IMG/VR virus record: IMGVR_UViG_3300048503_000180
Span: 15,123 to 79,122 of that record
Source of the DNA: a virus
DNA length: 64,000 nt
Strand: one strand, 5' to 3'
Shown here: in pieces, positions 1 through 64,000 of the stretch
How positions within the stretch are numbered: the stretch's first letter is position 1
Layout: each line of letters opens with the position of its first letter
Made by a program: the position numbers and the translations under genes
Notes under the pieces: generated by a model
What the model was told of the DNA's origin: nothing
Databases searched by the model: none
The model's input: the letters and a program-made list of their open reading frames with translations, nothing else

Positions 1-506
1 CTTCGCCCAGTGGCATCACGCTGCCGGCCATCTCCACGCCGCATGAATTCAATGCCGGCATGATCAGCACTCTGACGTTCAACGGCATCAACTACCTTTC
101 CGGCGGTAGCGCCAAGCAGTTCGTGTCGATGGAAGCCTCCTGGGAAAACAACTTCCGGCCCGGCTTCTTCCCTGGCTCGGGAGCTCAGGATGGCTACCAG
201 ATCCAGGGGCGTTTCGAGTGGGGTGATCGGGCTTTCGCGGTGCAGTTTGTAGTGCGCGTGCAGGCGGGATCGACGGAGTACTCCAACCTGATCAACCTGA
301 CCACCGGGACGGCCACGTTCACCATGACCCGCGACGCCAACAACTCGTTCACGATGCTCATCCAGAAAATGGGCTTCAACGTCGCCGAACTCGGAAACAC
401 CGATGGCATCGTGACGCTCCAGATCACCGGCGTGCAGCTCTACGACCCCACCAACGGCATGGTGACAATGACCATCACCACGCCGCTACAGGGCATCTGC
501 CAGTAG
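1..506 (+). CDS. Major tail tube protein, 3' part (5' end outside window)
   Basis: 145/148 aa identical to the C-terminus of the gene ending at 62152; lies just before the tail assembly chaperone. Confidence 0.75.
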   Translation, partial: SPSGITLPAISTPHEFNAGMISTLTFNGINYLSGGSAKQFVSMEASWENNFRPGFFPGSGAQDGYQIQGRFEWGDRAFAVQFVVRVQAGSTEYSNLINLTTGTATFTMTRDANNSFTMLIQKMGFNVAELGNTDGIVTLQITGVQLYDPTNGMVTMTITTPLQGICQ

Positions 507-515
507 GAGACTCAC

Positions 516-1124
516 ATGGAAATCGAAAAGAAAGCGGGCTTCGATGCGTCGAAGCCGTTCGTGGTGCCGATCCTGTCGGGCGGCGATAAGAGCTGCGAGG
601 TGCGGTTTCCCTCGGACGAGGAGTGGTGCGCCTGGGCTCGTGCGCAGCGCACTGTGCGGCATTTTCTCGGGCGCGGGAAGTCTCAGAGCGAAGACGTGGA
701 CCTGCCCAAGATCAACGCGGAGTTATTCGCCAAGATCCGCACGGACAAGGACGGCCCCGCCTTCGATGATGCCGAGGCCGGCATGGTGATCGGCCGCATT
801 GAGCGGTGCGCCGTGGCCAACGTCGAGCGCGAAGGTATCAATTACAGGATCGAGATGAAGGTCCCTGGCACGCGAGTAGTTCACGTGCTACGGATGCCCA
901 CCGCCAAGGAGATGCAGGACCATGAGCGGGCCTCGACCAGCGTCGTGGCCGCCCGCAGGTCCGTCGAGACGCGCGCGTTCCTGGAGCCGAGCGGCGCGCT
1001 CTACGACAAGCTGCACATCTCGCACGAAGGGTACGCCGGCACCGTGCCCATCGTTCACAAGTCGGCTGCGGTGTCCGAGGTCATCGCGCAACTGGCCATC
1101 GAGGCTGACGAAGACCCGGAATAG
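516..1124 (+). CDS. Tail assembly chaperone (gpG-like), 202 aa
   Basis: GGAG RBS; sits between tail tube and tape measure genes; 199/202 aa identical to 62162-62770. Confidence 0.7.
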   Translation: MEIEKKAGFDASKPFVVPILSGGDKSCEVRFPSDEEWCAWARAQRTVRHFLGRGKSQSEDVDLPKINAELFAKIRTDKDGPAFDDAEAGMVIGRIERCAVANVEREGINYRIEMKVPGTRVVHVLRMPTAKEMQDHERASTSVVAARRSVETRAFLEPSGALYDKLHISHEGYAGTVPIVHKSAAVSEVIAQLAIEADEDPE

Positions 1125-1543
1125 CCGCGCCCGGCGATTGGCCGGAGGAGCCGGGCGTTTGCTTCCTAATCCGGTCGGTGCTGCACCAGGGCGGGCTGTG
1201 TGGGCCGGACGAAGATTGTCCCGACCGCGTCTTCCGCTGCCGACGGTGCGGCTACTCGGCGCAGACCGAATTGGAAGGCTGCCCCGCCTGCGGCGCGGAC
1301 TGGAAGGCCATCGACGTTAGTCATGGGCCCGGCTGTCCGAAGAACCTGCTCGAAGAGGCGATGGACACGCCGAACGGCGCTCTGGTTCGGCGGTGCTTCC
1401 GCATTCTGAATGCAAAGAGTATCGGGCTGACGATCACGCTGGCGGATATCACCGAAGAGGAGTTCCGGGTGCTGGAACTGATCGAAGCCGAGCGGCAGGA
1501 GCAGATCAAGCGTGGGGACGGCGGCGCTCATGGTTCCCGCTAA
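1109..1543 (+). CDS. gpGT-like -1 frame extension of the chaperone, Cys-rich (two CxxC)
   Basis: -1 frame is open from 1109 across the gpG stop; no good RBS at GTG 1178; frame conserved in the second copy. Confidence 0.55.
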   Translation, partial: RRPGIAAPGDWPEEPGVCFLIRSVLHQGGLCGPDEDCPDRVFRCRRCGYSAQTELEGCPACGADWKAIDVSHGPGCPKNLLEEAMDTPNGALVRRCFRILNAKSIGLTITLADITEEEFRVLELIEAERQEQIKRGDGGAHGSR

Positions 1544-1658
1544 CCAGAGAGGAAAGGGCGTTCTTTCCGATAACTGCAGAAAAACTGGGTAAGCTTTCTT
1601 CGTAGCGATCCCGCTTCGCCTCCCGCTCCCGGTTGCGCGGTCCCCAACTGGTTGGCGA

Positions 1659-1952
1659 GTGGTACGATTGTCACGGCACATCAAAATGGCACATGCAATG
1701 CCAAGCTGGTTTGGATTCCTGTCGATGGAAGCAGATCTCGCGATGACCTTTATTGACTGCGCAAGACTTCACACTCACCACGGAAACTTCGCCAACTCTG
1801 TCGAAAATGCGCGCAAGGCCCTTGCGGAAATACAGCGCGGCATAGTGAATCCAACTGCGCGGGGGCTTAGTGGAAATGAAGTATCGTTTTTGGAGCGAAG
1901 GTCCGAGGAAATCGAATCGGCACTGGTGGCGTTGACAAGAAATTCAAACTGA
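1659..1952 (+). CDS. Small hypothetical protein (moron slot; start may be ATG 1725)
   Basis: ORF track; element B has different DNA at the equivalent position. Confidence 0.5.
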   Translation: MVRLSRHIKMAHAMPSWFGFLSMEADLAMTFIDCARLHTHHGNFANSVENARKALAEIQRGIVNPTARGLSGNEVSFLERRSEEIESALVALTRNSN

Positions 1953-2118
1953 CTCACTACCCACTTGAAGGAATCGCCCGCACCATTCTGGCTCGCCGAG
2001 GCGACACTGCCTTTTGGAGATCTGCCAAGTCCACTTGGCCCTAACACGCCCACCTCGGATACTGGCCCGCTATCACGCTCTATCGTACGGCTGTTACCCA
2101 TCCAGAACACAGGTGATC

Positions 2119-2577
2119 ATGGCCAGATTCCAAACTGTAATCAAACGCGCGCGCTTCGCCTATTCGGGGTATACCGCGACCGAGATGCAGGGATTCGCAC
2201 AGGTGCTGGCGGATTCCATCCGGGCACGCATTCAGAGCGGGCAGAACATCTACGACCAGGCAGCCGCGCCACTGAAGCCCGGCCAGTCGGGCAGACGCGG
2301 CTACCCCGACTACAAGTCGGCGCGCGGTCTCCAGCCGATCCGCGACTGGACCTGGAGCGGGCACACTCTGCGGTGCCTTAAGGTCCTGACCGCGAACGAG
2401 AATCGCGCGGCGATTGGGTTTCTCGACGAGGCTCTGCCTGGCCGGCGGATGACCGCCTCGCAGATCGCCGCCTTCAACAACCGGCGCGAGGCGCAGTGGG
2501 GTGTATCGCCGCGCGACCGCCAGGCCGTGCTCGCGGCATTTCAGGCTCGTCCCTTCGTGATGCTCAAGGCAGCGTAA
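2119..2577 (+). CDS. Virion morphogenesis / tail completion-like protein
   Basis: AGGTG RBS before ATG 2119; TAAATG coupling to the tape measure gene; position in tail operon. Confidence 0.55.
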   Translation: MARFQTVIKRARFAYSGYTATEMQGFAQVLADSIRARIQSGQNIYDQAAAPLKPGQSGRRGYPDYKSARGLQPIRDWTWSGHTLRCLKVLTANENRAAIGFLDEALPGRRMTASQIAAFNNRREAQWGVSPRDRQAVLAAFQARPFVMLKAA

Positions 2578-5500
2578 ATGGCAGACCAAGCGGAACGCGT
2601 AATCCTCGAAGCCGAGGACCAGGTCACCCCGATAACGGACAAGGCCAACGCCGCCCTCGACGGCTTCGAGAAGAAAGCGGAATCGTCGCACGGCAAGGTC
2701 ATCCGGATTTCGGATCAGACCCGGTCCTCGGTCCAGCGGCTCATCGCCTCCCTCGAAAAGCAGGCCGAGACCTATGGCAAGAGCGGCGTAGACCGGCTGA
2801 TCACCCAGCGGGACCAGCTTCTCCAGCGATACAACCGCGAGCCGCAGGCCATCGACGCAATCACCAGATCCTACGAAAAGATGATCGCCATGGAGGAGAA
2901 GGCCGCGCGCGAAGCTCTCGCGGTTAAGGCGGCGAAGGAAGCCGAAGAAGCGCTGCGGAAGCAGTCCGAAGCCATCACATCGTTCGGTGACCGGGTCAGC
3001 CAATTCATGGAGAATCCGCTCCAGGGGGCGAAGGGCGCTCTCTCGTCCGTGCTGACGACTCTTGGTCCCTTTGGCATTGCTGTCACGGCTGGCGCTGCTG
3101 TATTGGGCACCATTGCGGCGTCCGCATTCGAGGCTGCGAAAAGTCTGGGTGAATATGGCACTCGCGTGAAGGACGCGGAACTGCGTACCGGTTTGACCGC
3201 GAAGGAAGTCGGGCAGTTCGGCTTCGCGGCGCGCGCGGTCGGGCAGGACATCTCGATTGTCGAGCGCCTGATGCGTGGTTTGTCCCAGGCAGCCGACGAC
3301 AATTCCAGGGAAGGCGAAAAGGCGCGGGCCACCTTGCGCGGGATGGGCATCGACTTTCACACCGCCACCGGAGAGATGAAACCCACCTCTGAGATTCTGA
3401 CGGAGATCTCCGAGGGTCTGAACAAGCTCCCGGAAGGCCTTCAGCGGGACGCCGCCGCCATGGACCTGTTCAAAAAGGTCGGCGTGGAGGCGATTCCGTT
3501 CATGACGGAACTCAACGAGAACCTGCGCGTCGCCCACGAGCAGGGCTTCGGGCCACCGAGGAAGACATCCGCCGCTTTGCCGAATACCAGCGTGAAGTGA
3601 CCGTCCTCGAAACCAAGTGGGACGCGCTGGTCCGCAAGTTCAAGGAAGGTCTGGTTGTCACCGTGACGTGGGTCGGTAAGGGCGTCGATTGGTTCCTCAA
3701 TAACATCAGCACCGCCGGAGACGATGAACGGCAGCGCCGCGAAGAGGAGCAGGCGATGCAGGATGCCGCCGACATTCGGGCGGCGGGCGGCATTGGGGCG
3801 AAGATGTCGATCTCCGGTCATCGTCAGGAAGTGGCAGACCTGGAACGCCGGGCGCCGGACATCATGAAGAACCGCGATGCCACCTTGAAGCGCATCGAGG
3901 ATTTACGGGCCCAACAGCAGGGGCTGGTCGGCGACTTCGGCATTCTGCAAGCCATCGCTCCCACGCGCGACGAGGAGGCCCGAGCGAAGCGTGCGGACGA
4001 CATTCAGAACCAGATTCAGCAGTTGCAGAAGATGCTGAACGATGCCGAGGCAGCCACCAAGCGGACAGACCTGCGTGCAGGCAAGGAAGAAACGGATCGC
4101 ATTCGCGCCCGGTTCTTCGGCACGCACGATGGCATGGAGAAGGCTTACGCCGATGCCAAGAAGGATGTCGAGCGGCTCCAGAAGCAATTGCTCGAACCCG
4201 ACAAGCCGTTGACGAAGGCTCAGGCACAGGATCTGGGCCAACAACTCCACACTGCGGAAGCCACCGAAGCACGCCGCAAGGCGGCATTGGACGCGGTGGC
4301 AAAGGGTGCAGAGCAGCTCAGGGATTTCCGCCGCCAGGCGGCCGAGTTCGAGAAGAAGGGCGATGAGGCCGAGCTTGACGCGATCGGCAAAATCTACTAT
4401 CAGCGCGACCAGCTTCTACAGCAGGCCGCGAAGGTCAAGGCTTCGGAATCGGAAATTGCCGCGATCCGCAAAGCAGCGGACGAGCAGGCAGCCGTCCTGT
4501 CGAAGAAGGCATGGGAGGAGTTCGAAAAGTACGCCGACAAGCAAGCGGCCGAGCAGCAGAAGAAAATGCTCGCACTCATGATGCCGAGCAAAGAGCAGAT
4601 GAAGGAGTGGGAGGAAGGCTTCGCCGCGCAGGAACGGATCGAGGACATCGGGGTCCAGGCGCAACGCGATGAACTGCGGCGGCGCGCCGCGCGGTCCGCG
4701 CGCATGGCGGAACTGACTGCCGGCCAGGAAACGCCGATGGCCATGTCTGAGGCCGAAAAGCGGGAGCTATCGGCGCGAAAGGAAGAGGCAGCGGCGCAGC
4801 AAGCCTACCAGATCCGGCTCGATCTGGCTGTCCAGTTGGCGGGGATCGAAGCGGAACGGATATCGAAAGAAGAGAACGCGGCCAAGCGCTCCGTCCTGGC
4901 GGCGCAGGCGCAGAAGGATCTTTACACGGAAATCGCCCAGGCGCAGGACCAGTTCGAGGAAAAGCAGGCGCAACTCCAGCAGAAACGCCAGCAGGAGATC
5001 CAGTCGCAGTTCGACAGCCTGCAGAAGCAGGCAGAAAAGCTGATCGACGTTCTGTTCACCAAGCCCAAGAACTTCGGCAAGGATCTGCTGAGTACGGTCC
5101 ACGCCGCGGTGCTCAAGCCGGTGACCGAAACGCTGGGCGGCATGGCGGCGAACGTCCTCCATCCGATCATCTACGGCGCGGACGGGCAGGGCGGGCTCGC
5201 TGGTGTGTTCAAGGGCGGTAAGCAGGACCCGGTGCGCGTGTCCACCGACCAGAACACCGCCGCGACCATGCAGAACAGCGCGGTGATGGCGGCACTGACG
5301 GCTATCCTGGCCGCAGGCATGGGAGTGGCTGCTCCATCCTTGCAGAGTGGTGCCGCCGGCGCTGCGGGCGTTTTGGGAATCTCCATTCCATCGATCTCGG
5401 CGCCGGCCAAGATGAGCGCGCCTACGGGGGCGGGCGGCTACTCCCCGGCCGCGTGGAGTTCCGGTGGTACCGGATTCGACCCGATTGCAATGCTGTTCGG

Positions 5501-6654
5501 CGGCGGCACGCGTAGCGGCTCCGGAGCGGCTGGCGGTGGAGCGGGGGTCGGCGGGACGGATCACTCTTCGTCGGGCGCGGCCACCGGCGGTTATACTCCC
5601 GCTCCTTGGGCTGCTGGCGGCGGAGATTGGTCCGGTGCATCGGCGGGGACGCCGACGTTGAATCGGGCGCCGGGCGGGACGGGCGGATTCAATCCGCTGG
5701 CGATGTTGTTCGGCGGTGCGCGCGGCGGCGCGGCTGGTGGGAGTGGGCCGAACGGTCTGGCGGGAATCGTCAGTAACCTTCAAGAGCACGAACTGGGGGA
5801 GTTTCAAGCGGAGCCCGTCTAATCCGACCTACGGCACGGATGAAAACGGCAACGACGTCCAAACCGGAGATTCCGGCGGCAAGATCACGGGTGTAGGTGG
5901 CGTGGCCGGGGCCGCGATGCTGGCGGGCGGCACGATGCTTGCGCAACAAGGGCTGCTCGGGAACAGCCGTGGCACGTGGACGGGCACAGCGGAAGGGACG
6001 GCTGGCGGGGCGGCCATCGGGTTCCAGATGGGAGGCCCGTTGGGCGCGCTGATTGGCGGCGCCGCCGGTTTCGGCATTGGCATCGGAGAGATGATAGCCG
6101 GCGTCAAGTCTCCGCAGAGGGAGGCGCACGACGACATCAAGAGCATCTACGGTGTCGATATTCCCCAGAACAGCGGCACGATCAAGCAGGTGGTCCAGAT
6201 CGCGCAGTCGCAGTTCGGCGGCCAGATCGCGGTGGCGGTGCGATCCCCGAGCGTCCGTCAACTCGTGATGCTGTATTCGGAGGCGACCGGCCAGAAGATG
6301 CCGCTGTCGGCCACGACGCCATACGCGGGGAGTCTGGTGGAGCAGGGCGGCAAGCTCTATCAACAAGCCAGCTACCAGGATGGCCAGGCTCACGCCTACG
6401 CCTCGAACATTCCGACGCTCGGCGGCATCGCGGCGGGAACATATCCCACGCCCGGTGGCCCGAACACGGCTGGCGGCAGCGGTGCGACGTACCTCTCGCT
6501 GAACATCAGCGGCAACGACGCCGCGAACTTCATGACCGGCCAGTTCGTCACGCCGCAGTTCGTGACCGACCAGGCGATGGCGGCGCAGTATTCGAGCTAC
6601 GGGCGCACGCAGCAGTCGGCCAACATGCAGTTGCCCGGATTGACGGTGGCGTGA
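2578..6654 (+). pseudogene. Tape measure protein (about 1,360 aa) split by two single-base indels at about 3552 and 5780
   Basis: Long Ala/Glu/Gln helical sequence with a Gly-rich C-terminus; one-base corrections join the three ORFs (..EQGFG|PTEEDIRRFAEYQREVTV.., ..VSN|FKSTNWG..). Confidence 0.8.
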
Positions 6655-6660
6655 TTCAAA

Positions 6661-7917
6661 GTGCCAGGCAATCTCGTACAATCCGCACCCAACGGGGTGA
6701 TGCCGGCCTCGCTGTGCACCGCGTTCACGGAGTTGCGGGAGTACGCGCAACTCCAGAATCAGTATCACGACGGCACGATCCAGCGGTCGCAGCTTGCGCA
6801 GACCTCGCGCCGCACGTTCCGGCTCAGCAAACGATTGAGCGCATCGGTGCTCTCGGCGCTGTACAGCTTCTGGGTATCGCAGAACGCTGGCCTGACGCCG
6901 TTCGCTTTCTACAACCCGTTCGACGTGGCGTCGGGCCAGCAGATCGGCAGCAACTACGATCCCACCGGCAACAACACGCAGGGGCGCGTGACGGTGGTGT
7001 TCCGCGGCAACTGGGCGCAGGCCACGGACATCGCGCGGACGAACGTGCAGGGCTGGAACTGGTGGAGGTGGCACCACGTCGTGCATGTTCCAATCGCGCG
7101 ACGGATCTTGGAAGATGGGCAGTTGAAGGCGGGCCTTATCTACGATGAGAGTCGCCTGAAAACGTCGCGGATCTCGGTTACGTGGGTGTCGGCGAATACC
7201 TGGGGGCCGGGCTCAATTTATGGAAATGTTCAGTTCTCGCTTCCGTGGGAAACGCTGATCGAGGGCCGTAGATTCTATTGGGTGGAGCCGATGTCAGACT
7301 ATCATCCGGCCGCCTACCGCATTCTGATGACAGACAGCGATTCGGTGCCGAAAAAGGTCACACCCTACGATCCGGCCAAGGACCGTGGGCCTTTACGTTT
7401 CCGCAATGGCACATGGTATTGGAAGAGCGATAATACCTCAGAATTCATGATCGAAGCCGATGTCTCGTTGGAGGAGTGTGACGGCTTTGAGTTCATCGAG
7501 CACAATCGCAACATCTGCCGCCCCTACGGCGACGCCTGCACCGACAAAGCCGCCGACGTATATCGGACTGGCGGCCGGGTGCTTGCGTTCCTGCTCGGGA
7601 ACAACGTTCACAGCCTTGACCACGTTCTAAAGACGACTGCTCGCCGGCGCGGCCTCATCGGCGCAGTCGATATCGGGGCGTATGGAGTCAAAACCGCGTT
7701 GGACCGGGGCGACGAGTCATTTGGTGGCGTGATTCAGAATCCAGAGTCGCGAAGGACCGTAATGCGAGGAGCCCTGGCGCTATACGGTTCCGATCAGAGA
7801 AAGGAAGCACGTAATCTGATCCGGCTCCTTAAGTCGCGAGAGGTATTCGAAAGCGCACTCCGTGAGGTCGTGGAAGATCATTTTGGTGTGACGGGCTGGA
7901 CGCTTCCCGATTTCTAG
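6661..7917 (+). CDS. Chimeric ORF: about 130-aa distal-tail-like protein joined to an unrelated about 280-aa domain with ADP-ribosyltransferase-like motifs
   Basis: N-terminus follows the tape measure gene and ends GLELVEVA in a shifted frame; C-terminal part has HVVH..ILEDGQLK / TWVS / SEF motifs and different codon style. Confidence 0.5.
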   Translation: MPGNLVQSAPNGVMPASLCTAFTELREYAQLQNQYHDGTIQRSQLAQTSRRTFRLSKRLSASVLSALYSFWVSQNAGLTPFAFYNPFDVASGQQIGSNYDPTGNNTQGRVTVVFRGNWAQATDIARTNVQGWNWWRWHHVVHVPIARRILEDGQLKAGLIYDESRLKTSRISVTWVSANTWGPGSIYGNVQFSLPWETLIEGRRFYWVEPMSDYHPAAYRILMTDSDSVPKKVTPYDPAKDRGPLRFRNGTWYWKSDNTSEFMIEADVSLEECDGFEFIEHNRNICRPYGDACTDKAADVYRTGGRVLAFLLGNNVHSLDHVLKTTARRRGLIGAVDIGAYGVKTALDRGDESFGGVIQNPESRRTVMRGALALYGSDQRKEARNLIRLLKSREVFESALREVVEDHFGVTGWTLPDF

Positions 7918-8077
7918 ACCGCTCTTCCGGGTCCGGAAAAGTGCTGCGGGCAATTCGGCGGTATCAGCAGTCCGCACTTTCGAATCGGTTAGGGCCGCAT
8001 TACCGGCTGAGCACATCTGATATCCACGAGCCGTGCCTGAAAACTCGCGCTCGCCCATCTCCCTTTTCAACAACGCT

Positions 8078-11000
8078 ATGCCCGACACCATTGGCCGCAT
8101 CGCCGTCCCCACGGTGATCAACTCCGGCCAGACATTCCCGCTCATCACGCAGTACCCGTTCGGCTTCTCCGTCGAACGCCCGGTGATCGTGCATCGCTTC
8201 GGCAGCCTCGATGCCAAGCAGGAGCAGCGGTACTACGTCGGGATCGGCCCACGCAAGTTTCAGTTCAAGCACCAGAACCTGAACTGGGCCGAAACGAACC
8301 AGCTCAAGGCGTTCTGGGAATCCATGCGGGGACCGTGGAAGGCGTTTACCTACACGGTCCCCAACCCCGCTGGCATGACCACCGGCGTGCTGGTCACCTT
8401 TGAGCAGACGCCGATCTCGTTCGAGTACCTGCGCAACGCCGCGCAGGTCGGACTGAACCTTGTCGAGGTCGTCGATCCGACACAAGCGCCCACCTACGCG
8501 GTCAACTCCACCTGTCTGCGGTTCCCCTCGACCGCGCTGTCCACGGCACTGCTTTCCGAAGTCCAGCAGATCGTCCCCCTGGTCCACATCCGCGTGCGCG
8601 AGTCCGCGGTCCCCGACATCTATGTCTCCGACCGGCGCGTCACGGTGGGCGGGCAGCTATACCTGCCCCGCCTCATTGGGATCGGCGAGCCCGGCTCCGA
8701 CGTCCTGATCTCGCAGGACATCAAAGGCACCTCCGACAACGTCCGCTTTACCTTCGGCAACGGCGACCGCGTTATGACGCAACTCGCCAACGATACGGAC
8801 ATGAAGTACGCCGAGATCGACCTGTGTCTCTTCCATGTGAACTCCGGGATTCTGCTGCAACTCTGGAAGGGCGTCATCCAGAACTTCACCAGCGATGGCA
8901 CGCCGATTTTCCCGGTTACCTGCTCTGACGGCTTCTTCCAGATCATGAACCAGTACCCGGAACGGCAACTCAGCCGCCAGTGCTGGAAGACTTACAACGA
9001 TGGCGTGAACTGTCCGTGGGCCTCAAGGGGTCGCAGCGCCGCGGCGGTAACGGCGGCGGGCGGCGATCCCACGACGCTGCGACTATTACCTCGAATCGAC
9101 AAACGGCTGCCAGGTTCACGGCATGGCTCCCTACTTCGGCGCGCACCAGGCCGACCCACAGGGCGTAGTCATCAAGGACGATTCCACCGGCTTCCTCGGC
9201 TTCGGCCGCAACACCGTCACGGCCACGTCGATCCTCTCGGATACGGTCTGGGGGCTGGCGCTGCCAGAGATCTGGTGCAACAGCGGCGGCAATCCCCTCT
9301 ATGCCTTCCTGGCCAGCGCGCTGATGGTCGCGTATCGCGATGAATCGGGATACGCCGACTCGCTCGGCATTCTCAGCGCTGGCCCTCTCGGCGGATTCAC
9401 CGCGTCGATGGTGGTCACGAACGCGGACGGCTATCGGTACGTGGTGGCTCCCATGGTCGATGGGTACCTATGGCAGGGCCTCAAGCTCGACGGCAACCTG
9501 AACGTCACCAAATACCAGCCGGGCATGGGGCTGCGCTACGTCACCGGCAGCGACCCGGCGAATTCGAGCACCGACTATTTCTCGCTCGGGCAAGGGTCGC
9601 CCCAGGTGTGGGAGCCGAATGTTTACGCTGCGGGCACGGCAGCGTGCGAGATTCGCATCGTCAAGTCCACAACGATTCAGCCCAGCACTCCCGACCAGCA
9701 CCAGATGACGGTCCCCATCGATTACGGGATGTGGGGCTGGACGTGGGACCAGAACGGCAACCGCACGGCGGTCAGAGGCCTCATCAATCCGTTCTGGATC
9801 GCCGTCAACATGCTACTGCGCGCGATGGGCTTGTATGGCGATCCGTCCACCGGCTCGAATCCGGCCGGAGGAAGCGGTCCCACGTCATTCGCGCAGCTCG
9901 CCACATTCGTGTTGCCGTCGCTGATAGTGGGCGATGGAAGCGGCGCGGCCGAGATCGCGGCAGACCAGGTCGCGGCCATCCTCGGCACCGGGGTGGAAAC
10001 GCAGTTCCAATTCCAAGGAATCATCAGCAGCCAGAAGCCGTTCCGCGACTGGCTCACCGAGGTGCTCAATTGCTGCTTGGGATTCTACACCTGGGAGTTC
10101 GGGAAGCTGAAGCTCGGATGCCGCATCAACGCCAGCGCGGTGGATGCATACACGCTCGCCAACTCTCTGTTTCAAAGCCTGCGGCTGACGCCGATTCAAG
10201 CCGGGTTCGAGCACTTGGTGCTTTCGTTCGCCGACGTCGCCTATCAATACCAGGCCAACACGGCAGAGTATTGCGATAAGAGCCACGCGGCGTATTACGG
10301 GCGCGGCGGATCTCCGCTCACCAGCCAAATGCATTCGGTGGGCTGTTCGACGTTGAGCCAGGCGTTGCGCATCGGAGCAACCCGCACGCGCGAAGAGATC
10401 GGCGGCGTGAATCCCGCCGAGTGGCGCGACGCGCGCAATGCCGCATGGCAGACCACCCTGCTTGGTCTCGGCAACGAGGTCGGACAGGTGGTCTCGATGA
10501 CGCATCCCGACATCCCCGGACTCCATGGGACATGCAACGTCACCGGCACCTCGGTCACTTGGGCCAGCGGCGATGCCTTCGACACGTCCATGCAGAGCAA
10601 GGAGGTCGTGATCAACGGCGTGCAGGTGTTGATCACGGGCTACACGACGGACCCGACCTACCACACCGTGACCGGCTTGCTCCTGGCTTCGGCGCCAGGC
10701 AACGGAACCAATCTTCCGTTCCAAATCATAACGATGTCCTTCAGGATTCAGCGATGGAGCTTGAAGAAGGACTGGTCGGTGCAGATCGAAGGACAGACCG
10801 TCACGGACTCCATGTACGATCTGGACGTCGGGCCGAAGCCGATGGACGTCGTGCCCGGACCCCTGCCGCCTCTGTTCTATTCGATTCCGCTCGGGCCGGC
10901 GTGGGCACCGTACCAGGTGCAGGCGGCGGCGAATGACGCGCTGTTTCCAAGCGAGTGGACCTTCGATACGAACCAGTCCTACGCGCAGATGGCAGACGGC

Positions 11001-12497
11001 AGCATGCTCGCAAACCTGGTGGTGACAGGGAAGCTGCCGGTGAACGAGTTCAGCGCCACCGGCGCTGGTGCGCCCGGAATCGGAACGATCACGCAGGCTA
11101 CGACGGGTGGATCGTTGCCGGCCAATGTGACGCTACGCGTGGCCATCTGTGCGGTAGACTCGAACGGGCTTCCTTCGGCCCCGTCGAACATCGCCATCAT
11201 CGGGACCGGAGCGGCGGCGGGTGGCGCGTTCACACTGGAAGGCATCACCTGGCCGGCGGTCGCGGGCCTCGCTTCCTACGTGTTGTTTGTGGCCACCCAG
11301 GACGATCTGATCTGCGCGCAGGCCACCGGAGCGTTGACGGCGGGTCCGAATAGTACTTACACGCCTGGATCGATCTCGTTCGGCGGGCCGCTTGTGCGCT
11401 CGACGTGGGCCCTGCCGTCGCCGTATGTCAGCAAGGTTCGGCTGAAAGCCAAGCATGAGATTCATGGCGGGATCATTGGCGCGCCCGTCGATAGCGTCTC
11501 AACCGGGGTGCTCGTGGTCGGTTACCTGAAAGGCAGCCCGCCATCCAGTAATCCTTCGTTCACGCCGGTGGGCCGCATCATCTCGATCATCGGTAGGCCG
11601 GAAAGCGCCACGCCATTCTTCAGTGCGACGGTCACTTCGTGGGATTCCAGCACCGGAACCATCGGCGTCACTCCCGACCCAAACGGCATCGTGCAGGCGG
11701 GCGACTGCTTGGTGGTCCGGTACTGCGCCGACGCGTCGAACTCCGCCAACCCCACATCCATAACGGACTCCGGGTGCCAGAACATCGCATACCCCGCCGG
11801 GATGACGCCCGGTGCGGAGGTGGGCAACCTGGTGCGAGTGATCAAGGGTGTCTCGCGCGGCACGCCGCCGCGGAAGATCGTCGCGAACACGGCGACCACC
11901 ATCACGTGGGACCTTCCGATGGTCATCAATCCCGGCGATGTGTGGATCATCGAGGAACCGATGTGGCCCTACTCCTGCGACACGACCTCGCTCGATAACG
12001 GCAACCCACTGGCGGTGACGACGATCAACATGCCCACCAGCAATTTCGTGGACGAGGCTCTCGTGATAGCAGGTTTCACGGTGGACGTGAACGGCAACGA
12101 GTCGCCCGACGGCGATGCGCCGATCCGCGAGGACTGGGTGTTCGGCGCGGAAGGACTCTCGAAAGTTGCTGGCCTCGTCTTTCAGATGCAGGGCACGCTC
12201 GGCGTCGAATCGAACGCGGCGCAGCCGCTGTATTTGAATCGCCCGGTGACCGTCGGCGACGTGAAGGGTTATGTGCAAGCGGCCCCCACCGGCTCCGGGA
12301 TCACGTTCACGATCTACGTGGGTGGCGCGGCCTGGCTCACCCTGAGCATTTCCGCCGGCCAGACCGTGGTGGTCGCTACACCATCGCAGGTCGGCGCTCT
12401 TACCCAGATTCCGGCAAACACGGCAGTCTCCATTGGCATCACGGCGGTGGGCACAACGTTCCCCGGCTCGAACCTCTCGGTCTTCATCTACTCGTAA
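8078..12497 (+). pseudogene. Large tail-tip / baseplate hub protein (gpJ-like) with one frameshift at about 9075
   Basis: ORFs 8033-9343 and 9123-12497 join by removing one base (..GGDPT|CDYYLESTNGCQVHGMAPY..); beta-rich tail-protein composition. Confidence 0.7.
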
Positions 12498-12498
12498 A

Positions 12499-15400
12499 GT
12501 GGACCAAATCTACAAACTGCAGCCGCATCGCACCATGGCGCTGCAGGGCTTTGACGATTACGGCGCGGCAGCGGCACTGTGGGGTGCGTCCGACACTGGC
12601 TTTACCGTGTCCGGCGTGTTCCGCGATTTGGCCGATTTCGCCGTGCTGGTCCTGTTCCAGAAAGACGATCCGTTCGGCCACCCGCTGTTCTCGTATCTTC
12701 CGGACGGCGATCTCACCGGCCTCGTGCTCGCTTTCGACGTCACCTGGCAAGGCATTCAATCCTGGGAATCGCTCAAGAGCGCGTGGACGGATTGGAACAC
12801 CCTCGACTACTCCGTCAACGGCGTCGGTCACACCGACGTGAAGTGGATTGGAACGACCGGCATCACGATCACGTGCAACACGACTGGGCGCGCGGGGGCA
12901 TCGGCCACCTTCACGCTCAACCAAACCAGCGCGCAGGCTGGCGACAAGGTCACGCTGTGGTATCAGAACCAGTCGTTCATCAGCCCAGCGATCATTCCCG
13001 GCAATCCGACCACCGACCAGGCTCTGTGGTGGCAGGGATCGGTGGCGACTACCGACCAAGCCCTGTGGTGGCAGGGGAACGCGGCTTATAACCATTGGGT
13101 CAAGATCGGATCGAACACCTATTCCTGCCTCGAGGGATCGCTGAACAGCGCGGGTGTCGCGAGCAACGTCGCCGCCCAGATCAATGCCTCCGATCCAAAT
13201 TGCTCCTGCACCACGGGAGGCGCCTATGGCAACGAGATCTTCATTGCGCTGAGGTCCGGTGAGTATGGCCCTGTGGCAGTCTCTAGCTCCGACGGCTCTG
13301 GGGGCGCCACGCTGTCGAACTACCAGCACTGGGTGAAGATCGGCAGCGTTACGTATTCCTGCTACGAAGGATCGCTGAACAGCGCGCAGATAGCGGCCAA
13401 CGTCGCGGCGCAGATCAACGCCACCGACCCGAACTGCACGGCCACCGTGGGAGGCCAGTACAACAACGAGATCCTCATTACGCTGAAGGCTGGCGTCGCG
13501 GGCCCAATTGCGGTGTCGAGTTCGGATGGCTCCGCGGCTGCCTCGCTGACCCAAGGCACGAGTGCGGCGAGCATCTTGAACAACATCGCCGGCCAGATCA
13601 ACGGAACAAACTGGGTGCTGAACGGCCCCGCCGTGCTCACCGCCTCGGTGGTGTTGCCGAACCAGTTGGTGATCACGGCCACACCGGGCGCTGACGGCAA
13701 CATGGTGGCGTTCTATCAGACGGACAACAACAGCAGCGCCCGCCTGTACTTCACCGCGACGAACTGGAACCTGTCGGGCGGCTCATCGGATAACGTATCG
13801 TGGCACGTGCACATCGATTTCACTGCGCTCGGCTGGAGCAGCGTGGACAAGGTCTGGTGGACCATCGCGCCCGCGCTCCCGAACAGCCAGGCGTACCAGC
13901 CCACTGAATGGAAAGTGGTGGTCACCAACTGGACGGTCACCAGCAGCCCGGCGAGTAGGCGCGCGCTCAAGGTGGCTGGACCCGGGTCGGTCCGCATCGA
14001 AGAAGACAGCACCTGGGTAACCACGTCCGGGTACTGGGAGGCCGCGCCAGGCAACGACCCCGTGAACGGCGCATTCGCCTTCTGGAGCCAGGGACGCGCG
14101 ATCCGCGCGGCGGCTTCCGGTGCCAGCGTCACCGTCGAGACGCACTGCCAGTACACCCACGCTATCTACGTCGGCACGCGCCTCGACACCATCTGCGGCA
14201 CTGTGACCGCCACCCTGGACGGTGGCGCGCCGGTGACGCTCGATTGCTACTATCCCACCGCGACAACTTCCCAGACTCGACGCCTGCTCTTCTCCGGCGT
14301 GGCAGCAGGGCAGCACAAGGTGGTGATCACGCTTTCGGGCACCAAAAACGCGTCGAGCCAGGGCTGGTACTTCTATTTCGATTTCCTGGAATGCGCGGTC
14401 CCGAGCGACGTCCCCGATCCGGTGGCGACGACCACCGCCGTTGCGGTGGCCACCGACTTCGACACGGACAACACCTACAAGCTGTCGCCGCAGAGGCTGG
14501 TGTGGAACATCCAGAAACTCGGGCTGCTGGGCGAGATCGATCACTACTGCGGCGTCTTCTGGTGGAAGCAATCGGTGGCGTCCAATCCCGCGTACCCCAC
14601 ATGCACGGTCACGTTCTCCGGCAACTGGAACGATCAGGATGTCGTCTGGCTGCACATTGGCGCCTCGGCGATCGGCAAAACGGTGTTTGGCGGGCAGGAC
14701 AGCAGCAATACCATCGCGCGGCACTTCGCCAATTTCATCAACGCGATCTTCGACGGCGTCTGGGCCTCGGTCTCCGGCAGCGTGCTCACGGTCACTTCCC
14801 ATTCGTTCGCGAGCGGGTGGCAGTATCACGTCTACACGGAACTGCCAGCGTCCAATACCGGCAGCGGCCGCGCCGCGGTGACCGGCGACATGCAGGGCGG
14901 CACGTATGGCGTGAAGTGGGTGATCGATCCAACCCAGACGCCGGCGCTCAACCGGGCGTTCCGCGATTGGAACTCGGATTTCTTCAGCCTGCTCAAGGCG
15001 AACGGCATGAGCGCGGTCTGCTCGTTCTCCCAGGAACTGGTGCAACCGCCGGATAATCCTGCCGGTGGCGCTGTCTGGGTTCAACGCTTCCCTGACGGCA
15101 CGGCGGTGGAGACGGCCACGGGATTCGGCACGCTGAACAGTTCGCAAATCGCCTTCAGCACCGGGCCGCAGAACTACATGGGCCAAGCCTTCGCCGCGAT
15201 GGCAAGCCTTATGCTGGCGGCAGGACTCACGCCCAAACTCCAGTTCGGCGAAATCCTCTGGTGGTTCCTGGCGAACGCGTCCGGGATGGCGTTTCACGAT
15301 GCGGACACGCAGGCCGCCGCACAGTCGGCACTCGGCCGCGCGCTGGCGACCTTCCACACGCCGAACGACGATCCCTCGCTCAACAGCTACGCCGACGCAA

Positions 15401-15864
15401 ACTTTCTGCGGACGCGCCTGTACAACTACGTGGCCGCCATCCAGAGCTACGTTCTCTCGCAGTGCCCGTCCGCCGTGTTCGAGCTGCTGTGGCCGATGGA
15501 CGTGAACGACCCGGATACCTGCAAGCTGCTGCGGTACATCAACCTGCCCTCGCAATGGACCACGCGCGCGGGCTCCGGTTTTGACACGTTCCTGATCGAG
15601 GGCTACCAATATCCGGGAATAAACCACAACCTCGACCAGGCCACCCGGTGCGCGCAGTACCCATGGAAGGAACTCGCTTGGGACCAAGCTCACTGCCGTT
15701 ATCTGATGGGCCTCTATTACGGCAACTGGCCATGGATGCGTGAGTTCGTAAACGCCAGCCGTATTGGACCGCCGGCCATCAAGCTCTGGGCCTACGACCA
15801 CGTGTGCCTGTTCGGATGGCCGCTACCGCTGCCCACGGGCGATGACCGCTCATTTATTTACTGA
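12499..15864 (+). CDS. Large tail-associated protein with internal repeats, a beta-sandwich region and a C-terminal TIM-barrel/glycosidase-like domain
   Basis: GTG 12499 right after the previous stop; motifs QFGEILWWF, ELLWPMDVND, FLIEGYQY; last gene of the tail operon. Confidence 0.6.
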   Translation: MDQIYKLQPHRTMALQGFDDYGAAAALWGASDTGFTVSGVFRDLADFAVLVLFQKDDPFGHPLFSYLPDGDLTGLVLAFDVTWQGIQSWESLKSAWTDWNTLDYSVNGVGHTDVKWIGTTGITITCNTTGRAGASATFTLNQTSAQAGDKVTLWYQNQSFISPAIIPGNPTTDQALWWQGSVATTDQALWWQGNAAYNHWVKIGSNTYSCLEGSLNSAGVASNVAAQINASDPNCSCTTGGAYGNEIFIALRSGEYGPVAVSSSDGSGGATLSNYQHWVKIGSVTYSCYEGSLNSAQIAANVAAQINATDPNCTATVGGQYNNEILITLKAGVAGPIAVSSSDGSAAASLTQGTSAASILNNIAGQINGTNWVLNGPAVLTASVVLPNQLVITATPGADGNMVAFYQTDNNSSARLYFTATNWNLSGGSSDNVSWHVHIDFTALGWSSVDKVWWTIAPALPNSQAYQPTEWKVVVTNWTVTSSPASRRALKVAGPGSVRIEEDSTWVTTSGYWEAAPGNDPVNGAFAFWSQGRAIRAAASGASVTVETHCQYTHAIYVGTRLDTICGTVTATLDGGAPVTLDCYYPTATTSQTRRLLFSGVAAGQHKVVITLSGTKNASSQGWYFYFDFLECAVPSDVPDPVATTTAVAVATDFDTDNTYKLSPQRLVWNIQKLGLLGEIDHYCGVFWWKQSVASNPAYPTCTVTFSGNWNDQDVVWLHIGASAIGKTVFGGQDSSNTIARHFANFINAIFDGVWASVSGSVLTVTSHSFASGWQYHVYTELPASNTGSGRAAVTGDMQGGTYGVKWVIDPTQTPALNRAFRDWNSDFFSLLKANGMSAVCSFSQELVQPPDNPAGGAVWVQRFPDGTAVETATGFGTLNSSQIAFSTGPQNYMGQAFAAMASLMLAAGLTPKLQFGEILWWFLANASGMAFHDADTQAAAQSALGRALATFHTPNDDPSLNSYADANFLRTRLYNYVAAIQSYVLSQCPSAVFELLWPMDVNDPDTCKLLRYINLPSQWTTRAGSGFDTFLIEGYQYPGINHNLDQATRCAQYPWKELAWDQAHCRYLMGLYYGNWPWMREFVNASRIGPPAIKLWAYDHVCLFGWPLPLPTGDDRSFIY
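13009..13554 (+). repeat. Intragenic tandem repeats: 2 x 39 bp (TTDQALWWQG) followed by 2 x 234 bp (78-aa module)
   Basis: Units at 13009/13048 and 13087/13321; HWVKIGS.TYSC.EGSLNSA..NVAAQINA.DPNC in both long units. Confidence 0.9.
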
Positions 15865-16128
15865 ATTTCGCCAGTGACCGCGACGGCGTGCCATCGCGGA
15901 GCATTTCTACGGTGATGTTTTTATAGATCAGGCGGACGTCAATGCGACCGAAGGTAGTCGTCCGCGTTTCCGTAGGCTGACTTCAAATCCTCCTCCAGCC
16001 GGCGAAGTAGCGTGGCGCCCGCGTTGTTGCTGTCAAGCGCGAGGCGGAGCACTCGTCCCGCGGCATCCTCTTTGGATTGCTGGAGGCGTTTCCTACCGCC
16101 TGACAGTACGCTCAAATTGGACCGCCTT

Positions 16129-19100
16129 CTACCCAGTCCGACCCGCTGTCGATGCGGCAAATGGCCGAATGGCTCGGCAGTATGGGTACTTACTGCACCC
16201 GTAGAACTTACCGAAGCGTCCCGTTCGAAGCACCATACGGGACCCACACTTCGGACAAGGATTAGGCCCTGGTGAAGTGAGGGTCGGAGACGGCGAGACT
16301 CTCGCTGGCCGAACCCTCTTGACGCCCTTGCAGGACCTACAGAATCTGCCCACCCCGGAAGCCAAGGATGCGTCCTTGAACTCTTCAGTGGTACGCAGTT
16401 CTTTGCATTTCGGGCATTCCTTCAGCCCTCCCTCTTGAAGCTGTCGGATGTCGCTGTGGATCGTTTCAAGGACGTCGTTGTGCGGGAGATCAGGTTGCTT
16501 TCCAAGCAGTCGTCGCAGTCGGCCATCAAGCGTTGCGATTGGGTCGTCCCCGAGATTGAATCGGTTTATGCGAAGGAACTTGTAGCCATAGCTTTCGAGG
16601 AGTTTTTGGCGGTATACATCCTCCTCAGAATAGTAATCCGCATAGTTCGCGGCATCGATTCCGATCCCCTCTCCGAAATGTTCCCTAAAACCGTCGTATT
16701 CGATGATGATCTTCCTTTCGGCGCTCGCCGCAGGGCGATAAAGCAGCAAGAAGTCTACACGGTACTCCGGGTGGGAATAGTAGGAGTCGAACTGCTTCAG
16801 GTACTTGCCGAGTTTGAACTGCGGGGTGAATTCGATCCGATCCTTTTCCTCGTTCCAGAAGCGCGTTTGGTAGAACCAGGTCAGGACCGCTGCCTCCCGC
16901 GCCGAGCGGGGATCGACTTCCGCCGCCGCGTGCTCCTTCTTGGCCTCGTCGCGCACGCTCCAGAAATGCCGCAAAGCCTCCCCGATGGCCCCACTGTACC
17001 CATCTAGCGGCTTGCTCAGTACGAAATGCACGCACTCCCTGGCGCGGCTGAAGCCAACGTTCAGGCGCTGCGCCTTCAACTTCCCATCTTCCTCGAGATC
17101 GACGCTCGCGAGATCCTTGATAAAGACCCCCCAGAGCTTGTCCGAACTGCCAGTCGCTACCATCGAGTAGAAAACCAGGTCCCGCTCCTCGCCCTGGCAG
17201 GTATCGAACGTCATTATTTTCAGCCGGAACTCGCTGTAGAGAAAATCGCGTTCAGGCAGTCTGCCGACCGCGTCCACAAGGAGTTTTTGTTGGTCAGTAT
17301 GCGGCGTGATGATGCCGACACTCGCCTTACTCCCCTCTTCCTTCAGTTTTAGGAGTTCAGAAATGATGAACTGCGCCTCCTGTTGGTTGGTGTTTCGGTT
17401 CTTGGGCGCCGGTCCGCCGGGAGAAGGCGGCAGGATCGTGAATTGGATCACGTCATCGATGCTTTTGCCTCGAATCTTCATGACTTGAAGGTTGCGATAG
17501 AATTTGGCGTTCGAGTACGAGATCAACTCTTTGTAGCTGCGGAAATGCTTCAGCAACCTTGCTTGATAGTTGCTGATGTATTCGAAAAACTCCAGGATTG
17601 ATGTGCGGATATCAAATCGAGCCAGCTTGACGACCTTCGCTGGATCACGAGACACGTGCTGGCGAAAGGTAGCCTCCAGCCGGTTCATATACTCCCGGTT
17701 CGTATCGCCGCGAGCTTGGCCAGCCTTAACGTTGCTGAACTGCTTCTTGTCACCCAGGATCAAAATCTTTCGAGCGCGGAGAAGAGCCGGAAACGCCTGG
17801 GCAATGCTCACTTGCGACGCTTCGTCTATGATCAGCAAATCGAAGATCTCAGGTTCGAACGGTATGTACTCCGCGTAATCGCGGATACCCGCCAGGATAC
17901 AAGGAAAGGCATCTTTGAGCGTTCGGAACTCCGTTTGCGGAAATCGCTGCTTACTCCGAATAATGTCCCGCAGGGACCTGGCGATGTTCTTCTGGTTGTC
18001 GTAGAACTCGATGACTCGCCCGTCCATCAGGTACGTCATGTACACGGTTACGAGATCCTGAACCCGCTCCTGCTCCGCGGCGTAATTGACCTCCGGTATC
18101 TGCCGAAATGTTTGGCGGAGCTCCTGCGCCAGCGAAACGTACCTGACGAGGAGTGCAAACTCCGACTCGGCCATCTTCGCGAGACGGCTGGCGGAGAAGC
18201 CACGTAAGTCCGCGGCTATACCAAGCCGTTCCAGTGTTGCCGGATACTTCGTGAGAGTTTCACGCAGGCGGCCCGCGCCCTGAGCCGAGTCCGCGAGTCG
18301 CCGCAGGAATGAGCGAAGGTCGGGATCTGTGAGCAGCGCGTGGCACAACGTGAGCCCGTCTCCGTGAAGAGGCGTTGGTAGGCGCTCCATTTCGCCTTTA
18401 AGGAATTGTGCAATATTGCGGATTCTCTCAATGTCTGCCAAGCGCACATGTGGAGCATCCGGTGATCCGAACGCGAAAGCGACCCTAAACTCCTGATCAA
18501 GAGCGTCAATCGCTCGCCGCGAGAATAGGTAACCGATCAGTGGCTTGCGTAAGTCCGCGTAGCGCTGGATGAAGGCCGATAGCCGGTCCCCGTCAGTAAC
18601 TGAGAGACTCCGCACAAGCCTCAAGTCGTTGGCCGCACCCTGATATGTGTTCTCAGCCCGAACGAGCATCTCCTCCAGGCTGAGGGCAGCCTTGAAGAAC
18701 CGTGAAACCGTATCGACGCTGTCTACTCCGTTCGAACCAAGGGCTGCCGCAATCGATGACTGAGGCGGTTCAAGCCCGCCGAGTTCTTGGACCGCCTTGG
18801 ATATCGAGTAAAGATCTTCAAGGTCGGATACGGAGTCCTCGCGCGCGAGGACCTCTCGAAAATCGACCGGTTGCCCTTCACCGTCCAGGCTTGTCTCAAG
18901 AGCCGCCCATTCCTTGATGTTGGAGAGGGCTATGTCTCCGTAGCTGAGCGCTTCCGCCTCGATGTCCTCTTTTAGTGCCGCGCAGCTACCCGTAATTGTC
19001 TGACGTATCGCCTCGTGCTGCTTTCTCACAGCGCGGTAGTGTGCTTTGATCTCCGCCATGACCGCGCCCGAAAGGATCTGAGCATAGGTGCTCCCAGTGC

Positions 19101-20724
19101 CCCCCAGTCGGAGGATGGGATTCTGAAACTTCTTATCGTTGCGGACGCGATTCAGCGTGGAGATGATCTTGTCTTCGACAACGTCCAGGGCTTCCTTCTT
19201 GTCAGACAGGACTAGGACTGATTGATTATTCAGGACAGTGTTACAGATGATCGCGGTGATAGTGTGGCTTTTACCGGTTCCGGGGGGACCCTCGACAGTA
19301 ATGTACTTGCAGCGGTCCTTGAGTAGCGCCATCAGAATCTGACGCTGTTCGCTATTCAAAGCAATGGGGCTTTCGCAAACCAGGCGGTCAGGCACACCGA
19401 GGGCGTCCCATTCATCCTCCACTTCGCCAGCTACAGAATCAGGATTCCGATGAATGAAATCGTCAATCAGGCCCTTGAAGGCTTGAGCTACTGGCGTGTC
19501 AGAGCCCGCGCCTAGCAGTTGCAGAATCTGTTCGTAGTCGTTGAGAAGGGCTTCGTCTGAGTTATCGAAAAGCGCGATGTAGCAGGCGTTTGTAATGCGC
19601 ACGGCCGCGCTCTTGGCGACTCGGGGTGTTGTGTCCTCAATGTCGAGCGACTTGTCGAGTTGAAAGAAGTTCCCGAGCTCCGCTAAAACGGCCGAAACGA
19701 ATTGAGGGAACCTCGCTTCCTCTTTGGCGAGATACACGATGCGGTCAGCGGTGCACCGCAACGTCCCCTTCTTGCCCGTACGCTCATTTTCTTGCTGAAC
19801 GACGTATTCGAGTGCGCGTTTGTTGAGGTACACCTGGGCGTCGAATTCCACGACCAACCGGTGTTCCCTCACCGCAGTACTGAACGGGATGTAGAAGATG
19901 GGATATTTTGAACCCTCGTACGCGATGTCGCAGAAATATAGATAGAACTCTTGCTTATCGAGAATACTCTTATTGCGCTCTAGCTCATACAGTTCGAGAA
20001 AGAGGTCCCCGACGCCGAAATTGGAAAAGAAGTCCATGACCAACGGCCTTACCGTATCAGCCTTAAATGATGACCGGAGTTCTTCGCCAAGTTCGACCGG
20101 AGTGTCCGTAATAAGTTTGCGAACGAGTTCGGAGATCTTGTTCCTCGCAGGCTCAATGAGGAGTTCGCAGAGTTCTTCTTCAATCGCGGTGACGGTGCTT
20201 TCATCACCGAGGTCAAGGCGCTCTAGCGGTTGCCGAATGTGGCTCATGAATGGCGACAGTATCCTGGCGCGAATTCTGCCGGCGGCCGCCTCAATGGTAA
20301 CCGTAAGCGCCTTCTCGTAATCAGTTCGATTGGCTCTTGAGAGTTGAACGATGTCACCACCAACCGCGGAGCGCAATTCGTCCATCTGCTGGTCCGTTAC
20401 CTTGTCAACTTCGAGCTTGATCAGTTGAAGGAGCGTTGCAGGAAAGGCGGTGCGGTAGTCGCCCTTTCGGATTACCGATAGGGTGTCCTTTGAGAACCCG
20501 GACAGGATCACCTTCCAGGCGGCTTGAACGAAAATGGGATATCGAGCAAGGTTGACGCCGACCAAGAGGTTGTCCGCGCTTCTTAAGCGGATACTTCTCT
20601 TTGGATTCTTCCGACGATGGAAGTCCGTTTCAAGGAAGTCCATGTAGTACGTCGCCAACTCTTTGACAAATGTAAGTGGGTCACTCTGTTGGGTCAAATG
20701 TTGGTTGTCGGCATCAGTAGCCAT
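16129..20724 (-). CDS. SF1 (DNA2/Upf1-like) helicase + Vsr/DUF559-like endonuclease + zinc ribbons, 1531 aa
   Basis: GPPGTGKS, DEASQ, GDKKQ, QGEERD, NVGFSRARE; YRVDF..IIIEYDG..RQKLLESYGYKFLRI; C-terminal CPKCGSRMVLRTGRFGKFYGCSKYPYC. Confidence 0.85.
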   Translation of the reverse strand: MATDADNQHLTQQSDPLTFVKELATYYMDFLETDFHRRKNPKRSIRLRSADNLLVGVNLARYPIFVQAAWKVILSGFSKDTLSVIRKGDYRTAFPATLLQLIKLEVDKVTDQQMDELRSAVGGDIVQLSRANRTDYEKALTVTIEAAAGRIRARILSPFMSHIRQPLERLDLGDESTVTAIEEELCELLIEPARNKISELVRKLITDTPVELGEELRSSFKADTVRPLVMDFFSNFGVGDLFLELYELERNKSILDKQEFYLYFCDIAYEGSKYPIFYIPFSTAVREHRLVVEFDAQVYLNKRALEYVVQQENERTGKKGTLRCTADRIVYLAKEEARFPQFVSAVLAELGNFFQLDKSLDIEDTTPRVAKSAAVRITNACYIALFDNSDEALLNDYEQILQLLGAGSDTPVAQAFKGLIDDFIHRNPDSVAGEVEDEWDALGVPDRLVCESPIALNSEQRQILMALLKDRCKYITVEGPPGTGKSHTITAIICNTVLNNQSVLVLSDKKEALDVVEDKIISTLNRVRNDKKFQNPILRLGGTGSTYAQILSGAVMAEIKAHYRAVRKQHEAIRQTITGSCAALKEDIEAEALSYGDIALSNIKEWAALETSLDGEGQPVDFREVLAREDSVSDLEDLYSISKAVQELGGLEPPQSSIAAALGSNGVDSVDTVSRFFKAALSLEEMLVRAENTYQGAANDLRLVRSLSVTDGDRLSAFIQRYADLRKPLIGYLFSRRAIDALDQEFRVAFAFGSPDAPHVRLADIERIRNIAQFLKGEMERLPTPLHGDGLTLCHALLTDPDLRSFLRRLADSAQGAGRLRETLTKYPATLERLGIAADLRGFSASRLAKMAESEFALLVRYVSLAQELRQTFRQIPEVNYAAEQERVQDLVTVYMTYLMDGRVIEFYDNQKNIARSLRDIIRSKQRFPQTEFRTLKDAFPCILAGIRDYAEYIPFEPEIFDLLIIDEASQVSIAQAFPALLRARKILILGDKKQFSNVKAGQARGDTNREYMNRLEATFRQHVSRDPAKVVKLARFDIRTSILEFFEYISNYQARLLKHFRSYKELISYSNAKFYRNLQVMKIRGKSIDDVIQFTILPPSPGGPAPKNRNTNQQEAQFIISELLKLKEEGSKASVGIITPHTDQQKLLVDAVGRLPERDFLYSEFRLKIMTFDTCQGEERDLVFYSMVATGSSDKLWGVFIKDLASVDLEEDGKLKAQRLNVGFSRARECVHFVLSKPLDGYSGAIGEALRHFWSVRDEAKKEHAAAEVDPRSAREAAVLTWFYQTRFWNEEKDRIEFTPQFKLGKYLKQFDSYYSHPEYRVDFLLLYRPAASAERKIIIEYDGFREHFGEGIGIDAANYADYYSEEDVYRQKLLESYGYKFLRINRFNLGDDPIATLDGRLRRLLGKQPDLPHNDVLETIHSDIRQLQEGGLKECPKCKELRTTEEFKDASLASGVGRFCRSCKGVKRVRPARVSPSPTLTSPGPNPCPKCGSRMVLRTGRFGKFYGCSKYPYCRAIRPFAASTAGRTG

Positions 20725-20878
20725 GGGCTCTCCCTACTACATCGCTCGGTTTCCGTGTAAGAGGCTACAGTGGTGGGCCCCATTGGGTTTGCCCACATGA
20801 GCCTCCGGCAGCGGCTTGGTCGGGAATTCGATCACCGCGTGTGTAGAATGACCGATAAAAACGCTCCCCAACGCACAA

Positions 20879-23653
20879 TCAGAGCACTTCGTCATTGAGC
20901 CCCAACTCCCGGAGGGCCGTCTTTGTTTCCTCCATCGCCTGCTTGGACACGCCGCCGTCCGGCGCGACATCCACCGCCACCGTCAGCCGCAGGCTCTTCG
21001 TCGTCGCGAATCGTGACAGGACCTTGGTATAAAAGTTCATCCATTTCTGTGCTGGCACCTCGCCAGACCAGCGTAGGGCTGCGATCTTGTCTCCGACTGG
21101 AGGGAGACGAGGGCTTTCGATTTCCTCATCCTTCGTCGTGCTGGTGACCGTGCCGCCGGTCTTGGGCGTCTCACCGTCGGGCGGATCAAACAGGCTCCCG
21201 GCACCCACCGGCTTGGGTGGCGCGGAAAGCGATTGCTTGTACGCCTCGGCGGTCTCGGCGGTGATCACATAGACGTCTTCCGAGATCTCCACTTCCTGCG
21301 GGCTCATGCTGACGCCGAACACAAACGGGTCGTAGCTGCCGCTGGCAGTCTTGCCGACGTAGGCCAAGACGCTGTTGCTCACGCCTCGGGCGATGGTATC
21401 CCGGATCAGATCGCCGTTCAGCAGCCGCGGGAAGAGGGGCGATGCAAAGACCGCGTCCTTGACCGCCTTGGTGCTCCATTCTTTATGGGCGCCCGACCAG
21501 TTCCGCACCAGGAACTTCGGGCTGATGCCTTCGGAGATGTCGCCGTCTTGCGTCAGCCGGTGGACAATGAAACCGACGAGCGAGGCGTCGGCGCTGGAAT
21601 GGACCAGGCCAAGGTCAATGCTGCGGATGGAATTGTCCTTCGCGAGTAGCATCACCGTCTTGTAGGTGCGCCAGACGGACTCCCGCAGGTCCCGCTTCGA
21701 TTTGGCTTGATTCTCGGCGAGTTGCTTTCGTTGCAGTTCTTCCAACTTGAGTTCGGCGGCCTCTTCCTGGATGTCCTCCCATGCCAGCAACTTCCGGGCT
21801 TCATCGCAGAGCTGCCGCCCAGAGTCCGGCACGCACCAAATAAGAGCGCTCTTGAAAGTCCGATCTGATGTCCCGCTCTGCTTGGTCATCGAGTCGACCA
21901 ATTGAAGGGTTTTGGCGTCGTCAACGTCGCTGTTCTCCGGAGGGAGGACCACTATAGTGAGAGCCGCCCGATTGGGAATCTGTGAACTCTTCGCCGGGAA
22001 GTAAATCCGGTCGATAGGGAGGCCCTGGGAGAAAACCGATTGCACCTCGACGCGCACACGATCCTCAATCCGGGGTTGCTGGATGCTGGCTCGCTTGTCG
22101 GCGAGCAGCTTGTTCAGGTTCGCGCTCAGTCCGAACCGGTACCGATTTCGATCCACCGACAGGAAGTAGCAGGCGTTCTCCAGCGCGTCTACCACCGTTT
22201 CGACGTTGCCGATGTCGAGCGAGGGTTCTGCCACGGCCAGCCGGATTTCCGGGATCGTGGCCTCGGCCCGCGCCTGGCCGCCGTTCGATTCGAAAAAGAT
22301 CGACGTTGCCACCTTCCGGTTCAGGCGAGCTTTCCGGATTGTGTCGACGGCTTCAGCATCAAGGCGAACAGCGTGGGAGTCCTTCTTCCCGCAAATGTCG
22401 GTCGTGACAGCACCCTCGAGTTTGTTCTCGCCCAACTGCTCAAAGAGCGCGGATCGGAACATCGGGTCGTCCAGCGGGGCCGTTCCCAGTCCAATGAGCG
22501 GGTCCTTATGAGCGCCTTGAAATCCCTCCTGGTAGGCGCGAGAGACCCACAAAGCCAACAATCGCAGTACCCCTCGGGTCCGCTGGAAGCGTGGCAAGGT
22601 CTGCCATTTTCGTTCAAAGACCGAGAGGACGCTGGGGTGCAGCGGATAGGTGGCTGCGAAAGCCTCGCGCGCGGTGTCGATCGGGAACCAGTTTGGGATC
22701 TGCTGCCGGTGCTCAATGATCCAGTCGGAATACTCTGCGATGGTTCGCTTGGCATCGTCGTTCAGCCCTTGCCATTCAAACAGGCGCCGCCGGATGATCT
22801 CGGCGGTTTCCGACTCCGCGGCCATCATGATCGGCTTGCCGACTCGATCAAGCATTTTCTTGAACCACTGCTCGTCCGCTTCGTCGTCGGAACTGTACGG
22901 CATTTCCGACGCCGGAATGGATACCAGGAGGACGACCTTGTCCGATCCGCGAGCTTGCTCTGAGAGGGACTGAATGAAGTTATACAGAGCGCGATGGTAG
23001 CCCTTGTGACGATAGGTGCTGGTGTAGTTGATGACCTCATCCATCAGGATGAGGGAAGGCTTGTCCTTCGGCAGGAAAGCCTGGATCACATCGCCTTTCG
23101 GTTCGACAAACTGGCGGTCGTGCTCCGCGACTACGGCGAATCCGGCTTCACCGCCCAACTGCCAGGCGATCTCGCCCCAAGGGGTCTTGCGCAACGGCGT
23201 ACCGTCGTCACCGCCCCGGCCTGTAATGGAATCGAACTCGGTGCCAACAAAGACAGCGACGGCGGCCTCCGGGACTGATGCGACTTTTGCCTCGTCGAGA
23301 ATCCGACGAACTCCGGCCCAGGCGTGAGACTTCGGGCCGTTCTTCGCGAGGTGGTAGAGGAGGGTTAGTGCGTGAGTCTTGCCGCCGCCGAACTGCGTCG
23401 CAAGATTGAAGACGGCGGATGTCTCGGTCTTCTCGCCGGACAGCCGCCGCACGACCTGGCTGGCGAGGTCCAGCAGCGTTCGAGTCAAATACGTGCGATC
23501 AAAAAACTCCTCAGGAACTCGGTATACCGCTGGCGCACGCCCGTCACGGACCTGGTCCAGATGGACGGCGAATTCAGAGGCATCGAGAGGCTTTGATTCG
23601 CGCAGGTCCTCGCGCGGTGTAACGACTTTGTACCACGGTTTCAAGTTCGCCAT
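20879..23653 (-). CDS. DUF499-family AAA+ ATPase
   Basis: N-terminal LKPWYKVVTPREDL..EFA; Walker A FGGGKTH; Walker B ILMDE; FQRTRGVLRL. Confidence 0.85.
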   Translation of the reverse strand: MANLKPWYKVVTPREDLRESKPLDASEFAVHLDQVRDGRAPAVYRVPEEFFDRTYLTRTLLDLASQVVRRLSGEKTETSAVFNLATQFGGGKTHALTLLYHLAKNGPKSHAWAGVRRILDEAKVASVPEAAVAVFVGTEFDSITGRGGDDGTPLRKTPWGEIAWQLGGEAGFAVVAEHDRQFVEPKGDVIQAFLPKDKPSLILMDEVINYTSTYRHKGYHRALYNFIQSLSEQARGSDKVVLLVSIPASEMPYSSDDEADEQWFKKMLDRVGKPIMMAAESETAEIIRRRLFEWQGLNDDAKRTIAEYSDWIIEHRQQIPNWFPIDTAREAFAATYPLHPSVLSVFERKWQTLPRFQRTRGVLRLLALWVSRAYQEGFQGAHKDPLIGLGTAPLDDPMFRSALFEQLGENKLEGAVTTDICGKKDSHAVRLDAEAVDTIRKARLNRKVATSIFFESNGGQARAEATIPEIRLAVAEPSLDIGNVETVVDALENACYFLSVDRNRYRFGLSANLNKLLADKRASIQQPRIEDRVRVEVQSVFSQGLPIDRIYFPAKSSQIPNRAALTIVVLPPENSDVDDAKTLQLVDSMTKQSGTSDRTFKSALIWCVPDSGRQLCDEARKLLAWEDIQEEAAELKLEELQRKQLAENQAKSKRDLRESVWRTYKTVMLLAKDNSIRSIDLGLVHSSADASLVGFIVHRLTQDGDISEGISPKFLVRNWSGAHKEWSTKAVKDAVFASPLFPRLLNGDLIRDTIARGVSNSVLAYVGKTASGSYDPFVFGVSMSPQEVEISEDVYVITAETAEAYKQSLSAPPKPVGAGSLFDPPDGETPKTGGTVTSTTKDEEIESPRLPPVGDKIAALRWSGEVPAQKWMNFYTKVLSRFATTKSLRLTVAVDVAPDGGVSKQAMEETKTALRELGLNDEVL

Positions 23654-23662
23654 AAGCGCTTC

Positions 23663-26600
23663 CTACAGTCCCAATCCCTTCTTCCGTGCGAGCACCCCTT
23701 CCGACCAGCGCCGTTCGTCCGTGCCACTCGGATACAGCGCGCATAGCGATTGGGCCAGGCTCCAAAACCTTTGGTCCTTTCCCACACCGTCATCCACCAG
23801 AAAACGTCGCAGACCCTCGCCGCGGCCCGCAGCAAATAGGATCATCGCCTGGTGCAGGCGATCCAACGTGGTGTTGCCGGGTTTCGCCGCGTTCTGCAGG
23901 GTCCACCCGCTGCCTTCCTGTTCCAGTTCTTCCAGCAGTCCTGGCAGCGAAAGCTGCGCGGACTTCTTCCGGTTCGCCGTGGGCGATTCGGTCCCGTCCT
24001 TGCCAAACAGCGCTTTCGTCCGTTCAGCAACCGGTAGCAATCGGGCCGTCTCCCCTTTGATCTCCACCAGATTCACTAGGAGATCCAAGTGCGCGCCCAA
24101 TCCCTGGGCGATCTTGCGGGCGGCGTCGTATTCGAGAGTGAATCCCGCAGTTTTTGCCGCTTGAGTGGGTTTCTCATCCGAGTCTTCGTCAGGTTCCTCA
24201 ATCTCCTCACTAGTCAGGGCCTCACCATTCGATGGTCCCGGGGACAGCGTCCACAGCCACATAGCCGTCAGCCGAGCGTCCTCTTCGAATCCCGCAGTGT
24301 CCGCGCCCTCGAAAATCATCGAGATCGCCTCTTTCGACACGGCAGCCCACACATATTCCAGATATTCCTTCAAAGTGACTTGGTCACCATTTGGCTTTTC
24401 GACCCGTGAGTACCGAGAAAAAATCTCAAGCGCCGGGCCGAGGCACGCGAATATGGCATCGGCACCCACCACACCTTCGGACTGCAGCCTGGGCATCCAG
24501 TCATGTATCCGCTTCGGAAGTTCGGCCAAAACATCGCGCCAGTCGCCGATGTCATCAGTTCGCATTGAATCGTCGAGTTTCTTGCGCGGGCGGCAGACGA
24601 GATGGACGGAGGACGCGAGGCGCGCTTGCCCCACAGCGGCAATGCGCGCTTCCATTTCCGTGTCAATTGGCCACGAGCCTGTTATTATCCAGCCAGCATC
24701 TACCACTGCTTTCAAAATGGCTTCCCAACTCGCCGTCGTCTTACTCGCGAAAACGATGGTGGCGACACCCTCGGGCCGAAGCACACGTCTGGCTTCACCA
24801 AATGCCTTAGTCAACTCACTCTCGTAAAATGCAATCCCTTTTGTCGAAGAGCTTAAGTGATGTGGTCTGTCCACTACGATTTCATCTGATTTCGGAGTAG
24901 CCTCACTAGTGAACAGTTCTGGATGGAGATTTCCAAGCGACCGCCTAAGCCATACGTAGAAGAAATCTGCTAGATGAGAATACGGAACTGCGTCGTAGTA
25001 AGGGGGGTCCGTGATGACCGCATCAGCAGAATCAGATGGCAAAGGATGCGCAGCAGCAGACGCGCTCGTCACGTGCCCTCCCATGCCCGTGCGGATTGCT
25101 TCTCGCTCCAAAACGTTGACAATCCACTCGCATGCGCCAGAAAAGCCACCCGTTGACAACGACAGCGGCGATACTTCGCAGAAATCCCACATCATCGGAA
25201 TCGCCTGTCTTCCAAAGGTGTTGCCGATGAATTCCCCGGTAGCGACCCAACGGCAAAGGGACGAATTGTAGTCGGCCTGCCGGTCCAGTGCGAATGCGAG
25301 GAGAGTCTGAACGGGAGCAGCTATCTCATCGACATCCTGTTTTTCCGAGAGTGTACTGATTCGGGCCGCAATGGTGGACAACGCGAGTTTCTGTCGTTCG
25401 CTGAACAGGTCGCCCCACGTTGACATGCCATAAATAGGGGGACTTATCCGACGTATTTCGTTAAGCGAGATAGGCTCTTCCGGGACGAAAGAAAAACGCC
25501 CTTTATGAGCGTGTTTGCGCCGTTCAAGCTCACTCTTCGCGTTGTGAACTGCCTCAAAGTCTCCAGGAGTCGGCAATCTGTATGCCCGACCTTGCTCACC
25601 AGGGTACGTCTGGACAACGCACATGAGTCTCGCGTCATTTGCACCACCGCGACGAATCTTGAATTGTTGCCGGACGCGCGTCACCGGAGTTGTGTAACCG
25701 CAGCACGGACAGGTTGCTGAGCCACGCTTCACGGTCCCGTCGAATTTTGGATTCTCGATTACCGCTTTGGAATCGCTCTGGTCCACCCATCCATCGGCCT
25801 GCCTGGAAATGATCTGGAAGTCCACACGCTTGGACTTGGAATTCGCCACGAGTTGGAGTGCGACGGCGCCTCTGTCTCTCTTGGCCAGCCAGAGCGAGCG
25901 AATGAGCGGCACTTCCGCTCCACAGCCGGGGCCTTCGCACTGGATTGTTCTCGCCCAGAGATAAGCGATGGGCGTCGCGCCGTTCGCATCCCTCGGATAG
26001 AACTCTGCCAGTTCCAGTTCCGCCTGGTGTTTGACCCACTGCCCCCATTTACGGACTTCATCGGCGAGCCGCTGTCCATACTTCGGGATATATTCGAGCA
26101 CGACTTTGTTCAACAGAACGGGAATCGGATTGAGGTCACTCGCAAAAGCGTCCGCGCCAATACGCAAGGCTTCGAGAGGAATCGCGCCGCCGCCCGCGAA
26201 AGGATCAGCTACCAACGGACGCGTACCAGTCGCGCCTCCAAGGGCCTCATGGGCCGATTGTGTTAGCGCCCGGCCAATTTCTAGATACTCTGGCACCGTT
26301 GAGTTGTCCCAGTTTGCAAAATCAGCAATGAAGTCCAATAGTGCAAATCGGAGTACGTTCCAATGGGCTGGCTTCTTCGAATCGAGACCACCCTGGGTTT
26401 TCGCAAGCGTCTGCCATTTCTTCCAGGTGTCATGCGAGCAACCTTGGGAGAGGGCCTTGTCCGAAACAGCCTTAGCCGCAAACTCGTTGATCAGCCTGCA
26501 AGCGTCCTCCCGGAACTTCGGCGGGCACAACGGGTCTGCCGGATCAGGCCACAACGCCGCACACAGGACCGCACGACAGGCTGCGAGCGGCCGCCGCGCC

Positions 26601-26716
26601 CACCAGATGTGCAGTGTCGAAATGTGCCCGTGCCGGATCGACTTCTCCCGCCGCGCGTGCGCAGAGATCCTCTTGATGGGCAGGTCAACTTCTATAAGCC
26701 GTTTCGGGTAGTTCAT
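23663..26716 (-). CDS. DUF1156-family N6-adenine DNA methyltransferase
   Basis: KRLIEVDLP..LHIWWARRPLAACRA; motif I DPFAGGG; motif IV TDPPYYD; CxxC pairs. Confidence 0.9.
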   Translation of the reverse strand: MNYPKRLIEVDLPIKRISAHARREKSIRHGHISTLHIWWARRPLAACRAVLCAALWPDPADPLCPPKFREDACRLINEFAAKAVSDKALSQGCSHDTWKKWQTLAKTQGGLDSKKPAHWNVLRFALLDFIADFANWDNSTVPEYLEIGRALTQSAHEALGGATGTRPLVADPFAGGGAIPLEALRIGADAFASDLNPIPVLLNKVVLEYIPKYGQRLADEVRKWGQWVKHQAELELAEFYPRDANGATPIAYLWARTIQCEGPGCGAEVPLIRSLWLAKRDRGAVALQLVANSKSKRVDFQIISRQADGWVDQSDSKAVIENPKFDGTVKRGSATCPCCGYTTPVTRVRQQFKIRRGGANDARLMCVVQTYPGEQGRAYRLPTPGDFEAVHNAKSELERRKHAHKGRFSFVPEEPISLNEIRRISPPIYGMSTWGDLFSERQKLALSTIAARISTLSEKQDVDEIAAPVQTLLAFALDRQADYNSSLCRWVATGEFIGNTFGRQAIPMMWDFCEVSPLSLSTGGFSGACEWIVNVLEREAIRTGMGGHVTSASAAAHPLPSDSADAVITDPPYYDAVPYSHLADFFYVWLRRSLGNLHPELFTSEATPKSDEIVVDRPHHLSSSTKGIAFYESELTKAFGEARRVLRPEGVATIVFASKTTASWEAILKAVVDAGWIITGSWPIDTEMEARIAAVGQARLASSVHLVCRPRKKLDDSMRTDDIGDWRDVLAELPKRIHDWMPRLQSEGVVGADAIFACLGPALEIFSRYSRVEKPNGDQVTLKEYLEYVWAAVSKEAISMIFEGADTAGFEEDARLTAMWLWTLSPGPSNGEALTSEEIEEPDEDSDEKPTQAAKTAGFTLEYDAARKIAQGLGAHLDLLVNLVEIKGETARLLPVAERTKALFGKDGTESPTANRKKSAQLSLPGLLEELEQEGSGWTLQNAAKPGNTTLDRLHQAMILFAAGRGEGLRRFLVDDGVGKDQRFWSLAQSLCALYPSGTDERRWSEGVLARKKGLGL

Positions 26717-26720
26717 CGGC

Positions 26721-27947
26721 TTAAGGCCTCGCCTTTGCCGCATCGTACTCGACATGTAGCCGGACTGCGGACTTAACGTGTTTGTGGGCAGTTTCGACAA
26801 ACTGCTTGTCGCTCAGCAGTTCATACGTGATGCCCTTGAAAATAACTGAGCAACTCATTTTCTGAAAGTGATCTGACGGAGCGCCAAAAGCACGCGCCAG
26901 TTCATCGGAAAGTAGGTCCCGGAGGTCGGCATCAGCAGGGGGCCCACTGAAGTACTTCCGCCAGTCCGAGGGTACATTTTGGCGAACCAACGGAAACAAC
27001 ATCTTGGCCACCGTATCCTGATTCTTCTTCATCTCGTCGGCCAGCAGCTTCTCGACCTTTTTCTGATACCTCCCGATGAAGTGCCTCAGTAGTCGCACAG
27101 ACCGTTCGAAGCGCGGCTTCTGGGTTCGGAGGATGACGTTTCCGTACTTTGGCAGCCCAATCAGATACCGGTCGATTAGGCGCTGCTTCAGCTTCATCAC
27201 CACGTCCGAGGAGAGTTCGGTGTCGTCGCCGATCAGCCTGAAATTGCTCTGGAGCAGGTTCTGGGTCTTCGGGTCCCTTGATAGCCCCATGAGAAAAGAC
27301 GGAAGGGGGACCTTTTTTCGCGAGAGGGCAAGGCCCTTCAGCTCAAATTCGACGAACTCGAATTGGGCGTTGAAGACATGCACCTTCTGGGAAAGGTCGA
27401 AAGGCAGCGGAGGGTTCTCCTGGAGATCCTGCTTCAGCACCTGGACGTTGTCCGGTGTTGCCGGGGCAGAGGACACGTTGTGATGAACCTGTTGGCCTAT
27501 CGAGGCAGGCTCACCCTCTGGCAACGAAACCGAAACTGAGATTGTGGCCGGGACCTCGGGCGGAGACTCGACCAAGCGGGGGACTGGAGGAAATACTATC
27601 GTGTTGCTGTCGACGGTTAGCGCACACAACCGGATTCCACTCTGCCGTCTCAGGATGCCGGGTCTCTGCGCGGCGAGCGCCTGAAGGAGTTCGACCGCGG
27701 CGAGTTCTCCGAATCCCAATCGGCAGACTTCGGGGTCGAGGTCGACGGTCAGCGTGAGTACGATGTCCTGCCGCTGCTTCAGAGTGTCCTGAATGGCACT
27801 CGCAAGCCCAACGGTCATTCCGGGTCCCACAAATGTGATGGTGCCTCGTGCGCCTCGAATCATGCCTGTCAGGGACTGCTCGCTGGGGTAACCAAAGCTG
27901 ACAGAGAAGCCACCTCCTGTTGGCTTGTGAAGTTCTGGACCTAGCAC
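26721..27947 (-). CDS. Hypothetical protein of about 408 aa, N-terminus possibly a degenerate PLD-like fold
   Basis: GTG overlaps the SNF2 stop; stop lies 4 nt before the methylase ATG; no HKD motif (RLCALTVD at the equivalent place). Confidence 0.6.
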   Translation of the reverse strand: MLGPELHKPTGGGFSVSFGYPSEQSLTGMIRGARGTITFVGPGMTVGLASAIQDTLKQRQDIVLTLTVDLDPEVCRLGFGELAAVELLQALAAQRPGILRRQSGIRLCALTVDSNTIVFPPVPRLVESPPEVPATISVSVSLPEGEPASIGQQVHHNVSSAPATPDNVQVLKQDLQENPPLPFDLSQKVHVFNAQFEFVEFELKGLALSRKKVPLPSFLMGLSRDPKTQNLLQSNFRLIGDDTELSSDVVMKLKQRLIDRYLIGLPKYGNVILRTQKPRFERSVRLLRHFIGRYQKKVEKLLADEMKKNQDTVAKMLFPLVRQNVPSDWRKYFSGPPADADLRDLLSDELARAFGAPSDHFQKMSCSVIFKGITYELLSDKQFVETAHKHVKSAVRLHVEYDAAKARP

Positions 27948-30900
27948 TGGCTCGCCTCCAGAATCGCCTTCGCTGCGACATGGTAATGCTCGACGATTAC
28001 TAGCGGCTCCCAACCGAGCCGGGCAGGATCTTGCACGATCCGAACCTGCGGCGTAGATCCGCAGTTGAACACGACGTAGAGCCAGAAATCCTTTTTGAGC
28101 CGCTCTGCCGTCTTAAACTCATTGGTCGTGAGAGCGACCTCACCGATGCCTGCCCTTCCCTTAACTTCAATGAATCGGACCTCGATTGCAGTCTCCGGGT
28201 CCTCTGGGTGAGGCCGACGCGAAATCAAGTCGAATCCCCGGTTCTCCGCTTCTACGCTGGTGACTCGCCAGCCCCGAGACTCTTCGTGGGCGATCACTGC
28301 TTGGATGGCGATCCTCTCGATCTCGTCATCCCTCACCATCGCGGCAAACTTCGGCGCCGCCCGGTCTGGATGAGGCAACACCCACGCACGGCCATAGTGC
28401 TGGATATCCGCAATGGTGCAGAACCGTTCGCGCTCAATCTCGTTCCGGCGCTTTTCGAGGCGGTTGTTGAGTTCGTCGATCTTGTCTTCGACCTGCTTGA
28501 TGTTGGCAGCCAGCAGCGGATTTGCTTCGCGTGAGTGATCACCGCTCATGAGTTCAGCCATTCGAAGATTCTGGCGATGGATCAACTCGTTCAGGCTGAT
28601 CTCCATGTGGGTGGAAATCGTATCGATCTCTTTGAGTCGCGTCTGTTGAATCTCTTCGAGGAAAGGCTCAAGAGCCTTCTCAATCAAGGACTGCTCGACA
28701 ACGTCGCTGCCCGGCAACCCGTCATCAATGCCTGGTTCCGTATCAGCGGGTGCCGGGACCACATCGAGGAACAGTGTCGGTTGCCGAACAGCGAGAGCAC
28801 CGTCCATGGAGGTCTCAACCACAAACAGTCGCCGGTGGAGTATGTTCCCCAGGCCATCCCGGATCGCCGCCGAATACACGTCGAGGCGCGCCGGTTGTGT
28901 TCGGGCGACGTCATAGAATACCGAGCCGCGTTCCAAATCCGGCCCGACTGACTGGAGCAGGTCCTCCCGAACGACCTCGAAAAGAGGATGGCCGGGCGTC
29001 ACCCACTCCACTGTCGGGTCCTCCGACAGGTAACTCTTGTCAAAGACGATCTGCTTGTATTCTTTGCCCAGCTTGCCGAATCGCGGTTCCAGCAGGTCGC
29101 CAGTGGTCCAAAGGTTCTTCGGAACCCGGCCAACTCGGTAACAGTGCTTCCCTTTGGCGATCTCCTTGGGATGCACCCCAAGCATCGGCCCAGCCAGCAG
29201 GAAGAAGTCCTCCACCACCTCGGGCACTAGCCGGCGCTCCTTCGCCTCGGCTGACTTGCCGACGATGGCCGAAAGATTGAGCGAACGCTTGGCCAGTCCT
29301 TCGAGGGTGGAGTTCGTGATCTTGCGGAAGCGATCCAGGTCTACTTCAGCGACGATCCTGCTCTCGATGCTTTCAATACTACGGTTCTGGGCATACATCT
29401 CGCGAAGCATTCGCTCGATCTGATTCGATGCGAAGACTTCGCCGAGGACATTGAAGATCTTGCCAGTCTGCTGGGGGTCCAGATCGGACTCGATGTTCTG
29501 GAGGCGTTCGAAGAGCTTATGCAGGACGCGTCCTTCGCGGGTGTTCGTCGCCACGAAGTTGAGGATCAAACAGTCCTTCTCCTGGAGGTAGCGGTGGATG
29601 CGGCCCATGCGCTGTTCCAGGCGCACGGGATTCCAGGGAATGTCGTAGTTGATCATGAACCAGCAGAACTGGAGGTTGATGCCTTCGCCCGCCGCCTCGG
29701 TTGCCGCCATGATTTGGCAGCTTTCACGGAACTCGCGCTCCGCATAGATGCGACTGCCAGGAGTGTCGCGGTCGCCGATCTTCATGCCGCCATGAATCTG
29801 GGTTACCGACAGGTGCCATTCGTCCCGCATCTTCTCGACGAGGTAATCGAGCGTGTCCTTATGCTCCGTGAAGATCAGCAGCTTCATCTTCGGATCTTCG
29901 AAGATGCCCTGCTGCGTGAGCACTTCACGCAGTTTCCGGAGCTTGGATTCGACCTCGCGCTTTTCGAGCAGAAGCGCCTGCGCGACAAGCTTATCCAGTT
30001 GGCCGATCTCCTCCTTCAGCGCGATTGGATCTACGGAGATGACCGCATCTTCGAGCGCGGCCATGATTTCCTGTTGCTCTTCTTCCGGGAGATCGTCGAA
30101 ATCGTCGGGAACGCGCGCGTCGATCTGCTGCTGACGATAGGCCGCGGGGTTGCCCAATATCCGCTGCCTCTTGTCCCGCATTCGCTCCAGGCTTCGCCGG
30201 GCGGCCCGGATACTGGAGGCGAATCGCCGTTGCAGCATTGCCATTGTGAACCCAACGGCGCGGCCGCGTGCGGAATTGTCGGCTGCCGCCTTGATGGATT
30301 GGTCCTCGACGTAACGAGTGAGCGCATCGTAGAGTTCCCACTCTTCGTCGTCGATGGCGAAGCCGATGGTCTCTACCTTCCTCTTTGTGAAAAGAGTCCG
30401 GACCTCGCCGGTATCCGGGTCCGGAAAATGGACAAGGGCTTCCTTTACGCGCCGCAGGTAAAACGGAGCCTCGTGCTTGCGAATGGCCTCGTCGATGCTG
30501 GCGACGTCCCCGTAGACATCCCGGTCCAGCAGTTGCAGAAACAGGCGGAAGTTCTCCGGATCGCCCTTGTGTGGCGTTGCGGTCATGAGCAGGTAGTGAT
30601 CCGTCATCTCCGACAGTTTTTCGCCGAGTTCGTAAGCGAGCGTCTTTTTGTCGGAACTGTAGGCGCTCATCTTATGCGCCTCATCGACGATGATCAGGTC
30701 CCAATGGCTGCGGAGAAGGCTCTCCTTGGCATCTTCGATTCGCGAAACCCAGGAGATCGACGTCACCACCTGGTTCTTCTCCTGCCAGGGATTGGAGCCG
30801 TAATTGGCGCGCAGGACGTCGCTGCGAACAACCTCGAACTTCTCCTGGAACTTGTCCTTGAGCTCGCGTTGCCACTGGAAACTGAGGTTGGCCGGCGTCA

Positions 30901-31363
30901 CGATGAGAATTCTCTTGACCAGCCCACGAACCTTCAGTTCTTTGATGAGCAGGCCCGCCATGATCGTCTTGCCGGCGCCTGGATCGTCGGCGAGGAGGAA
31001 GCGGATTCGGGGGAGGCGCAAGAAGTAGTCGTAAACTGCCTCGAGCTGGTGCGGCAGTGGATCAACTCTGGCTATCGACAGGGAAAAGTACGGATCGTAT
31101 TCGTAGGCGATCCCCAGCCGCAGGGCTTCAATGCCCAGCTTAAACTTCGTCGCATCGCCGTCGAATGGCTGCTGTTCCGGCGATCCCTCCAGGTTGGCGA
31201 GTTGGGCCGGCGAGAGGATGGGCTGGTGCACCAGGCCAGTGTTCATGCCCTGGCCGACGAGTTTGATCGAGCCACCCATCGGGACCACCCGGATGACCTT
31301 CACGGGCTCCGGGAACATGGGCCCGCGCACGATGATGTTGGGTTTCAGGTCTTGTGGATTCAT
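27941..31363 (-). CDS. SNF2/RapA-like helicase with C-terminal DUF3883 (PD-(D/E)XK) nuclease
   Basis: LLADDPGAGKT, DEAH, ATEAAGEGINLQ, EQRMGRIHR; ENRGFDL..RFIEVKGR. Confidence 0.9.
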   Translation of the reverse strand: MNPQDLKPNIIVRGPMFPEPVKVIRVVPMGGSIKLVGQGMNTGLVHQPILSPAQLANLEGSPEQQPFDGDATKFKLGIEALRLGIAYEYDPYFSLSIARVDPLPHQLEAVYDYFLRLPRIRFLLADDPGAGKTIMAGLLIKELKVRGLVKRILIVTPANLSFQWQRELKDKFQEKFEVVRSDVLRANYGSNPWQEKNQVVTSISWVSRIEDAKESLLRSHWDLIIVDEAHKMSAYSSDKKTLAYELGEKLSEMTDHYLLMTATPHKGDPENFRLFLQLLDRDVYGDVASIDEAIRKHEAPFYLRRVKEALVHFPDPDTGEVRTLFTKRKVETIGFAIDDEEWELYDALTRYVEDQSIKAAADNSARGRAVGFTMAMLQRRFASSIRAARRSLERMRDKRQRILGNPAAYRQQQIDARVPDDFDDLPEEEQQEIMAALEDAVISVDPIALKEEIGQLDKLVAQALLLEKREVESKLRKLREVLTQQGIFEDPKMKLLIFTEHKDTLDYLVEKMRDEWHLSVTQIHGGMKIGDRDTPGSRIYAEREFRESCQIMAATEAAGEGINLQFCWFMINYDIPWNPVRLEQRMGRIHRYLQEKDCLILNFVATNTREGRVLHKLFERLQNIESDLDPQQTGKIFNVLGEVFASNQIERMLREMYAQNRSIESIESRIVAEVDLDRFRKITNSTLEGLAKRSLNLSAIVGKSAEAKERRLVPEVVEDFFLLAGPMLGVHPKEIAKGKHCYRVGRVPKNLWTTGDLLEPRFGKLGKEYKQIVFDKSYLSEDPTVEWVTPGHPLFEVVREDLLQSVGPDLERGSVFYDVARTQPARLDVYSAAIRDGLGNILHRRLFVVETSMDGALAVRQPTLFLDVVPAPADTEPGIDDGLPGSDVVEQSLIEKALEPFLEEIQQTRLKEIDTISTHMEISLNELIHRQNLRMAELMSGDHSREANPLLAANIKQVEDKIDELNNRLEKRRNEIERERFCTIADIQHYGRAWVLPHPDRAAPKFAAMVRDDEIERIAIQAVIAHEESRGWRVTSVEAENRGFDLISRRPHPEDPETAIEVRFIEVKGRAGIGEVALTTNEFKTAERLKKDFWLYVVFNCGSTPQVRIVQDPARLGWEPLVIVEHYHVAAKAILEASQC

Positions 31364-31372
31364 CGTGGGATT

Positions 31373-31618
31373 CTACCTGCTCCTTCGCCGTTGGGCTTTC
31401 TTGCCGCCGGAAACGGTGTCGGCAGGTCCACCGCCTCTCACCCACGCGTCCACCTCCGGCAGTTTGCACTTCCACAGACGACCGACGCGGTGGGCCGGCA
31501 GCCCCTTGTTCTCGATCCAGCGGTATACGGTGTCGGCGGCGACGCCCAGGTGCGCGGCGACGTCGTTCACGGAGTACCAACGCAGCTCTCCGGACGGAAT
31601 GCTGTCTGAAATGGACAT
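31373..31618 (-). CDS. Excisionase-like (HTH_17/MerR) DNA-binding protein heading the minus-strand operon
   Basis: WYSVNDVAAHLGVAADTVYRWI..LPAHRVGRLWK. Confidence 0.85.
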   Translation of the reverse strand: MSISDSIPSGELRWYSVNDVAAHLGVAADTVYRWIENKGLPAHRVGRLWKCKLPEVDAWVRGGGPADTVSGGKKAQRRRSR

Positions 31619-31795
31619 CGATCAACAATTGTGACAGAAAATCGGAAAGAATGGGTATCGTAGATGCTTGCTCCGGCCAAGCGTCCGCGCACGCAGAGGC
31701 CGCTGGCTGGCTGCCCCGCCCTTCGATTCTGCTACCAAACCCCATCAGATTCCCCAATACCGTTTTCAAAACACACGGCAGCCGTGAAGTCATGA

Positions 31796-31824
31796 TTGAC
31801 AGACCTCGCGAAGGCGATTACACT
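31796..31824 (+). promoter_or_regulatory. Sigma70-type promoter for higB, with a palindrome in the spacer
   Basis: TTGACA-N17-TACACT; spacer holds TCGC-gaag-GCGA; ATG only 9 nt after the -10, so the mRNA would be nearly leaderless. Confidence 0.75.
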
Positions 31825-31833
31825 GAGAAGTGG

Positions 31834-32130
31834 ATGGAGGTCCGCTTCCGAGATCCGTGTTACGACCAACTGGAGGTCGATCCGCACTACAGCGGCGGAT
31901 GGCCGCCCGCTGTCGTGAAGGCGTATCGGAACCGCCTCAACTACATCCGTCAGGCGCAGGACGAACGCGATCTCTATGCTTGGAAGTCGCTGCGGATGGA
32001 GAAGCTCCAAGGCAGTCGGCAGCACCAGCACTCTTTGCGCCTGAATGATCAGTGGAGGTTAGTAATCGAGTTCGAAGGGAACTACCCCCAAAAGACGATT
32101 GTGATTGTCAACATCGAGGACTACCACTAA
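31834..32130 (+). CDS. higB: HigB (RelE/ParE family) toxin
   Basis: MEVRF..LRMEKLQG.RQHQHSLRLNDQWRLVIEF..IEDYH; toxin-first order. Confidence 0.9.
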   Translation: MEVRFRDPCYDQLEVDPHYSGGWPPAVVKAYRNRLNYIRQAQDERDLYAWKSLRMEKLQGSRQHQHSLRLNDQWRLVIEFEGNYPQKTIVIVNIEDYH

Positions 32131-32131
32131 T

Positions 32132-33262
32132 ATGGCTCAGCGAATCAATCCGGAAGCATTCACCCCCGGCGAATACATCCGCGAAGAACTCGTCGAGCGC
32201 GGATGGACGCAAATGGACTTGGCGGAGATTTTAGGTCGGCCCCCGCAGGTTGTGAACGAAATCGTCGCCGGAAAGCGGTCCATCACGCCCGAGACTGCCA
32301 GAGGCTTGGGCGACGCCTTTGGTACGAGTGCGCAGCTATGGATGAACCTGGAGGCATCCTACCAGCTTTCAAGAGTGTCGGCCAAGGACGACACCGTGTC
32401 GAGGAGAGCGCTCCTGTACGGCAAGGCGCCCATCAAGGAAATGCAGCGGCGCGGCTGGATCGAGACGACCAGCAACGCGGAAATACTCGAAACGCAGGTC
32501 CTCGGCTTTTTTGAGATCTCAACCCTTGATCAGCCCATCCGGTTTGCTCACGCCGCGAGGAAGTCGACGGACGGCTCTCTCACGCAGGCGCAGCTAGCTT
32601 GGATGTTTCGAGCGAGGCAACTGGCCCGCGCGTTGAAGGTCGAGAGCAAGTTTTCTGCGGGTTCCCTCAACTCGGCTTTGACCCAGCTCGCGAAGCTCAA
32701 GCGCGACCCGGAGGAGGCCCGCCACATTCCCCGCGTACTGTCGGCAGCCGGCATTCGATTTCTTATCGTCGAGCCGCTGCCTCACACCAAGATTGACGGC
32801 GTTTGCTTTTGGCTTGACGCGGATTCGCCCGTCATAGCGTTGTCCGTGCGTTACGACCGTATCGATTGGTTTTGGCATACGCTGATGCACGAGATGGCCC
32901 ACGTGAAGAACAAGGACGGCATGGAGTCACCGACCTTGGACACCGAGCTGGTAGGGGTTGATGCTCAACCGTTTGAAGACAAGGTCGATTCCGAAAAGCA
33001 GGCCGATCTCTTCGCCGTCAACTTTCTTGTCAGCCAGGCGAAGCTTGATAGGTTCATCGCTCGGGTCCACCCCTTGTACTCGAAGCTAAAGATCAGCGCG
33101 TTTGCCAACAGCAACGAGGTGCACCCCGGAATTGTCGTGGGTCAGCTTCAGCACCGGAAAAAGATCGCTTACGCCCACAGCAGGGACCTGTTGGTAAAGG
33201 TAAGGAACATCATCGTCGCGTGCGCCCTGACGGATGGATGGGGGAGCACCGTGTCGGCATAG
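32132..33262 (+). CDS. higA: HigA antitoxin HTH fused to an IrrE/ImmA (M78) metallopeptidase
   Basis: TPGEYIREEL..WTQMDLAEILG..WMNLEASY; FWHTLMHEMAH (HExxH). Confidence 0.88.
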   Translation: MAQRINPEAFTPGEYIREELVERGWTQMDLAEILGRPPQVVNEIVAGKRSITPETARGLGDAFGTSAQLWMNLEASYQLSRVSAKDDTVSRRALLYGKAPIKEMQRRGWIETTSNAEILETQVLGFFEISTLDQPIRFAHAARKSTDGSLTQAQLAWMFRARQLARALKVESKFSAGSLNSALTQLAKLKRDPEEARHIPRVLSAAGIRFLIVEPLPHTKIDGVCFWLDADSPVIALSVRYDRIDWFWHTLMHEMAHVKNKDGMESPTLDTELVGVDAQPFEDKVDSEKQADLFAVNFLVSQAKLDRFIARVHPLYSKLKISAFANSNEVHPGIVVGQLQHRKKIAYAHSRDLLVKVRNIIVACALTDGWGSTVSA

Positions 33263-33288
33263 TCAGAAGTTGGAAAGGAGTACAGTCG

Positions 33289-33756
33289 ATGGCAACCTAT
33301 TCAGAGCAGTTGCAGCAAATCGCGAACAAGTACATGCGGGAGACAGGCATAACCACAGCCACAGCCCGCGAGATCGGGGCATGGGCCATAGAGAAGGGGC
33401 TGTGGGCACCCCAACCATCGGCATTGATCAGACAGTGCGCCGAAGAGTTGTCGCGTGCGATGCGCGAGGAATACGTAACCGACCCGCAGGGGCGACGGGT
33501 TCGTGCGAAGCATGTTGCGACCTTGGATCGCGCCGGCGAGCAAATGCCCCTGTGGGCAGACATCCGCACCGCCAGCCGGGAGCACATGGAAATCGCTTTC
33601 CAGCAGAGGCGCCAGCAGATCGTTGGGGACTGTCGGCAGCTCAAGGCCGACGTGGATAGCTACAACGAGAACTACAACTCCGGCGCGGCGATCCAGACGG
33701 TTTTCGACTTTACGGAAGATCTTGAGGAACTCGAGGCATTCAGCAGCGCTCGTTGA
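33289..33756 (+). CDS. Hypothetical protein, 155 aa
   Basis: AAGGAG RBS; co-oriented between higA and the Argonaute gene. Confidence 0.75.
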   Translation: MATYSEQLQQIANKYMRETGITTATAREIGAWAIEKGLWAPQPSALIRQCAEELSRAMREEYVTDPQGRRVRAKHVATLDRAGEQMPLWADIRTASREHMEIAFQQRRQQIVGDCRQLKADVDSYNENYNSGAAIQTVFDFTEDLEELEAFSSAR

Positions 33757-33822
33757 CTTGTGGATGGTTGTGCTTCCCGCCTAGTTGAGCTTGGCCGGGG
33801 CCACATCCGAGGAACTTTTACC

Positions 33823-36126
33823 GTGAGCTTGATACTGAATTTTTCGCCGATCCAATTTGATGACCACGAGATCAGCGCTGGACGGTTGCCCTACGGAAAC
33901 GACGGGGAGCAGGTTTTAGAGCAGCTTCGAATCGACCACTACACCACCCATGTATTTCGGCGCGACGGACCGGACGGCATTCTCGCTGTCCCCGTCGTCT
34001 CCGATGCTCCGCTCCTCGGAAAGTCTGAGGCTCTGCGGATCAAAGAACATCTCCCTTTGGCCGCCGCCCTGATTCGCAACTCACTGCTCACCTACCTCAC
34101 CGGACTCGGCCGAACGGTATTGAGCTATGAGCCAATGAAGTTCATCGCTCGTGACGATCTTCTGAGATCGAGTGTTCCACCGGGCGCTCACCAGCCAGAC
34201 TGGCTGGCAGTTCGCCTGCTATATGAGCTTGCGATCCGTCCGGTCTACTTCTACAAGCAGAAGCCCGTCATCGCTGCAATTATGGACGTGCGCACGACGC
34301 GACTGGTCGAGCGGAAAGCATCTGAGTTGATCGCGGACGGCTTTCCTCTGGAGGGGCACTACGTTGGCAGACGAGTATCGGGCGACGATCCTCGAATTTC
34401 ACCACACACGAAGCTGTTGGGCCGAGTCACGTCGGTGGACGGATCGTTGCTGAAGTTGACCGATTCACCCGATCTGGTCGAATCGGTCCAGGCCAGTGAG
34501 GTCTGGCTGGAAAAGCGCGCATTCGATGATTGCATTGCGCACGAGTTCGGAAACTGCGCGGCAAAGGTACGTGAAGGTCTGGAACGCCAGCGGGCGGCGC
34601 TGAGGCAGGGCAAAGCGCGTCTCGAAAAGATCCGGACCATTGTTGAGTTCTTGAGAGGGAAGCAGCACGAAATGGCTCCGGGCGTATCTTTCGCTTTCGG
34701 GCCGCTTCTTGCGAGTTCTGACCGCGCGTTTCCCCGCATCGAAGATGCGCCCAAGCCCGTGTACGTCTTCGACCAGACTGGCTCCAAAACGAACACATGG
34801 CATGACAAGGGCCTGACGGAATACGGGCCGTATAGCGCTCAGGTGTTTACGCCGAACCAGCCCCGAATCGGTATCGTGTGCCAGCAATCCATGAAGGGCC
34901 AGGTCGAGCAGTTTGTGCGCAAGTTCGTGAACGGCGTCGTCTTGCCCGCGCCGAAAGGAGATCCTCGGCGGAAGAAGACCAATTACTTCGAGAAGGGGCT
35001 GGTCCGCAAATTTGCGCTGAAGAATGTCCAGTACGACTTCTTCCTCGCCGCGAACGGCTCTGTTGAAGCCTACAAGAAGGCTTGCCAGCAGGCTGTTGAG
35101 GCCCACGGCAATGGACAGAAACTCGATCTTGCGCTGGTTCAGATAGAGGAGCCATTTCACGACCTCGCTCCGCGAGCCAACCCGTACTTCGCGTGCAAGG
35201 TCTCGTTTCATACCCATCAGATTCCTGTTCAGGAGTTCGAGATCGAGACCACGCGACGGCCCGACAGCCAATTGATCTACGTCCTGAACAACATGGCTCT
35301 CGCCACCTACGCCAAGCTCAACGGCATTCCGTGGCTTCTGAAGGCAAATCCGACCATCGCTCACGAGTTGGTCATCGGGCTGGGGAGCGCGGACATTGGA
35401 GAGAGTCGCCTCGGCGAACGCGAGCGGTTCGTGGGCATCACCACTGTTTTTAGCGGCGACGGCAATTACTACCTTTCCAATTTGTCTAAAGCGGTCTCGA
35501 TGGATGACTACCGCACGGCTCTTCTCGAATCGCTGCGGGCCACGATTCTGAAGGTCCGTAGCGAGATGAACTGGCAGTGCAGGGATTCCGTTCGGCTGGT
35601 CTTCCATGCCACGTTCAAGAAGTTCAGCGGGGACGAAGTGCAGTCGATCAAGGATCTCGTATCTGGACTCGGCGACTACGACGTCGAGTACGCTTTCCTT
35701 CAGATGAACGAGGAGCACCCGTACATGCTGTTCGACAAGAGTCAGAACGGCGTCCCTGACTTCGAGTCAAACGGGACCAAGGGGAGCTACGCACCAGCCC
35801 GCGGGCGATATCTCGAACTCGGTAATCGCGAAGTGCTGCTCTCGCTGACCGGCCCCAGGGAAGTCAAACGTCCAGAGGACGGCACGCCACGTCCGTTACT
35901 TCTTAGCCTCCATCGCGATTCTACCTTCACGGACATGACCTACCTGACCCGACAGGTCTTTGCCTTCGCCAGCCATTCGTGGCGCACATTCCTCCCGTCG
36001 TCAGTCCCGGTGACAATCCAGTATTCGAATCTGATCGCAGGAGCGCTTGGTCACCTCGCCCTGATGGAACGTTGGAATCCCGAAGTCATGCTCGGCCGAA
36101 TTGGCAAGACCAGGTGGTTCTTGTGA
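33823..36126 (+). CDS. ago: Long-B prokaryotic Argonaute (RsAgo-like), catalytically inactive PIWI, about 767 aa
   Basis: MID residues NPYFACK..PVQ and NNMALATYAKLNGIPW; PIWI HELVIGLG..RFVGITTVFSGDG.Y, VRLVFHA, LLLSLHRDSTF, SWR..PVTIQYS, ends TRWFL as in RsAgo; DEDX aspartates absent. Confidence 0.93.
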   Translation: MSLILNFSPIQFDDHEISAGRLPYGNDGEQVLEQLRIDHYTTHVFRRDGPDGILAVPVVSDAPLLGKSEALRIKEHLPLAAALIRNSLLTYLTGLGRTVLSYEPMKFIARDDLLRSSVPPGAHQPDWLAVRLLYELAIRPVYFYKQKPVIAAIMDVRTTRLVERKASELIADGFPLEGHYVGRRVSGDDPRISPHTKLLGRVTSVDGSLLKLTDSPDLVESVQASEVWLEKRAFDDCIAHEFGNCAAKVREGLERQRAALRQGKARLEKIRTIVEFLRGKQHEMAPGVSFAFGPLLASSDRAFPRIEDAPKPVYVFDQTGSKTNTWHDKGLTEYGPYSAQVFTPNQPRIGIVCQQSMKGQVEQFVRKFVNGVVLPAPKGDPRRKKTNYFEKGLVRKFALKNVQYDFFLAANGSVEAYKKACQQAVEAHGNGQKLDLALVQIEEPFHDLAPRANPYFACKVSFHTHQIPVQEFEIETTRRPDSQLIYVLNNMALATYAKLNGIPWLLKANPTIAHELVIGLGSADIGESRLGERERFVGITTVFSGDGNYYLSNLSKAVSMDDYRTALLESLRATILKVRSEMNWQCRDSVRLVFHATFKKFSGDEVQSIKDLVSGLGDYDVEYAFLQMNEEHPYMLFDKSQNGVPDFESNGTKGSYAPARGRYLELGNREVLLSLTGPREVKRPEDGTPRPLLLSLHRDSTFTDMTYLTRQVFAFASHSWRTFLPSSVPVTIQYSNLIAGALGHLALMERWNPEVMLGRIGKTRWFL

Positions 36127-37145
36127 CGGCGACTTCGGAGTTCCTGGTGGCCGACGCCCGTGCTGCGCTCAGAAGGCGGCTGGCCGATCCGGATCGGACG
36201 GAATTGAGCCGTGCATTCGCCGCCTGGCTCCTGCGCGAGCCGCAACTCAAAGCAGAATTTGCGTCACTCGTGGCGGCTGCCGCCGATAGAAAGGGCGCAC
36301 AACAGGATTTCCAGACAGTAGCGACTCTTGGATACGGGGCGGAAGCTGGCGTGCTTGATGGCCCGCAAGTCGACGCGCTCAGACAGGGGCTTCGTCGTCA
36401 GGCCGGGCGAGAACCGTTCGTTGACGGAGTGCCAATGGCATTTTGCCAGGACGCGGTCGGAATCCTCGGCGTCGCGCTGGGCGTGAAAGCTGCCGCAGAC
36501 GGACAGATCACTTCCGAGGTTGTACGTTGGACCACGCGCTTCCTGAAGGCAAGCTACGACATGGAGCGTGCCGAAGATTGGCACCGTTGCCTGTTCGCGG
36601 CTGCGGATCAGCAGTTGGGCAGCCCTCAGAATCTCTCGGTCCCACCGTCGGCGCCCGTGGCCGACTTGCGCACCGCGCTCGTGGCCAGAGGCGTCCTGAA
36701 CGATGAAGCGCTGGCTGCGGAGGACTCAGACCAGACGCTGCGATTGGCTCTGACGGAACCGCAGGCCGACCTGCCGATTGACCGGGCCGTGCTGCGCCTC
36801 GCTGCAATGGAATTCGTCATACGTAACGCGGCACCCATTACGGGAGGCAAGTCCAGCGTCCGGTCGGCGGGGATTGGCGGTTCACTGTCCAAGAGGGATG
36901 CCAGTGTTCACGAAGTCGTCGGCAAAGATCTCTTCAACAGCCATACGAATGCGGAGATCATGAAGGACGTAAACGTGAAGAAGCGCCTTCGGGCCGAATG
37001 CCAGCTTACGTCGAACGACGCGATCAAGCGCTGTCTTGACCGCATCCGAGAGACGAAAGGATATCCGCTCTCGCGCGAGGTCACAAAAAAACGGGCAGCT
37101 CGGAATCAGACAACGGTCAAGAACGGTCCACGGCGTTCATCGTAG
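36123..37145 (+). CDS. Argonaute-coupled protein of unknown function (340 aa): helical N-domain plus a basic C-terminal domain
   Basis: GTGA start/stop overlap with ago; no recognisable nuclease, SIR2 or TIR motif. Confidence 0.8.
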   Translation: MTATSEFLVADARAALRRRLADPDRTELSRAFAAWLLREPQLKAEFASLVAAAADRKGAQQDFQTVATLGYGAEAGVLDGPQVDALRQGLRRQAGREPFVDGVPMAFCQDAVGILGVALGVKAAADGQITSEVVRWTTRFLKASYDMERAEDWHRCLFAAADQQLGSPQNLSVPPSAPVADLRTALVARGVLNDEALAAEDSDQTLRLALTEPQADLPIDRAVLRLAAMEFVIRNAAPITGGKSSVRSAGIGGSLSKRDASVHEVVGKDLFNSHTNAEIMKDVNVKKRLRAECQLTSNDAIKRCLDRIRETKGYPLSREVTKKRAARNQTTVKNGPRRSS

Positions 37146-37302
37146 GTCATTGTTTTCAATCGCTTACTCGGCCCGAAACGGTCAACTTTGCCTTGCCCGA
37201 TCTGGCCGTCAACAACTAAAAACCCTTTTCAGTCAACAACATTATTCACGGGCAATGTTCTGACCGTCGCAGCCGCCCTGAAGATGGAACCGGACAAAGA
37301 AT

Positions 37303-37527
37303 ATGCCGGTTTCAAAACTACTATCGGTGGCGCAGGTCGGCGCGAAACTCCAGTGCGCACGGTCAACAGTTCGAAAGCTGATCGCGGACGGCGAACTCCG
37401 TGCTTCGCGCATCAGCAGCAGAACGATAAGGATCGCGGCTGCTGACCTTCAGGCTTACCTGGATCGCCGTGCCAATACCTCGGTGCCCACCGGGGCTTCC
37501 GCAAGTACCAACGGGGGCACACGATGA
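37303..37527 (+). CDS. xis: Excisionase-family HTH protein
   Basis: LLSVAQVGAKLQCARSTVRKLIADGEL.A.RI..RTIRI; first gene of the replication/integration module. Confidence 0.8.
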   Translation: MPVSKLLSVAQVGAKLQCARSTVRKLIADGELRASRISSRTIRIAAADLQAYLDRRANTSVPTGASASTNGGTR

Positions 37528-37838
37528 CCAGCGAGCACCTCACGGCAATCCTGGCCGAACGTGTCATGGGCTGGACCATCGGTCCCGATCGCTTCATGAT
37601 GGGCAATCGCGGTTGGATGCCGCGTTGGCGATTCCAGCCCGTGGAAAAGCTCGAAGATGCCTTTCGGCTTCTGGAAGGGGCTGCGCCACAGGAGTACAGC
37701 ATCGGAGGCGACGACAAAGGAAACGTCCACGTCCAAGTTCGAATCGCAGGCACTCCGGGCGAAGCGCGCGGAACGTCCAGGCCACTGGTCATCACCTACG
37801 CGATTGCGCGCGCCGTCGGCATTGATGTTGAGGACTGA
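37524..37838 (+). CDS. Phage ABA-sandwich-like small protein
   Basis: LAERVMGW..FQP...LEDAFRLLE..PLVITYAIARA pattern; ATGA overlap. Confidence 0.55.
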   Translation: MTSEHLTAILAERVMGWTIGPDRFMMGNRGWMPRWRFQPVEKLEDAFRLLEGAAPQEYSIGGDDKGNVHVQVRIAGTPGEARGTSRPLVITYAIARAVGIDVED

Positions 37839-37859
37839 GCGCCATGGGAGTCAACGCCA

Positions 37860-39571
37860 ATGCCGTCTGATGCAAGTCTCTTTCTGGAAGCGTCGTTCGG
37901 CGGCAAGCCGGATGAGCTGTACCTTCTGCTCTGGACGCTTCCGGAGAAGCGATCACACTGGTTCCAAAACGTCGAAAGCGCGATTCAGTTTGCCGAATCG
38001 CTGCGCGAGCGGGATCTCTACGTCGGCGTAGGACTCTCCAGCCAGGATCATGGCTCTGCGCGTCGCTGCCCTTCAAACGAGGTGGCCGGCATCGTGGGCT
38101 TGTGGGCCGACCTCGACCTGAAGTCAGACGCGCACCCAAAGGCGGCGCTACCAGCGACTGTCGAGGATGCGATGACGATCCTGCCGGATGAGTTTCCGCC
38201 CACATTCCTCGTCAAAACCGGAAACGGCGCGCATGCGTGGTGGCTCTTTCGAGAACCGCTGATCTTCGAGTCAGACGAGGACCGCCGCAATGCCGGCGCG
38301 CTTGCGCTCCGCTGGCAGTCGCTGCTCCGTCTGAATGCCGCTGCCCACGGCTGGGCGTTTGATCGTCTCGCCGACCTCGCCCGAGTTCTGCGCGTGCCGG
38401 GAACGAAGAACTGCAAGGACCCGGCGAATCCAAAGCCGGTCGCAATCCAGAGCCAGACCGACCGCCGCTACAATCCGAGCGACTTGGCGGAATTCCTCGA
38501 GGCCCACGGCGTGCCCAACCCGAAGAGCAGGAGCGCGTCACGCAGGGATGGAAGGAGAAGGTCGCCGACAAGCCACTGTCCGTTAACCCGAATGCGACCG
38601 TGCCCGAGGATCTTCTCAATCGACACTTGGCCGCCGACCCGCGCTTCAAGAAGACTTGGCTGCGCCAGCGCGAGGACCTCAAAGACCAGTCCCAGTCCGG
38701 TTACGACCTGGCCCTCGCCAATTTTGGATCGAAAGCCGGTCTGTCCGAACAGCAGGTCATAGACCTGATGATCCACCACCGGAGAATCCATGGCAAGCCG
38801 CAACGAACGCGACTCGACTACTTCCAGCGGACCATTTCAAAAGCATCCAAGCGAAACGAAAACCCCGCCACCGCCAAATCCTTTGAGGTTCCCGCTGAGG
38901 AGCCTGGCCACCCATTGCCACAAACGAAGCCAGACTCTCCAACCGCGCGGGCACTCATGTGTGAGCAGATCTCAAACGCTATCGGCGTTCGCGTGCTCAG
39001 AATCGTCAAGATCGACGGTCAGGAACCGACCTACCGGCTGGAACTGGAAGCCACCAAAATCGGGTTCCCCAGCGTTGACAAACTCGTCGGGCAGCAGAGT
39101 TTCCGGATGAAGATCGCGAGTGCGGTCGATCATCTGGTCCCAAGAATTCCGCCGAAGGTCTGGGATCGCGTGGCTCAGATGATCCTGAGTGCCTTGACAG
39201 TCGAGGATGGCGGCGACGAAGCAAATCTCGTGGGCGCCGCGAAGCTGTACGTAGAACGCTATCTCGCCGAAACGCCGTTCATTGACGCGGAAGGAGATCA
39301 TCCCTATCAGACCCGCTCCAAGCCGACAGTCTACGAGGGACAGGTCGCGATTTGTTCGCACGACCTGCAACAACACATCAACAAGGCGTGGGGTGAGAAT
39401 CGCGCGATCAAAGAGGTGACTGCGATGCTTTCGGCCCTCGGCGCATCGAGCACCAGGCTCAAGCGGACGCGGTTGCGGGACCAAAGCCGGTGGCTGCTGC
39501 CCTCAAGTGAGTTCGCTCCCGGCGCCCACGTCGGAGCCAGCGAGGAGACGTGCGATGCCAGACCATCCTGA
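37860..39571 (+). pseudogene. RepB-type (AEP) DNA primase with one frameshift at about 38520
   Basis: LWADLD, VKTGNGAHAWW, DLARVLRVPGT; C-terminal DQSQSGYDLALA; the frames join as ..VPN|EEQERVTQGW.. Confidence 0.75.
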
Positions 39572-41222
39572 CATTGAAGAAGCTCTCGGTGCAATTGGCG
39601 AGCGGGACCACTCCATTACGGCCGAGTACCGCATCTTCGGACCGCCCGGCACCGGGAAGACCACCAACTTAACCCGGCAGATCCGCCGCGCCGTCAAGCG
39701 GTTCGGTAAGGACTCCGTGCTGGTGACGAGCTTCTCGCGCGCGGCAGCCGCCGAACTCGCTGGGCAAGATCTCCCAGTCAGTCCCGACCGCGTTGGAACA
39801 CTGCACTCGCACTGCTGGCACGCACTGGGCCGTCCCGAAATCGCTGAAGTTCACGTGGAGGAATGGAACCGGGAGAACCCCCATCTGCGGATCACTCCCG
39901 CAAAGAAGGACCGAAAGCTGGATGGGGAGGAATCCGACGAGGATCTCGTCGATGTCGTGCGAGGCGGCGACTACTGGCTGGGTGAGTTGAATCGGTCTCG
40001 GGGAATGATGCGGTCCATGGAACTTTGGCCGGCAGCGCTTCGAGAATTCGCCGCCAAGTGGGGCCGCTACAAGGCTTCGCGGCGGGTAATGGACTTCTGT
40101 GACCTGATCGAGACCGCAGTGCGGGAGATCCGCATCGCGCCGAAGAGGCCGGACGTTGTCTTCGCCGACGAAGCGCAGGACCTCAACCCGATGCAGTTGG
40201 GCTTGGTGCGCAGGTGGGGTGAGAACGCGCAGTACTTCATCATCGCGGCCGACGACGACCAGACCATCTACTCCTGGTGCGGCGCGACGCCGGATGCGGT
40301 GTTGGACCCCGAAATCCCCGAGGACCACAAAATCATCCTCAAGGAGAGTCACCGCGTGCCGCGCCACGTTCACGCCCGCGCGAACCGGTTGATCCATCAA
40401 GTCACGCGCAGGCAGGAGAAGGTCTACGATCCGCGGCCCGAAGACGGGATGTGCGTGGACATCTCGCGCGGCGGCTACAAATCGCCCGAGTACTGGATTC
40501 TCAAGACGATCATGCAGCACCTCGAGAACGGACAGAAGGTGATGCTGCTGGCGTCGTGCTCCTATATGCTGCATCCGGTGATCGCGGTACTGCGGCAATG
40601 GGGAATCCCTTTTCACAACCCGTACAGGAAATCCGCCGGCTTCTGGAATCCACTGCGACGTGGACGAAAAGGGTCTTCGACGAATCGGATTCTGTCCCTT
40701 CTTGGCGATCACCCGTGGACGCACAGCGACCTCAAGCTGTGGGCCGAGTGGCTTAACCCAAAGGGCAATCTGCGGACGGGAGCCAGAGAGCTAATCGACG
40801 CATCCGACGATTCCCTCCCGGTGACCATGGAGCGGCTCAGCGAATTGTTTGAGGCGGCCGCGCTCGAATCTCTTCTGGCAGCGTCCGGCGACCCCAAGCG
40901 ATTGCTCCAGTGGTGGGCCCGGCGCGTCGCGCCGGCATTCCATGCGCGTGTGCAGTTTCCGGTCGCAACGGCAATGGCCGGCGGACCAGACGCGCTGGAG
41001 GAATCGCCTCGCGTAATCGTCGGAACCATCCACTCGGTAAAGGGCGGCGAGGCGGATGTCGTGTTTCTCTTTCCGGATGTTAGCCCAGCCGGTGACGCCG
41101 CTTACCAGAAGCACGGACCGCAAAGAGACTCGGTGATCCGGCTTTTCTACGTCGGCATGACGCGCGCCCGGCACACGCTGTACATCTGCCAGAGGGAATC
41201 TCCTCTGGCGGTCACGATTTGA
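39555..41222 (+). CDS. UvrD/Rep-like SF1 helicase
   Basis: GPPGTGKT, GTLHS, DEAQD, ADDDQTIY, GTIHSVKGGE, YVGMTRAR. Confidence 0.9.
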   Translation: MPDHPDIEEALGAIGERDHSITAEYRIFGPPGTGKTTNLTRQIRRAVKRFGKDSVLVTSFSRAAAAELAGQDLPVSPDRVGTLHSHCWHALGRPEIAEVHVEEWNRENPHLRITPAKKDRKLDGEESDEDLVDVVRGGDYWLGELNRSRGMMRSMELWPAALREFAAKWGRYKASRRVMDFCDLIETAVREIRIAPKRPDVVFADEAQDLNPMQLGLVRRWGENAQYFIIAADDDQTIYSWCGATPDAVLDPEIPEDHKIILKESHRVPRHVHARANRLIHQVTRRQEKVYDPRPEDGMCVDISRGGYKSPEYWILKTIMQHLENGQKVMLLASCSYMLHPVIAVLRQWGIPFHNPYRKSAGFWNPLRRGRKGSSTNRILSLLGDHPWTHSDLKLWAEWLNPKGNLRTGARELIDASDDSLPVTMERLSELFEAAALESLLAASGDPKRLLQWWARRVAPAFHARVQFPVATAMAGGPDALEESPRVIVGTIHSVKGGEADVVFLFPDVSPAGDAAYQKHGPQRDSVIRLFYVGMTRARHTLYICQRESPLAVTI

Positions 41223-41302
41223 CTCTAAGTAATTGACACGATGAGACTTGCTTGATGCTTCGAGACGACGGTAACCTTCAGGCGCTAACTGGAGGTTTGA
41301 AG

Positions 41303-42499
41303 TTGAAAATACGGATTCAGCATCCCGGAGTTCACGAGCGAACGGATCGCGGAGGCTCGTACTGGTATTTCCGCTACTGGGAAGACGTTCTGCAAGCGGA
41401 CGGTACGACGAAGGCCATCCGGAAATTCCACACGGTCGGCCCGAGCAAGGGCGACACTAAGCTCTCGAAGAAGCAGGCGGAAGTTGCGCGCGACAAATTC
41501 GTGGCGACGATCAACAGGCCCACCATTCAGGAGAAGGTCGTTGACGGATTGGCTCTGTTCAGCAAGATGGTCGAAAAATACAGGGCGGCGCACGTTGAAG
41601 CGGAAGCCGCTGGGCGATTCCTGCTGGCGAAGCCGACGCGCGACAAGTACATCATCCACCTCGAGCAGCGCATCGTCCCACAGTGGGGCGACCGGCGTTT
41701 GTGCGAGATCAAACCCGATGAGGTCCAGCAGTGGCTGTTCAAGACCTGCGACTCCTGGCACATGATGAACGACCTGCGCGGCATCATGTCCGGCATCTAC
41801 ACCAAGGCCGAGGAGTGGGGCTACTGGCCCGAGGGACGGCGCAACCCGATCTCCCGCGTCAAGATTGGGGAGAAGTGGAGCGTGAGGCCCGAACGGATTC
41901 TGACGGAAGAGGAGACCGTAAAGGTGCTGGCGCGGCTGAGCGATCCCAACCTGCTCGTGCTGGAAACCGCAATCGCCACCGGCGCACGGATCTCCGAAAT
42001 CCTGGGGCTCAAGTGGTGCCACGTGGATCTCCAGACTGGTATCCTACGCATCGCGCAGCGCTATTGGCGCGGCGACATAGACGATCCGAAGTCGAAGACC
42101 AGCAAACGACCGCTCACGTTGGGATACCTGGGCGACCGCTACCGCGCGAAGGCTGCGGCGGATAACGCGAAAGCGGACAACTGGGTCTTCGTCCGGACGG
42201 ACGGCAGCGGCCTCCCGCTGTGGGATTCCGGCGTACGGCAAGCTCTAAAGCGGGCGGCGGTCGCCGAGGGCTGCGATTTCCCAGGTCTGGGTCCGCACTC
42301 CTTCCGACGCGCCAACATCACGTGGCGGCAGGAGGTGGGTGGGTCGAGCATTGAGGCGTCGAAGATCGCCGGCCACAGCACGGTCCGGATGACCGAGGAA
42401 TACACGAAGATCCAACTGACCCGCCAGGAAGAACTCACGCGACTGATCCAGGAGCGCCTCGCCAGCGTTGGCGAGAAGCAGACAGCGGTCGTGCAGTAG
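41303..42499 (+). CDS. int: Tyrosine integrase
   Basis: GGAGG RBS before TTG; catalytic R (TGARISE), K (PKS), HSFRR, GHS, Y (TEEY). Confidence 0.93.
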   Translation: MKIRIQHPGVHERTDRGGSYWYFRYWEDVLQADGTTKAIRKFHTVGPSKGDTKLSKKQAEVARDKFVATINRPTIQEKVVDGLALFSKMVEKYRAAHVEAEAAGRFLLAKPTRDKYIIHLEQRIVPQWGDRRLCEIKPDEVQQWLFKTCDSWHMMNDLRGIMSGIYTKAEEWGYWPEGRRNPISRVKIGEKWSVRPERILTEEETVKVLARLSDPNLLVLETAIATGARISEILGLKWCHVDLQTGILRIAQRYWRGDIDDPKSKTSKRPLTLGYLGDRYRAKAAADNAKADNWVFVRTDGSGLPLWDSGVRQALKRAAVAEGCDFPGLGPHSFRRANITWRQEVGGSSIEASKIAGHSTVRMTEEYTKIQLTRQEELTRLIQERLASVGEKQTAVVQ

Positions 42500-42691
42500 G
42501 GAAATCCAACCGACTGCCAGTCCTTGGTTGAAGACCAGGAAACGAGTCCCGACGACCCCGCATCCTGCACAGATCGGGTTGCGGTCCCTTCCACAACTTC
42601 CCCCTCTTGGCACTTCTTCGGCGCGTCGCGGCCGCGAATCGACTAATCTAGGAGAAGGGTGATGTGCCCCGACCCTGAAAAAGAGAGCGCG

Positions 42692-42721
42692 TTGACGCCG
42701 GACTTTCGGCTGCAATACAAT
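42692..42721 (+). promoter_or_regulatory. Sigma70-type promoter for the TIGR04255 triad
   Basis: TTGACG-N18-TACAAT. Confidence 0.6.
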
Positions 42722-42746
42722 CATCGTCAACACTAGAACATATTTC

Positions 42747-43619
42747 GTGGAAAATGCTTTGAAAAGGCAGACTACGGTGCCACCCCGTCCAGAGCATCTG
42801 CCGGATTTTGACAACCCACCAGTTGTCGAAACCGTTTTGTCTGTGCAGTTCGAGCCGTTGCCATTGGTCCAGGCGGCGCATCTTGGGCTCCTCTGGAATG
42901 AGTACCGCGCTGCCTTCCCGAAAACCGAAGAGCGTCCGCCGCTGGAGCCGGTGATCGAGCAGTTTCCGGAAAACCCAGCCGCTCGGGTCGGTCTCAAGTT
43001 CCAGGCTCTGGAGAGCTTCCCTATACCGCGAATCTGGTTCGCCAACGATCAGGGGAGCGAGATGATCCAGGTTCAGAACGACAGATTCGTAAAGAACTGG
43101 CGCAAGGAAGGGGAGAGCCACCAGTATCCCCACTACGATGAGACCATTCGCCCGCACTTTGATCGGGACTACGGGATCTTTCTGGCTTTCCTGGAGAAAA
43201 ACCAACTCGGCACCCCGCACGTCAATCAATGTGAAGTGACGTATGTGAACCACATCCTCGCCGGCGAGGGGTGGGAGCACTACGGCGACGTGGACAGAAT
43301 CTTCACATTCTGGCGCTCGACGGATCTCGTGCCTCCTGGACCAGCGGAGGATTTGCGCCTGCATACCCGGTTCGTCATTCCGAGTAAGGACGGAAAACCG
43401 ATCGGTCGGCTCCATGTCGACGTACAGCCAGCGATCAGAACCTCCGATAACCGTCCGATGTACCTGCTGCACCTGACTGCTAGGGGGCAGGTTGGCGACG
43501 CGGTCGATTTTTTCGACATCGGTCGGGAGTGGATCGTAACAACGTTCAAGAGGTTGACCACCAATTCAATGCACAACATTTGGAGGATCAAGAACGATGC
43601 CAGCATTGGGAACCGCTGA
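42747..43619 (+). CDS. TIGR04255-family protein (start uncertain)
   Basis: LPDFDNPPVVETVLSVQFEPL; MIQVQNDRF..NW; YP.Y; EVTYVNHI. Confidence 0.75.
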   Translation: MENALKRQTTVPPRPEHLPDFDNPPVVETVLSVQFEPLPLVQAAHLGLLWNEYRAAFPKTEERPPLEPVIEQFPENPAARVGLKFQALESFPIPRIWFANDQGSEMIQVQNDRFVKNWRKEGESHQYPHYDETIRPHFDRDYGIFLAFLEKNQLGTPHVNQCEVTYVNHILAGEGWEHYGDVDRIFTFWRSTDLVPPGPAEDLRLHTRFVIPSKDGKPIGRLHVDVQPAIRTSDNRPMYLLHLTARGQVGDAVDFFDIGREWIVTTFKRLTTNSMHNIWRIKNDASIGNR

Positions 43620-44154
43620 ACTCACGGTTCAAGATCGCGGTATTTTGGCGACCAGCGCTTCTGCCGCGTACCTGGACTATTTTTCCAGTGGTGACCGCCT
43701 TTTGGTCAGCGTGTTTCAGCAACCAGTTCTGATACGCCGGCAACGCAAGTATTACTCTCGCGGACAAGCGTACCAAGTTGAATGGCAGGATTACGGTCAG
43801 CCGCTTCCTGCCTGGTTCGACCCCCTCATGCAAGGCTTCGTCGATCTGTTTACGCTCCTGCACAATTGGGATAGCTATGGTGCGGGTCCGATTGACCCGA
43901 AGGTGGTTCATTACGCGATGAACCTCATCAACGGTCTCCTTGGGCCCACGAGTCCGGCTCCGCGTGTTGTACCTTTATCCAGCGGCGGCCTTCAGCTTGA
44001 GTGGCACCGACAGGGCATCGATTTGGAGATTGTGTTTGATCGAGATGGACAGCCGTTTTTCTACTATCGAGACCGCGTGAGCGGGGACGAGTCCGAGCAC
44101 ACACTGCCTCAAGACAACGCTCTGCTCAGGTCGATAATTGGGAAGCTCGATTAA
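43597..44154 (+). CDS. Hypothetical protein, 185 aa, candidate antitoxin
   Basis: Overlaps the upstream gene; LLHNWDSYGAGPI..P.VVPLSSGGLQLEW. Confidence 0.65.
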   Translation: MPALGTAELTVQDRGILATSASAAYLDYFSSGDRLLVSVFQQPVLIRRQRKYYSRGQAYQVEWQDYGQPLPAWFDPLMQGFVDLFTLLHNWDSYGAGPIDPKVVHYAMNLINGLLGPTSPAPRVVPLSSGGLQLEWHRQGIDLEIVFDRDGQPFFYYRDRVSGDESEHTLPQDNALLRSIIGKLD

Positions 44155-44171
44155 CCATTCACGGGGATCGA

Positions 44172-44570
44172 ATGCCAGGTCGCGTCTTTGAAGATGACCC
44201 AAACATCCCGGCGGACGAACGGCTCTTGCGGCGCATCCCACGTACTTGGGTCGATTGGGACGAACACGGCAACGCGGTCATATCTTCGGCTGCTTTCAAA
44301 GACGAAGAACTGTCGATCAGTTTGGAATCAGTCATGGCGAGAGACGGACGACCGCCCGAGGATGCGATCCGCAATTATCCTGGTTATGGTTTGGCTTCGA
44401 TTACCGCCGCTCACGCCCGATCACTGAAGCAGGCCGTGGCGCCTGATCCTTTGCCGGAGGAGCCAGCGCACGGGGTAGTGTACGGCCAGAAGAAACGCGG
44501 CGGCATCGGCGGCAAACTTCGCGATGGCGCGCTCTGGGTGGTGAGGCCGGTCGAACTAGAGGTCAGCTAA
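44172..44570 (+). CDS. Small putative ART/RES-like toxin, 132 aa
   Basis: DERLLRRI (Arg), SSAAF..ELSISL (Ser), EPAHGVV: order typical of ADP-ribosyltransferase core strands. Confidence 0.5.
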   Translation: MPGRVFEDDPNIPADERLLRRIPRTWVDWDEHGNAVISSAAFKDEELSISLESVMARDGRPPEDAIRNYPGYGLASITAAHARSLKQAVAPDPLPEEPAHGVVYGQKKRGGIGGKLRDGALWVVRPVELEVS

Positions 44571-44743
44571 CTGGGGCGGAGCCTTGCGCAGCATTGCCCC
44601 GCGCGGGCGGAACGCCACGCCCTCGGCATCCCACATGGGCATCCTCCTTATATGGAAACCGATTGTTGTCTCCTTCGGCAGACAACAAATAGATCAGCCC
44701 GCAACCGCGCGCGGGGAAGCACGCCACGTGCCAGCCCCGCGCG

Positions 44744-44988
44744 TGGAGTCCCGGAGTCCGCGTGGAGTCCAGACGCCCCCAAAGCCGTCCCGTGGCGTCC
44801 ACCGGAGTCCACGTCGCCTATTGCTAAGTCTTTTGTTTTGCGTCAAATTGTCTGCAAGTGATTGATATTTCTTAAATGGCATGGAAGAGGTCGTGAGTTC
44901 GAATCTCACCAGGTCCACCAAAACGTTTCATAGACTTACCGTTTCCCCGCCCGCCAGAACGTCCTCGCCGGAGTCCAACTGGAGTCCA
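44744..44988 (+). repeat. Seven direct GG(A/C)GTCC repeats, candidate integrase arm-type sites: five left and two right of the core
   Basis: Copies near 44744, 44752, 44763, 44793, 44803, 44969 and 44980; perfect IHF consensus (TATCAATCACTTG, minus strand) at 44855-44867. Confidence 0.75.
44876..44920 (+). other. att core: 3' half of tRNA-Ala(GGC), not a complete tRNA
   Basis: ATGGCAT anticodon loop, GGAAG, AGGTC, T-arm GTGAG-TTCGAAT-CTCAC, ..GGTCCACCA; no 5' acceptor or D arm upstream. Confidence 0.9.
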
Positions 44989-45315
44989 AAACCAATTTTG
45001 AGCACGGGCAGCCATGGGCATCGTGTGGATTTCGATACCTGCCCACGATCAAGCCAACCGATTCAACGAGGTGGCAAGTCTGGGCACCTTGGGCACCGTT
45101 TTTCGTTCGTGTCGTCGTCTTCCTGAGACGACAACATTTCGTTTCTATATAAGGACGATGCCCACCGCGCCCAACGCCCGCGACTTCTCCGTGGCCGTCC
45201 AACTTTACTGTTGACGACTGAATTCCGGACCTGATATTCAAGGGATGTAAGCTGCGGTCTGGCCCGAGAGACGGGACTCTCAATAAACTCCTTCCCTTCG
45301 ATCCAAACAACCAAA

Positions 45316-45654
45316 GTGTCTCCCAAGCGCGAACAGATCCCGATCTACGCGGCTGACGGTACCTCTCTGGGCTTTCGCTCGCTCGAAGCCGCAAAGCGAC
45401 TTATCGAAAGTGGCTATGTGAAACCTGCCTACGGCCGGAAGGGGCATCTGAAGGCGATCTGGCTGCTCCAGGAAGACGGCGGCAACCCCGTTGAGACAAA
45501 CGCGCGGAGTGGCACCCGGTACAGCTTCCTGCAGAACATCGAGACTGGCCGCTGCTGGAGCCTTCGGCGATTGGACCAGCGCGACGACGACGGCGTGCCC
45601 GTGATCACCCGCGGCGTCTTCCTGCAGGTTGTAGCGGAGTGCCGCGTCGGATGA
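45316..45654 (+). CDS. Hypothetical phage protein, 112 aa
   Basis: First ORF of element B, co-oriented with the packaging genes. Confidence 0.6.
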   Translation: MSPKREQIPIYAADGTSLGFRSLEAAKRLIESGYVKPAYGRKGHLKAIWLLQEDGGNPVETNARSGTRYSFLQNIETGRCWSLRRLDQRDDDGVPVITRGVFLQVVAECRVG

Positions 45655-45739
45655 AAGCCAGACGCCAAGTCGGTGGGCGGTACATCGCTCGTGCTCGCGG
45701 GGCGGTTGTTCGGAACCCCAAAGAGCCTGTTAAAGCCAT

Positions 45740-45793
45740 AGGTACTTCCCGGCGACTTTCGGCGGCGCGTTGAAGAGTAGCGCAGTTTCGCTA
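45740..45793 (+). promoter_or_regulatory. Candidate lambda-like cos region
   Basis: AGGTACTTCCCGGCGA...GCGCAGTTTCGCTA resembles the blocks flanking lambda cosN; upstream of a GpA-type terminase. Confidence 0.5.
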
Positions 45794-46014
45794 GCGACAG
45801 GCGCAAAAAGGGGCGGTCAGGTGGTCAGCGGTCAGTGGCGGCCAGGGCGCGCCCGAGGCCGCGGGTGGACCAACCGGCCAACCCCCAGCCAAACGGCGCG
45901 ACACGGGGCACCGGGGCGCGAAAGGGTGGCCGATTCCGGCGCGAGCCAGGCCGCAAGTCCAACGTTGGACTTCCTGGCCATTGACACGCCTCTTCTGTAG
46001 TTGTTCGTAAACCA

Positions 46015-47586
46015 ATGGCGACACCTCCGGCGACCATAACGCCCGCGATGGCACGGCGCATCGAAATCTGGCCGACCGACCGGCTGGTTCCGTACGCCAG
46101 GAACGCGCGCACGCACTCTGCCGAACAGATAGCGCAGATCGCGGCGTCCATCTTGGAGTTCGGCTTCACCAATCCGATCCTGGTTGACTCGATGGACGGG
46201 ATCATTGCCGGCCACGGTCGTCTGCTGGCTGCTCGCAAGTTGGGCCTCGCGGAGGTGCCGGTGGTGGTGCTGGACCACCTCAGCGAGACGCAGCGGCGGG
46301 CATACATCCTCGCGGACAACAAGCTCGCGATGAATGCCGGATGGGACGAGAAAATGCTCGCCAGCGAACTGCGCGAACTCGAAACAGACGGCGTGGACCT
46401 CGCGCTCATTGGCTTCAGCGACGAGGAACTGGAGGCGCTGCTCGAAGACGGCGACGCGCCGCCGGAGGATGTGACCGACGAGGTCCCCGAACCGCCAGCC
46501 CAGCCGATAACCCTGCCCGGCGACGTGTGGTTGATCGGAGCCCACCGCCTGATCTGCGGCGACTGCCGCGACGGTGGAACGATTCGTGTTCTGTTCGGCG
46601 ATGCGCTGGCCAACGTGGTCGTGACCTCGCCACCCTACGCAACGCAGCGCGAGTACGACGCGTCGAGCGGCTTCAAGCCGGTTCGTCCGGATGAGTACGT
46701 CGCGTGGTTCGGCGCGGTCGCGGCTGGAGTCGAATCGATTCTGGCGCCCGATGGCTCCTACTTCCTCAACATCAAGGAGCACGCCGACGACGGGGAACGC
46801 GACCTGTACGTGATGGACCTCGTCATCGCGCACCGGCGGCAGTGGGGCTGGCGATTCGTAGACACGTTCTGCTGGCGCAAGACCGATAACGGTGTGCCGG
46901 GCGGCTGGGGAAACCGATTCAAGAACGCTTGGGAACCGGTGTTTCACTTCTGCCGCCAGCAGCAGATTAAGTTTCGGCCGCAGGCCGTGAGCCACGAGTC
47001 GGAGGACTGCTTCGACTACTCCCCGAACAATCCGAAATCAAACTCCGGGAGCGGGCTCCTGGGGACCGGCGCGCGGGGCGCGGCTGCGGATGGGGGGAAG
47101 AACCAGAGTGCGTGGCAGCGCAGCAGGAACAGTCTGTCCGACGATTCGGATGGCCGGCACACCGGACTGGCGCGCCCGAGCAACGTGGTGGAAGTGAAAT
47201 CGGAATCCTCGCAAGGCTCGCACTCCGCTCCGTTCCCGCGCGCGCTGGTGGAGTTCTTCTTGCTGGCGTACTCCGATGCCGGCGATGTGGTCTTCGATCC
47301 GTTCATGGGGAGCGGAACGACGATGGCCGCGGCGGCGTTGCTCAACAGGACCGGTTACGGCTGCGAGATCAGCCCGGCCTATTGCGATGTGATTGTACGG
47401 CGGGTTATGAATCTGACCGGCGAGAACCCGGTCCTCGCGGCCACTGGCGAGACGTTCGCCGCTGTTGCGGAGTCTCGCGGCGTCCCGGCAGACCAGACAC
47501 TGAATCCGAAGCAGAACGACGCGCTGCGCATCCAGCACCACGGACCCAATCCGCACTACGGACCGAAAAGGAAAACCCTGGCATGA
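46015..47586 (+). CDS. ParB-like N-domain + N6/N4 DNA methyltransferase (copy 1)
   Basis: LVPYARNARTHS..FGFTNPIL..AGHGRLLAA; motif IV TSPPY; DPFMGSGTT. Confidence 0.9.
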   Translation: MATPPATITPAMARRIEIWPTDRLVPYARNARTHSAEQIAQIAASILEFGFTNPILVDSMDGIIAGHGRLLAARKLGLAEVPVVVLDHLSETQRRAYILADNKLAMNAGWDEKMLASELRELETDGVDLALIGFSDEELEALLEDGDAPPEDVTDEVPEPPAQPITLPGDVWLIGAHRLICGDCRDGGTIRVLFGDALANVVVTSPPYATQREYDASSGFKPVRPDEYVAWFGAVAAGVESILAPDGSYFLNIKEHADDGERDLYVMDLVIAHRRQWGWRFVDTFCWRKTDNGVPGGWGNRFKNAWEPVFHFCRQQQIKFRPQAVSHESEDCFDYSPNNPKSNSGSGLLGTGARGAAADGGKNQSAWQRSRNSLSDDSDGRHTGLARPSNVVEVKSESSQGSHSAPFPRALVEFFLLAYSDAGDVVFDPFMGSGTTMAAAALLNRTGYGCEISPAYCDVIVRRVMNLTGENPVLAATGETFAAVAESRGVPADQTLNPKQNDALRIQHHGPNPHYGPKRKTLA

Positions 47587-48884
47587 CGGCGAAATCGCGC
47601 ACCACGAATCGGGAGGTCGCCAGCATTGGCGGGGCATCTCCACGCTTCCGCGACCTCGCCGTACAGATTTGGCCCATCGACAAGTTGATCCCGTACGCCC
47701 GGAACGCCAGGACGCACACGGACGAACAGGTGGCGCAGGTTGCCGCCAGCATCATCGAGTTCGGGTGGACGAACCCGATCCTTGTCGGTGCCGACTGCGT
47801 TGTGATCGCCGGGCACGCGCGGCTGGCGGCTGCTCGACGCCTGCGCATGGACGAGGTGCCGGTCATCGTGCTGGATCACCTCTCGGAAACGCAGAGGCGC
47901 GCGCTCATTCTCGCGGACAACCGCCTTGCCATGAGCGCGGGATGGGACGAGGAGATGCTGCGCGTCGAACTCGAATCGCTGAAGGAGGACGCGTTCAATC
48001 TCGATCTGGTCGGCTTTACGGACGAGGAAGTCGAGGAATTGCTCCGCGAACCGGAGACCACGCAGGACGGGCTGACCGATCCGGACGCGGTCCCGGCTGA
48101 GCAGGAGGCCATCGTCACGGTGCGCGGCGACGTATGGGTTCTCGACCAGCACCGGTTGCTCTGTGGCGACGCCACGCAGATGGCCGACATCGAAAAGGTC
48201 CTGGCTGGCGGGCTGGCCGACATGACGTTCACCGATCCGCCGTACAACGTCGCGTATGAAGGCAAGACGGCGAAGAAGCTCACCATCGACAACGATGCCC
48301 TCGGCGGCAAGTTCTATGAGTTCCTGCGGGACGCCTCGGCCAACATGCTCGCGATGACGAAGGGCGCCATCTACATGTGCATGTCCTCGTCGGAGTTGCA
48401 CACGCTCTTCCGGGCGTTCACCGATGCCGGCGGCCACTGGTCCACCTTCGTGATCTGGGCCAAGCACCATTTCACGTTGGGGCGGTCGGACTACCAGCGG
48501 ATGTATGAGCCGATCCTCTATGGCTGGCGCGACGGCACGCAGCACTTCTGGTGCGGCGACCGGAACCAGGGCGACGTGTGGTTCATCAAGCGGCCCATGG
48601 CGAATCTGGAGCATCCGACGATGAAGCCGGTGGAACTCGTCGAGCGTGCGCTCCGCAACAGCAGCAAGACCCGCGACACGATCCTCGATCCGTTCGGCGG
48701 GTCGGGGACGACGCTGATCGCGTGCGAGCGCGCCAACCGGCAGGCGCGCGTCGTCGAACTCGACCCGAAATACTGCGACGTGATCGTGCGCCGGTGGCAG
48801 GATTACACGGGCGGCAAGGCGGTTCTCGATGGCGGCGGAACTTTCGATGATCTTGCACCGGAGCGATTAAAGAATGCGGTTTGA
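47583..48884 (+). CDS. ParB-like N-domain + N6/N4 DNA methyltransferase (copy 2)
   Basis: LIPYARNARTHT; TDPPYN; HPTMKPVEL; DPFGGSGTT; ATGA overlap with copy 1. Confidence 0.9.
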   Translation: MTAKSRTTNREVASIGGASPRFRDLAVQIWPIDKLIPYARNARTHTDEQVAQVAASIIEFGWTNPILVGADCVVIAGHARLAAARRLRMDEVPVIVLDHLSETQRRALILADNRLAMSAGWDEEMLRVELESLKEDAFNLDLVGFTDEEVEELLREPETTQDGLTDPDAVPAEQEAIVTVRGDVWVLDQHRLLCGDATQMADIEKVLAGGLADMTFTDPPYNVAYEGKTAKKLTIDNDALGGKFYEFLRDASANMLAMTKGAIYMCMSSSELHTLFRAFTDAGGHWSTFVIWAKHHFTLGRSDYQRMYEPILYGWRDGTQHFWCGDRNQGDVWFIKRPMANLEHPTMKPVELVERALRNSSKTRDTILDPFGGSGTTLIACERANRQARVVELDPKYCDVIVRRWQDYTGGKAVLDGGGTFDDLAPERLKNAV

Positions 48885-49068
48885 ATCGAACGGTGCCACA
48901 AGGAGATTGCGGCAATCGAAGCGGAGATCCGCGCCGGTAATCCCGACCTTCAAGGCCTATGCCTGGCTCTCTCGGACTGGTCGGCGGAGTTGCGGATCAT
49001 TAAAGACGAGCAACGCCGCCTGCGGTGAGGCGGCGCTTGGCAAGCTCTGCGGAACTGCGGGGAGGGTC

Positions 49069-49371
49069 CTACTTCAGGAGGTCCGTGATCTCGTAGGCGA
49101 TGCGGTAGTCGCCGTCGATTCCGCGAGCCCAGACCTTGTACGTGTACGGGCAGATCCCCGGATCTTCTCCGCGCTCGATGCGGCGCATCCGGCCGCGCAG
49201 GTCGCTTTCGGCGATCTCCTTCGCCTCGTTGATAGTGCTGGCGACTGCGACCGGCTCGTGGTGCCCTTCCTCGTCCTCGGCGATCAGCATCGCCAGCCCC
49301 AGTTCGGTGTCGGGCTGCAGCGGGAACGCAAATCCGTTGTAACTCGTGGTCTGCTTCTTGGTTCGTGCCAT
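49069..49371 (-). CDS. Hypothetical protein, 100 aa
   Basis: AAGGAG RBS; MARTKKQ.. start; preceded by one copy of a 40-bp repeat. Confidence 0.7.
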   Translation of the reverse strand: MARTKKQTTSYNGFAFPLQPDTELGLAMLIAEDEEGHHEPVAVASTINEAKEIAESDLRGRMRRIERGEDPGICPYTYKVWARGIDGDYRIAYEITDLLK

Positions 49372-49446
49372 CTGGTTGGTCTCCTTGCATGACGATTCAT
49401 CACTCCGGCGCACCCGGAAGGCAAGGCAATAATCGCGCAGTGCCGT

Positions 49447-49474
49447 AAAAAAAGCCGCCCGTTTCCAGGCGGCT
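49447..49474 (-). terminator. Rho-independent terminator after the DUF3489 gene
   Basis: AGCCGCC/GGCGGCT stem followed by U7 on the minus strand. Confidence 0.8.
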
Positions 49475-49493
49475 GATTGGGAGGCAATCGTGC

Positions 49494-49934
49494 CTACTTG
49501 GCAACGCGGTATGTCCGCTCGCCGGCTTCGTTCTTGGTGGACTCGACCGTGAGGCCCATTTTCTTGGTGAGGTTTCCGCTGATGAAGCCCCGGATCGAGT
49601 GGTTCTGCCAGTCGGTGGCCTTGGCGATCTCGGCCATCGTCGCGCCCTTGGGGCGGCGCAGGAGGTCCAGGATGATGTTCTTTTTCGAGAACTCGCGCGG
49701 CACCTTGGCCTCTTTCACTTTGGCGGACTTCTTGCTGGCGACCTTCTCCTTGGCCTGCTTCTTCGGCGCGGCCTTGGCTTGCTTGGCGGCTTTCTTCGCG
49801 CCCTTGCTGGCCTTGGGCGCGCCCTTCTTCTGGCTGGCAGCCTTCTTCGAGGTGGCCTTCTCCGGCGCGACCTGCGCGCCCTGTTCCGCAACGGCGGCGG
49901 TTTCGGTGGTGTTGGTAGCTTCTGCGTTTTTCAT
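49494..49934 (-). CDS. DUF3489-family protein with a Lys/Ala-rich N-terminus
   Basis: SKK.IILDLLRRPKGATMAEIAKATDWQNHSIRGFISG..KKMGL..RTYR. Confidence 0.88.
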   Translation of the reverse strand: MKNAEATNTTETAAVAEQGAQVAPEKATSKKAASQKKGAPKASKGAKKAAKQAKAAPKKQAKEKVASKKSAKVKEAKVPREFSKKNIILDLLRRPKGATMAEIAKATDWQNHSIRGFISGNLTKKMGLTVESTKNEAGERTYRVAK

Positions 49935-50027
49935 GGTGGTGTTTATCCTTTTGGCGGTTGATCCGCGCATGACGATTCATCACTCCGGTGGCCCCGGAAG
50001 GCAAGGGCTTATTTCGGGAATAAAAAC

Positions 50028-50522
50028 ATGCCAGTAATGAGCCAGCGGGCGTACTCCCGACAGCGCGGAGTCTCGGCGAGCACCGTCCAGAAGGCAATCG
50101 CGTCTGGTCGCATCCACACCTTGCCCAACGGCCAGATCGATTCCGAGATTGCCGACGCGGAGTGGGCGCGCAACACCCAAACCCAAGCGCCACCCGTGGA
50201 CCGGCGCGGCCAGCAACCAGAAGACGACGCGGAGGTTTTTGGCGCGTCGCAGTACACGAAGGCGCGGGCGGTGCGCGAACACTACCAGGCGCGCCTCGCC
50301 AAGATCGATTACGAGGAACGGATCGCGAAGCTCGTCTCGGGCGAAGAGGTCCAGGTCGCCGCCTTCAATAAGTTCCGGCAGTTCCGCGACGCGATGATCA
50401 ACCTCCCCGACCGTCTGGCGGCGATGCTTGCCGCCGAAACCGTAGAGACCACGGTGCATGCGCTCCTCACGAATGAGATCCGGAAGGCCCTGAATGATTT
50501 TGCCGACGAATCTAACGGCTGA
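50028..50522 (+). CDS. terS: Terminase small subunit (Nu1-like)
   Basis: N-terminal HTH (SQRAYSRQRGVS..VQKAI..GRI) and coiled coil; overlaps the terL start. Confidence 0.75.
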   Translation: MPVMSQRAYSRQRGVSASTVQKAIASGRIHTLPNGQIDSEIADAEWARNTQTQAPPVDRRGQQPEDDAEVFGASQYTKARAVREHYQARLAKIDYEERIAKLVSGEEVQVAAFNKFRQFRDAMINLPDRLAAMLAAETVETTVHALLTNEIRKALNDFADESNG

Positions 50523-52413
50523 AGAGATCTACTCGGCAGCGGCGGCGGCTGGTGCGCGGCCCGACCCGCTGCTCACTATCTCGCAGTGGGCCGACCGCTA
50601 CCGCTGGCTCTCGCAACGCGCGTCCGCTGAGCACGGTCGCTGGCGCACGGAGCGGACACCCTACTTGCGCGAGATCATGGACTGCCTCTCGCCGTCGTCG
50701 CACGTCGAGCGCACGGTGTTCATGAAGGGCGCGCAGATCGGCGGCACGGAGTGCGGCAACAACTGGATGGGCTACATCATCCACCAGGCGCCGGGGCCGA
50801 TGATGGCGGTGCAGCCCACCGTCGAGATGGCGAAGCGCAACTCGAAGCAGCGCATCGATCCGCTGATCGAGGAGTCGGAGGTTCTGCGGAAGCTCGTCCG
50901 CGATCCGCGGTCGCGCGATTCGGGCAACACGGTTCTGTCGAAGGATTTTCCGGGGGGCGTGCTGGTGATGACCGGTGCGAACAGCGCGGTCGGCCTGCGG
51001 TCGATGGCGGCGCGATATCTGTTCCTCGACGAGGTGGACGCTTACCCAGGTGATGTGGAGGGCGAGGGCGACCCGATCACGCTGGCGATGGCGCGCACGC
51101 GGACGTTCGCGCGCCGCAAGGTGTTTCTGGTTTCGACGCCGAAGATCACCGGCATGAGCCGGATCGAGTCGGCGTATGAGGAGAGCGACCAGCGTAAGTA
51201 CTGGGTGCCGTGTCCGACGTGCCGCGAGTTCCAGATTCTGAAGTTCGCGCAACTGCGGTGGCCAAAGGGCGATCCGCAGAGTGCGGTTTACGTCTGCGAG
51301 CACTGCGGCCAGGAGATTCGCAACCACCAGAAGCACTCCATGCTGGCGCGCGGCGAGTGGCGGGCCGGCGCGAAAGGCGATGGTAGGACGGCGGGATTCC
51401 ATATTTCCAGCCTGTACAGTCCGGTCGGTTGGTTCTCGTGGGGCGACGCCGCCAAGCAGTTCGAGCAGGCGCAGAAAAACCCGGCGCTGCTTCAGGTCTT
51501 CGTCAACACCGTGCTGGGCGAAACGTGGACGCTGCTCGGCGAAGCGCCGGAGTGGCAGAAACTTTATGACCGGCGCGAGTCGTACAAGATCGGCACCGTG
51601 CCGCCTGGTGGGCTGTTCCTTACGGCTGGCGCGGATGTCCAGAAGGACCGCATCGAGGTCGAGATTACCGCGTGGGGCCGGGGCAAGGAATCGTGGTCGG
51701 TCGATTACCGGGTGCTCGAAGGGGACACGTCGCGACCACAGGTTTGGGAGAAGCTAACCGCGCTCTTGAGTGAGACGTTCCCGACGGCGTCCGGTCTGGA
51801 GTTGCAGATCCTGCAACTCGCCGTGGATTCGGGCTTCGCCACCATCGAGGTGTACCAGTGGGCGCGACGGCAAGGCGGGCGCGTGCTGGTAATCAAAGGC
51901 GATTCGCGGGCGCCCGCCCTCATTGGGTCGGCGTCTCCGGTGGAGGTGGGGCCGGCGGGCGCGAAGCTGAAACGCGGCGTCCGAGTCTGGCCGGTCAATT
52001 CCGGCATGGCCAAGGAGGAACTGTACCGTTGGCTTCGGCTCGACCGGCCCACCGATGAGGATCTCGCGAAGGGGATTCCCTTTCCTCCGGGATATTGTCA
52101 CCTCCCGCGCTATAGCGAGGAGTACTTCAAGCAGATCACCGCCGAGCAGTTGGTGACGAAGATCGTCAAAGGCTATCGCCGGCACGAGTGGCAGAAGATG
52201 CGCGAGCGCAATGAGGCGCTCGATTGTCGCGTGTATGCGCGCGCGGCGGCTGGACGGGTCGGCATCGACCGTTTTCAGGAGAAGCACTGGGGCGACCTCG
52301 AACGCCGGGTGGGCGCGCCTCCGGTGCAGGAAGTGAAACAACCGCAGCAACAGCAGCGCACGGATGGCAGGCAGACCGCGCGTAACCGCGTGCGCTTCAG
52401 GATGGATCTCTAA
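50494..52413 (+). CDS. terL: Terminase large subunit, lambda GpA family
   Basis: RTPYLREIMD, KGAQIGGTE, LFLDEVD, STP, VPCPTC..CEHC, GADVQKDR, AVDSG, NEALDCRVYA. Confidence 0.95.
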   Translation: MILPTNLTAEEIYSAAAAAGARPDPLLTISQWADRYRWLSQRASAEHGRWRTERTPYLREIMDCLSPSSHVERTVFMKGAQIGGTECGNNWMGYIIHQAPGPMMAVQPTVEMAKRNSKQRIDPLIEESEVLRKLVRDPRSRDSGNTVLSKDFPGGVLVMTGANSAVGLRSMAARYLFLDEVDAYPGDVEGEGDPITLAMARTRTFARRKVFLVSTPKITGMSRIESAYEESDQRKYWVPCPTCREFQILKFAQLRWPKGDPQSAVYVCEHCGQEIRNHQKHSMLARGEWRAGAKGDGRTAGFHISSLYSPVGWFSWGDAAKQFEQAQKNPALLQVFVNTVLGETWTLLGEAPEWQKLYDRRESYKIGTVPPGGLFLTAGADVQKDRIEVEITAWGRGKESWSVDYRVLEGDTSRPQVWEKLTALLSETFPTASGLELQILQLAVDSGFATIEVYQWARRQGGRVLVIKGDSRAPALIGSASPVEVGPAGAKLKRGVRVWPVNSGMAKEELYRWLRLDRPTDEDLAKGIPFPPGYCHLPRYSEEYFKQITAEQLVTKIVKGYRRHEWQKMRERNEALDCRVYARAAAGRVGIDRFQEKHWGDLERRVGAPPVQEVKQPQQQQRTDGRQTARNRVRFRMDL

Positions 52414-52478
52414 TGCCGCGCACGAGGGTGCCCCGTGGCCGGGTTCGTTTCTAAGGTGGAGATATAGGTGGAATCCAG

Positions 52479-52676
52479 CTACTTGTCTTGCTTCTTGCCG
52501 TTCGTCTCCAGGAAGGCGGCGAATTCCTTCAAGGACACACCATACCAAACCTTGGCATTCGAGGGTGCCCATAACACCCCACTGGGTTTCACGCGAATGT
52601 GGCCGACCACCTTGCTGGCCTCATCCACGATTTCAAAATCCTCGAACTTACGCGGGCGAAAGCTGTTCACGGCCAT
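52479..52676 (-). CDS. Small antisense moron, 65 aa
   Basis: GAGAGGA RBS; lower GC; opposite strand between terL and gpW. Confidence 0.65.
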   Translation of the reverse strand: MAVNSFRPRKFEDFEIVDEASKVVGHIRVKPSGVLWAPSNAKVWYGVSLKEFAAFLETNGKKQDK

Positions 52677-52830
52677 TGCGACTATATCCTCTCGTGTTTC
52701 AGCTTGATGCTACGACGGCCCAAGCCACTGATTTCATGAACGAAAGTTCATAGTACATCACTTTGTGACTTTGCACGCAGGGCGCAGCTTTCCAGGCGAT
52801 CAAGGGTCCCGATAAGGAGTCCGACCAGGT

Positions 52831-53043
52831 ATGCCGTTCACGCAGTCCGATCTCGATGCTCTCGACGCCGCGCGGAAGCAGGGCGCGAGGCGAGTCCGGT
52901 TTCAGGATCGCGAGTTCGAATTCGATTCCGTGGATGACTATTTGAAACTCCGGAACCTGATCCTCAATGACGTCGCCCAGCAGTCCGGGCCGCAGCAAGT
53001 GCGCCAGGTGCGCATCTACACGACAAACGGGTGGGGCCACTAA
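52831..53043 (+). CDS. gpW-like head completion protein
   Basis: FTQSDLDALDAA..GARRVRF.DREFEF.SVDD; between terL and portal. Confidence 0.8.
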   Translation: MPFTQSDLDALDAARKQGARRVRFQDREFEFDSVDDYLKLRNLILNDVAQQSGPQQVRQVRIYTTNGWGH

Positions 53044-53049
53044 ATCGCC

Positions 53050-54648
53050 GTGCCAATTGAAACGTTGATGACGCTCGCGCGCCAAGCCGGGCACGAGCCG
53101 ATGCCGATCCCGCGCGTGCCGCGCACCCGCGCCATGGGGACATTTCCGTTCGATGCCGCCGGTCGCGGGCGTCGGGGAATGGGATGGAATCCGCCGTCCC
53201 TCGGCCTCAACACACTTCTGTTTTCGCATGGCCTGGAGTTGCAGGCGCGCAACCGGGACGCGGTCCGAAACAGCGCGTGGGCGGCGGCGGCCGTCGATTC
53301 CTACGTCGCCAACGCCATTGGGCGCGGCATTCGCCTAGTGCCGCACCATCCGGACGATAAGATCCGCGACCTGATCACCAGGAAGTGGAATCGATGGATA
53401 CGCGAGTGCGACGTCGAGTACGACCCGCGGAATCCTGCATCTGGCCAGACGGATTTCTACGGCCAGCAGATGGTGATTGCGCGCGAAGTCATGGAGGCGG
53501 GTGAGTGCTTCGTCAGGTTCCGGCCGCGTTCTGTTAAGGAAGGGCTTACGGTTCCGCTCCAACTCCAGTTGATCGAGGCAGAGCAGTTACCGTTGTGGCG
53601 GACGGCTGTCGAGCGGATGCCGCCGAACAACTCAGTGCGGTGCGGCATCGAGTTTCAGACCGATGGGCGGCGCGCAGCGTACCACTTTTGGAAGGCACAT
53701 CCGGGTGAGACGATGTTTTTCCCGATGGACGCTCTCTCGGTGGAGCGGGTGCCCGCCACCGACGTGTTGCACGTCTACAAGCCGATTCGCGCGGGCCAGT
53801 TCCGGGGGCAGCCGTGGCTCACATCGGTGATCGCGAAGCTCTACGAACTGGAGCAATACACAGACGCCGAGATCGTCCGCAAGAAGCTCGCGGCGATGAT
53901 CACCGGGTTCATCACGCAGGCCAGCCCGGACAATCCGATCATCCCTCCGGACCAATACCAGAACGGACCGAACCAGACGGAGCCGGGGACACAGATCAGC
54001 AAACTCGAACCTGGCACGTTCCAGGTTCTGAACTTCGGCGAAGAAGTGCAGTTTGCCGAGGCCAAGGACAGCGGCGATTTCAAATCGTTCATCCGAACGT
54101 GCCTGCAAGCCTTTTCGAGTGGCGCAGGGCTTGCCGAGTACCAGATCAGCGGTGACCTGTCGGGGATCAACTACTCTTCAATCCGCGCCGGCCTGCTGGA
54201 GTTCCGCCGCAAGTGCGAGCAGTATCAACATTCGGTCTTCATCTTCCAGGTCTGCCACCCGGTTTATAAGCGCTGGCTGCGCGAGGCGATGCTGGCGCTG
54301 GTGTTCGGCATTGATCTACTGAACGCGTACAGCAAAGATCCTGAGCCATTCGAAGAAGTGCAGTGGGTGACGCCCGGCTGGCCGTGGGTTGACCCGGAGA
54401 AAGACATCAAGGCTTCCAACGACGCCATCCGCAGTGGCCTGTCTACGCGTTCCACCGAGGTGGCGGCACAAGGGCGCGATGCCGGGGCCGTAGATGCGGA
54501 GCAGGCAGCGGACAACAAGCGCGCCGACAAGCTTGGGCTGTCCTACGACAGCGATGGCCGGAAGGTCCTGACCGGGCGCAACGCCGGATTGACGGAAGCC
54601 GAGATCCAGCAGGACGCGAGCAAGGGAGAGGTGGACGTGAAGCCATGA
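53050..54648 (+). CDS. Portal protein, lambda family
   Basis: DFYGQQ..EAGECFVR, LQLQLIEAEQL, VLHVY..RAGQFRG.PW, NYSSIRAGLLE, WVDPEKD. Confidence 0.95.
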   Translation: MPIETLMTLARQAGHEPMPIPRVPRTRAMGTFPFDAAGRGRRGMGWNPPSLGLNTLLFSHGLELQARNRDAVRNSAWAAAAVDSYVANAIGRGIRLVPHHPDDKIRDLITRKWNRWIRECDVEYDPRNPASGQTDFYGQQMVIAREVMEAGECFVRFRPRSVKEGLTVPLQLQLIEAEQLPLWRTAVERMPPNNSVRCGIEFQTDGRRAAYHFWKAHPGETMFFPMDALSVERVPATDVLHVYKPIRAGQFRGQPWLTSVIAKLYELEQYTDAEIVRKKLAAMITGFITQASPDNPIIPPDQYQNGPNQTEPGTQISKLEPGTFQVLNFGEEVQFAEAKDSGDFKSFIRTCLQAFSSGAGLAEYQISGDLSGINYSSIRAGLLEFRRKCEQYQHSVFIFQVCHPVYKRWLREAMLALVFGIDLLNAYSKDPEPFEEVQWVTPGWPWVDPEKDIKASNDAIRSGLSTRSTEVAAQGRDAGAVDAEQAADNKRADKLGLSYDSDGRKVLTGRNAGLTEAEIQQDASKGEVDVKP

Positions 54649-56318
54649 GGGATCTGACTCGTGTTGCATCGCGGTTTGTGAACACGCCGCTCATGATTCA
54701 CCCGCCCAAGCTGGACGTGATCGTCCAGGCGCTGGGGCCACGGCTGGGGATAATGCCGGTGGCCGGCGTGAAGCCCGCGGAACCGTTCGCCGCGGCGTAC
54801 ATGGAGCAGGCCGACGACAGCGGCTACCAGGTGATCGACGGCGTGGCGATCATTCCGATCCAGGGCGTGCTGACGAAAGCGGAATCCTGGGTTTCGGCGC
54901 TGAGTGGTTGCAGCTCCTATGCGCAGATCGGCGGCTACCTTCAGGATGCGGTGAACGACGCCGGAGTGCGGGCGATTCTGTTGCAGGTTGATTCGCCGGG
55001 CGGCGAGACCACGGGCTGCCTGGAACTGTCCGACTACATCTACTCGATTCGCGGCGCGAAGCCGATCTATGCGGTCGCCGACGACTTCGCATTCTCGGCG
55101 GCCTACGCTCTTACCAGCGCCGCCGACAAGATCTTCGTCACGCGCATGGGAGCGGTCGGGTCCGTCGGCGTGGTGGTGCTGCATACCGAGGATTCGAAGT
55201 TCAACGACGAGCAGGGGTTCAAGTACACCTACGTCTTCAAAGGCGACAGGAAGGTCGATGGGAACCCGCATGAACCGCTTTCGGAGAGGGCCGAGAAAGA
55301 CATCCAGTCCGAGATCGACCGGCAGTTCGAGCAGTTCGTAGCAACGGTCGCGCGGAACCGGAAGGCCGACGCAGAAAAGATCATCGCGACACAGGCTGGC
55401 GTGTACTGGTCGGAGAATGCCGTTCCGCTCCTGGCCGACGAAGTCGGAACGCTGGGCGATGCCATGAACGCGCTTCGTCAACTGCTCGGCGAGCCTGTCC
55501 AGAGTTCAACGGCGGCGATTGCCGCAAGATCCACAACCAAGGAGGTTACAGCAAGTATGCCCAACGAAACGCTCACAATCGCCGCCGAGGGTAAGAAGCC
55601 GGGCGACGGTGGCGGCGACGAGAAGACCAACACCGAACCGAAGTACTGCCACGCGTGCGGAACCAAGCTCCACGCAGACGCAACGTTCTGCCATGCCTGC
55701 GGCACGAAGGCCGAAGGCGAGGCGTCCGGTAAGTTCTGCCACGCCTGCGGTGCCGAGCTGCGCAAAGGCGCGGAGTACTGCCATGCCTGCGGCGAAGGCG
55801 CTAAGAGCGACGCCAAGAAACCGGAGGGCATGGCTCCGCTCGCCGGCGTCGCTGCCTTGGCTGGCGTGCCGCTCAGGATGCGTCCGGAAGGCGACATCGA
55901 AGCCATCGGCGCGCTGTGCAAGATGGCCGGTTGTCCCGACAAGGCCGCGGAGTTCCTCACCAAGAAGAAGTCCACGGGCCAATACTTCAGCGTGGCGGAA
56001 ATCAGCGAAGAGCTGACAGCCGCCCGCGTGATGGAAAGCGAGAGGAGCATGATTACTTCGCACGTCAATCCCAACCAGGGCGCGGTTGGCTCGCTTCAGG
56101 AGATTGAAGCGCAAGCCACCAGCTACGCCCGCCAGAATCGCGGCAAAGAGACTCCGAATCTTTACGCCGAAAGCGGTACCACCAAGCTGACCAAGGAGCG
56201 CGCCTACGCCCTCATGCTCGAAGAGCATCCCGAGGTTTACGGCGCGTTCGTGGCGCAGCACAACGCGAAGGGCTTGATCGCCACGCTCGAGCGGGCTGGC
56301 GTTCGCCTTGCCCGGTAG
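54645..56318 (+). CDS. S49 prohead protease / scaffold with four CHACG zinc-ribbon motifs
   Basis: VDSPGG, AFSAAYAL (Ser), GSVGV, GDRKVDGNP (Lys); [FY]CHACG x4. Confidence 0.9.
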   Translation: MRDLTRVASRFVNTPLMIHPPKLDVIVQALGPRLGIMPVAGVKPAEPFAAAYMEQADDSGYQVIDGVAIIPIQGVLTKAESWVSALSGCSSYAQIGGYLQDAVNDAGVRAILLQVDSPGGETTGCLELSDYIYSIRGAKPIYAVADDFAFSAAYALTSAADKIFVTRMGAVGSVGVVVLHTEDSKFNDEQGFKYTYVFKGDRKVDGNPHEPLSERAEKDIQSEIDRQFEQFVATVARNRKADAEKIIATQAGVYWSENAVPLLADEVGTLGDAMNALRQLLGEPVQSSTAAIAARSTTKEVTASMPNETLTIAAEGKKPGDGGGDEKTNTEPKYCHACGTKLHADATFCHACGTKAEGEASGKFCHACGAELRKGAEYCHACGEGAKSDAKKPEGMAPLAGVAALAGVPLRMRPEGDIEAIGALCKMAGCPDKAAEFLTKKKSTGQYFSVAEISEELTAARVMESERSMITSHVNPNQGAVGSLQEIEAQATSYARQNRGKETPNLYAESGTTKLTKERAYALMLEEHPEVYGAFVAQHNAKGLIATLERAGVRLAR

Positions 56319-56339
56319 GGCGAAAGGAGACCAAAAGAC

Positions 56340-56723
56340 ATGGCATTCGAACAGACATTACGCACGGTAGGACTTCCGGCGGCGGCGGACCTCACGAGTG
56401 GCGGAACTGTGAATCCGCAGTTCTACTTCGTGACCGTCAACGCGTCCGGGCAGATCAATTTCACGGGCGCGGGGGCCGTCGCCGATGGCGTGGTCCAGGA
56501 CAAGCCCAACGCGCAGGGGGTCGAAGGGGAGGTCGCCATCCACGGCATCACCAAGCTGGTGACTGGGGCTGCGGTCAACAACGGCGACCCGCTCATGGCC
56601 AACGCCAGCGGCCAGGCGATCACTGCAACCACCACCAATTTCGTGCGGGCGCGCGCACTGGCAGCATCGGGCGGCGCTGGCGTGATCATTCCCGCGCTGC
56701 TTCTCGGCCCGTACAAGATGTAG
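56340..56723 (+). CDS. DUF2190-like capsid cement/decoration protein
   Basis: AAADL..QFYFV..GVVQDKP..VAIHGITK..GAAV..GDPL..NASGQAI; just before the capsid gene. Confidence 0.7.
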   Translation: MAFEQTLRTVGLPAAADLTSGGTVNPQFYFVTVNASGQINFTGAGAVADGVVQDKPNAQGVEGEVAIHGITKLVTGAAVNNGDPLMANASGQAITATTTNFVRARALAASGGAGVIIPALLLGPYKM

Positions 56724-56749
56724 CCGTTCATCAATAGGAGAAATCACAA

Positions 56750-57763
56750 ATGCCTCAGCCAACACTACAAGACGTTCACGTCAACCGACCGCTGACGAAC
56801 ATCTCCGTGGCCTACCTTCAGGAGGCCGCCGGAGTCGAGTTCGTCGCGGACAAGGCCTTTCCGGCGGTACCGGTCGAAAACAAAAGCGACCTGTACTACA
56901 CCTACGCGCGGGCGGATTTCAACCGCGACGAGATGCAAAAGCGCGCGCTTTCCGCTGAATCCGCCGGGACGGGTTACAACCTGAATTCCACCGGCACGTA
57001 CAACTGCGACGTCTGGTCGCTGCACAAGGATGTGGATGACCAGATCCGCTCCAACAGCGACTCGCCGCTCGCCCCCGACCGCGACGCCACCATCTTCCTC
57101 ACCCAGAAGGCGCTGATCCGGCGTGAGAACCAGTGGGTCTCGAAGTTCTTCGGCACCGGGATCTGGACCAACCAGGCCAGTGGCCAGGCGACCGCGGACT
57201 CCACGCACGTCGTCTACTGGGACTCCGGGAACTATCCGAACGGCAACCCCATCACGGACATTCGCCACGCGAAGACCCAGATGCGGCTGTCGAGCGGCGG
57301 CTTCGCGCCGAACATCTTCGTGGTGAGCCGCCCGGTATTCGACAAGCTCGTCGATCACCCCGACTTCATCGACCGCACCAAGTACGGCCAGACCGCGCCG
57401 AACCCGGCAGTGGCCACCCGTCAGATCATGGCCGAGATTCTCGAACTCGAAGAGGTCCTGGTCATCGACGCCGTCTACAACACGGCGGCGGAAGGCGCGG
57501 CCGAATCCAACTCGTTCATCGGCGGCCTGAGCGCGGCGCTGTTTTACCGCCCGAAGAACGCGGGCTTGATGACTCCCAGCGCTGGGTACGTCTTCAACTG
57601 GACGGGCCTGATCGGAACCACCGGCGGCGCCGGCGTCCGCATCAAGACTTTCCGCATGGAGCACCTGGCTTCGGATCGCGTGGAGATCGACTCGGCGTTC
57701 GATATGCGCCTGGTCTCTGCGGATCTCGGGTTCTACTTCAACAACGTGATCTCGGCGGTGTAG
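56750..57763 (+). CDS. Major capsid protein (HK97 fold, gpE-like)
   Basis: 337 aa after protease and cement; V.RPLTNISVAY..ADKAFP.VPV. Confidence 0.85.
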   Translation: MPQPTLQDVHVNRPLTNISVAYLQEAAGVEFVADKAFPAVPVENKSDLYYTYARADFNRDEMQKRALSAESAGTGYNLNSTGTYNCDVWSLHKDVDDQIRSNSDSPLAPDRDATIFLTQKALIRRENQWVSKFFGTGIWTNQASGQATADSTHVVYWDSGNYPNGNPITDIRHAKTQMRLSSGGFAPNIFVVSRPVFDKLVDHPDFIDRTKYGQTAPNPAVATRQIMAEILELEEVLVIDAVYNTAAEGAAESNSFIGGLSAALFYRPKNAGLMTPSAGYVFNWTGLIGTTGGAGVRIKTFRMEHLASDRVEIDSAFDMRLVSADLGFYFNNVISAV

Positions 57764-57765
57764 CC

Positions 57766-58056
57766 ATGATGCTTCGTCGTGAATCGTGGGCGCGGCTGAC
57801 CAGGAGCCTGGTTCCGCCGCTGTACGTCCTGCGGCCGTTGCAGGGCTTTACGCCGTCAGACATCGGCGATGAGTATCCCGCTCCCGATGCCACAAACAAG
57901 GTCCAGTTGACGCGCGCGCGGCAGCTTTACGAACAACGCCGGATCGGGACGCAGGCAGAAGCGGAGCGGGCGTTCTCCAAGCTTCCCAAACAAGAACCGG
58001 CTAAACCCGGAAAGGAGAAGAGGCATGGCAATCAAAGTGGAAAAAACGCCCATTAA
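57766..58056 (+). CDS. Hypothetical head-associated protein, 96 aa
   Basis: ATG 3 nt after the capsid stop. Confidence 0.6.
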   Translation: MMLRRESWARLTRSLVPPLYVLRPLQGFTPSDIGDEYPAPDATNKVQLTRARQLYEQRRIGTQAEAERAFSKLPKQEPAKPGKEKRHGNQSGKNAH

Positions 58057-58333
58057 CGCTCCGGAGTTTCAGAGCGCGGGCCCGCAGCCAAACTTCAAGG
58101 GCAGCTACCCATCGAAGCAGAAGCAGTTCTTGTCGGCAGTGCAAACCGGCAATGGCGCGCAGCAGAGCATCGCGCACGGGTTGGGGGTGGTGCCTGCGGG
58201 CGTGCTGGTCTCCTGCGCCGACAACAGCGGGAGTGCCAACGTCTTCACGGTGACCGAGGGTACGCACGACGCCACCAACGTGAAGGTAACCGTAACCACC
58301 AGCGCGAAATACAAGATCCTGGCTTGGCTCTGA
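58025..58333 (+). CDS. Hypothetical structural protein, 102 aa
   Basis: GGAG RBS; IAHGLGVVP motif like fibre/decoration beta domains. Confidence 0.6.
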   Translation: MAIKVEKTPINAPEFQSAGPQPNFKGSYPSKQKQFLSAVQTGNGAQQSIAHGLGVVPAGVLVSCADNSGSANVFTVTEGTHDATNVKVTVTTSAKYKILAWL

Positions 58334-58338
58334 TTCCG

Positions 58339-58665
58339 ATGAAAGCAAAATCGTTCGGCAAAATCTCCGTCCCGACGCCCGGCACGCCAGTTCCGGTTAG
58401 CGCTGACACGAACCTGCGTGTCGAACGGATGCGCTTCGCGGCGGCCATCGGCGATACGGGCCGCGTGTTCCTCGGCGTCTCCGGCATGAACAAGGCGAAC
58501 GGCGCGGGCGTGGTCAAAGAGTTCTGGCCCACTGGCGCTGGCGGCGGCGTCGCGGATGCTTACGAGATCTGGGCGGAAGACGCGCGCCACCTGCTGTTGC
58601 CATCCGATTACTACGTCGATGCCAACAACGCGGGCGAAGGACTGATCGTCGCCTACTGGACGTGA
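58339..58665 (+). CDS. Hypothetical structural protein, 108 aa
   Basis: Tightly packed in the morphogenesis operon. Confidence 0.6.
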   Translation: MKAKSFGKISVPTPGTPVPVSADTNLRVERMRFAAAIGDTGRVFLGVSGMNKANGAGVVKEFWPTGAGGGVADAYEIWAEDARHLLLPSDYYVDANNAGEGLIVAYWT

Positions 58666-58666
58666 A

Positions 58667-58993
58667 ATGCCGAACTGGCCCAACATTGAAGCGTTCGTGG
58701 ACGGCGTCATTTCGCAGACGTTCGGCGAGCCGGTTGTGTACCAACCGGTGCAGGCGGGCGCAGCGCAGGGAAGCGCGTTCACGGTGACGGCGGTGCGCCA
58801 TCTGCGCGTGCGCGAGGAGTCCGGCGCGATGGCGAACTTCGAAGAGATCTCTGTCAATCCGTCCAACTTTGCAAACCCGCCGGCAAAGGGCGATTGGGTG
58901 ACCGCGTGGGGTGCGCAGTACGTGGTGACGACGGTGCGGCAGCCGGATGCTTACGGCATGCTCAACCTGGCACTGCTGCAGCGCGCGAGTTGA
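58667..58993 (+). CDS. Head-tail joining protein (gpFII-like)
   Basis: FGEPVVYQP..PAKGDWV..G.QYVV..QPD..GM..L.L pattern and position. Confidence 0.7.
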   Translation: MPNWPNIEAFVDGVISQTFGEPVVYQPVQAGAAQGSAFTVTAVRHLRVREESGAMANFEEISVNPSNFANPPAKGDWVTAWGAQYVVTTVRQPDAYGMLNLALLQRAS

Positions 58994-59000
58994 CGGTTCC

Positions 59001-59504
59001 GTGATCAATCCGAAAACAATACTTGGCGAGTGGGTGACTGCGCTCCAGTCCTGCCCGGACTTGGTCGATGCGCTGGGCGGCGGCGGCGACAACATCCGCG
59101 CATTCATGGAAGGGCTGGCTACCGACAACAATCTTCGACTGGCCATCCTACAGATGCCGCCCGGCTCGATTCTGGTTGCCTGGAATGGCACCACGCCGCG
59201 GCGTCTCACTGGCGGATCACTGCACTTCGCGCATCGCTTCTCGATCTACTTGCGGGCGCCGGAACAGAATTCCACCGCGACGTATGCCGATCTGTTCTGG
59301 CTGCTGGTGAGCGCAATACCAACGGGTGCTCCATCTTGGGCGTCGCTTCTGCATTTCCAGATCGATCCCGACTGCTACCCGATGGACATGGATCTGCCCT
59401 CCGCGCAGCGAAACACGGTTGTGGTGAGCGCGGACGGGGCGACCCTCGATTACTTCGAGGTGCAAGCAACGCTCATGGAGCAAGGCAATCCCGGCGGGGA
59501 ATGA
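59001..59504 (+). CDS. Tail terminator-like protein
   Basis: Position before the tail tube gene; about 167 aa. Confidence 0.5.
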   Translation: MINPKTILGEWVTALQSCPDLVDALGGGGDNIRAFMEGLATDNNLRLAILQMPPGSILVAWNGTTPRRLTGGSLHFAHRFSIYLRAPEQNSTATYADLFWLLVSAIPTGAPSWASLLHFQIDPDCYPMDMDLPSAQRNTVVVSADGATLDYFEVQATLMEQGNPGGE

Positions 59505-59511
59505 GGACAAC

Positions 59512-59667
59512 ATGGAAACGGTTTTTATGAGATCGCCGGATGGCGAAGTGAAGGAAGTCGAGGCGACCGCGGAAGCACTTTCACCTTTGATGAGCAGCGG
59601 ATGGCATCAGGTTCCCGCGCCAGCGGCGGCGCAGAAGCCGGTAGTTGTGGCTGAGGAGGAAAAGTAG
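59512..59667 (+). CDS. Small hypothetical protein, 51 aa (METVFMRSPDGEVKEVEA..)
   Basis: GAGG RBS; open frame read by hand; stop 1 nt before the tail tube ATG. Confidence 0.55.
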   Translation: METVFMRSPDGEVKEVEATAEALSPLMSSGWHQVPAPAAAQKPVVVAEEEK

Positions 59668-59871
59668 CATGGCGAACATCAGTGAATTGCTGAACGGTTG
59701 GGGATTCGGCAAACAGACTGCCATCGGAACGGCGAATCTGGTAGCCACCATCTGGCGTCACACGAATCTCAATACCAAACCGTGGGCGAAGGTTGTAATG
59801 GACCCCAAAACTTGGACACAAAAATGGCCTTTTCTTAGATGGTGGGCGGCATTGAAAATGAAGGAGAGTCG

Positions 59872-60156
59872 ATGCCACGAACGCGTAAGAGTCACCCGCC
59901 GAGCCTGAAGGCCAGGGTCGCCGTCGAGGCCATCAAGGGGCACAGAACAACCGCCCAGATCGCACAGATGTTCGGCGTCCACCCGACCCAGGTCGGAGGC
60001 TGGAAGAAACAGGCGTTGGCCGGTTTGCCCGACGTCTTCGGCAACGGCCGCGAGCAGATGCGCCAGCAGGCCGACGCCGAAAAGGACGATCTCTACAAGC
60101 AGATCGGCCAAATGAAGGTGGAGCTGGACTTTTTAAAAAAAAGGAACTGGCCTTAG
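59872..60156 (+). CDS. IS3 OrfA (HTH)
   Basis: RKSH..LKARVAVEAIKG..TTAQIA..GVHP.QV..WKK. Confidence 0.9.
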   Translation: MPRTRKSHPPSLKARVAVEAIKGHRTTAQIAQMFGVHPTQVGGWKKQALAGLPDVFGNGREQMRQQADAEKDDLYKQIGQMKVELDFLKKRNWP

Positions 60157-60992
60157 CGATTGAAGATCGCCGCCTATGGATCAATCCGCAACATCCGCGC
60201 CTGAGCGTCCAACAGCAGTGCGAACTGCTCGGTCTGGCGCGCTCCAGCTACTACTACCAGCCGCGTCAGGAGAGCGCCGAGAACCTGCGGCTGCTCCGGC
60301 GGTTGGACGAACTGTACCTGGAATGCCCGTTCTTCGGCAGCCGGCGCATGGCCATCACGCTGGAGGTCAACCGCAAACGCATCCAGCGGCTGATGCGCAT
60401 CGCCGGCATCGAAGCCCTCTACCCCAAACCGAACTTGAGCCGCCCGGCGCCGGGCCACGAGATCTACCCGTACCTGCTGCGCGGCGTCTCGATCGAACGG
60501 CCCAACCAGGTCTGGAGTACCGATATTACTTACATTCCGATGCGTGGCGGCTTCCTCTACCTGGTTGCCATCATGGATTGGTTCAGCCGCTTCGTGCTCA
60601 GTTGGGAACTCTCCAATACGATGGAGACCGGCTTCTGTCTGGCTGCGCTCGGGGCTGCGTTCCGTTTCGGTCAACCCGAAATCTGGAATTCGGATCAGGG
60701 GTCGCAGTTCACCTCGGCCGATTTTCTGGCGCCGCTGAAGAAGCGCGGCATATCCATCAGCATGGATGGACGCGGCCGTGCCCTGGACAACGTTTTCATC
60801 GAGCGTCTGTGGCGCAGCCTGAAGTACGAACTCATCTACCCTGGCGACTTCGCCAGTGGCGCGGATCTGTTCCCGGCGCTGGATCGCTACTTCCACTTCT
60901 ACAATCATCAGCGCCCGCACCAGGCGCTCGGCTATCGCCCGCCGGCAGAGTTGTTCCCGCGCCGGCCCATAAGGAAGAGGGCATTGCCATGA
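60135..60992 (+). CDS. IS3 OrfB DDE transposase, expressed by -1 frameshift at the A8G run (60135-60143)
   Basis: -1 frame is open from the A-run; WSTDITY, NSDQGSQF, DN.FIERLWRSLKYE. Confidence 0.92.
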   Translation, partial: KKKELALAIEDRRLWINPQHPRLSVQQQCELLGLARSSYYYQPRQESAENLRLLRRLDELYLECPFFGSRRMAITLEVNRKRIQRLMRIAGIEALYPKPNLSRPAPGHEIYPYLLRGVSIERPNQVWSTDITYIPMRGGFLYLVAIMDWFSRFVLSWELSNTMETGFCLAALGAAFRFGQPEIWNSDQGSQFTSADFLAPLKKRGISISMDGRGRALDNVFIERLWRSLKYELIYPGDFASGADLFPALDRYFHFYNHQRPHQALGYRPPAELFPRRPIRKRALP

Positions 60993-62161
60993 TGGGGGGC
61001 GCTGCCCCCCAAACCCCCCGGGATTTAGCGCTGTTTTTTTCCAGAATGGATATTCTTGGCTTTTCAGATTTGAGAAGCAGCCGTATAATGGAGAGGCTTG
61101 ATAGGAGGACAGGGCAACGCAGGGATGCGACCCGAGCGCCGATTCAAGCCCGGAATGGATGGCGGCCTTCGGGCCGCCTCTTGGTTAGCCCGCTTCACCA
61201 TCTAAGGACAGGCAAAATTTTGTCCAAACGATGGGGTCCACCTCAGGTTCCCGTAAACGAAGACGACCGGGCGGAAATCGGTAAGGGCCACGAGTTCCCG
61301 ACGCAGCTCTTCAAGTCGCATTACAACATGCCGGCCTACGAGCTCTCGAAGTACGCCTCGTCGGAGTTCCTCGCGTGGGCGCTGTCCTTCTCCATGGGCA
61401 ACGTTGTCGTGAGCGGTAGCGGTCCGTACGTTTACACCATCGTTCCGGCGTTGGGGGCGACGAACCCGACCGGCCTGGAGTTGCCCTACTTCTCGTTCGT
61501 GCAGCAGATCCGGCCCGGCGGTTCCGCGGTGTTGGACGAAATGCTGGTGGGCTGCGCGGTCAAAGGCTGGAAGCTCTCGATCAAGAACTCGCCTGGCCGC
61601 GCCAGTGCGATGTGCTCGGTGGAGTGCGTCACCACCGGGCAGTACACTTCGCCCAGTGGCATCACGCTGCCGGCCATCTCCACGCCGCATGAATTCAATG
61701 CCGGCATGATCAGCACTCTGACGTTCAACGGCATCAACTACCTTACTGGCGGCAGCGCGAAGCAGTTCGTGTCGATGGAGGCGTCCTGGGAAAACAACTT
61801 CCGGCCCGGCTTCTTCCCCGGCTCGGGAGCGCAGGATGGCTATCAGATTCAGGGGCGCTTTGAGTGGGGTGACCGCGCCTTCGCGGTGCAGTTTGTTGTG
61901 CGCGTGCAGGCGGGATCGACCGAGTACGCGAACTTGATCAACCTGACCACCGGGACTGCCACGTTCACCATGACCCGCGACGCCAACAACTCGTTCACGA
62001 TGCTCATCCAGAAGATGGGCTTCAACGTCGCCGAACTCGGAAACACAGACAGCATCGTGACGCTCCAGATCACCGGCGTTCAACTCTACGACCCCACCAA
62101 CGGGATGGTGACGATGACAATCACCACTCCGCTACAGGGCATCTGCCAGTAGGAGATTCAC

Positions 62162-62770
62162 ATGGAAATCGAGAAGAAAGCGGGCTTCGATGCGTCGAAG
62201 CCGTTTGTGGTGCCGATCCTGTCGGGCGGCGAGAAGAGCTGCGAGGTGCGGTTCCCTTCGGACGAGGAGTGGTGCGCCTGGGCTCGTGCGCAGCGCACCG
62301 TGCGCCATTTCCTGGGGCGCGGGAAGTCGCAGAGCGAGGACGTGGACCTGCCGAAGATCAACGCGGAGCTGTTCGCCAAGATCCGCACAGACAAGGACGG
62401 TCCCGAGTTCGACGACGCCGAAGCCGGCATGGTGATCGGCCGCATTGAGCGGTGCGCCGTGGCCAACGTGGAGCGCGAAGGCATCAACTACCGGATCGAG
62501 ATGAAAGTCCCCGGCGCGCGCGTGGTTCATGTGCTGCGGATGCCGACCGCCAAGGAGATGCAGGACCACGAGCGGGCCTCGACCAGCGTCGTGGCCGCGC
62601 GGAGGTCGGTTGAGACGCGGGCGTTCCTGGAGCCGAGCGGCGCGCTCTACGACAAGCTGCACATCTCGCACGAAGGATACGCCGGCACCGTGCCCATCGT
62701 TCACAAGTCGGCTGCGGTATCCGAGGTCATTGCGCAACTCGCTATCGAGGCCGACGAAGACCCGGAATAG
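62162..62770 (+). CDS. Tail assembly chaperone (gpG-like), element B copy
   Basis: 199/202 aa identical to 516-1124. Confidence 0.7.
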   Translation: MEIEKKAGFDASKPFVVPILSGGEKSCEVRFPSDEEWCAWARAQRTVRHFLGRGKSQSEDVDLPKINAELFAKIRTDKDGPEFDDAEAGMVIGRIERCAVANVEREGINYRIEMKVPGARVVHVLRMPTAKEMQDHERASTSVVAARRSVETRAFLEPSGALYDKLHISHEGYAGTVPIVHKSAAVSEVIAQLAIEADEDPE

Positions 62771-63186
62771 CCGCGCCCGGCGACTGGCCGGAGGAGCCGG
62801 GCGTTCGATTCCTAATCCGGTCGGTGCTGCACCAGGGCGGGCTGTGTGGGCCTGACGAGGAATGCCCGGATCGCGTCTTCCGCTGCCGGGGATGCGGCTA
62901 CTCTGCGCAGACCGAATTGGAGGGCTGCCCCGCCTGCGGCGCGGATTGGAAGACCATCGACGTCAGCCATGGCCCCGGCTGTCCGAAGAATTTGCTCGAA
63001 GAGGCGATGGATACGCCGAACGGCGGTCTCGTTCGACGCTGTTTCCGCATTCTGAACGCGAAGAACATCGGGTTGACGATCACGCTGGCGGATATCACCG
63101 AAGAGGAGTTCCGGGTGCTGGAACTGATCGAAGCCGAGCGCCAGGAGCAGATCAAGAATGGGAGCGGCGGCGCTCAAGGTCGCTAG
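62755..63186 (+). CDS. gpGT-like -1 frame extension, element B copy
   Basis: Same GAC CCG GAA TAG junction and open -1 frame as copy A. Confidence 0.55.
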   Translation, partial: RRPGIAAPGDWPEEPGVRFLIRSVLHQGGLCGPDEECPDRVFRCRGCGYSAQTELEGCPACGADWKTIDVSHGPGCPKNLLEEAMDTPNGGLVRRCFRILNAKNIGLTITLADITEEEFRVLELIEAERQEQIKNGSGGAQGR

Positions 63187-63290
63187 GGAAAGACTCAAAG
63201 ACCAACGCTACCGCTGGCGATTGAAGGCACAGCCATGTACGGCGTGATCAGTCAAACGAGGGCATATGAACCGGGATTTCCATTCAGAAC

Positions 63291-63764
63291 TCATTTATGC
63301 GGCTTCAGTATGAACACTCTGCCCGTGTAGTTGATGCCCTTCATCCTCCACAATCTAGGCATCATAGGATCTTTATCACAAGCTATACATGGAAACGCGA
63401 TCAGACAGCCGCCGCCAATGCTTTCGCTGCAACCGTGCGCGCTCCACCAGCCTGCTGACAGGCACTTCCTAATCGCAGTAAGTGCCTTTGCGAAGTCCGC
63501 TGAATAATAGCGTTCAATGGAGTCAACCAATTGCGTAACGGCCGACGTCTTGTCCGGAAGCTTATTAGGGTTTTCGGCTGTCCACAGTCCCAGGATATAA
63601 CCGTTGGCTGCGACCTTATACCCGAATCCATTATTCTGCGTTATTCCATTGGAAAGGAGAAACTCGTATCGCTCCTGCTCGGCGGGAGACCGTTTGGAGG
63701 ATTCATTTAAACCAGGTTCCAGGCGTCGCTTCGGTTTACCGAGCAACCTCGTCCAAAATGCCAT
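63291..63764 (-). CDS. Hypothetical protein, 157 aa, low GC (moron slot of element B)
   Basis: AAGGAG RBS; opposite strand; no counterpart in element A. Confidence 0.65.
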   Translation of the reverse strand: MAFWTRLLGKPKRRLEPGLNESSKRSPAEQERYEFLLSNGITQNNGFGYKVAANGYILGLWTAENPNKLPDKTSAVTQLVDSIERYYSADFAKALTAIRKCLSAGWWSAHGCSESIGGGCLIAFPCIACDKDPMMPRLWRMKGINYTGRVFILKPHK

Positions 63765-64000
63765 CTTGGTCTCCTTGGTCCATCTTCGTTTGGCGTGGCG
63801 ACGCTGCCCACGCGGCGTAGCAACTCATTATGCCAATGTCACGCATGCTGACAACCAGCCTTCCTACTTCCCCATAATGTACGCTACTCCCGGTTGTGTT
63901 CCATGTACCTGTCGACCATCCGTTCCACTTGACCAGCCATCCCGCCGATTGCTGGGAAAACCGCGCTCTGTGCTTCGTCCAAGGAGATTGAATTTAGAAT

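What the first reader, a model, noticed from the sequence alone, without database searches (positions are those of the whole stretch)
33823..37145. Inactive RsAgo-like long-B Argonaute coupled to a partner with no recognisable effector domain
Seen: an intact 767-aa Argonaute with MID pocket residues but no catalytic tetrad (IGLG and FHA where IGID and HRDG are expected), and a 340-aa ORF starting in a GTGA overlap with its stop. Established: long-B pAgos cannot slice and rely on adjacent effectors (nuclease, SIR2 or membrane proteins); RsAgo has a downstream nuclease gene. Here the partner has about 235 aa of helical sequence, a Gly/Ser linker, and an about 80-aa basic module (..DAIKRCLDRIRETKGYPLSREVTKKR) with no PD-(D/E)XK, HKD, HNH, SIR2 or TIR motif. 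Inference: a new effector class, perhaps the usual helical sensor domain with the nuclease swapped for a DNA-binding domain. It sits directly before xis-primase-UvrD-int, so it could link guide-target recognition to prophage excision or replication rather than to cell death.
Basis: partly seen in the sequence, partly recalled or inferred. Interest (0 to 1): 0.85.

Follow-up and report, generated by a model that had tools for sequence, protein, structure and literature searches.

The report
Argonaute partner with nuclease swapped out
A catalytically dead bacterial Argonaute is paired with a helper protein that keeps the Argonaute-docking half of a known suicide nuclease but carries a small, basic, probably DNA-binding tail instead of the nuclease, and the pair always sits just upstream of the excision and integration genes of a mobile element, so it may signal to the element rather than kill the cell.

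Summary
Window 33823-36126 encodes an intact long-B Argonaute. It is closest to EcAgo and RsAgo, its MID pocket is intact, and all four catalytic positions are lost. The 340-aa partner (36123-37145) overlaps its stop codon.

Partner residues 1-236 are the N-terminal domain of bAgaN, the nuclease of the BPAN system, with the docking-loop residues invariant. The PD-(D/E)XK nuclease is replaced by a disordered linker and a roughly 80-aa basic helical tail. The tail is under purifying selection. It resembles LuxR/GerE-type helix-turn-helix domains only weakly.

This is not a private truncation. More than 100 Acidobacteriota homologs share the architecture.

In every locus where the downstream DNA is visible, the pair is followed by a conserved array of ACGG(G/T)CAA repeats and an HTH_17 (xis-like) gene. 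An integrase comes next, sometimes after primase and helicase genes.

The same tail also ends at least 22 unrelated N-terminal regions, including an AbiJ_NTD4 protein at the same genomic position. Other nuclease-less tails on the bAgaN scaffold go with other element backbones.

Best reading, about 40% confidence: the tail binds the repeat array, so target recognition by the Argonaute feeds into the element's excision and replication control. DNA binding and Argonaute binding are both untested. The case is a new variant of BPAN.

The parts
33823..36126 (+). Long-B (class II) prokaryotic Argonaute, 767 aa, catalytically inactive
   Evidence: PADLOC pAgo_II 9.7e-258. EcAgo 3e-144 and RsAgo 2e-96. 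Tetrad positions are G521/D561/T597/N736 and the MID pocket is Y455/K459/Q470/K498.
36123..36830 (+). Partner residues 1-236: bAgaN-type N-terminal helical (Argonaute-docking) domain
   Evidence: PADLOC Aga_Helical-REase 1.4e-34, profile positions 4-218 of 378. The profile hits EcbAgaN residues 73-133 in PDB 23wq. R92, D101 and P104 correspond to EcbAgaN R77, D86 and P89 and are invariant or nearly so. AF2 pLDDT is about 90.
36831..36881 (+). Partner residues 237-253: Gly/Ser-rich disordered linker
   Evidence: pLDDT is below 50 for residues 239-253. dN/dS is 0.2-1.3, which is relaxed. EcbAgaN has a flexible linker at the same place.
36882..37118 (+). Partner residues 254-332: conserved basic helical 'type-A tail', HTH-like, in place of the PD-(D/E)XK nuclease
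   Evidence: Alignments A1/A2 show 65% mean column identity. dN/dS is 0.04-0.26 in close pairs. Net charge is +6 to +13. The model has helices only. There are weak HTH fold matches. The same tail follows other N-domains.
37091..37366 (.). Array of about 10 ACGG(G/T)CA(A/G)-like repeats, mostly direct and two inverted. It runs from the last codons of the partner into the start of the HTH_17 gene and includes a conserved TTGCCC-N18-TAAAAA promoter-like element at 37195-37224.
   Evidence: Four of the five exact ACGGKCAA matches in the 64 kb window lie at 37113-37366. Repeat families are listed. The cluster is present in every type-A locus and absent from the REase-type loci. The promoter-like element is my reading of the and 61 sequences; the consensus scan did not flag it.
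37303..37527 (+). HTH_17 (Xis/AlpA-like) small DNA-binding protein
   Evidence: PF12728 at 9.9e-11. It is the next gene after the partner in all type-A loci seen.
37524..37838 (+). Phage_ABA_S domain protein
   Evidence: PF18066 at 1.6e-05. Syntenic in the long-backbone loci.
37860..39571 (+). Primase-like replication gene, split into two overlapping ORFs here (37860-38762 and 38600-39571)
   Evidence: No Pfam hit. It is a single ORF of about 575 aa in L012, L013 and L020. The equivalent gene in P0026's locus carries DUF3854.
39507..41222 (+). UvrD-like helicase
   Evidence: PF00580 at 3.6e-18, plus UvrD_C.
41252..42499 (+). Tyrosine integrase
   Evidence: PF00589 at 7.5e-17.
31354..33756 (+). 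Upstream same-strand genes: HigB-like toxin, an HTH_3 plus Peptidase_M78 (ImmA/IrrE-like) fusion, and a 178-aa unknown
   Evidence: Pfam hits. The trio is also present upstream of the pAgo in L012, L013 and L068. A divergent MerR gene takes its place in L006, L015, L020, L021, L025 and L122.

Best explanation
What is shown. This is a BPAN-derived two-gene module: a long-B Argonaute plus a bAgaN-like partner. It is carried by an integrative element or prophage of Acidobacteriota.

The Argonaute keeps its guide-binding MID pocket and has lost all catalytic residues. [quoted passage not shown] Behind a flexible linker, the PD-(D/E)XK nuclease is replaced by a conserved, strongly basic helical tail of about 80 aa.

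The tail coding sequence and the roughly 250 bp that follow it are inherited as one unit. That stretch holds an array of ACGG(G/T)CAA repeats overlapping a promoter-like element upstream of the xis-like HTH_17 gene. The unit forms the left edge of the element's excision, replication and integration module.

What is inferred. The tail is a LuxR-like tetrahelical HTH that binds this repeat array. When the guide-loaded Argonaute finds invading DNA, it captures and clusters the partner through the N-terminal domain, as EcAgo does with EcbAgaN. This changes occupancy of the operator and so switches the xis-primase-helicase-integrase operon. The output would be a regulatory response of the mobile element (excision, replication or escape), not nuclease-driven cell death.

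The direction of the switch, de-repression by sequestration or activation by clustering, is unknown.
For: N-terminal domain and docking:
- PADLOC Aga_Helical-REase 1.4e-34 covers only profile positions 4-218 of 378.
- No REase remnant exists anywhere in the 85.6 kb record.
- The partner profile hits EcbAgaN residues 73-133, which include the docking loop Q81-R90.
- EcbAgaN R77, D86 and P89 correspond to R92, D101 and P104, which are invariant or nearly so in 28 homologs.
- EcAgo interface residues Y318, F323, N554 and D559 are kept in the pAgo as Y337, F342, N583 and D588.

The tail is a real, selected domain:
- 191 homologs were found. The 330-345 aa architecture is kept down to 50% identity.
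- Tail dN/dS is 0.04-0.26, against 0.15-0.28 for the N-domain and 0.2-1.3 for the linker.
- Net charge is +6 to +13.

HTH likeness:
- About eleven LuxR/NarL/GerE-type chains, homeodomains and sigma region 4 appear among the 50 best VIA matches (Z 4-5).
- GerE, MarR and IS3 HTH clusters appear in the Atlas search (TM 0.43-0.46).
- The helix order fits a four-helix LuxR-type domain in the hhalign alignment.
- Sister tails on the same scaffold include a Cro/C1-type HTH (P0118, HTH_31 at 6.5e-4).

Link to the element:
- Every type-A locus with visible downstream DNA has the repeats and HTH_17 next. These are the window and L002-L005, L012-L021, L025, L031, L048, L063, L087, L089, L094, L114, L115 and L122.
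- The backbone that follows is either ABA_S-primase-UvrD-Int or a short Int backbone beside tRNA-Glu.
- REase-type sister loci lack all of this.
- Other nuclease-less tails go with other backbones. P0110 is followed by HTH_3-ABA_S-primase. P0114 is followed by a PriCT_1 primase and HTH_17. P0125 is followed by a large serine recombinase.
- All nuclease-less tails form one clade (98/96 support) inside the REase types, with tails interleaved within it.
- The same tail plus repeat region follows an AbiJ_NTD4 N-domain in L063 and an unrelated N-domain in L186.
- At least 27 further proteins carry the tail behind at least 21 unrelated N-terminal regions.
Against: - No direct evidence that the tail binds DNA. 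Foldseek found nothing in PDB, AFDB or BFVD. The best VIA Z is 5.1, which is within the noise for small helical domains.
- hhalign against GerE gave P 0.016 with the narrow alignment and 9e-4 with the wide one, but 1 of 30 column shuffles scored as low.
- Backbones of the same family without pAgo or partner (L030, L062, L043, L134, L136, L139) keep the proximal repeats. The repeats therefore do not need the partner, and HTH_17 or the integrase may be what binds them.
- Covariation of tail type with backbone could be plain co-divergence of whole elements.
- Three of the seven EcAgo residues that contact EcbAgaN differ in the window's pAgo (R321 to Q340, S524 to N553, R552 to E581). The three EcAgo-EcAgo dimer-contact residues (D400, R552, H726) all differ too, as G429, E581 and K762; R552 counts in both sets. 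Assembly may therefore differ from the 8:8 EcBPAN complex.
- pAgo is fragmented in several loci (L005, L016, L018, L024, L025, L094, L114, L182). This may mean decay, although some of it may be assembly error.
Confidence: 0.4

Rival explanations
1. Non-enzymatic abortive-infection or silencing effector. The tail is a portable output domain that stops growth or silences the invader by binding nucleic acid in bulk once the Argonaute clusters it. Its position next to xis-int only reflects a cargo hotspot of the element.
For: The tail sits where a nuclease sits in two unrelated defence architectures: bAgaN NTD plus REase, and AbiJ_NTD4 in a family known for a C-terminal HEPN domain (HEPN part from my knowledge). 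The same NTD scaffold elsewhere carries typical toxic effectors: SEFIR/TIR, CHAT, CAP12-TIR, PNP_UDP_1 and TM. The tail has high positive charge. Satellites and prophages are known to keep defence genes at fixed hotspots (my knowledge).
Against: The tail is always inherited with the repeat region. Tail type changes with backbone type. About a dozen polar residues are invariant across very different proteins (S256, T275, N276, E278, D306, R307, R309, Y314, S317, R324), which suggests one specific target rather than bulk binding.
Confidence: 0.25
2. Decaying or neutral fusion. The nuclease was lost, the bAgaN remnant became fused in frame to a backbone gene at the cargo-backbone junction, and the pair no longer works as an Argonaute system.
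For: pAgo is fragmented, and partner genes are 5'-truncated, in several loci (L005, L016, L024, L094, L114, L182, L184/L185, P0271). Recombination joints fall inside or near the linker (L063, L186). The element is rare: the tail was found in none of about 800 other Acidobacteriota genomes sampled, only in the genome used as the search centre.
Against: Both partner domains are under purifying selection. The docking residues are invariant. pAgo is intact and 61-95% identical across twelve loci, with 76% mean column identity. The architecture persists to about 50% identity.
Confidence: 0.15
3. Adaptor for a trans-acting enzyme. The tail is a protein-binding module that brings a backbone protein (HTH_17, integrase, primase or UvrD-like helicase) to the Argonaute-marked DNA.
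For: There is strict synteny with backbone genes, and tail type covaries with backbone type. The tail has no enzymatic motif.
Against: The short backbones have no primase or helicase and use a different integrase type, yet carry the same tail. L002 lacks the window-type HTH_17 gene. No single backbone protein is therefore shared by all type-A loci.
Confidence: 0.1
4. Minimal HEPN-like RNase. The conserved R258-x4-H263 at the start of the tail would be an Rx4-6H active site, activated by dimerisation.
For: The R-D-x-x-V-H motif is conserved in most members. An AbiJ_NTD4 protein carries the tail where I would expect a HEPN domain (HEPN expectation from my knowledge).
Against: R258 is K in P0346, and H263 is R in P0086 and P0098. 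The domain has only about 75 residues. No HEPN chain is among the 50 best fold matches.
Confidence: 0.03

Closest known systems
EcBPAN (E. coli long-B pAgo EcAgo plus nuclease EcbAgaN; PMC10620215, PMC13535254, PDB 23wq)
   Same: The gene order is the same, with overlapping genes. The pAgo aligns end to end with EcAgo (3e-144), with the MID pocket kept and the tetrad lost. The partner has the same N-terminal helical domain, the same docking-loop residues, and the same two-domain plan with a flexible linker.
   Different: The C-terminal PD-(D/E)XK nuclease (D-EVK motif) is absent, replaced by a basic helical tail of about 80 aa. Several Ago-Ago and Ago-partner contact residues differ. The pair is embedded at a fixed place in an integrative element.
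RsAgo (Rhodobacter sphaeroides long-B pAgo)
   Same: It is an inactive long-B pAgo with the YKQK MID pocket. The sequence match is 2e-96 over residues 65-767.
   Different: It is not an equivalog: NCBIfam ProtArgonAgoRhdb scores 396 bits against a cut-off of 700. EcAgo is the closer relative.
REase-type bAgaN of Acidobacteriota metagenomes (P0121 and P0129; loci L009-L011 and L022)
   Same: It is the sister clade of the nuclease-less group in the N-domain tree. Its pAgo is 61-63% identical to the window's.
   Different: It carries the DpnII-MboI REase domain (PF18742, 2e-47). It is not followed by repeats, HTH_17 or an integrase.
LuxR/GerE/NarL-type tetrahelical HTH domains
   Same: There are four helices in the same order. 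The motif LSxR(D/E)xxV...TN(A/K)EI matches at the start. These domains appear repeatedly among the weak fold matches.
   Different: There is no Pfam match even at E 10. Profile-profile support is borderline. The tail has an extra C-terminal helix and a basic end.
Master repressors of satellites and islands that sense a helper phage (SaPI Stl type; from my knowledge, not tested here)
   Same: The logic would be the same: a DNA-binding domain next to the xis/rep/int control region, joined to a variable sensor domain.
   Different: There is no sequence or fold relation. Here one of the sensor domains would work through an Argonaute, and this remains purely an inference.

Membership tests
Long-B (class II) prokaryotic Argonaute | Full-length N-L1-PAZ*-L2-MID-PIWI protein | tested here: met
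   PADLOC pAgo_II covers model positions 2-724 of 724. Residues 3-767 align with EcAgo residues 3-731.
Long-B (class II) prokaryotic Argonaute | Loss of the DEDX catalytic tetrad | tested here: met
   G521, D561, T597 and N736 stand at the positions of EcAgo G492, E532, Q568 and D700.
Long-B (class II) prokaryotic Argonaute | MID pocket for the guide 5' phosphate (Y/X-K-Q-K) and C-terminal carboxylate | tested here: met
   Y455, K459, Q470 and K498 are present, and the protein ends in WFL like EcAgo.
Long-B (class II) prokaryotic Argonaute | RNA guide and DNA target | not testable with these tools
   This needs guide sequencing or in vitro loading.
[quoted passage not shown] | N-terminal helical domain homologous to bAgaN NTD, encoded directly downstream of the pAgo | tested here: met
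   PDLC02411 at 1.4e-34 and PDLC02404 at 2.6e-28. GTGA overlap with the pAgo stop. The profile hits EcbAgaN in PDB 23wq.
[quoted passage not shown] | Docking loop that inserts between MID and PIWI (EcbAgaN R77, D86, P89) | tested here: met
   R92 and D101 are invariant and P104 nearly invariant in 28 homologs. All three are invariant in the two wider alignments that include other tail types.
[quoted passage not shown] | C-terminal PD-(D/E)XK nuclease with D-EVK motif | tested here: not met
   The PADLOC match stops at profile position 218 of 378. There is no REase match anywhere in the record. The tail is all-helical with no beta strand. The sister protein P0121 has PF18742.
[quoted passage not shown] | Physical, target-dependent complex with the pAgo | not testable with these tools
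LuxR/GerE-type HTH | Match to the family profile | tested here: not met
   No Pfam family at E up to 10 for 28 tails. No PDB sequence hit at E up to 10.
LuxR/GerE-type HTH | Tetrahelical HTH fold | tested here: inconclusive
   VIA Z is 4.0-4.6 to NarL, TraR, DegU, GerE, RcsB and others. Atlas GerE clusters score TM 0.43-0.44. hhalign P is 9e-4, but 1 of 30 shuffles scored as low.
HEPN RNase | Invariant Rx4-6H motif in a four-helix domain of 100 residues or more | tested here: not met
   R258 and H263 are not invariant. The domain is about 75 aa. No HEPN chain is among the fold matches.
Integrative element or prophage with a tyrosine recombinase | Integrase plus Xis-like gene at one end, next to an attachment site | tested here: inconclusive
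   Integrase PF00589 and HTH_17 are present. The record is classed as a provirus. tRNA-Glu abuts the integrase in L002 and L018. However, there is no tRNA in the window, and no flanking direct repeat was found in L002.

The most novel reading that the evidence does not exclude
The Argonaute acts as a general sensor of invading DNA for a mobile element. By capturing a regulator whose C-terminal HTH sits on the operator of the xis-replication-integrase operon, guide-directed target recognition would switch the element's excision and replication on or off. That would be nucleic-acid-guided control of gene expression by a prokaryotic Argonaute. The shared tail with at least 22 alternative N-terminal 'sensor' domains would then define a whole family of island regulators that listen to different signals.
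Probability: 0.3. Interest if true: 0.9.

Novelty: new variant of a known kind. Interest (0 to 1): 0.7.

Why it matters
All long-B Argonaute systems characterised so far (BPAN, BPAS, BPAM) convert target recognition into cell death through a nuclease, a SIR2 or a membrane protein (PMC10620215, PMC13535254). Here the same Argonaute and the same docking domain are joined to a small non-enzymatic module that travels with the control region of a mobile element.

If the module binds that region, it would be a first case of a prokaryotic Argonaute giving a regulatory rather than a lethal output. It would also be a new way for a prophage or island to sense infection.

Even without that, two results stand. 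The bAgaN N-terminal domain is a general adaptor found with REase, TIR, CHAT, PNP, membrane and several small basic tails. The type-A tail is a portable module on many unrelated proteins. Both widen the catalogue of Argonaute-linked outputs and give clear constructs for testing.

Tried and rejected
- Whole-partner fold searches in PDB and AFDB gave only generic helical-repeat matches.
- Tail-only Foldseek searches in PDB, AFDB clusters and BFVD gave nothing with E below 1.
- The feature search in the protein Atlas scored at most 0.84, which is not informative.
- No Pfam, NCBIfam or PDB sequence match was found for the tail.
- The idea that the tail is a remnant created by insertion of the element into a nuclease gene is rejected. 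There is no REase fragment in the record, and the architecture is conserved in many homologs.
- The idea that the tail exists as a stand-alone backbone gene is rejected for the cases examined. P0272 (L184/L185), P0271 and similar short proteins are 5'-truncated partner genes.
- The idea that the other N-termini are off-frame translations of pAgo or partner DNA is rejected. They have no similarity to any frame of my loci.
- The HEPN reading is rejected because the motif is not invariant.
- hhalign of the tail against HTH_17, the second HTH_17 type, ABA_S and the other tail types shows no relation (P 0.03-0.67).
- The search for att direct repeats around the short element in L002 found none within 8 kb.
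- An exact-pattern scan of viral contigs for the operator core gave no hit. The looser metagenome scan gave mostly chance hits, and about 20 of the 120 loci were real.
- The tail was not found in any of about 800 other sampled Acidobacteriota genomes; the only match was in the genome used as the search centre.
- The sigma-70 consensus scan found no promoter and no terminator between the partner and HTH_17.

Full report
**1. Observation**

ORF listing and translation confirm a 767-aa ORF at 33823-36126 and a 340-aa ORF at 36123-37145 on the + strand. The partner's GTG start overlaps the Argonaute's TGA stop as GTGA. A second in-frame GTG at 36114 would give the MVLV N-terminus seen in some homologs. 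Either start implies translational coupling.

The Argonaute matches PADLOC pAgo_II over the entire model (9.7e-258). Pfam Piwi scores 2.5e-11. In the PDB it matches EcAgo of the E. coli BPAN system (23wq, 3e-144, end to end) and RsAgo (2e-96). It falls below the NCBIfam equivalog cut-off for the Rhodobacter protein (396 against 700 bits). 'Long-B, EcAgo/RsAgo-like' is therefore correct, but it is not an RsAgo ortholog.

I mapped the residues named in the EcBPAN structure paper (PMC13535254) onto the HMMER alignment and checked the numbering.
- The tetrad positions are G521, D561, T597 and N736. EcAgo has G492, E532, Q568 and D700.
- The MID pocket is Y455, K459, Q470 and K498. EcAgo has Y426, K430, Q441 and K469.
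- The protein ends in WFL like EcAgo.

The Argonaute can very probably hold a 5'-phosphorylated guide and cannot slice.

**2. The partner's N-terminal half**

Residues 9-239 match three PADLOC 'Aga_Helical-REase' models, the best at 1.4e-34, but only over profile positions 4-218 of 378. Searching the whole 85.6 kb record with that model finds the same piece and nothing of the REase part.

A profile of 28 homologs hits EcbAgaN in PDB 23wq over residues 73-133. That stretch contains the 'protruding loop' Q81-R90, which inserts between MID and PIWI of target-bound EcAgo. Replacing the loop abolishes the 8:8 complex.

EcbAgaN R77, D86 and P89 align with R92, D101 and P104 of the partner. R77A and D86A impair EcbAgaN function. 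R92 and D101 are invariant and P104 nearly invariant in the family, and all three are invariant in the wider alignments that include other tail types.

On the Argonaute side, four contact residues are kept: Y337, F342, N583 and D588. Three differ: Q340, N553 and E581. The EcAgo-EcAgo dimer contacts D400, R552 and H726 correspond to G429, E581 and K762.

Docking is therefore likely, but the higher-order assembly may differ.

**3. The C-terminal tail**

AF2 with the family alignment (pLDDT 84.5) gives three parts: a helical N-domain, a disordered stretch at residues 239-253, and a helical module at 254-332. This two-domain, flexible-linker plan is the same as in EcbAgaN.

The module has no beta strand, so a PD-(D/E)XK core is excluded. 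It is strongly basic, with net charge +6 to +13. It is at least as conserved as the N-domain. It is under purifying selection: dN/dS is 0.04-0.26 in close pairs, against 0.15-0.28 for the N-domain and 0.2-1.3 for the linker.

Sequence searches give nothing in Pfam at E up to 10 or in PDB sequences. Foldseek finds nothing in PDB, AFDB or BFVD.

The exhaustive VIA search gives only Z of 5.1 or less. Even so, the list is rich in HTH domains: homeodomains, about eleven LuxR/NarL/GerE-type regulators, and sigma-28 region 4. The Atlas shape search again returns IS3 HTH_21/23, GerE, MarR and Trans_reg_C clusters at TM 0.40-0.47.

hhalign against 30 GerE domains taken from two Acidobacteriota genomes gave P 0.016 with the narrow alignment. 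With a wider tail alignment it gave P 9e-4, against P 0.03-0.67 for eight other small domains. However, 1 of 30 column-shuffled controls scored as low.

The alignment places four helices in LuxR order: LSxRDxxVH, then TNAEIM, then VKKRLR, then DAxKxCLDRIR.

My reading is a probable tetrahelical HTH, with membership of the LuxR family unproven. A HEPN reading of the R258-x4-H263 motif is unlikely, because neither residue is invariant and no HEPN fold appears in the matches.

**4. Not a private truncation, and how it arose**

The first search found 191 homologs. The 330-345 aa architecture persists to about 50% identity, all in Acidobacteriota MAGs or soil, peat and groundwater metagenomes.

A profile of the N-domain finds 270 clusters at 50% identity among 1.84 billion representatives. 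Of 76 representatives with a complete N-domain and a tail of 50 aa or more, 47 carry the DpnII-MboI REase. Others carry SEFIR/TIR, CHAT, CAP12/Pycsar-TIR, PNP_UDP_1, DUF2272 or a membrane segment.

A further group carries small tails without enzymatic signatures:
- the type-A tail of this window;
- a roughly 180-aa tail (P0104 group);
- P0110-type, P0114-type and P0127-type tails;
- a Cro/C1-type HTH (P0118; HTH_31 at 6.5e-4);
- P0126.

In a maximum-likelihood tree of N-domains, all these nuclease-less types fall in one clade (98/96 support). That clade is nested within REase types and is sister to P0121 and P0129. Tail types are interleaved inside the clade. This fits one loss of the nuclease followed by repeated tail exchange.

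The Argonautes of REase-type and tail-type loci are still 61-72% identical.

**5. Genomic setting**

In the window the pair is followed by HTH_17, Phage_ABA_S, a primase-like gene, a UvrD-like helicase and a tyrosine integrase, all on the same strand. The record is classed as a provirus.

Every locus with a type-A partner and visible downstream DNA shows the same thing. These are the window and L002-L005, L012-L021, L025, L031, L048, L087, L089, L094, L114, L115 and L122. HTH_17 comes next. It is followed either by ABA_S-primase-(UvrD)-integrase or directly by a different integrase type that abuts tRNA-Glu. Loci with the REase-type partner do not show this.

What lies upstream varies. It may be BREX genes, DISARM-like genes, a divergent MerR gene, or, as here, HigB, an HTH_3-M78 fusion and a 178-aa ORF.

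The other nuclease-less tails go with other backbones:
- P0110 is followed by HTH_3-ABA_S-primase.
- P0114 is followed by a PriCT_1/DUF3987 primase and HTH_17.
- P0125 is followed by three small genes and a large serine recombinase.

**6. The repeat array**

About ten copies of ACGG(G/T)CA(A/G), two of them inverted, lie between the last codons of the partner and the first codons of HTH_17. Four of the five exact ACGGKCAA matches in the whole 64 kb window lie within 254 nt there.

The cluster has 3-7 copies in every type-A locus. It is missing from REase-type loci and from the P0110-type locus, which has other repeats.

A conserved TTGCCC-N18-TAAAAA element lies inside the array. Its -35-like hexamer forms most of an inverted repeat copy. 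This is my reading; it falls below the scanner's threshold.

The partner's last ten or so codons (NQTTVKNGPRRSS) are simply the translation of the first two repeats. In 333-aa homologs the stop codon comes before them.

There is an important caveat. Backbones of the same family that lack pAgo and partner (L030, L062, L043, L134, L136, L139) keep the proximal repeats, with homology starting near window position 37175. The repeats therefore belong to the backbone's control region. HTH_17 or the integrase are alternative binders.

**7. The tail is a portable module**

In L063 an ORF of 330 aa has an AbiJ_NTD4 domain (PF18863, 5.7e-11, above the cut-off) followed by the type-A tail. It sits in the same place, upstream of the repeats, HTH_17 and integrase, with no Argonaute detected in the 2 kb of upstream sequence the locus holds.

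A search with that protein found at least 27 further proteins of 199-548 aa with a full-length tail at the extreme C-terminus (E 1e-30 to 1e-39). They lack the bAgaN N-domain. Their N-terminal regions fall into at least 21 unrelated groups. These have no informative Pfam match; the only hit is a single chance-level one. They have no similarity to any reading frame of my pAgo or partner loci, so they are not frameshift artefacts.

The one locus I could still fetch (P0321, L186) has the tail gene followed by a degenerate copy of the repeat region, with the rest of the backbone lost.

Short 'stand-alone' tails are 5'-truncated partner genes.

Across all tails the invariant residues are S256, T275, N276, E278, D306, R307, R309, Y314, P315, L316, S317 and R324. 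This fits one common target.

**8. Interpretation**

Shown:
- The Argonaute is an inactive long-B type with an intact guide pocket.
- The partner has the bAgaN docking domain with conserved docking residues.
- The nuclease has been replaced by a selected, basic, helical module.
- The pair occupies a strict, repeated position at the control region of an integrative element.
- The tail and the repeat region are inherited together.
- The tail is portable.

Inferred:
- The tail binds the repeats.
- Capture of the partner by target-bound Argonaute changes expression of the xis-replication-integrase operon.

I put the full mechanistic chain at about 0.4.

The main rival (0.25) is a non-enzymatic effector, with the location explained by a cargo hotspot. 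Decay or neutral fusion (0.15) is countered by the selection data, but it is kept alive by the many broken Argonaute genes. A protein-adaptor role (0.1) and a HEPN-like RNase (0.03) are less likely.

**9. Comparison and novelty**

The system works like BPAN up to the recruitment step. It fails the defining nuclease feature of bAgaN, so it should not be filed as BPAN.

The held literature on long-B systems names nuclease, SIR2, membrane and VirE-N partners, and mentions HTH proteins only as neighbours. Searches for Argonaute with integrase and HTH, and for bAgaN or BPAN, gave nothing closer.

I confirm their domains and their presence in the closest relatives (L012, L013, L068). More distant type-A loci have a divergent MerR gene instead, so those genes are not a fixed part of the module.

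I rate this a new variant of a known kind. There is a realistic chance, about 0.3, that it represents a new kind of output: Argonaute-driven regulation of a mobile element.

Noticed in passing
window 37860-39571: The primase-like gene is split into two overlapping ORFs (37860-38762 and 38600-39571). L012, L013 and L020 have one ORF of about 575 aa. This is a frameshift, either a pseudogene or an assembly error.
   Followed up: partly
window 16129-31363 (minus strand): A large defence-like gene block lies in a lower-GC stretch (0.56-0.60 against 0.62-0.65 in the flanks). It holds a 1531-aa SF1 helicase with a Top1 zinc ribbon, a DUF499 protein, a DUF1156 methyltransferase, a 430-aa unknown, and an SNF2 helicase with a NOV_C domain.
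   Followed up: no
window 31354-33756: A HigB-like toxin, a fused HTH_3 plus Peptidase_M78 (ImmA/IrrE-like) protein and a 178-aa unknown lie directly upstream of the Argonaute on the same strand. They are also present in L012, L013 and L068. A divergent MerR gene takes their place in more distant loci.
   Followed up: partly
proteins P0166, P0162, P0178, P0206, P0208, P0220 (one search hits): The bAgaN N-terminal helical domain is also fused to SEFIR/TIR, CHAT, CAP12/Pycsar-TIR, PNP_UDP_1 phosphorylase, DUF2272 and membrane segments. These are candidate further long-B Argonaute effectors. I did not find them named in the papers I read, and their gene neighbourhoods were not checked.
   Followed up: partly
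L063:2133-3125: A 330-aa protein has an AbiJ_NTD4 domain followed by the same type-A tail, at the same place upstream of repeats, HTH_17 and integrase, with no Argonaute detected upstream. Close copies exist on about ten contigs.
   Followed up: yes
window 37106-37145: The last ten or so codons of the partner are the translation of the first two ACGG(G/T)CAA repeats. Most homologs stop before them (333 aa). The low-confidence C-terminal end is therefore probably regulatory DNA read through, not part of the domain.
   Followed up: yes
L005, L016, L018, L024, L025, L094, L114, L182: The Argonaute gene is fragmented, truncated or interrupted in many related loci, once next to a DDE transposase, while the partner ORF often stays intact. 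Some of this may be long-read assembly error.
   Followed up: partly
L002:10631-10705 and L018:12841-12915: A tRNA-Glu(CTC) gene lies directly after the integrase of the short backbone, making it a likely integration site. No matching direct repeat was found within 8 kb upstream.
   Followed up: partly
window 46015-47586; L184/L185: A ParB_N plus N6/N4 DNA methylase fusion lies about 3.5 kb after the integrase. In L184 and L185 a similar gene lies with terminase and portal genes upstream of a truncated partner and the same backbone, which suggests the backbone belongs to a temperate phage.
   Followed up: no
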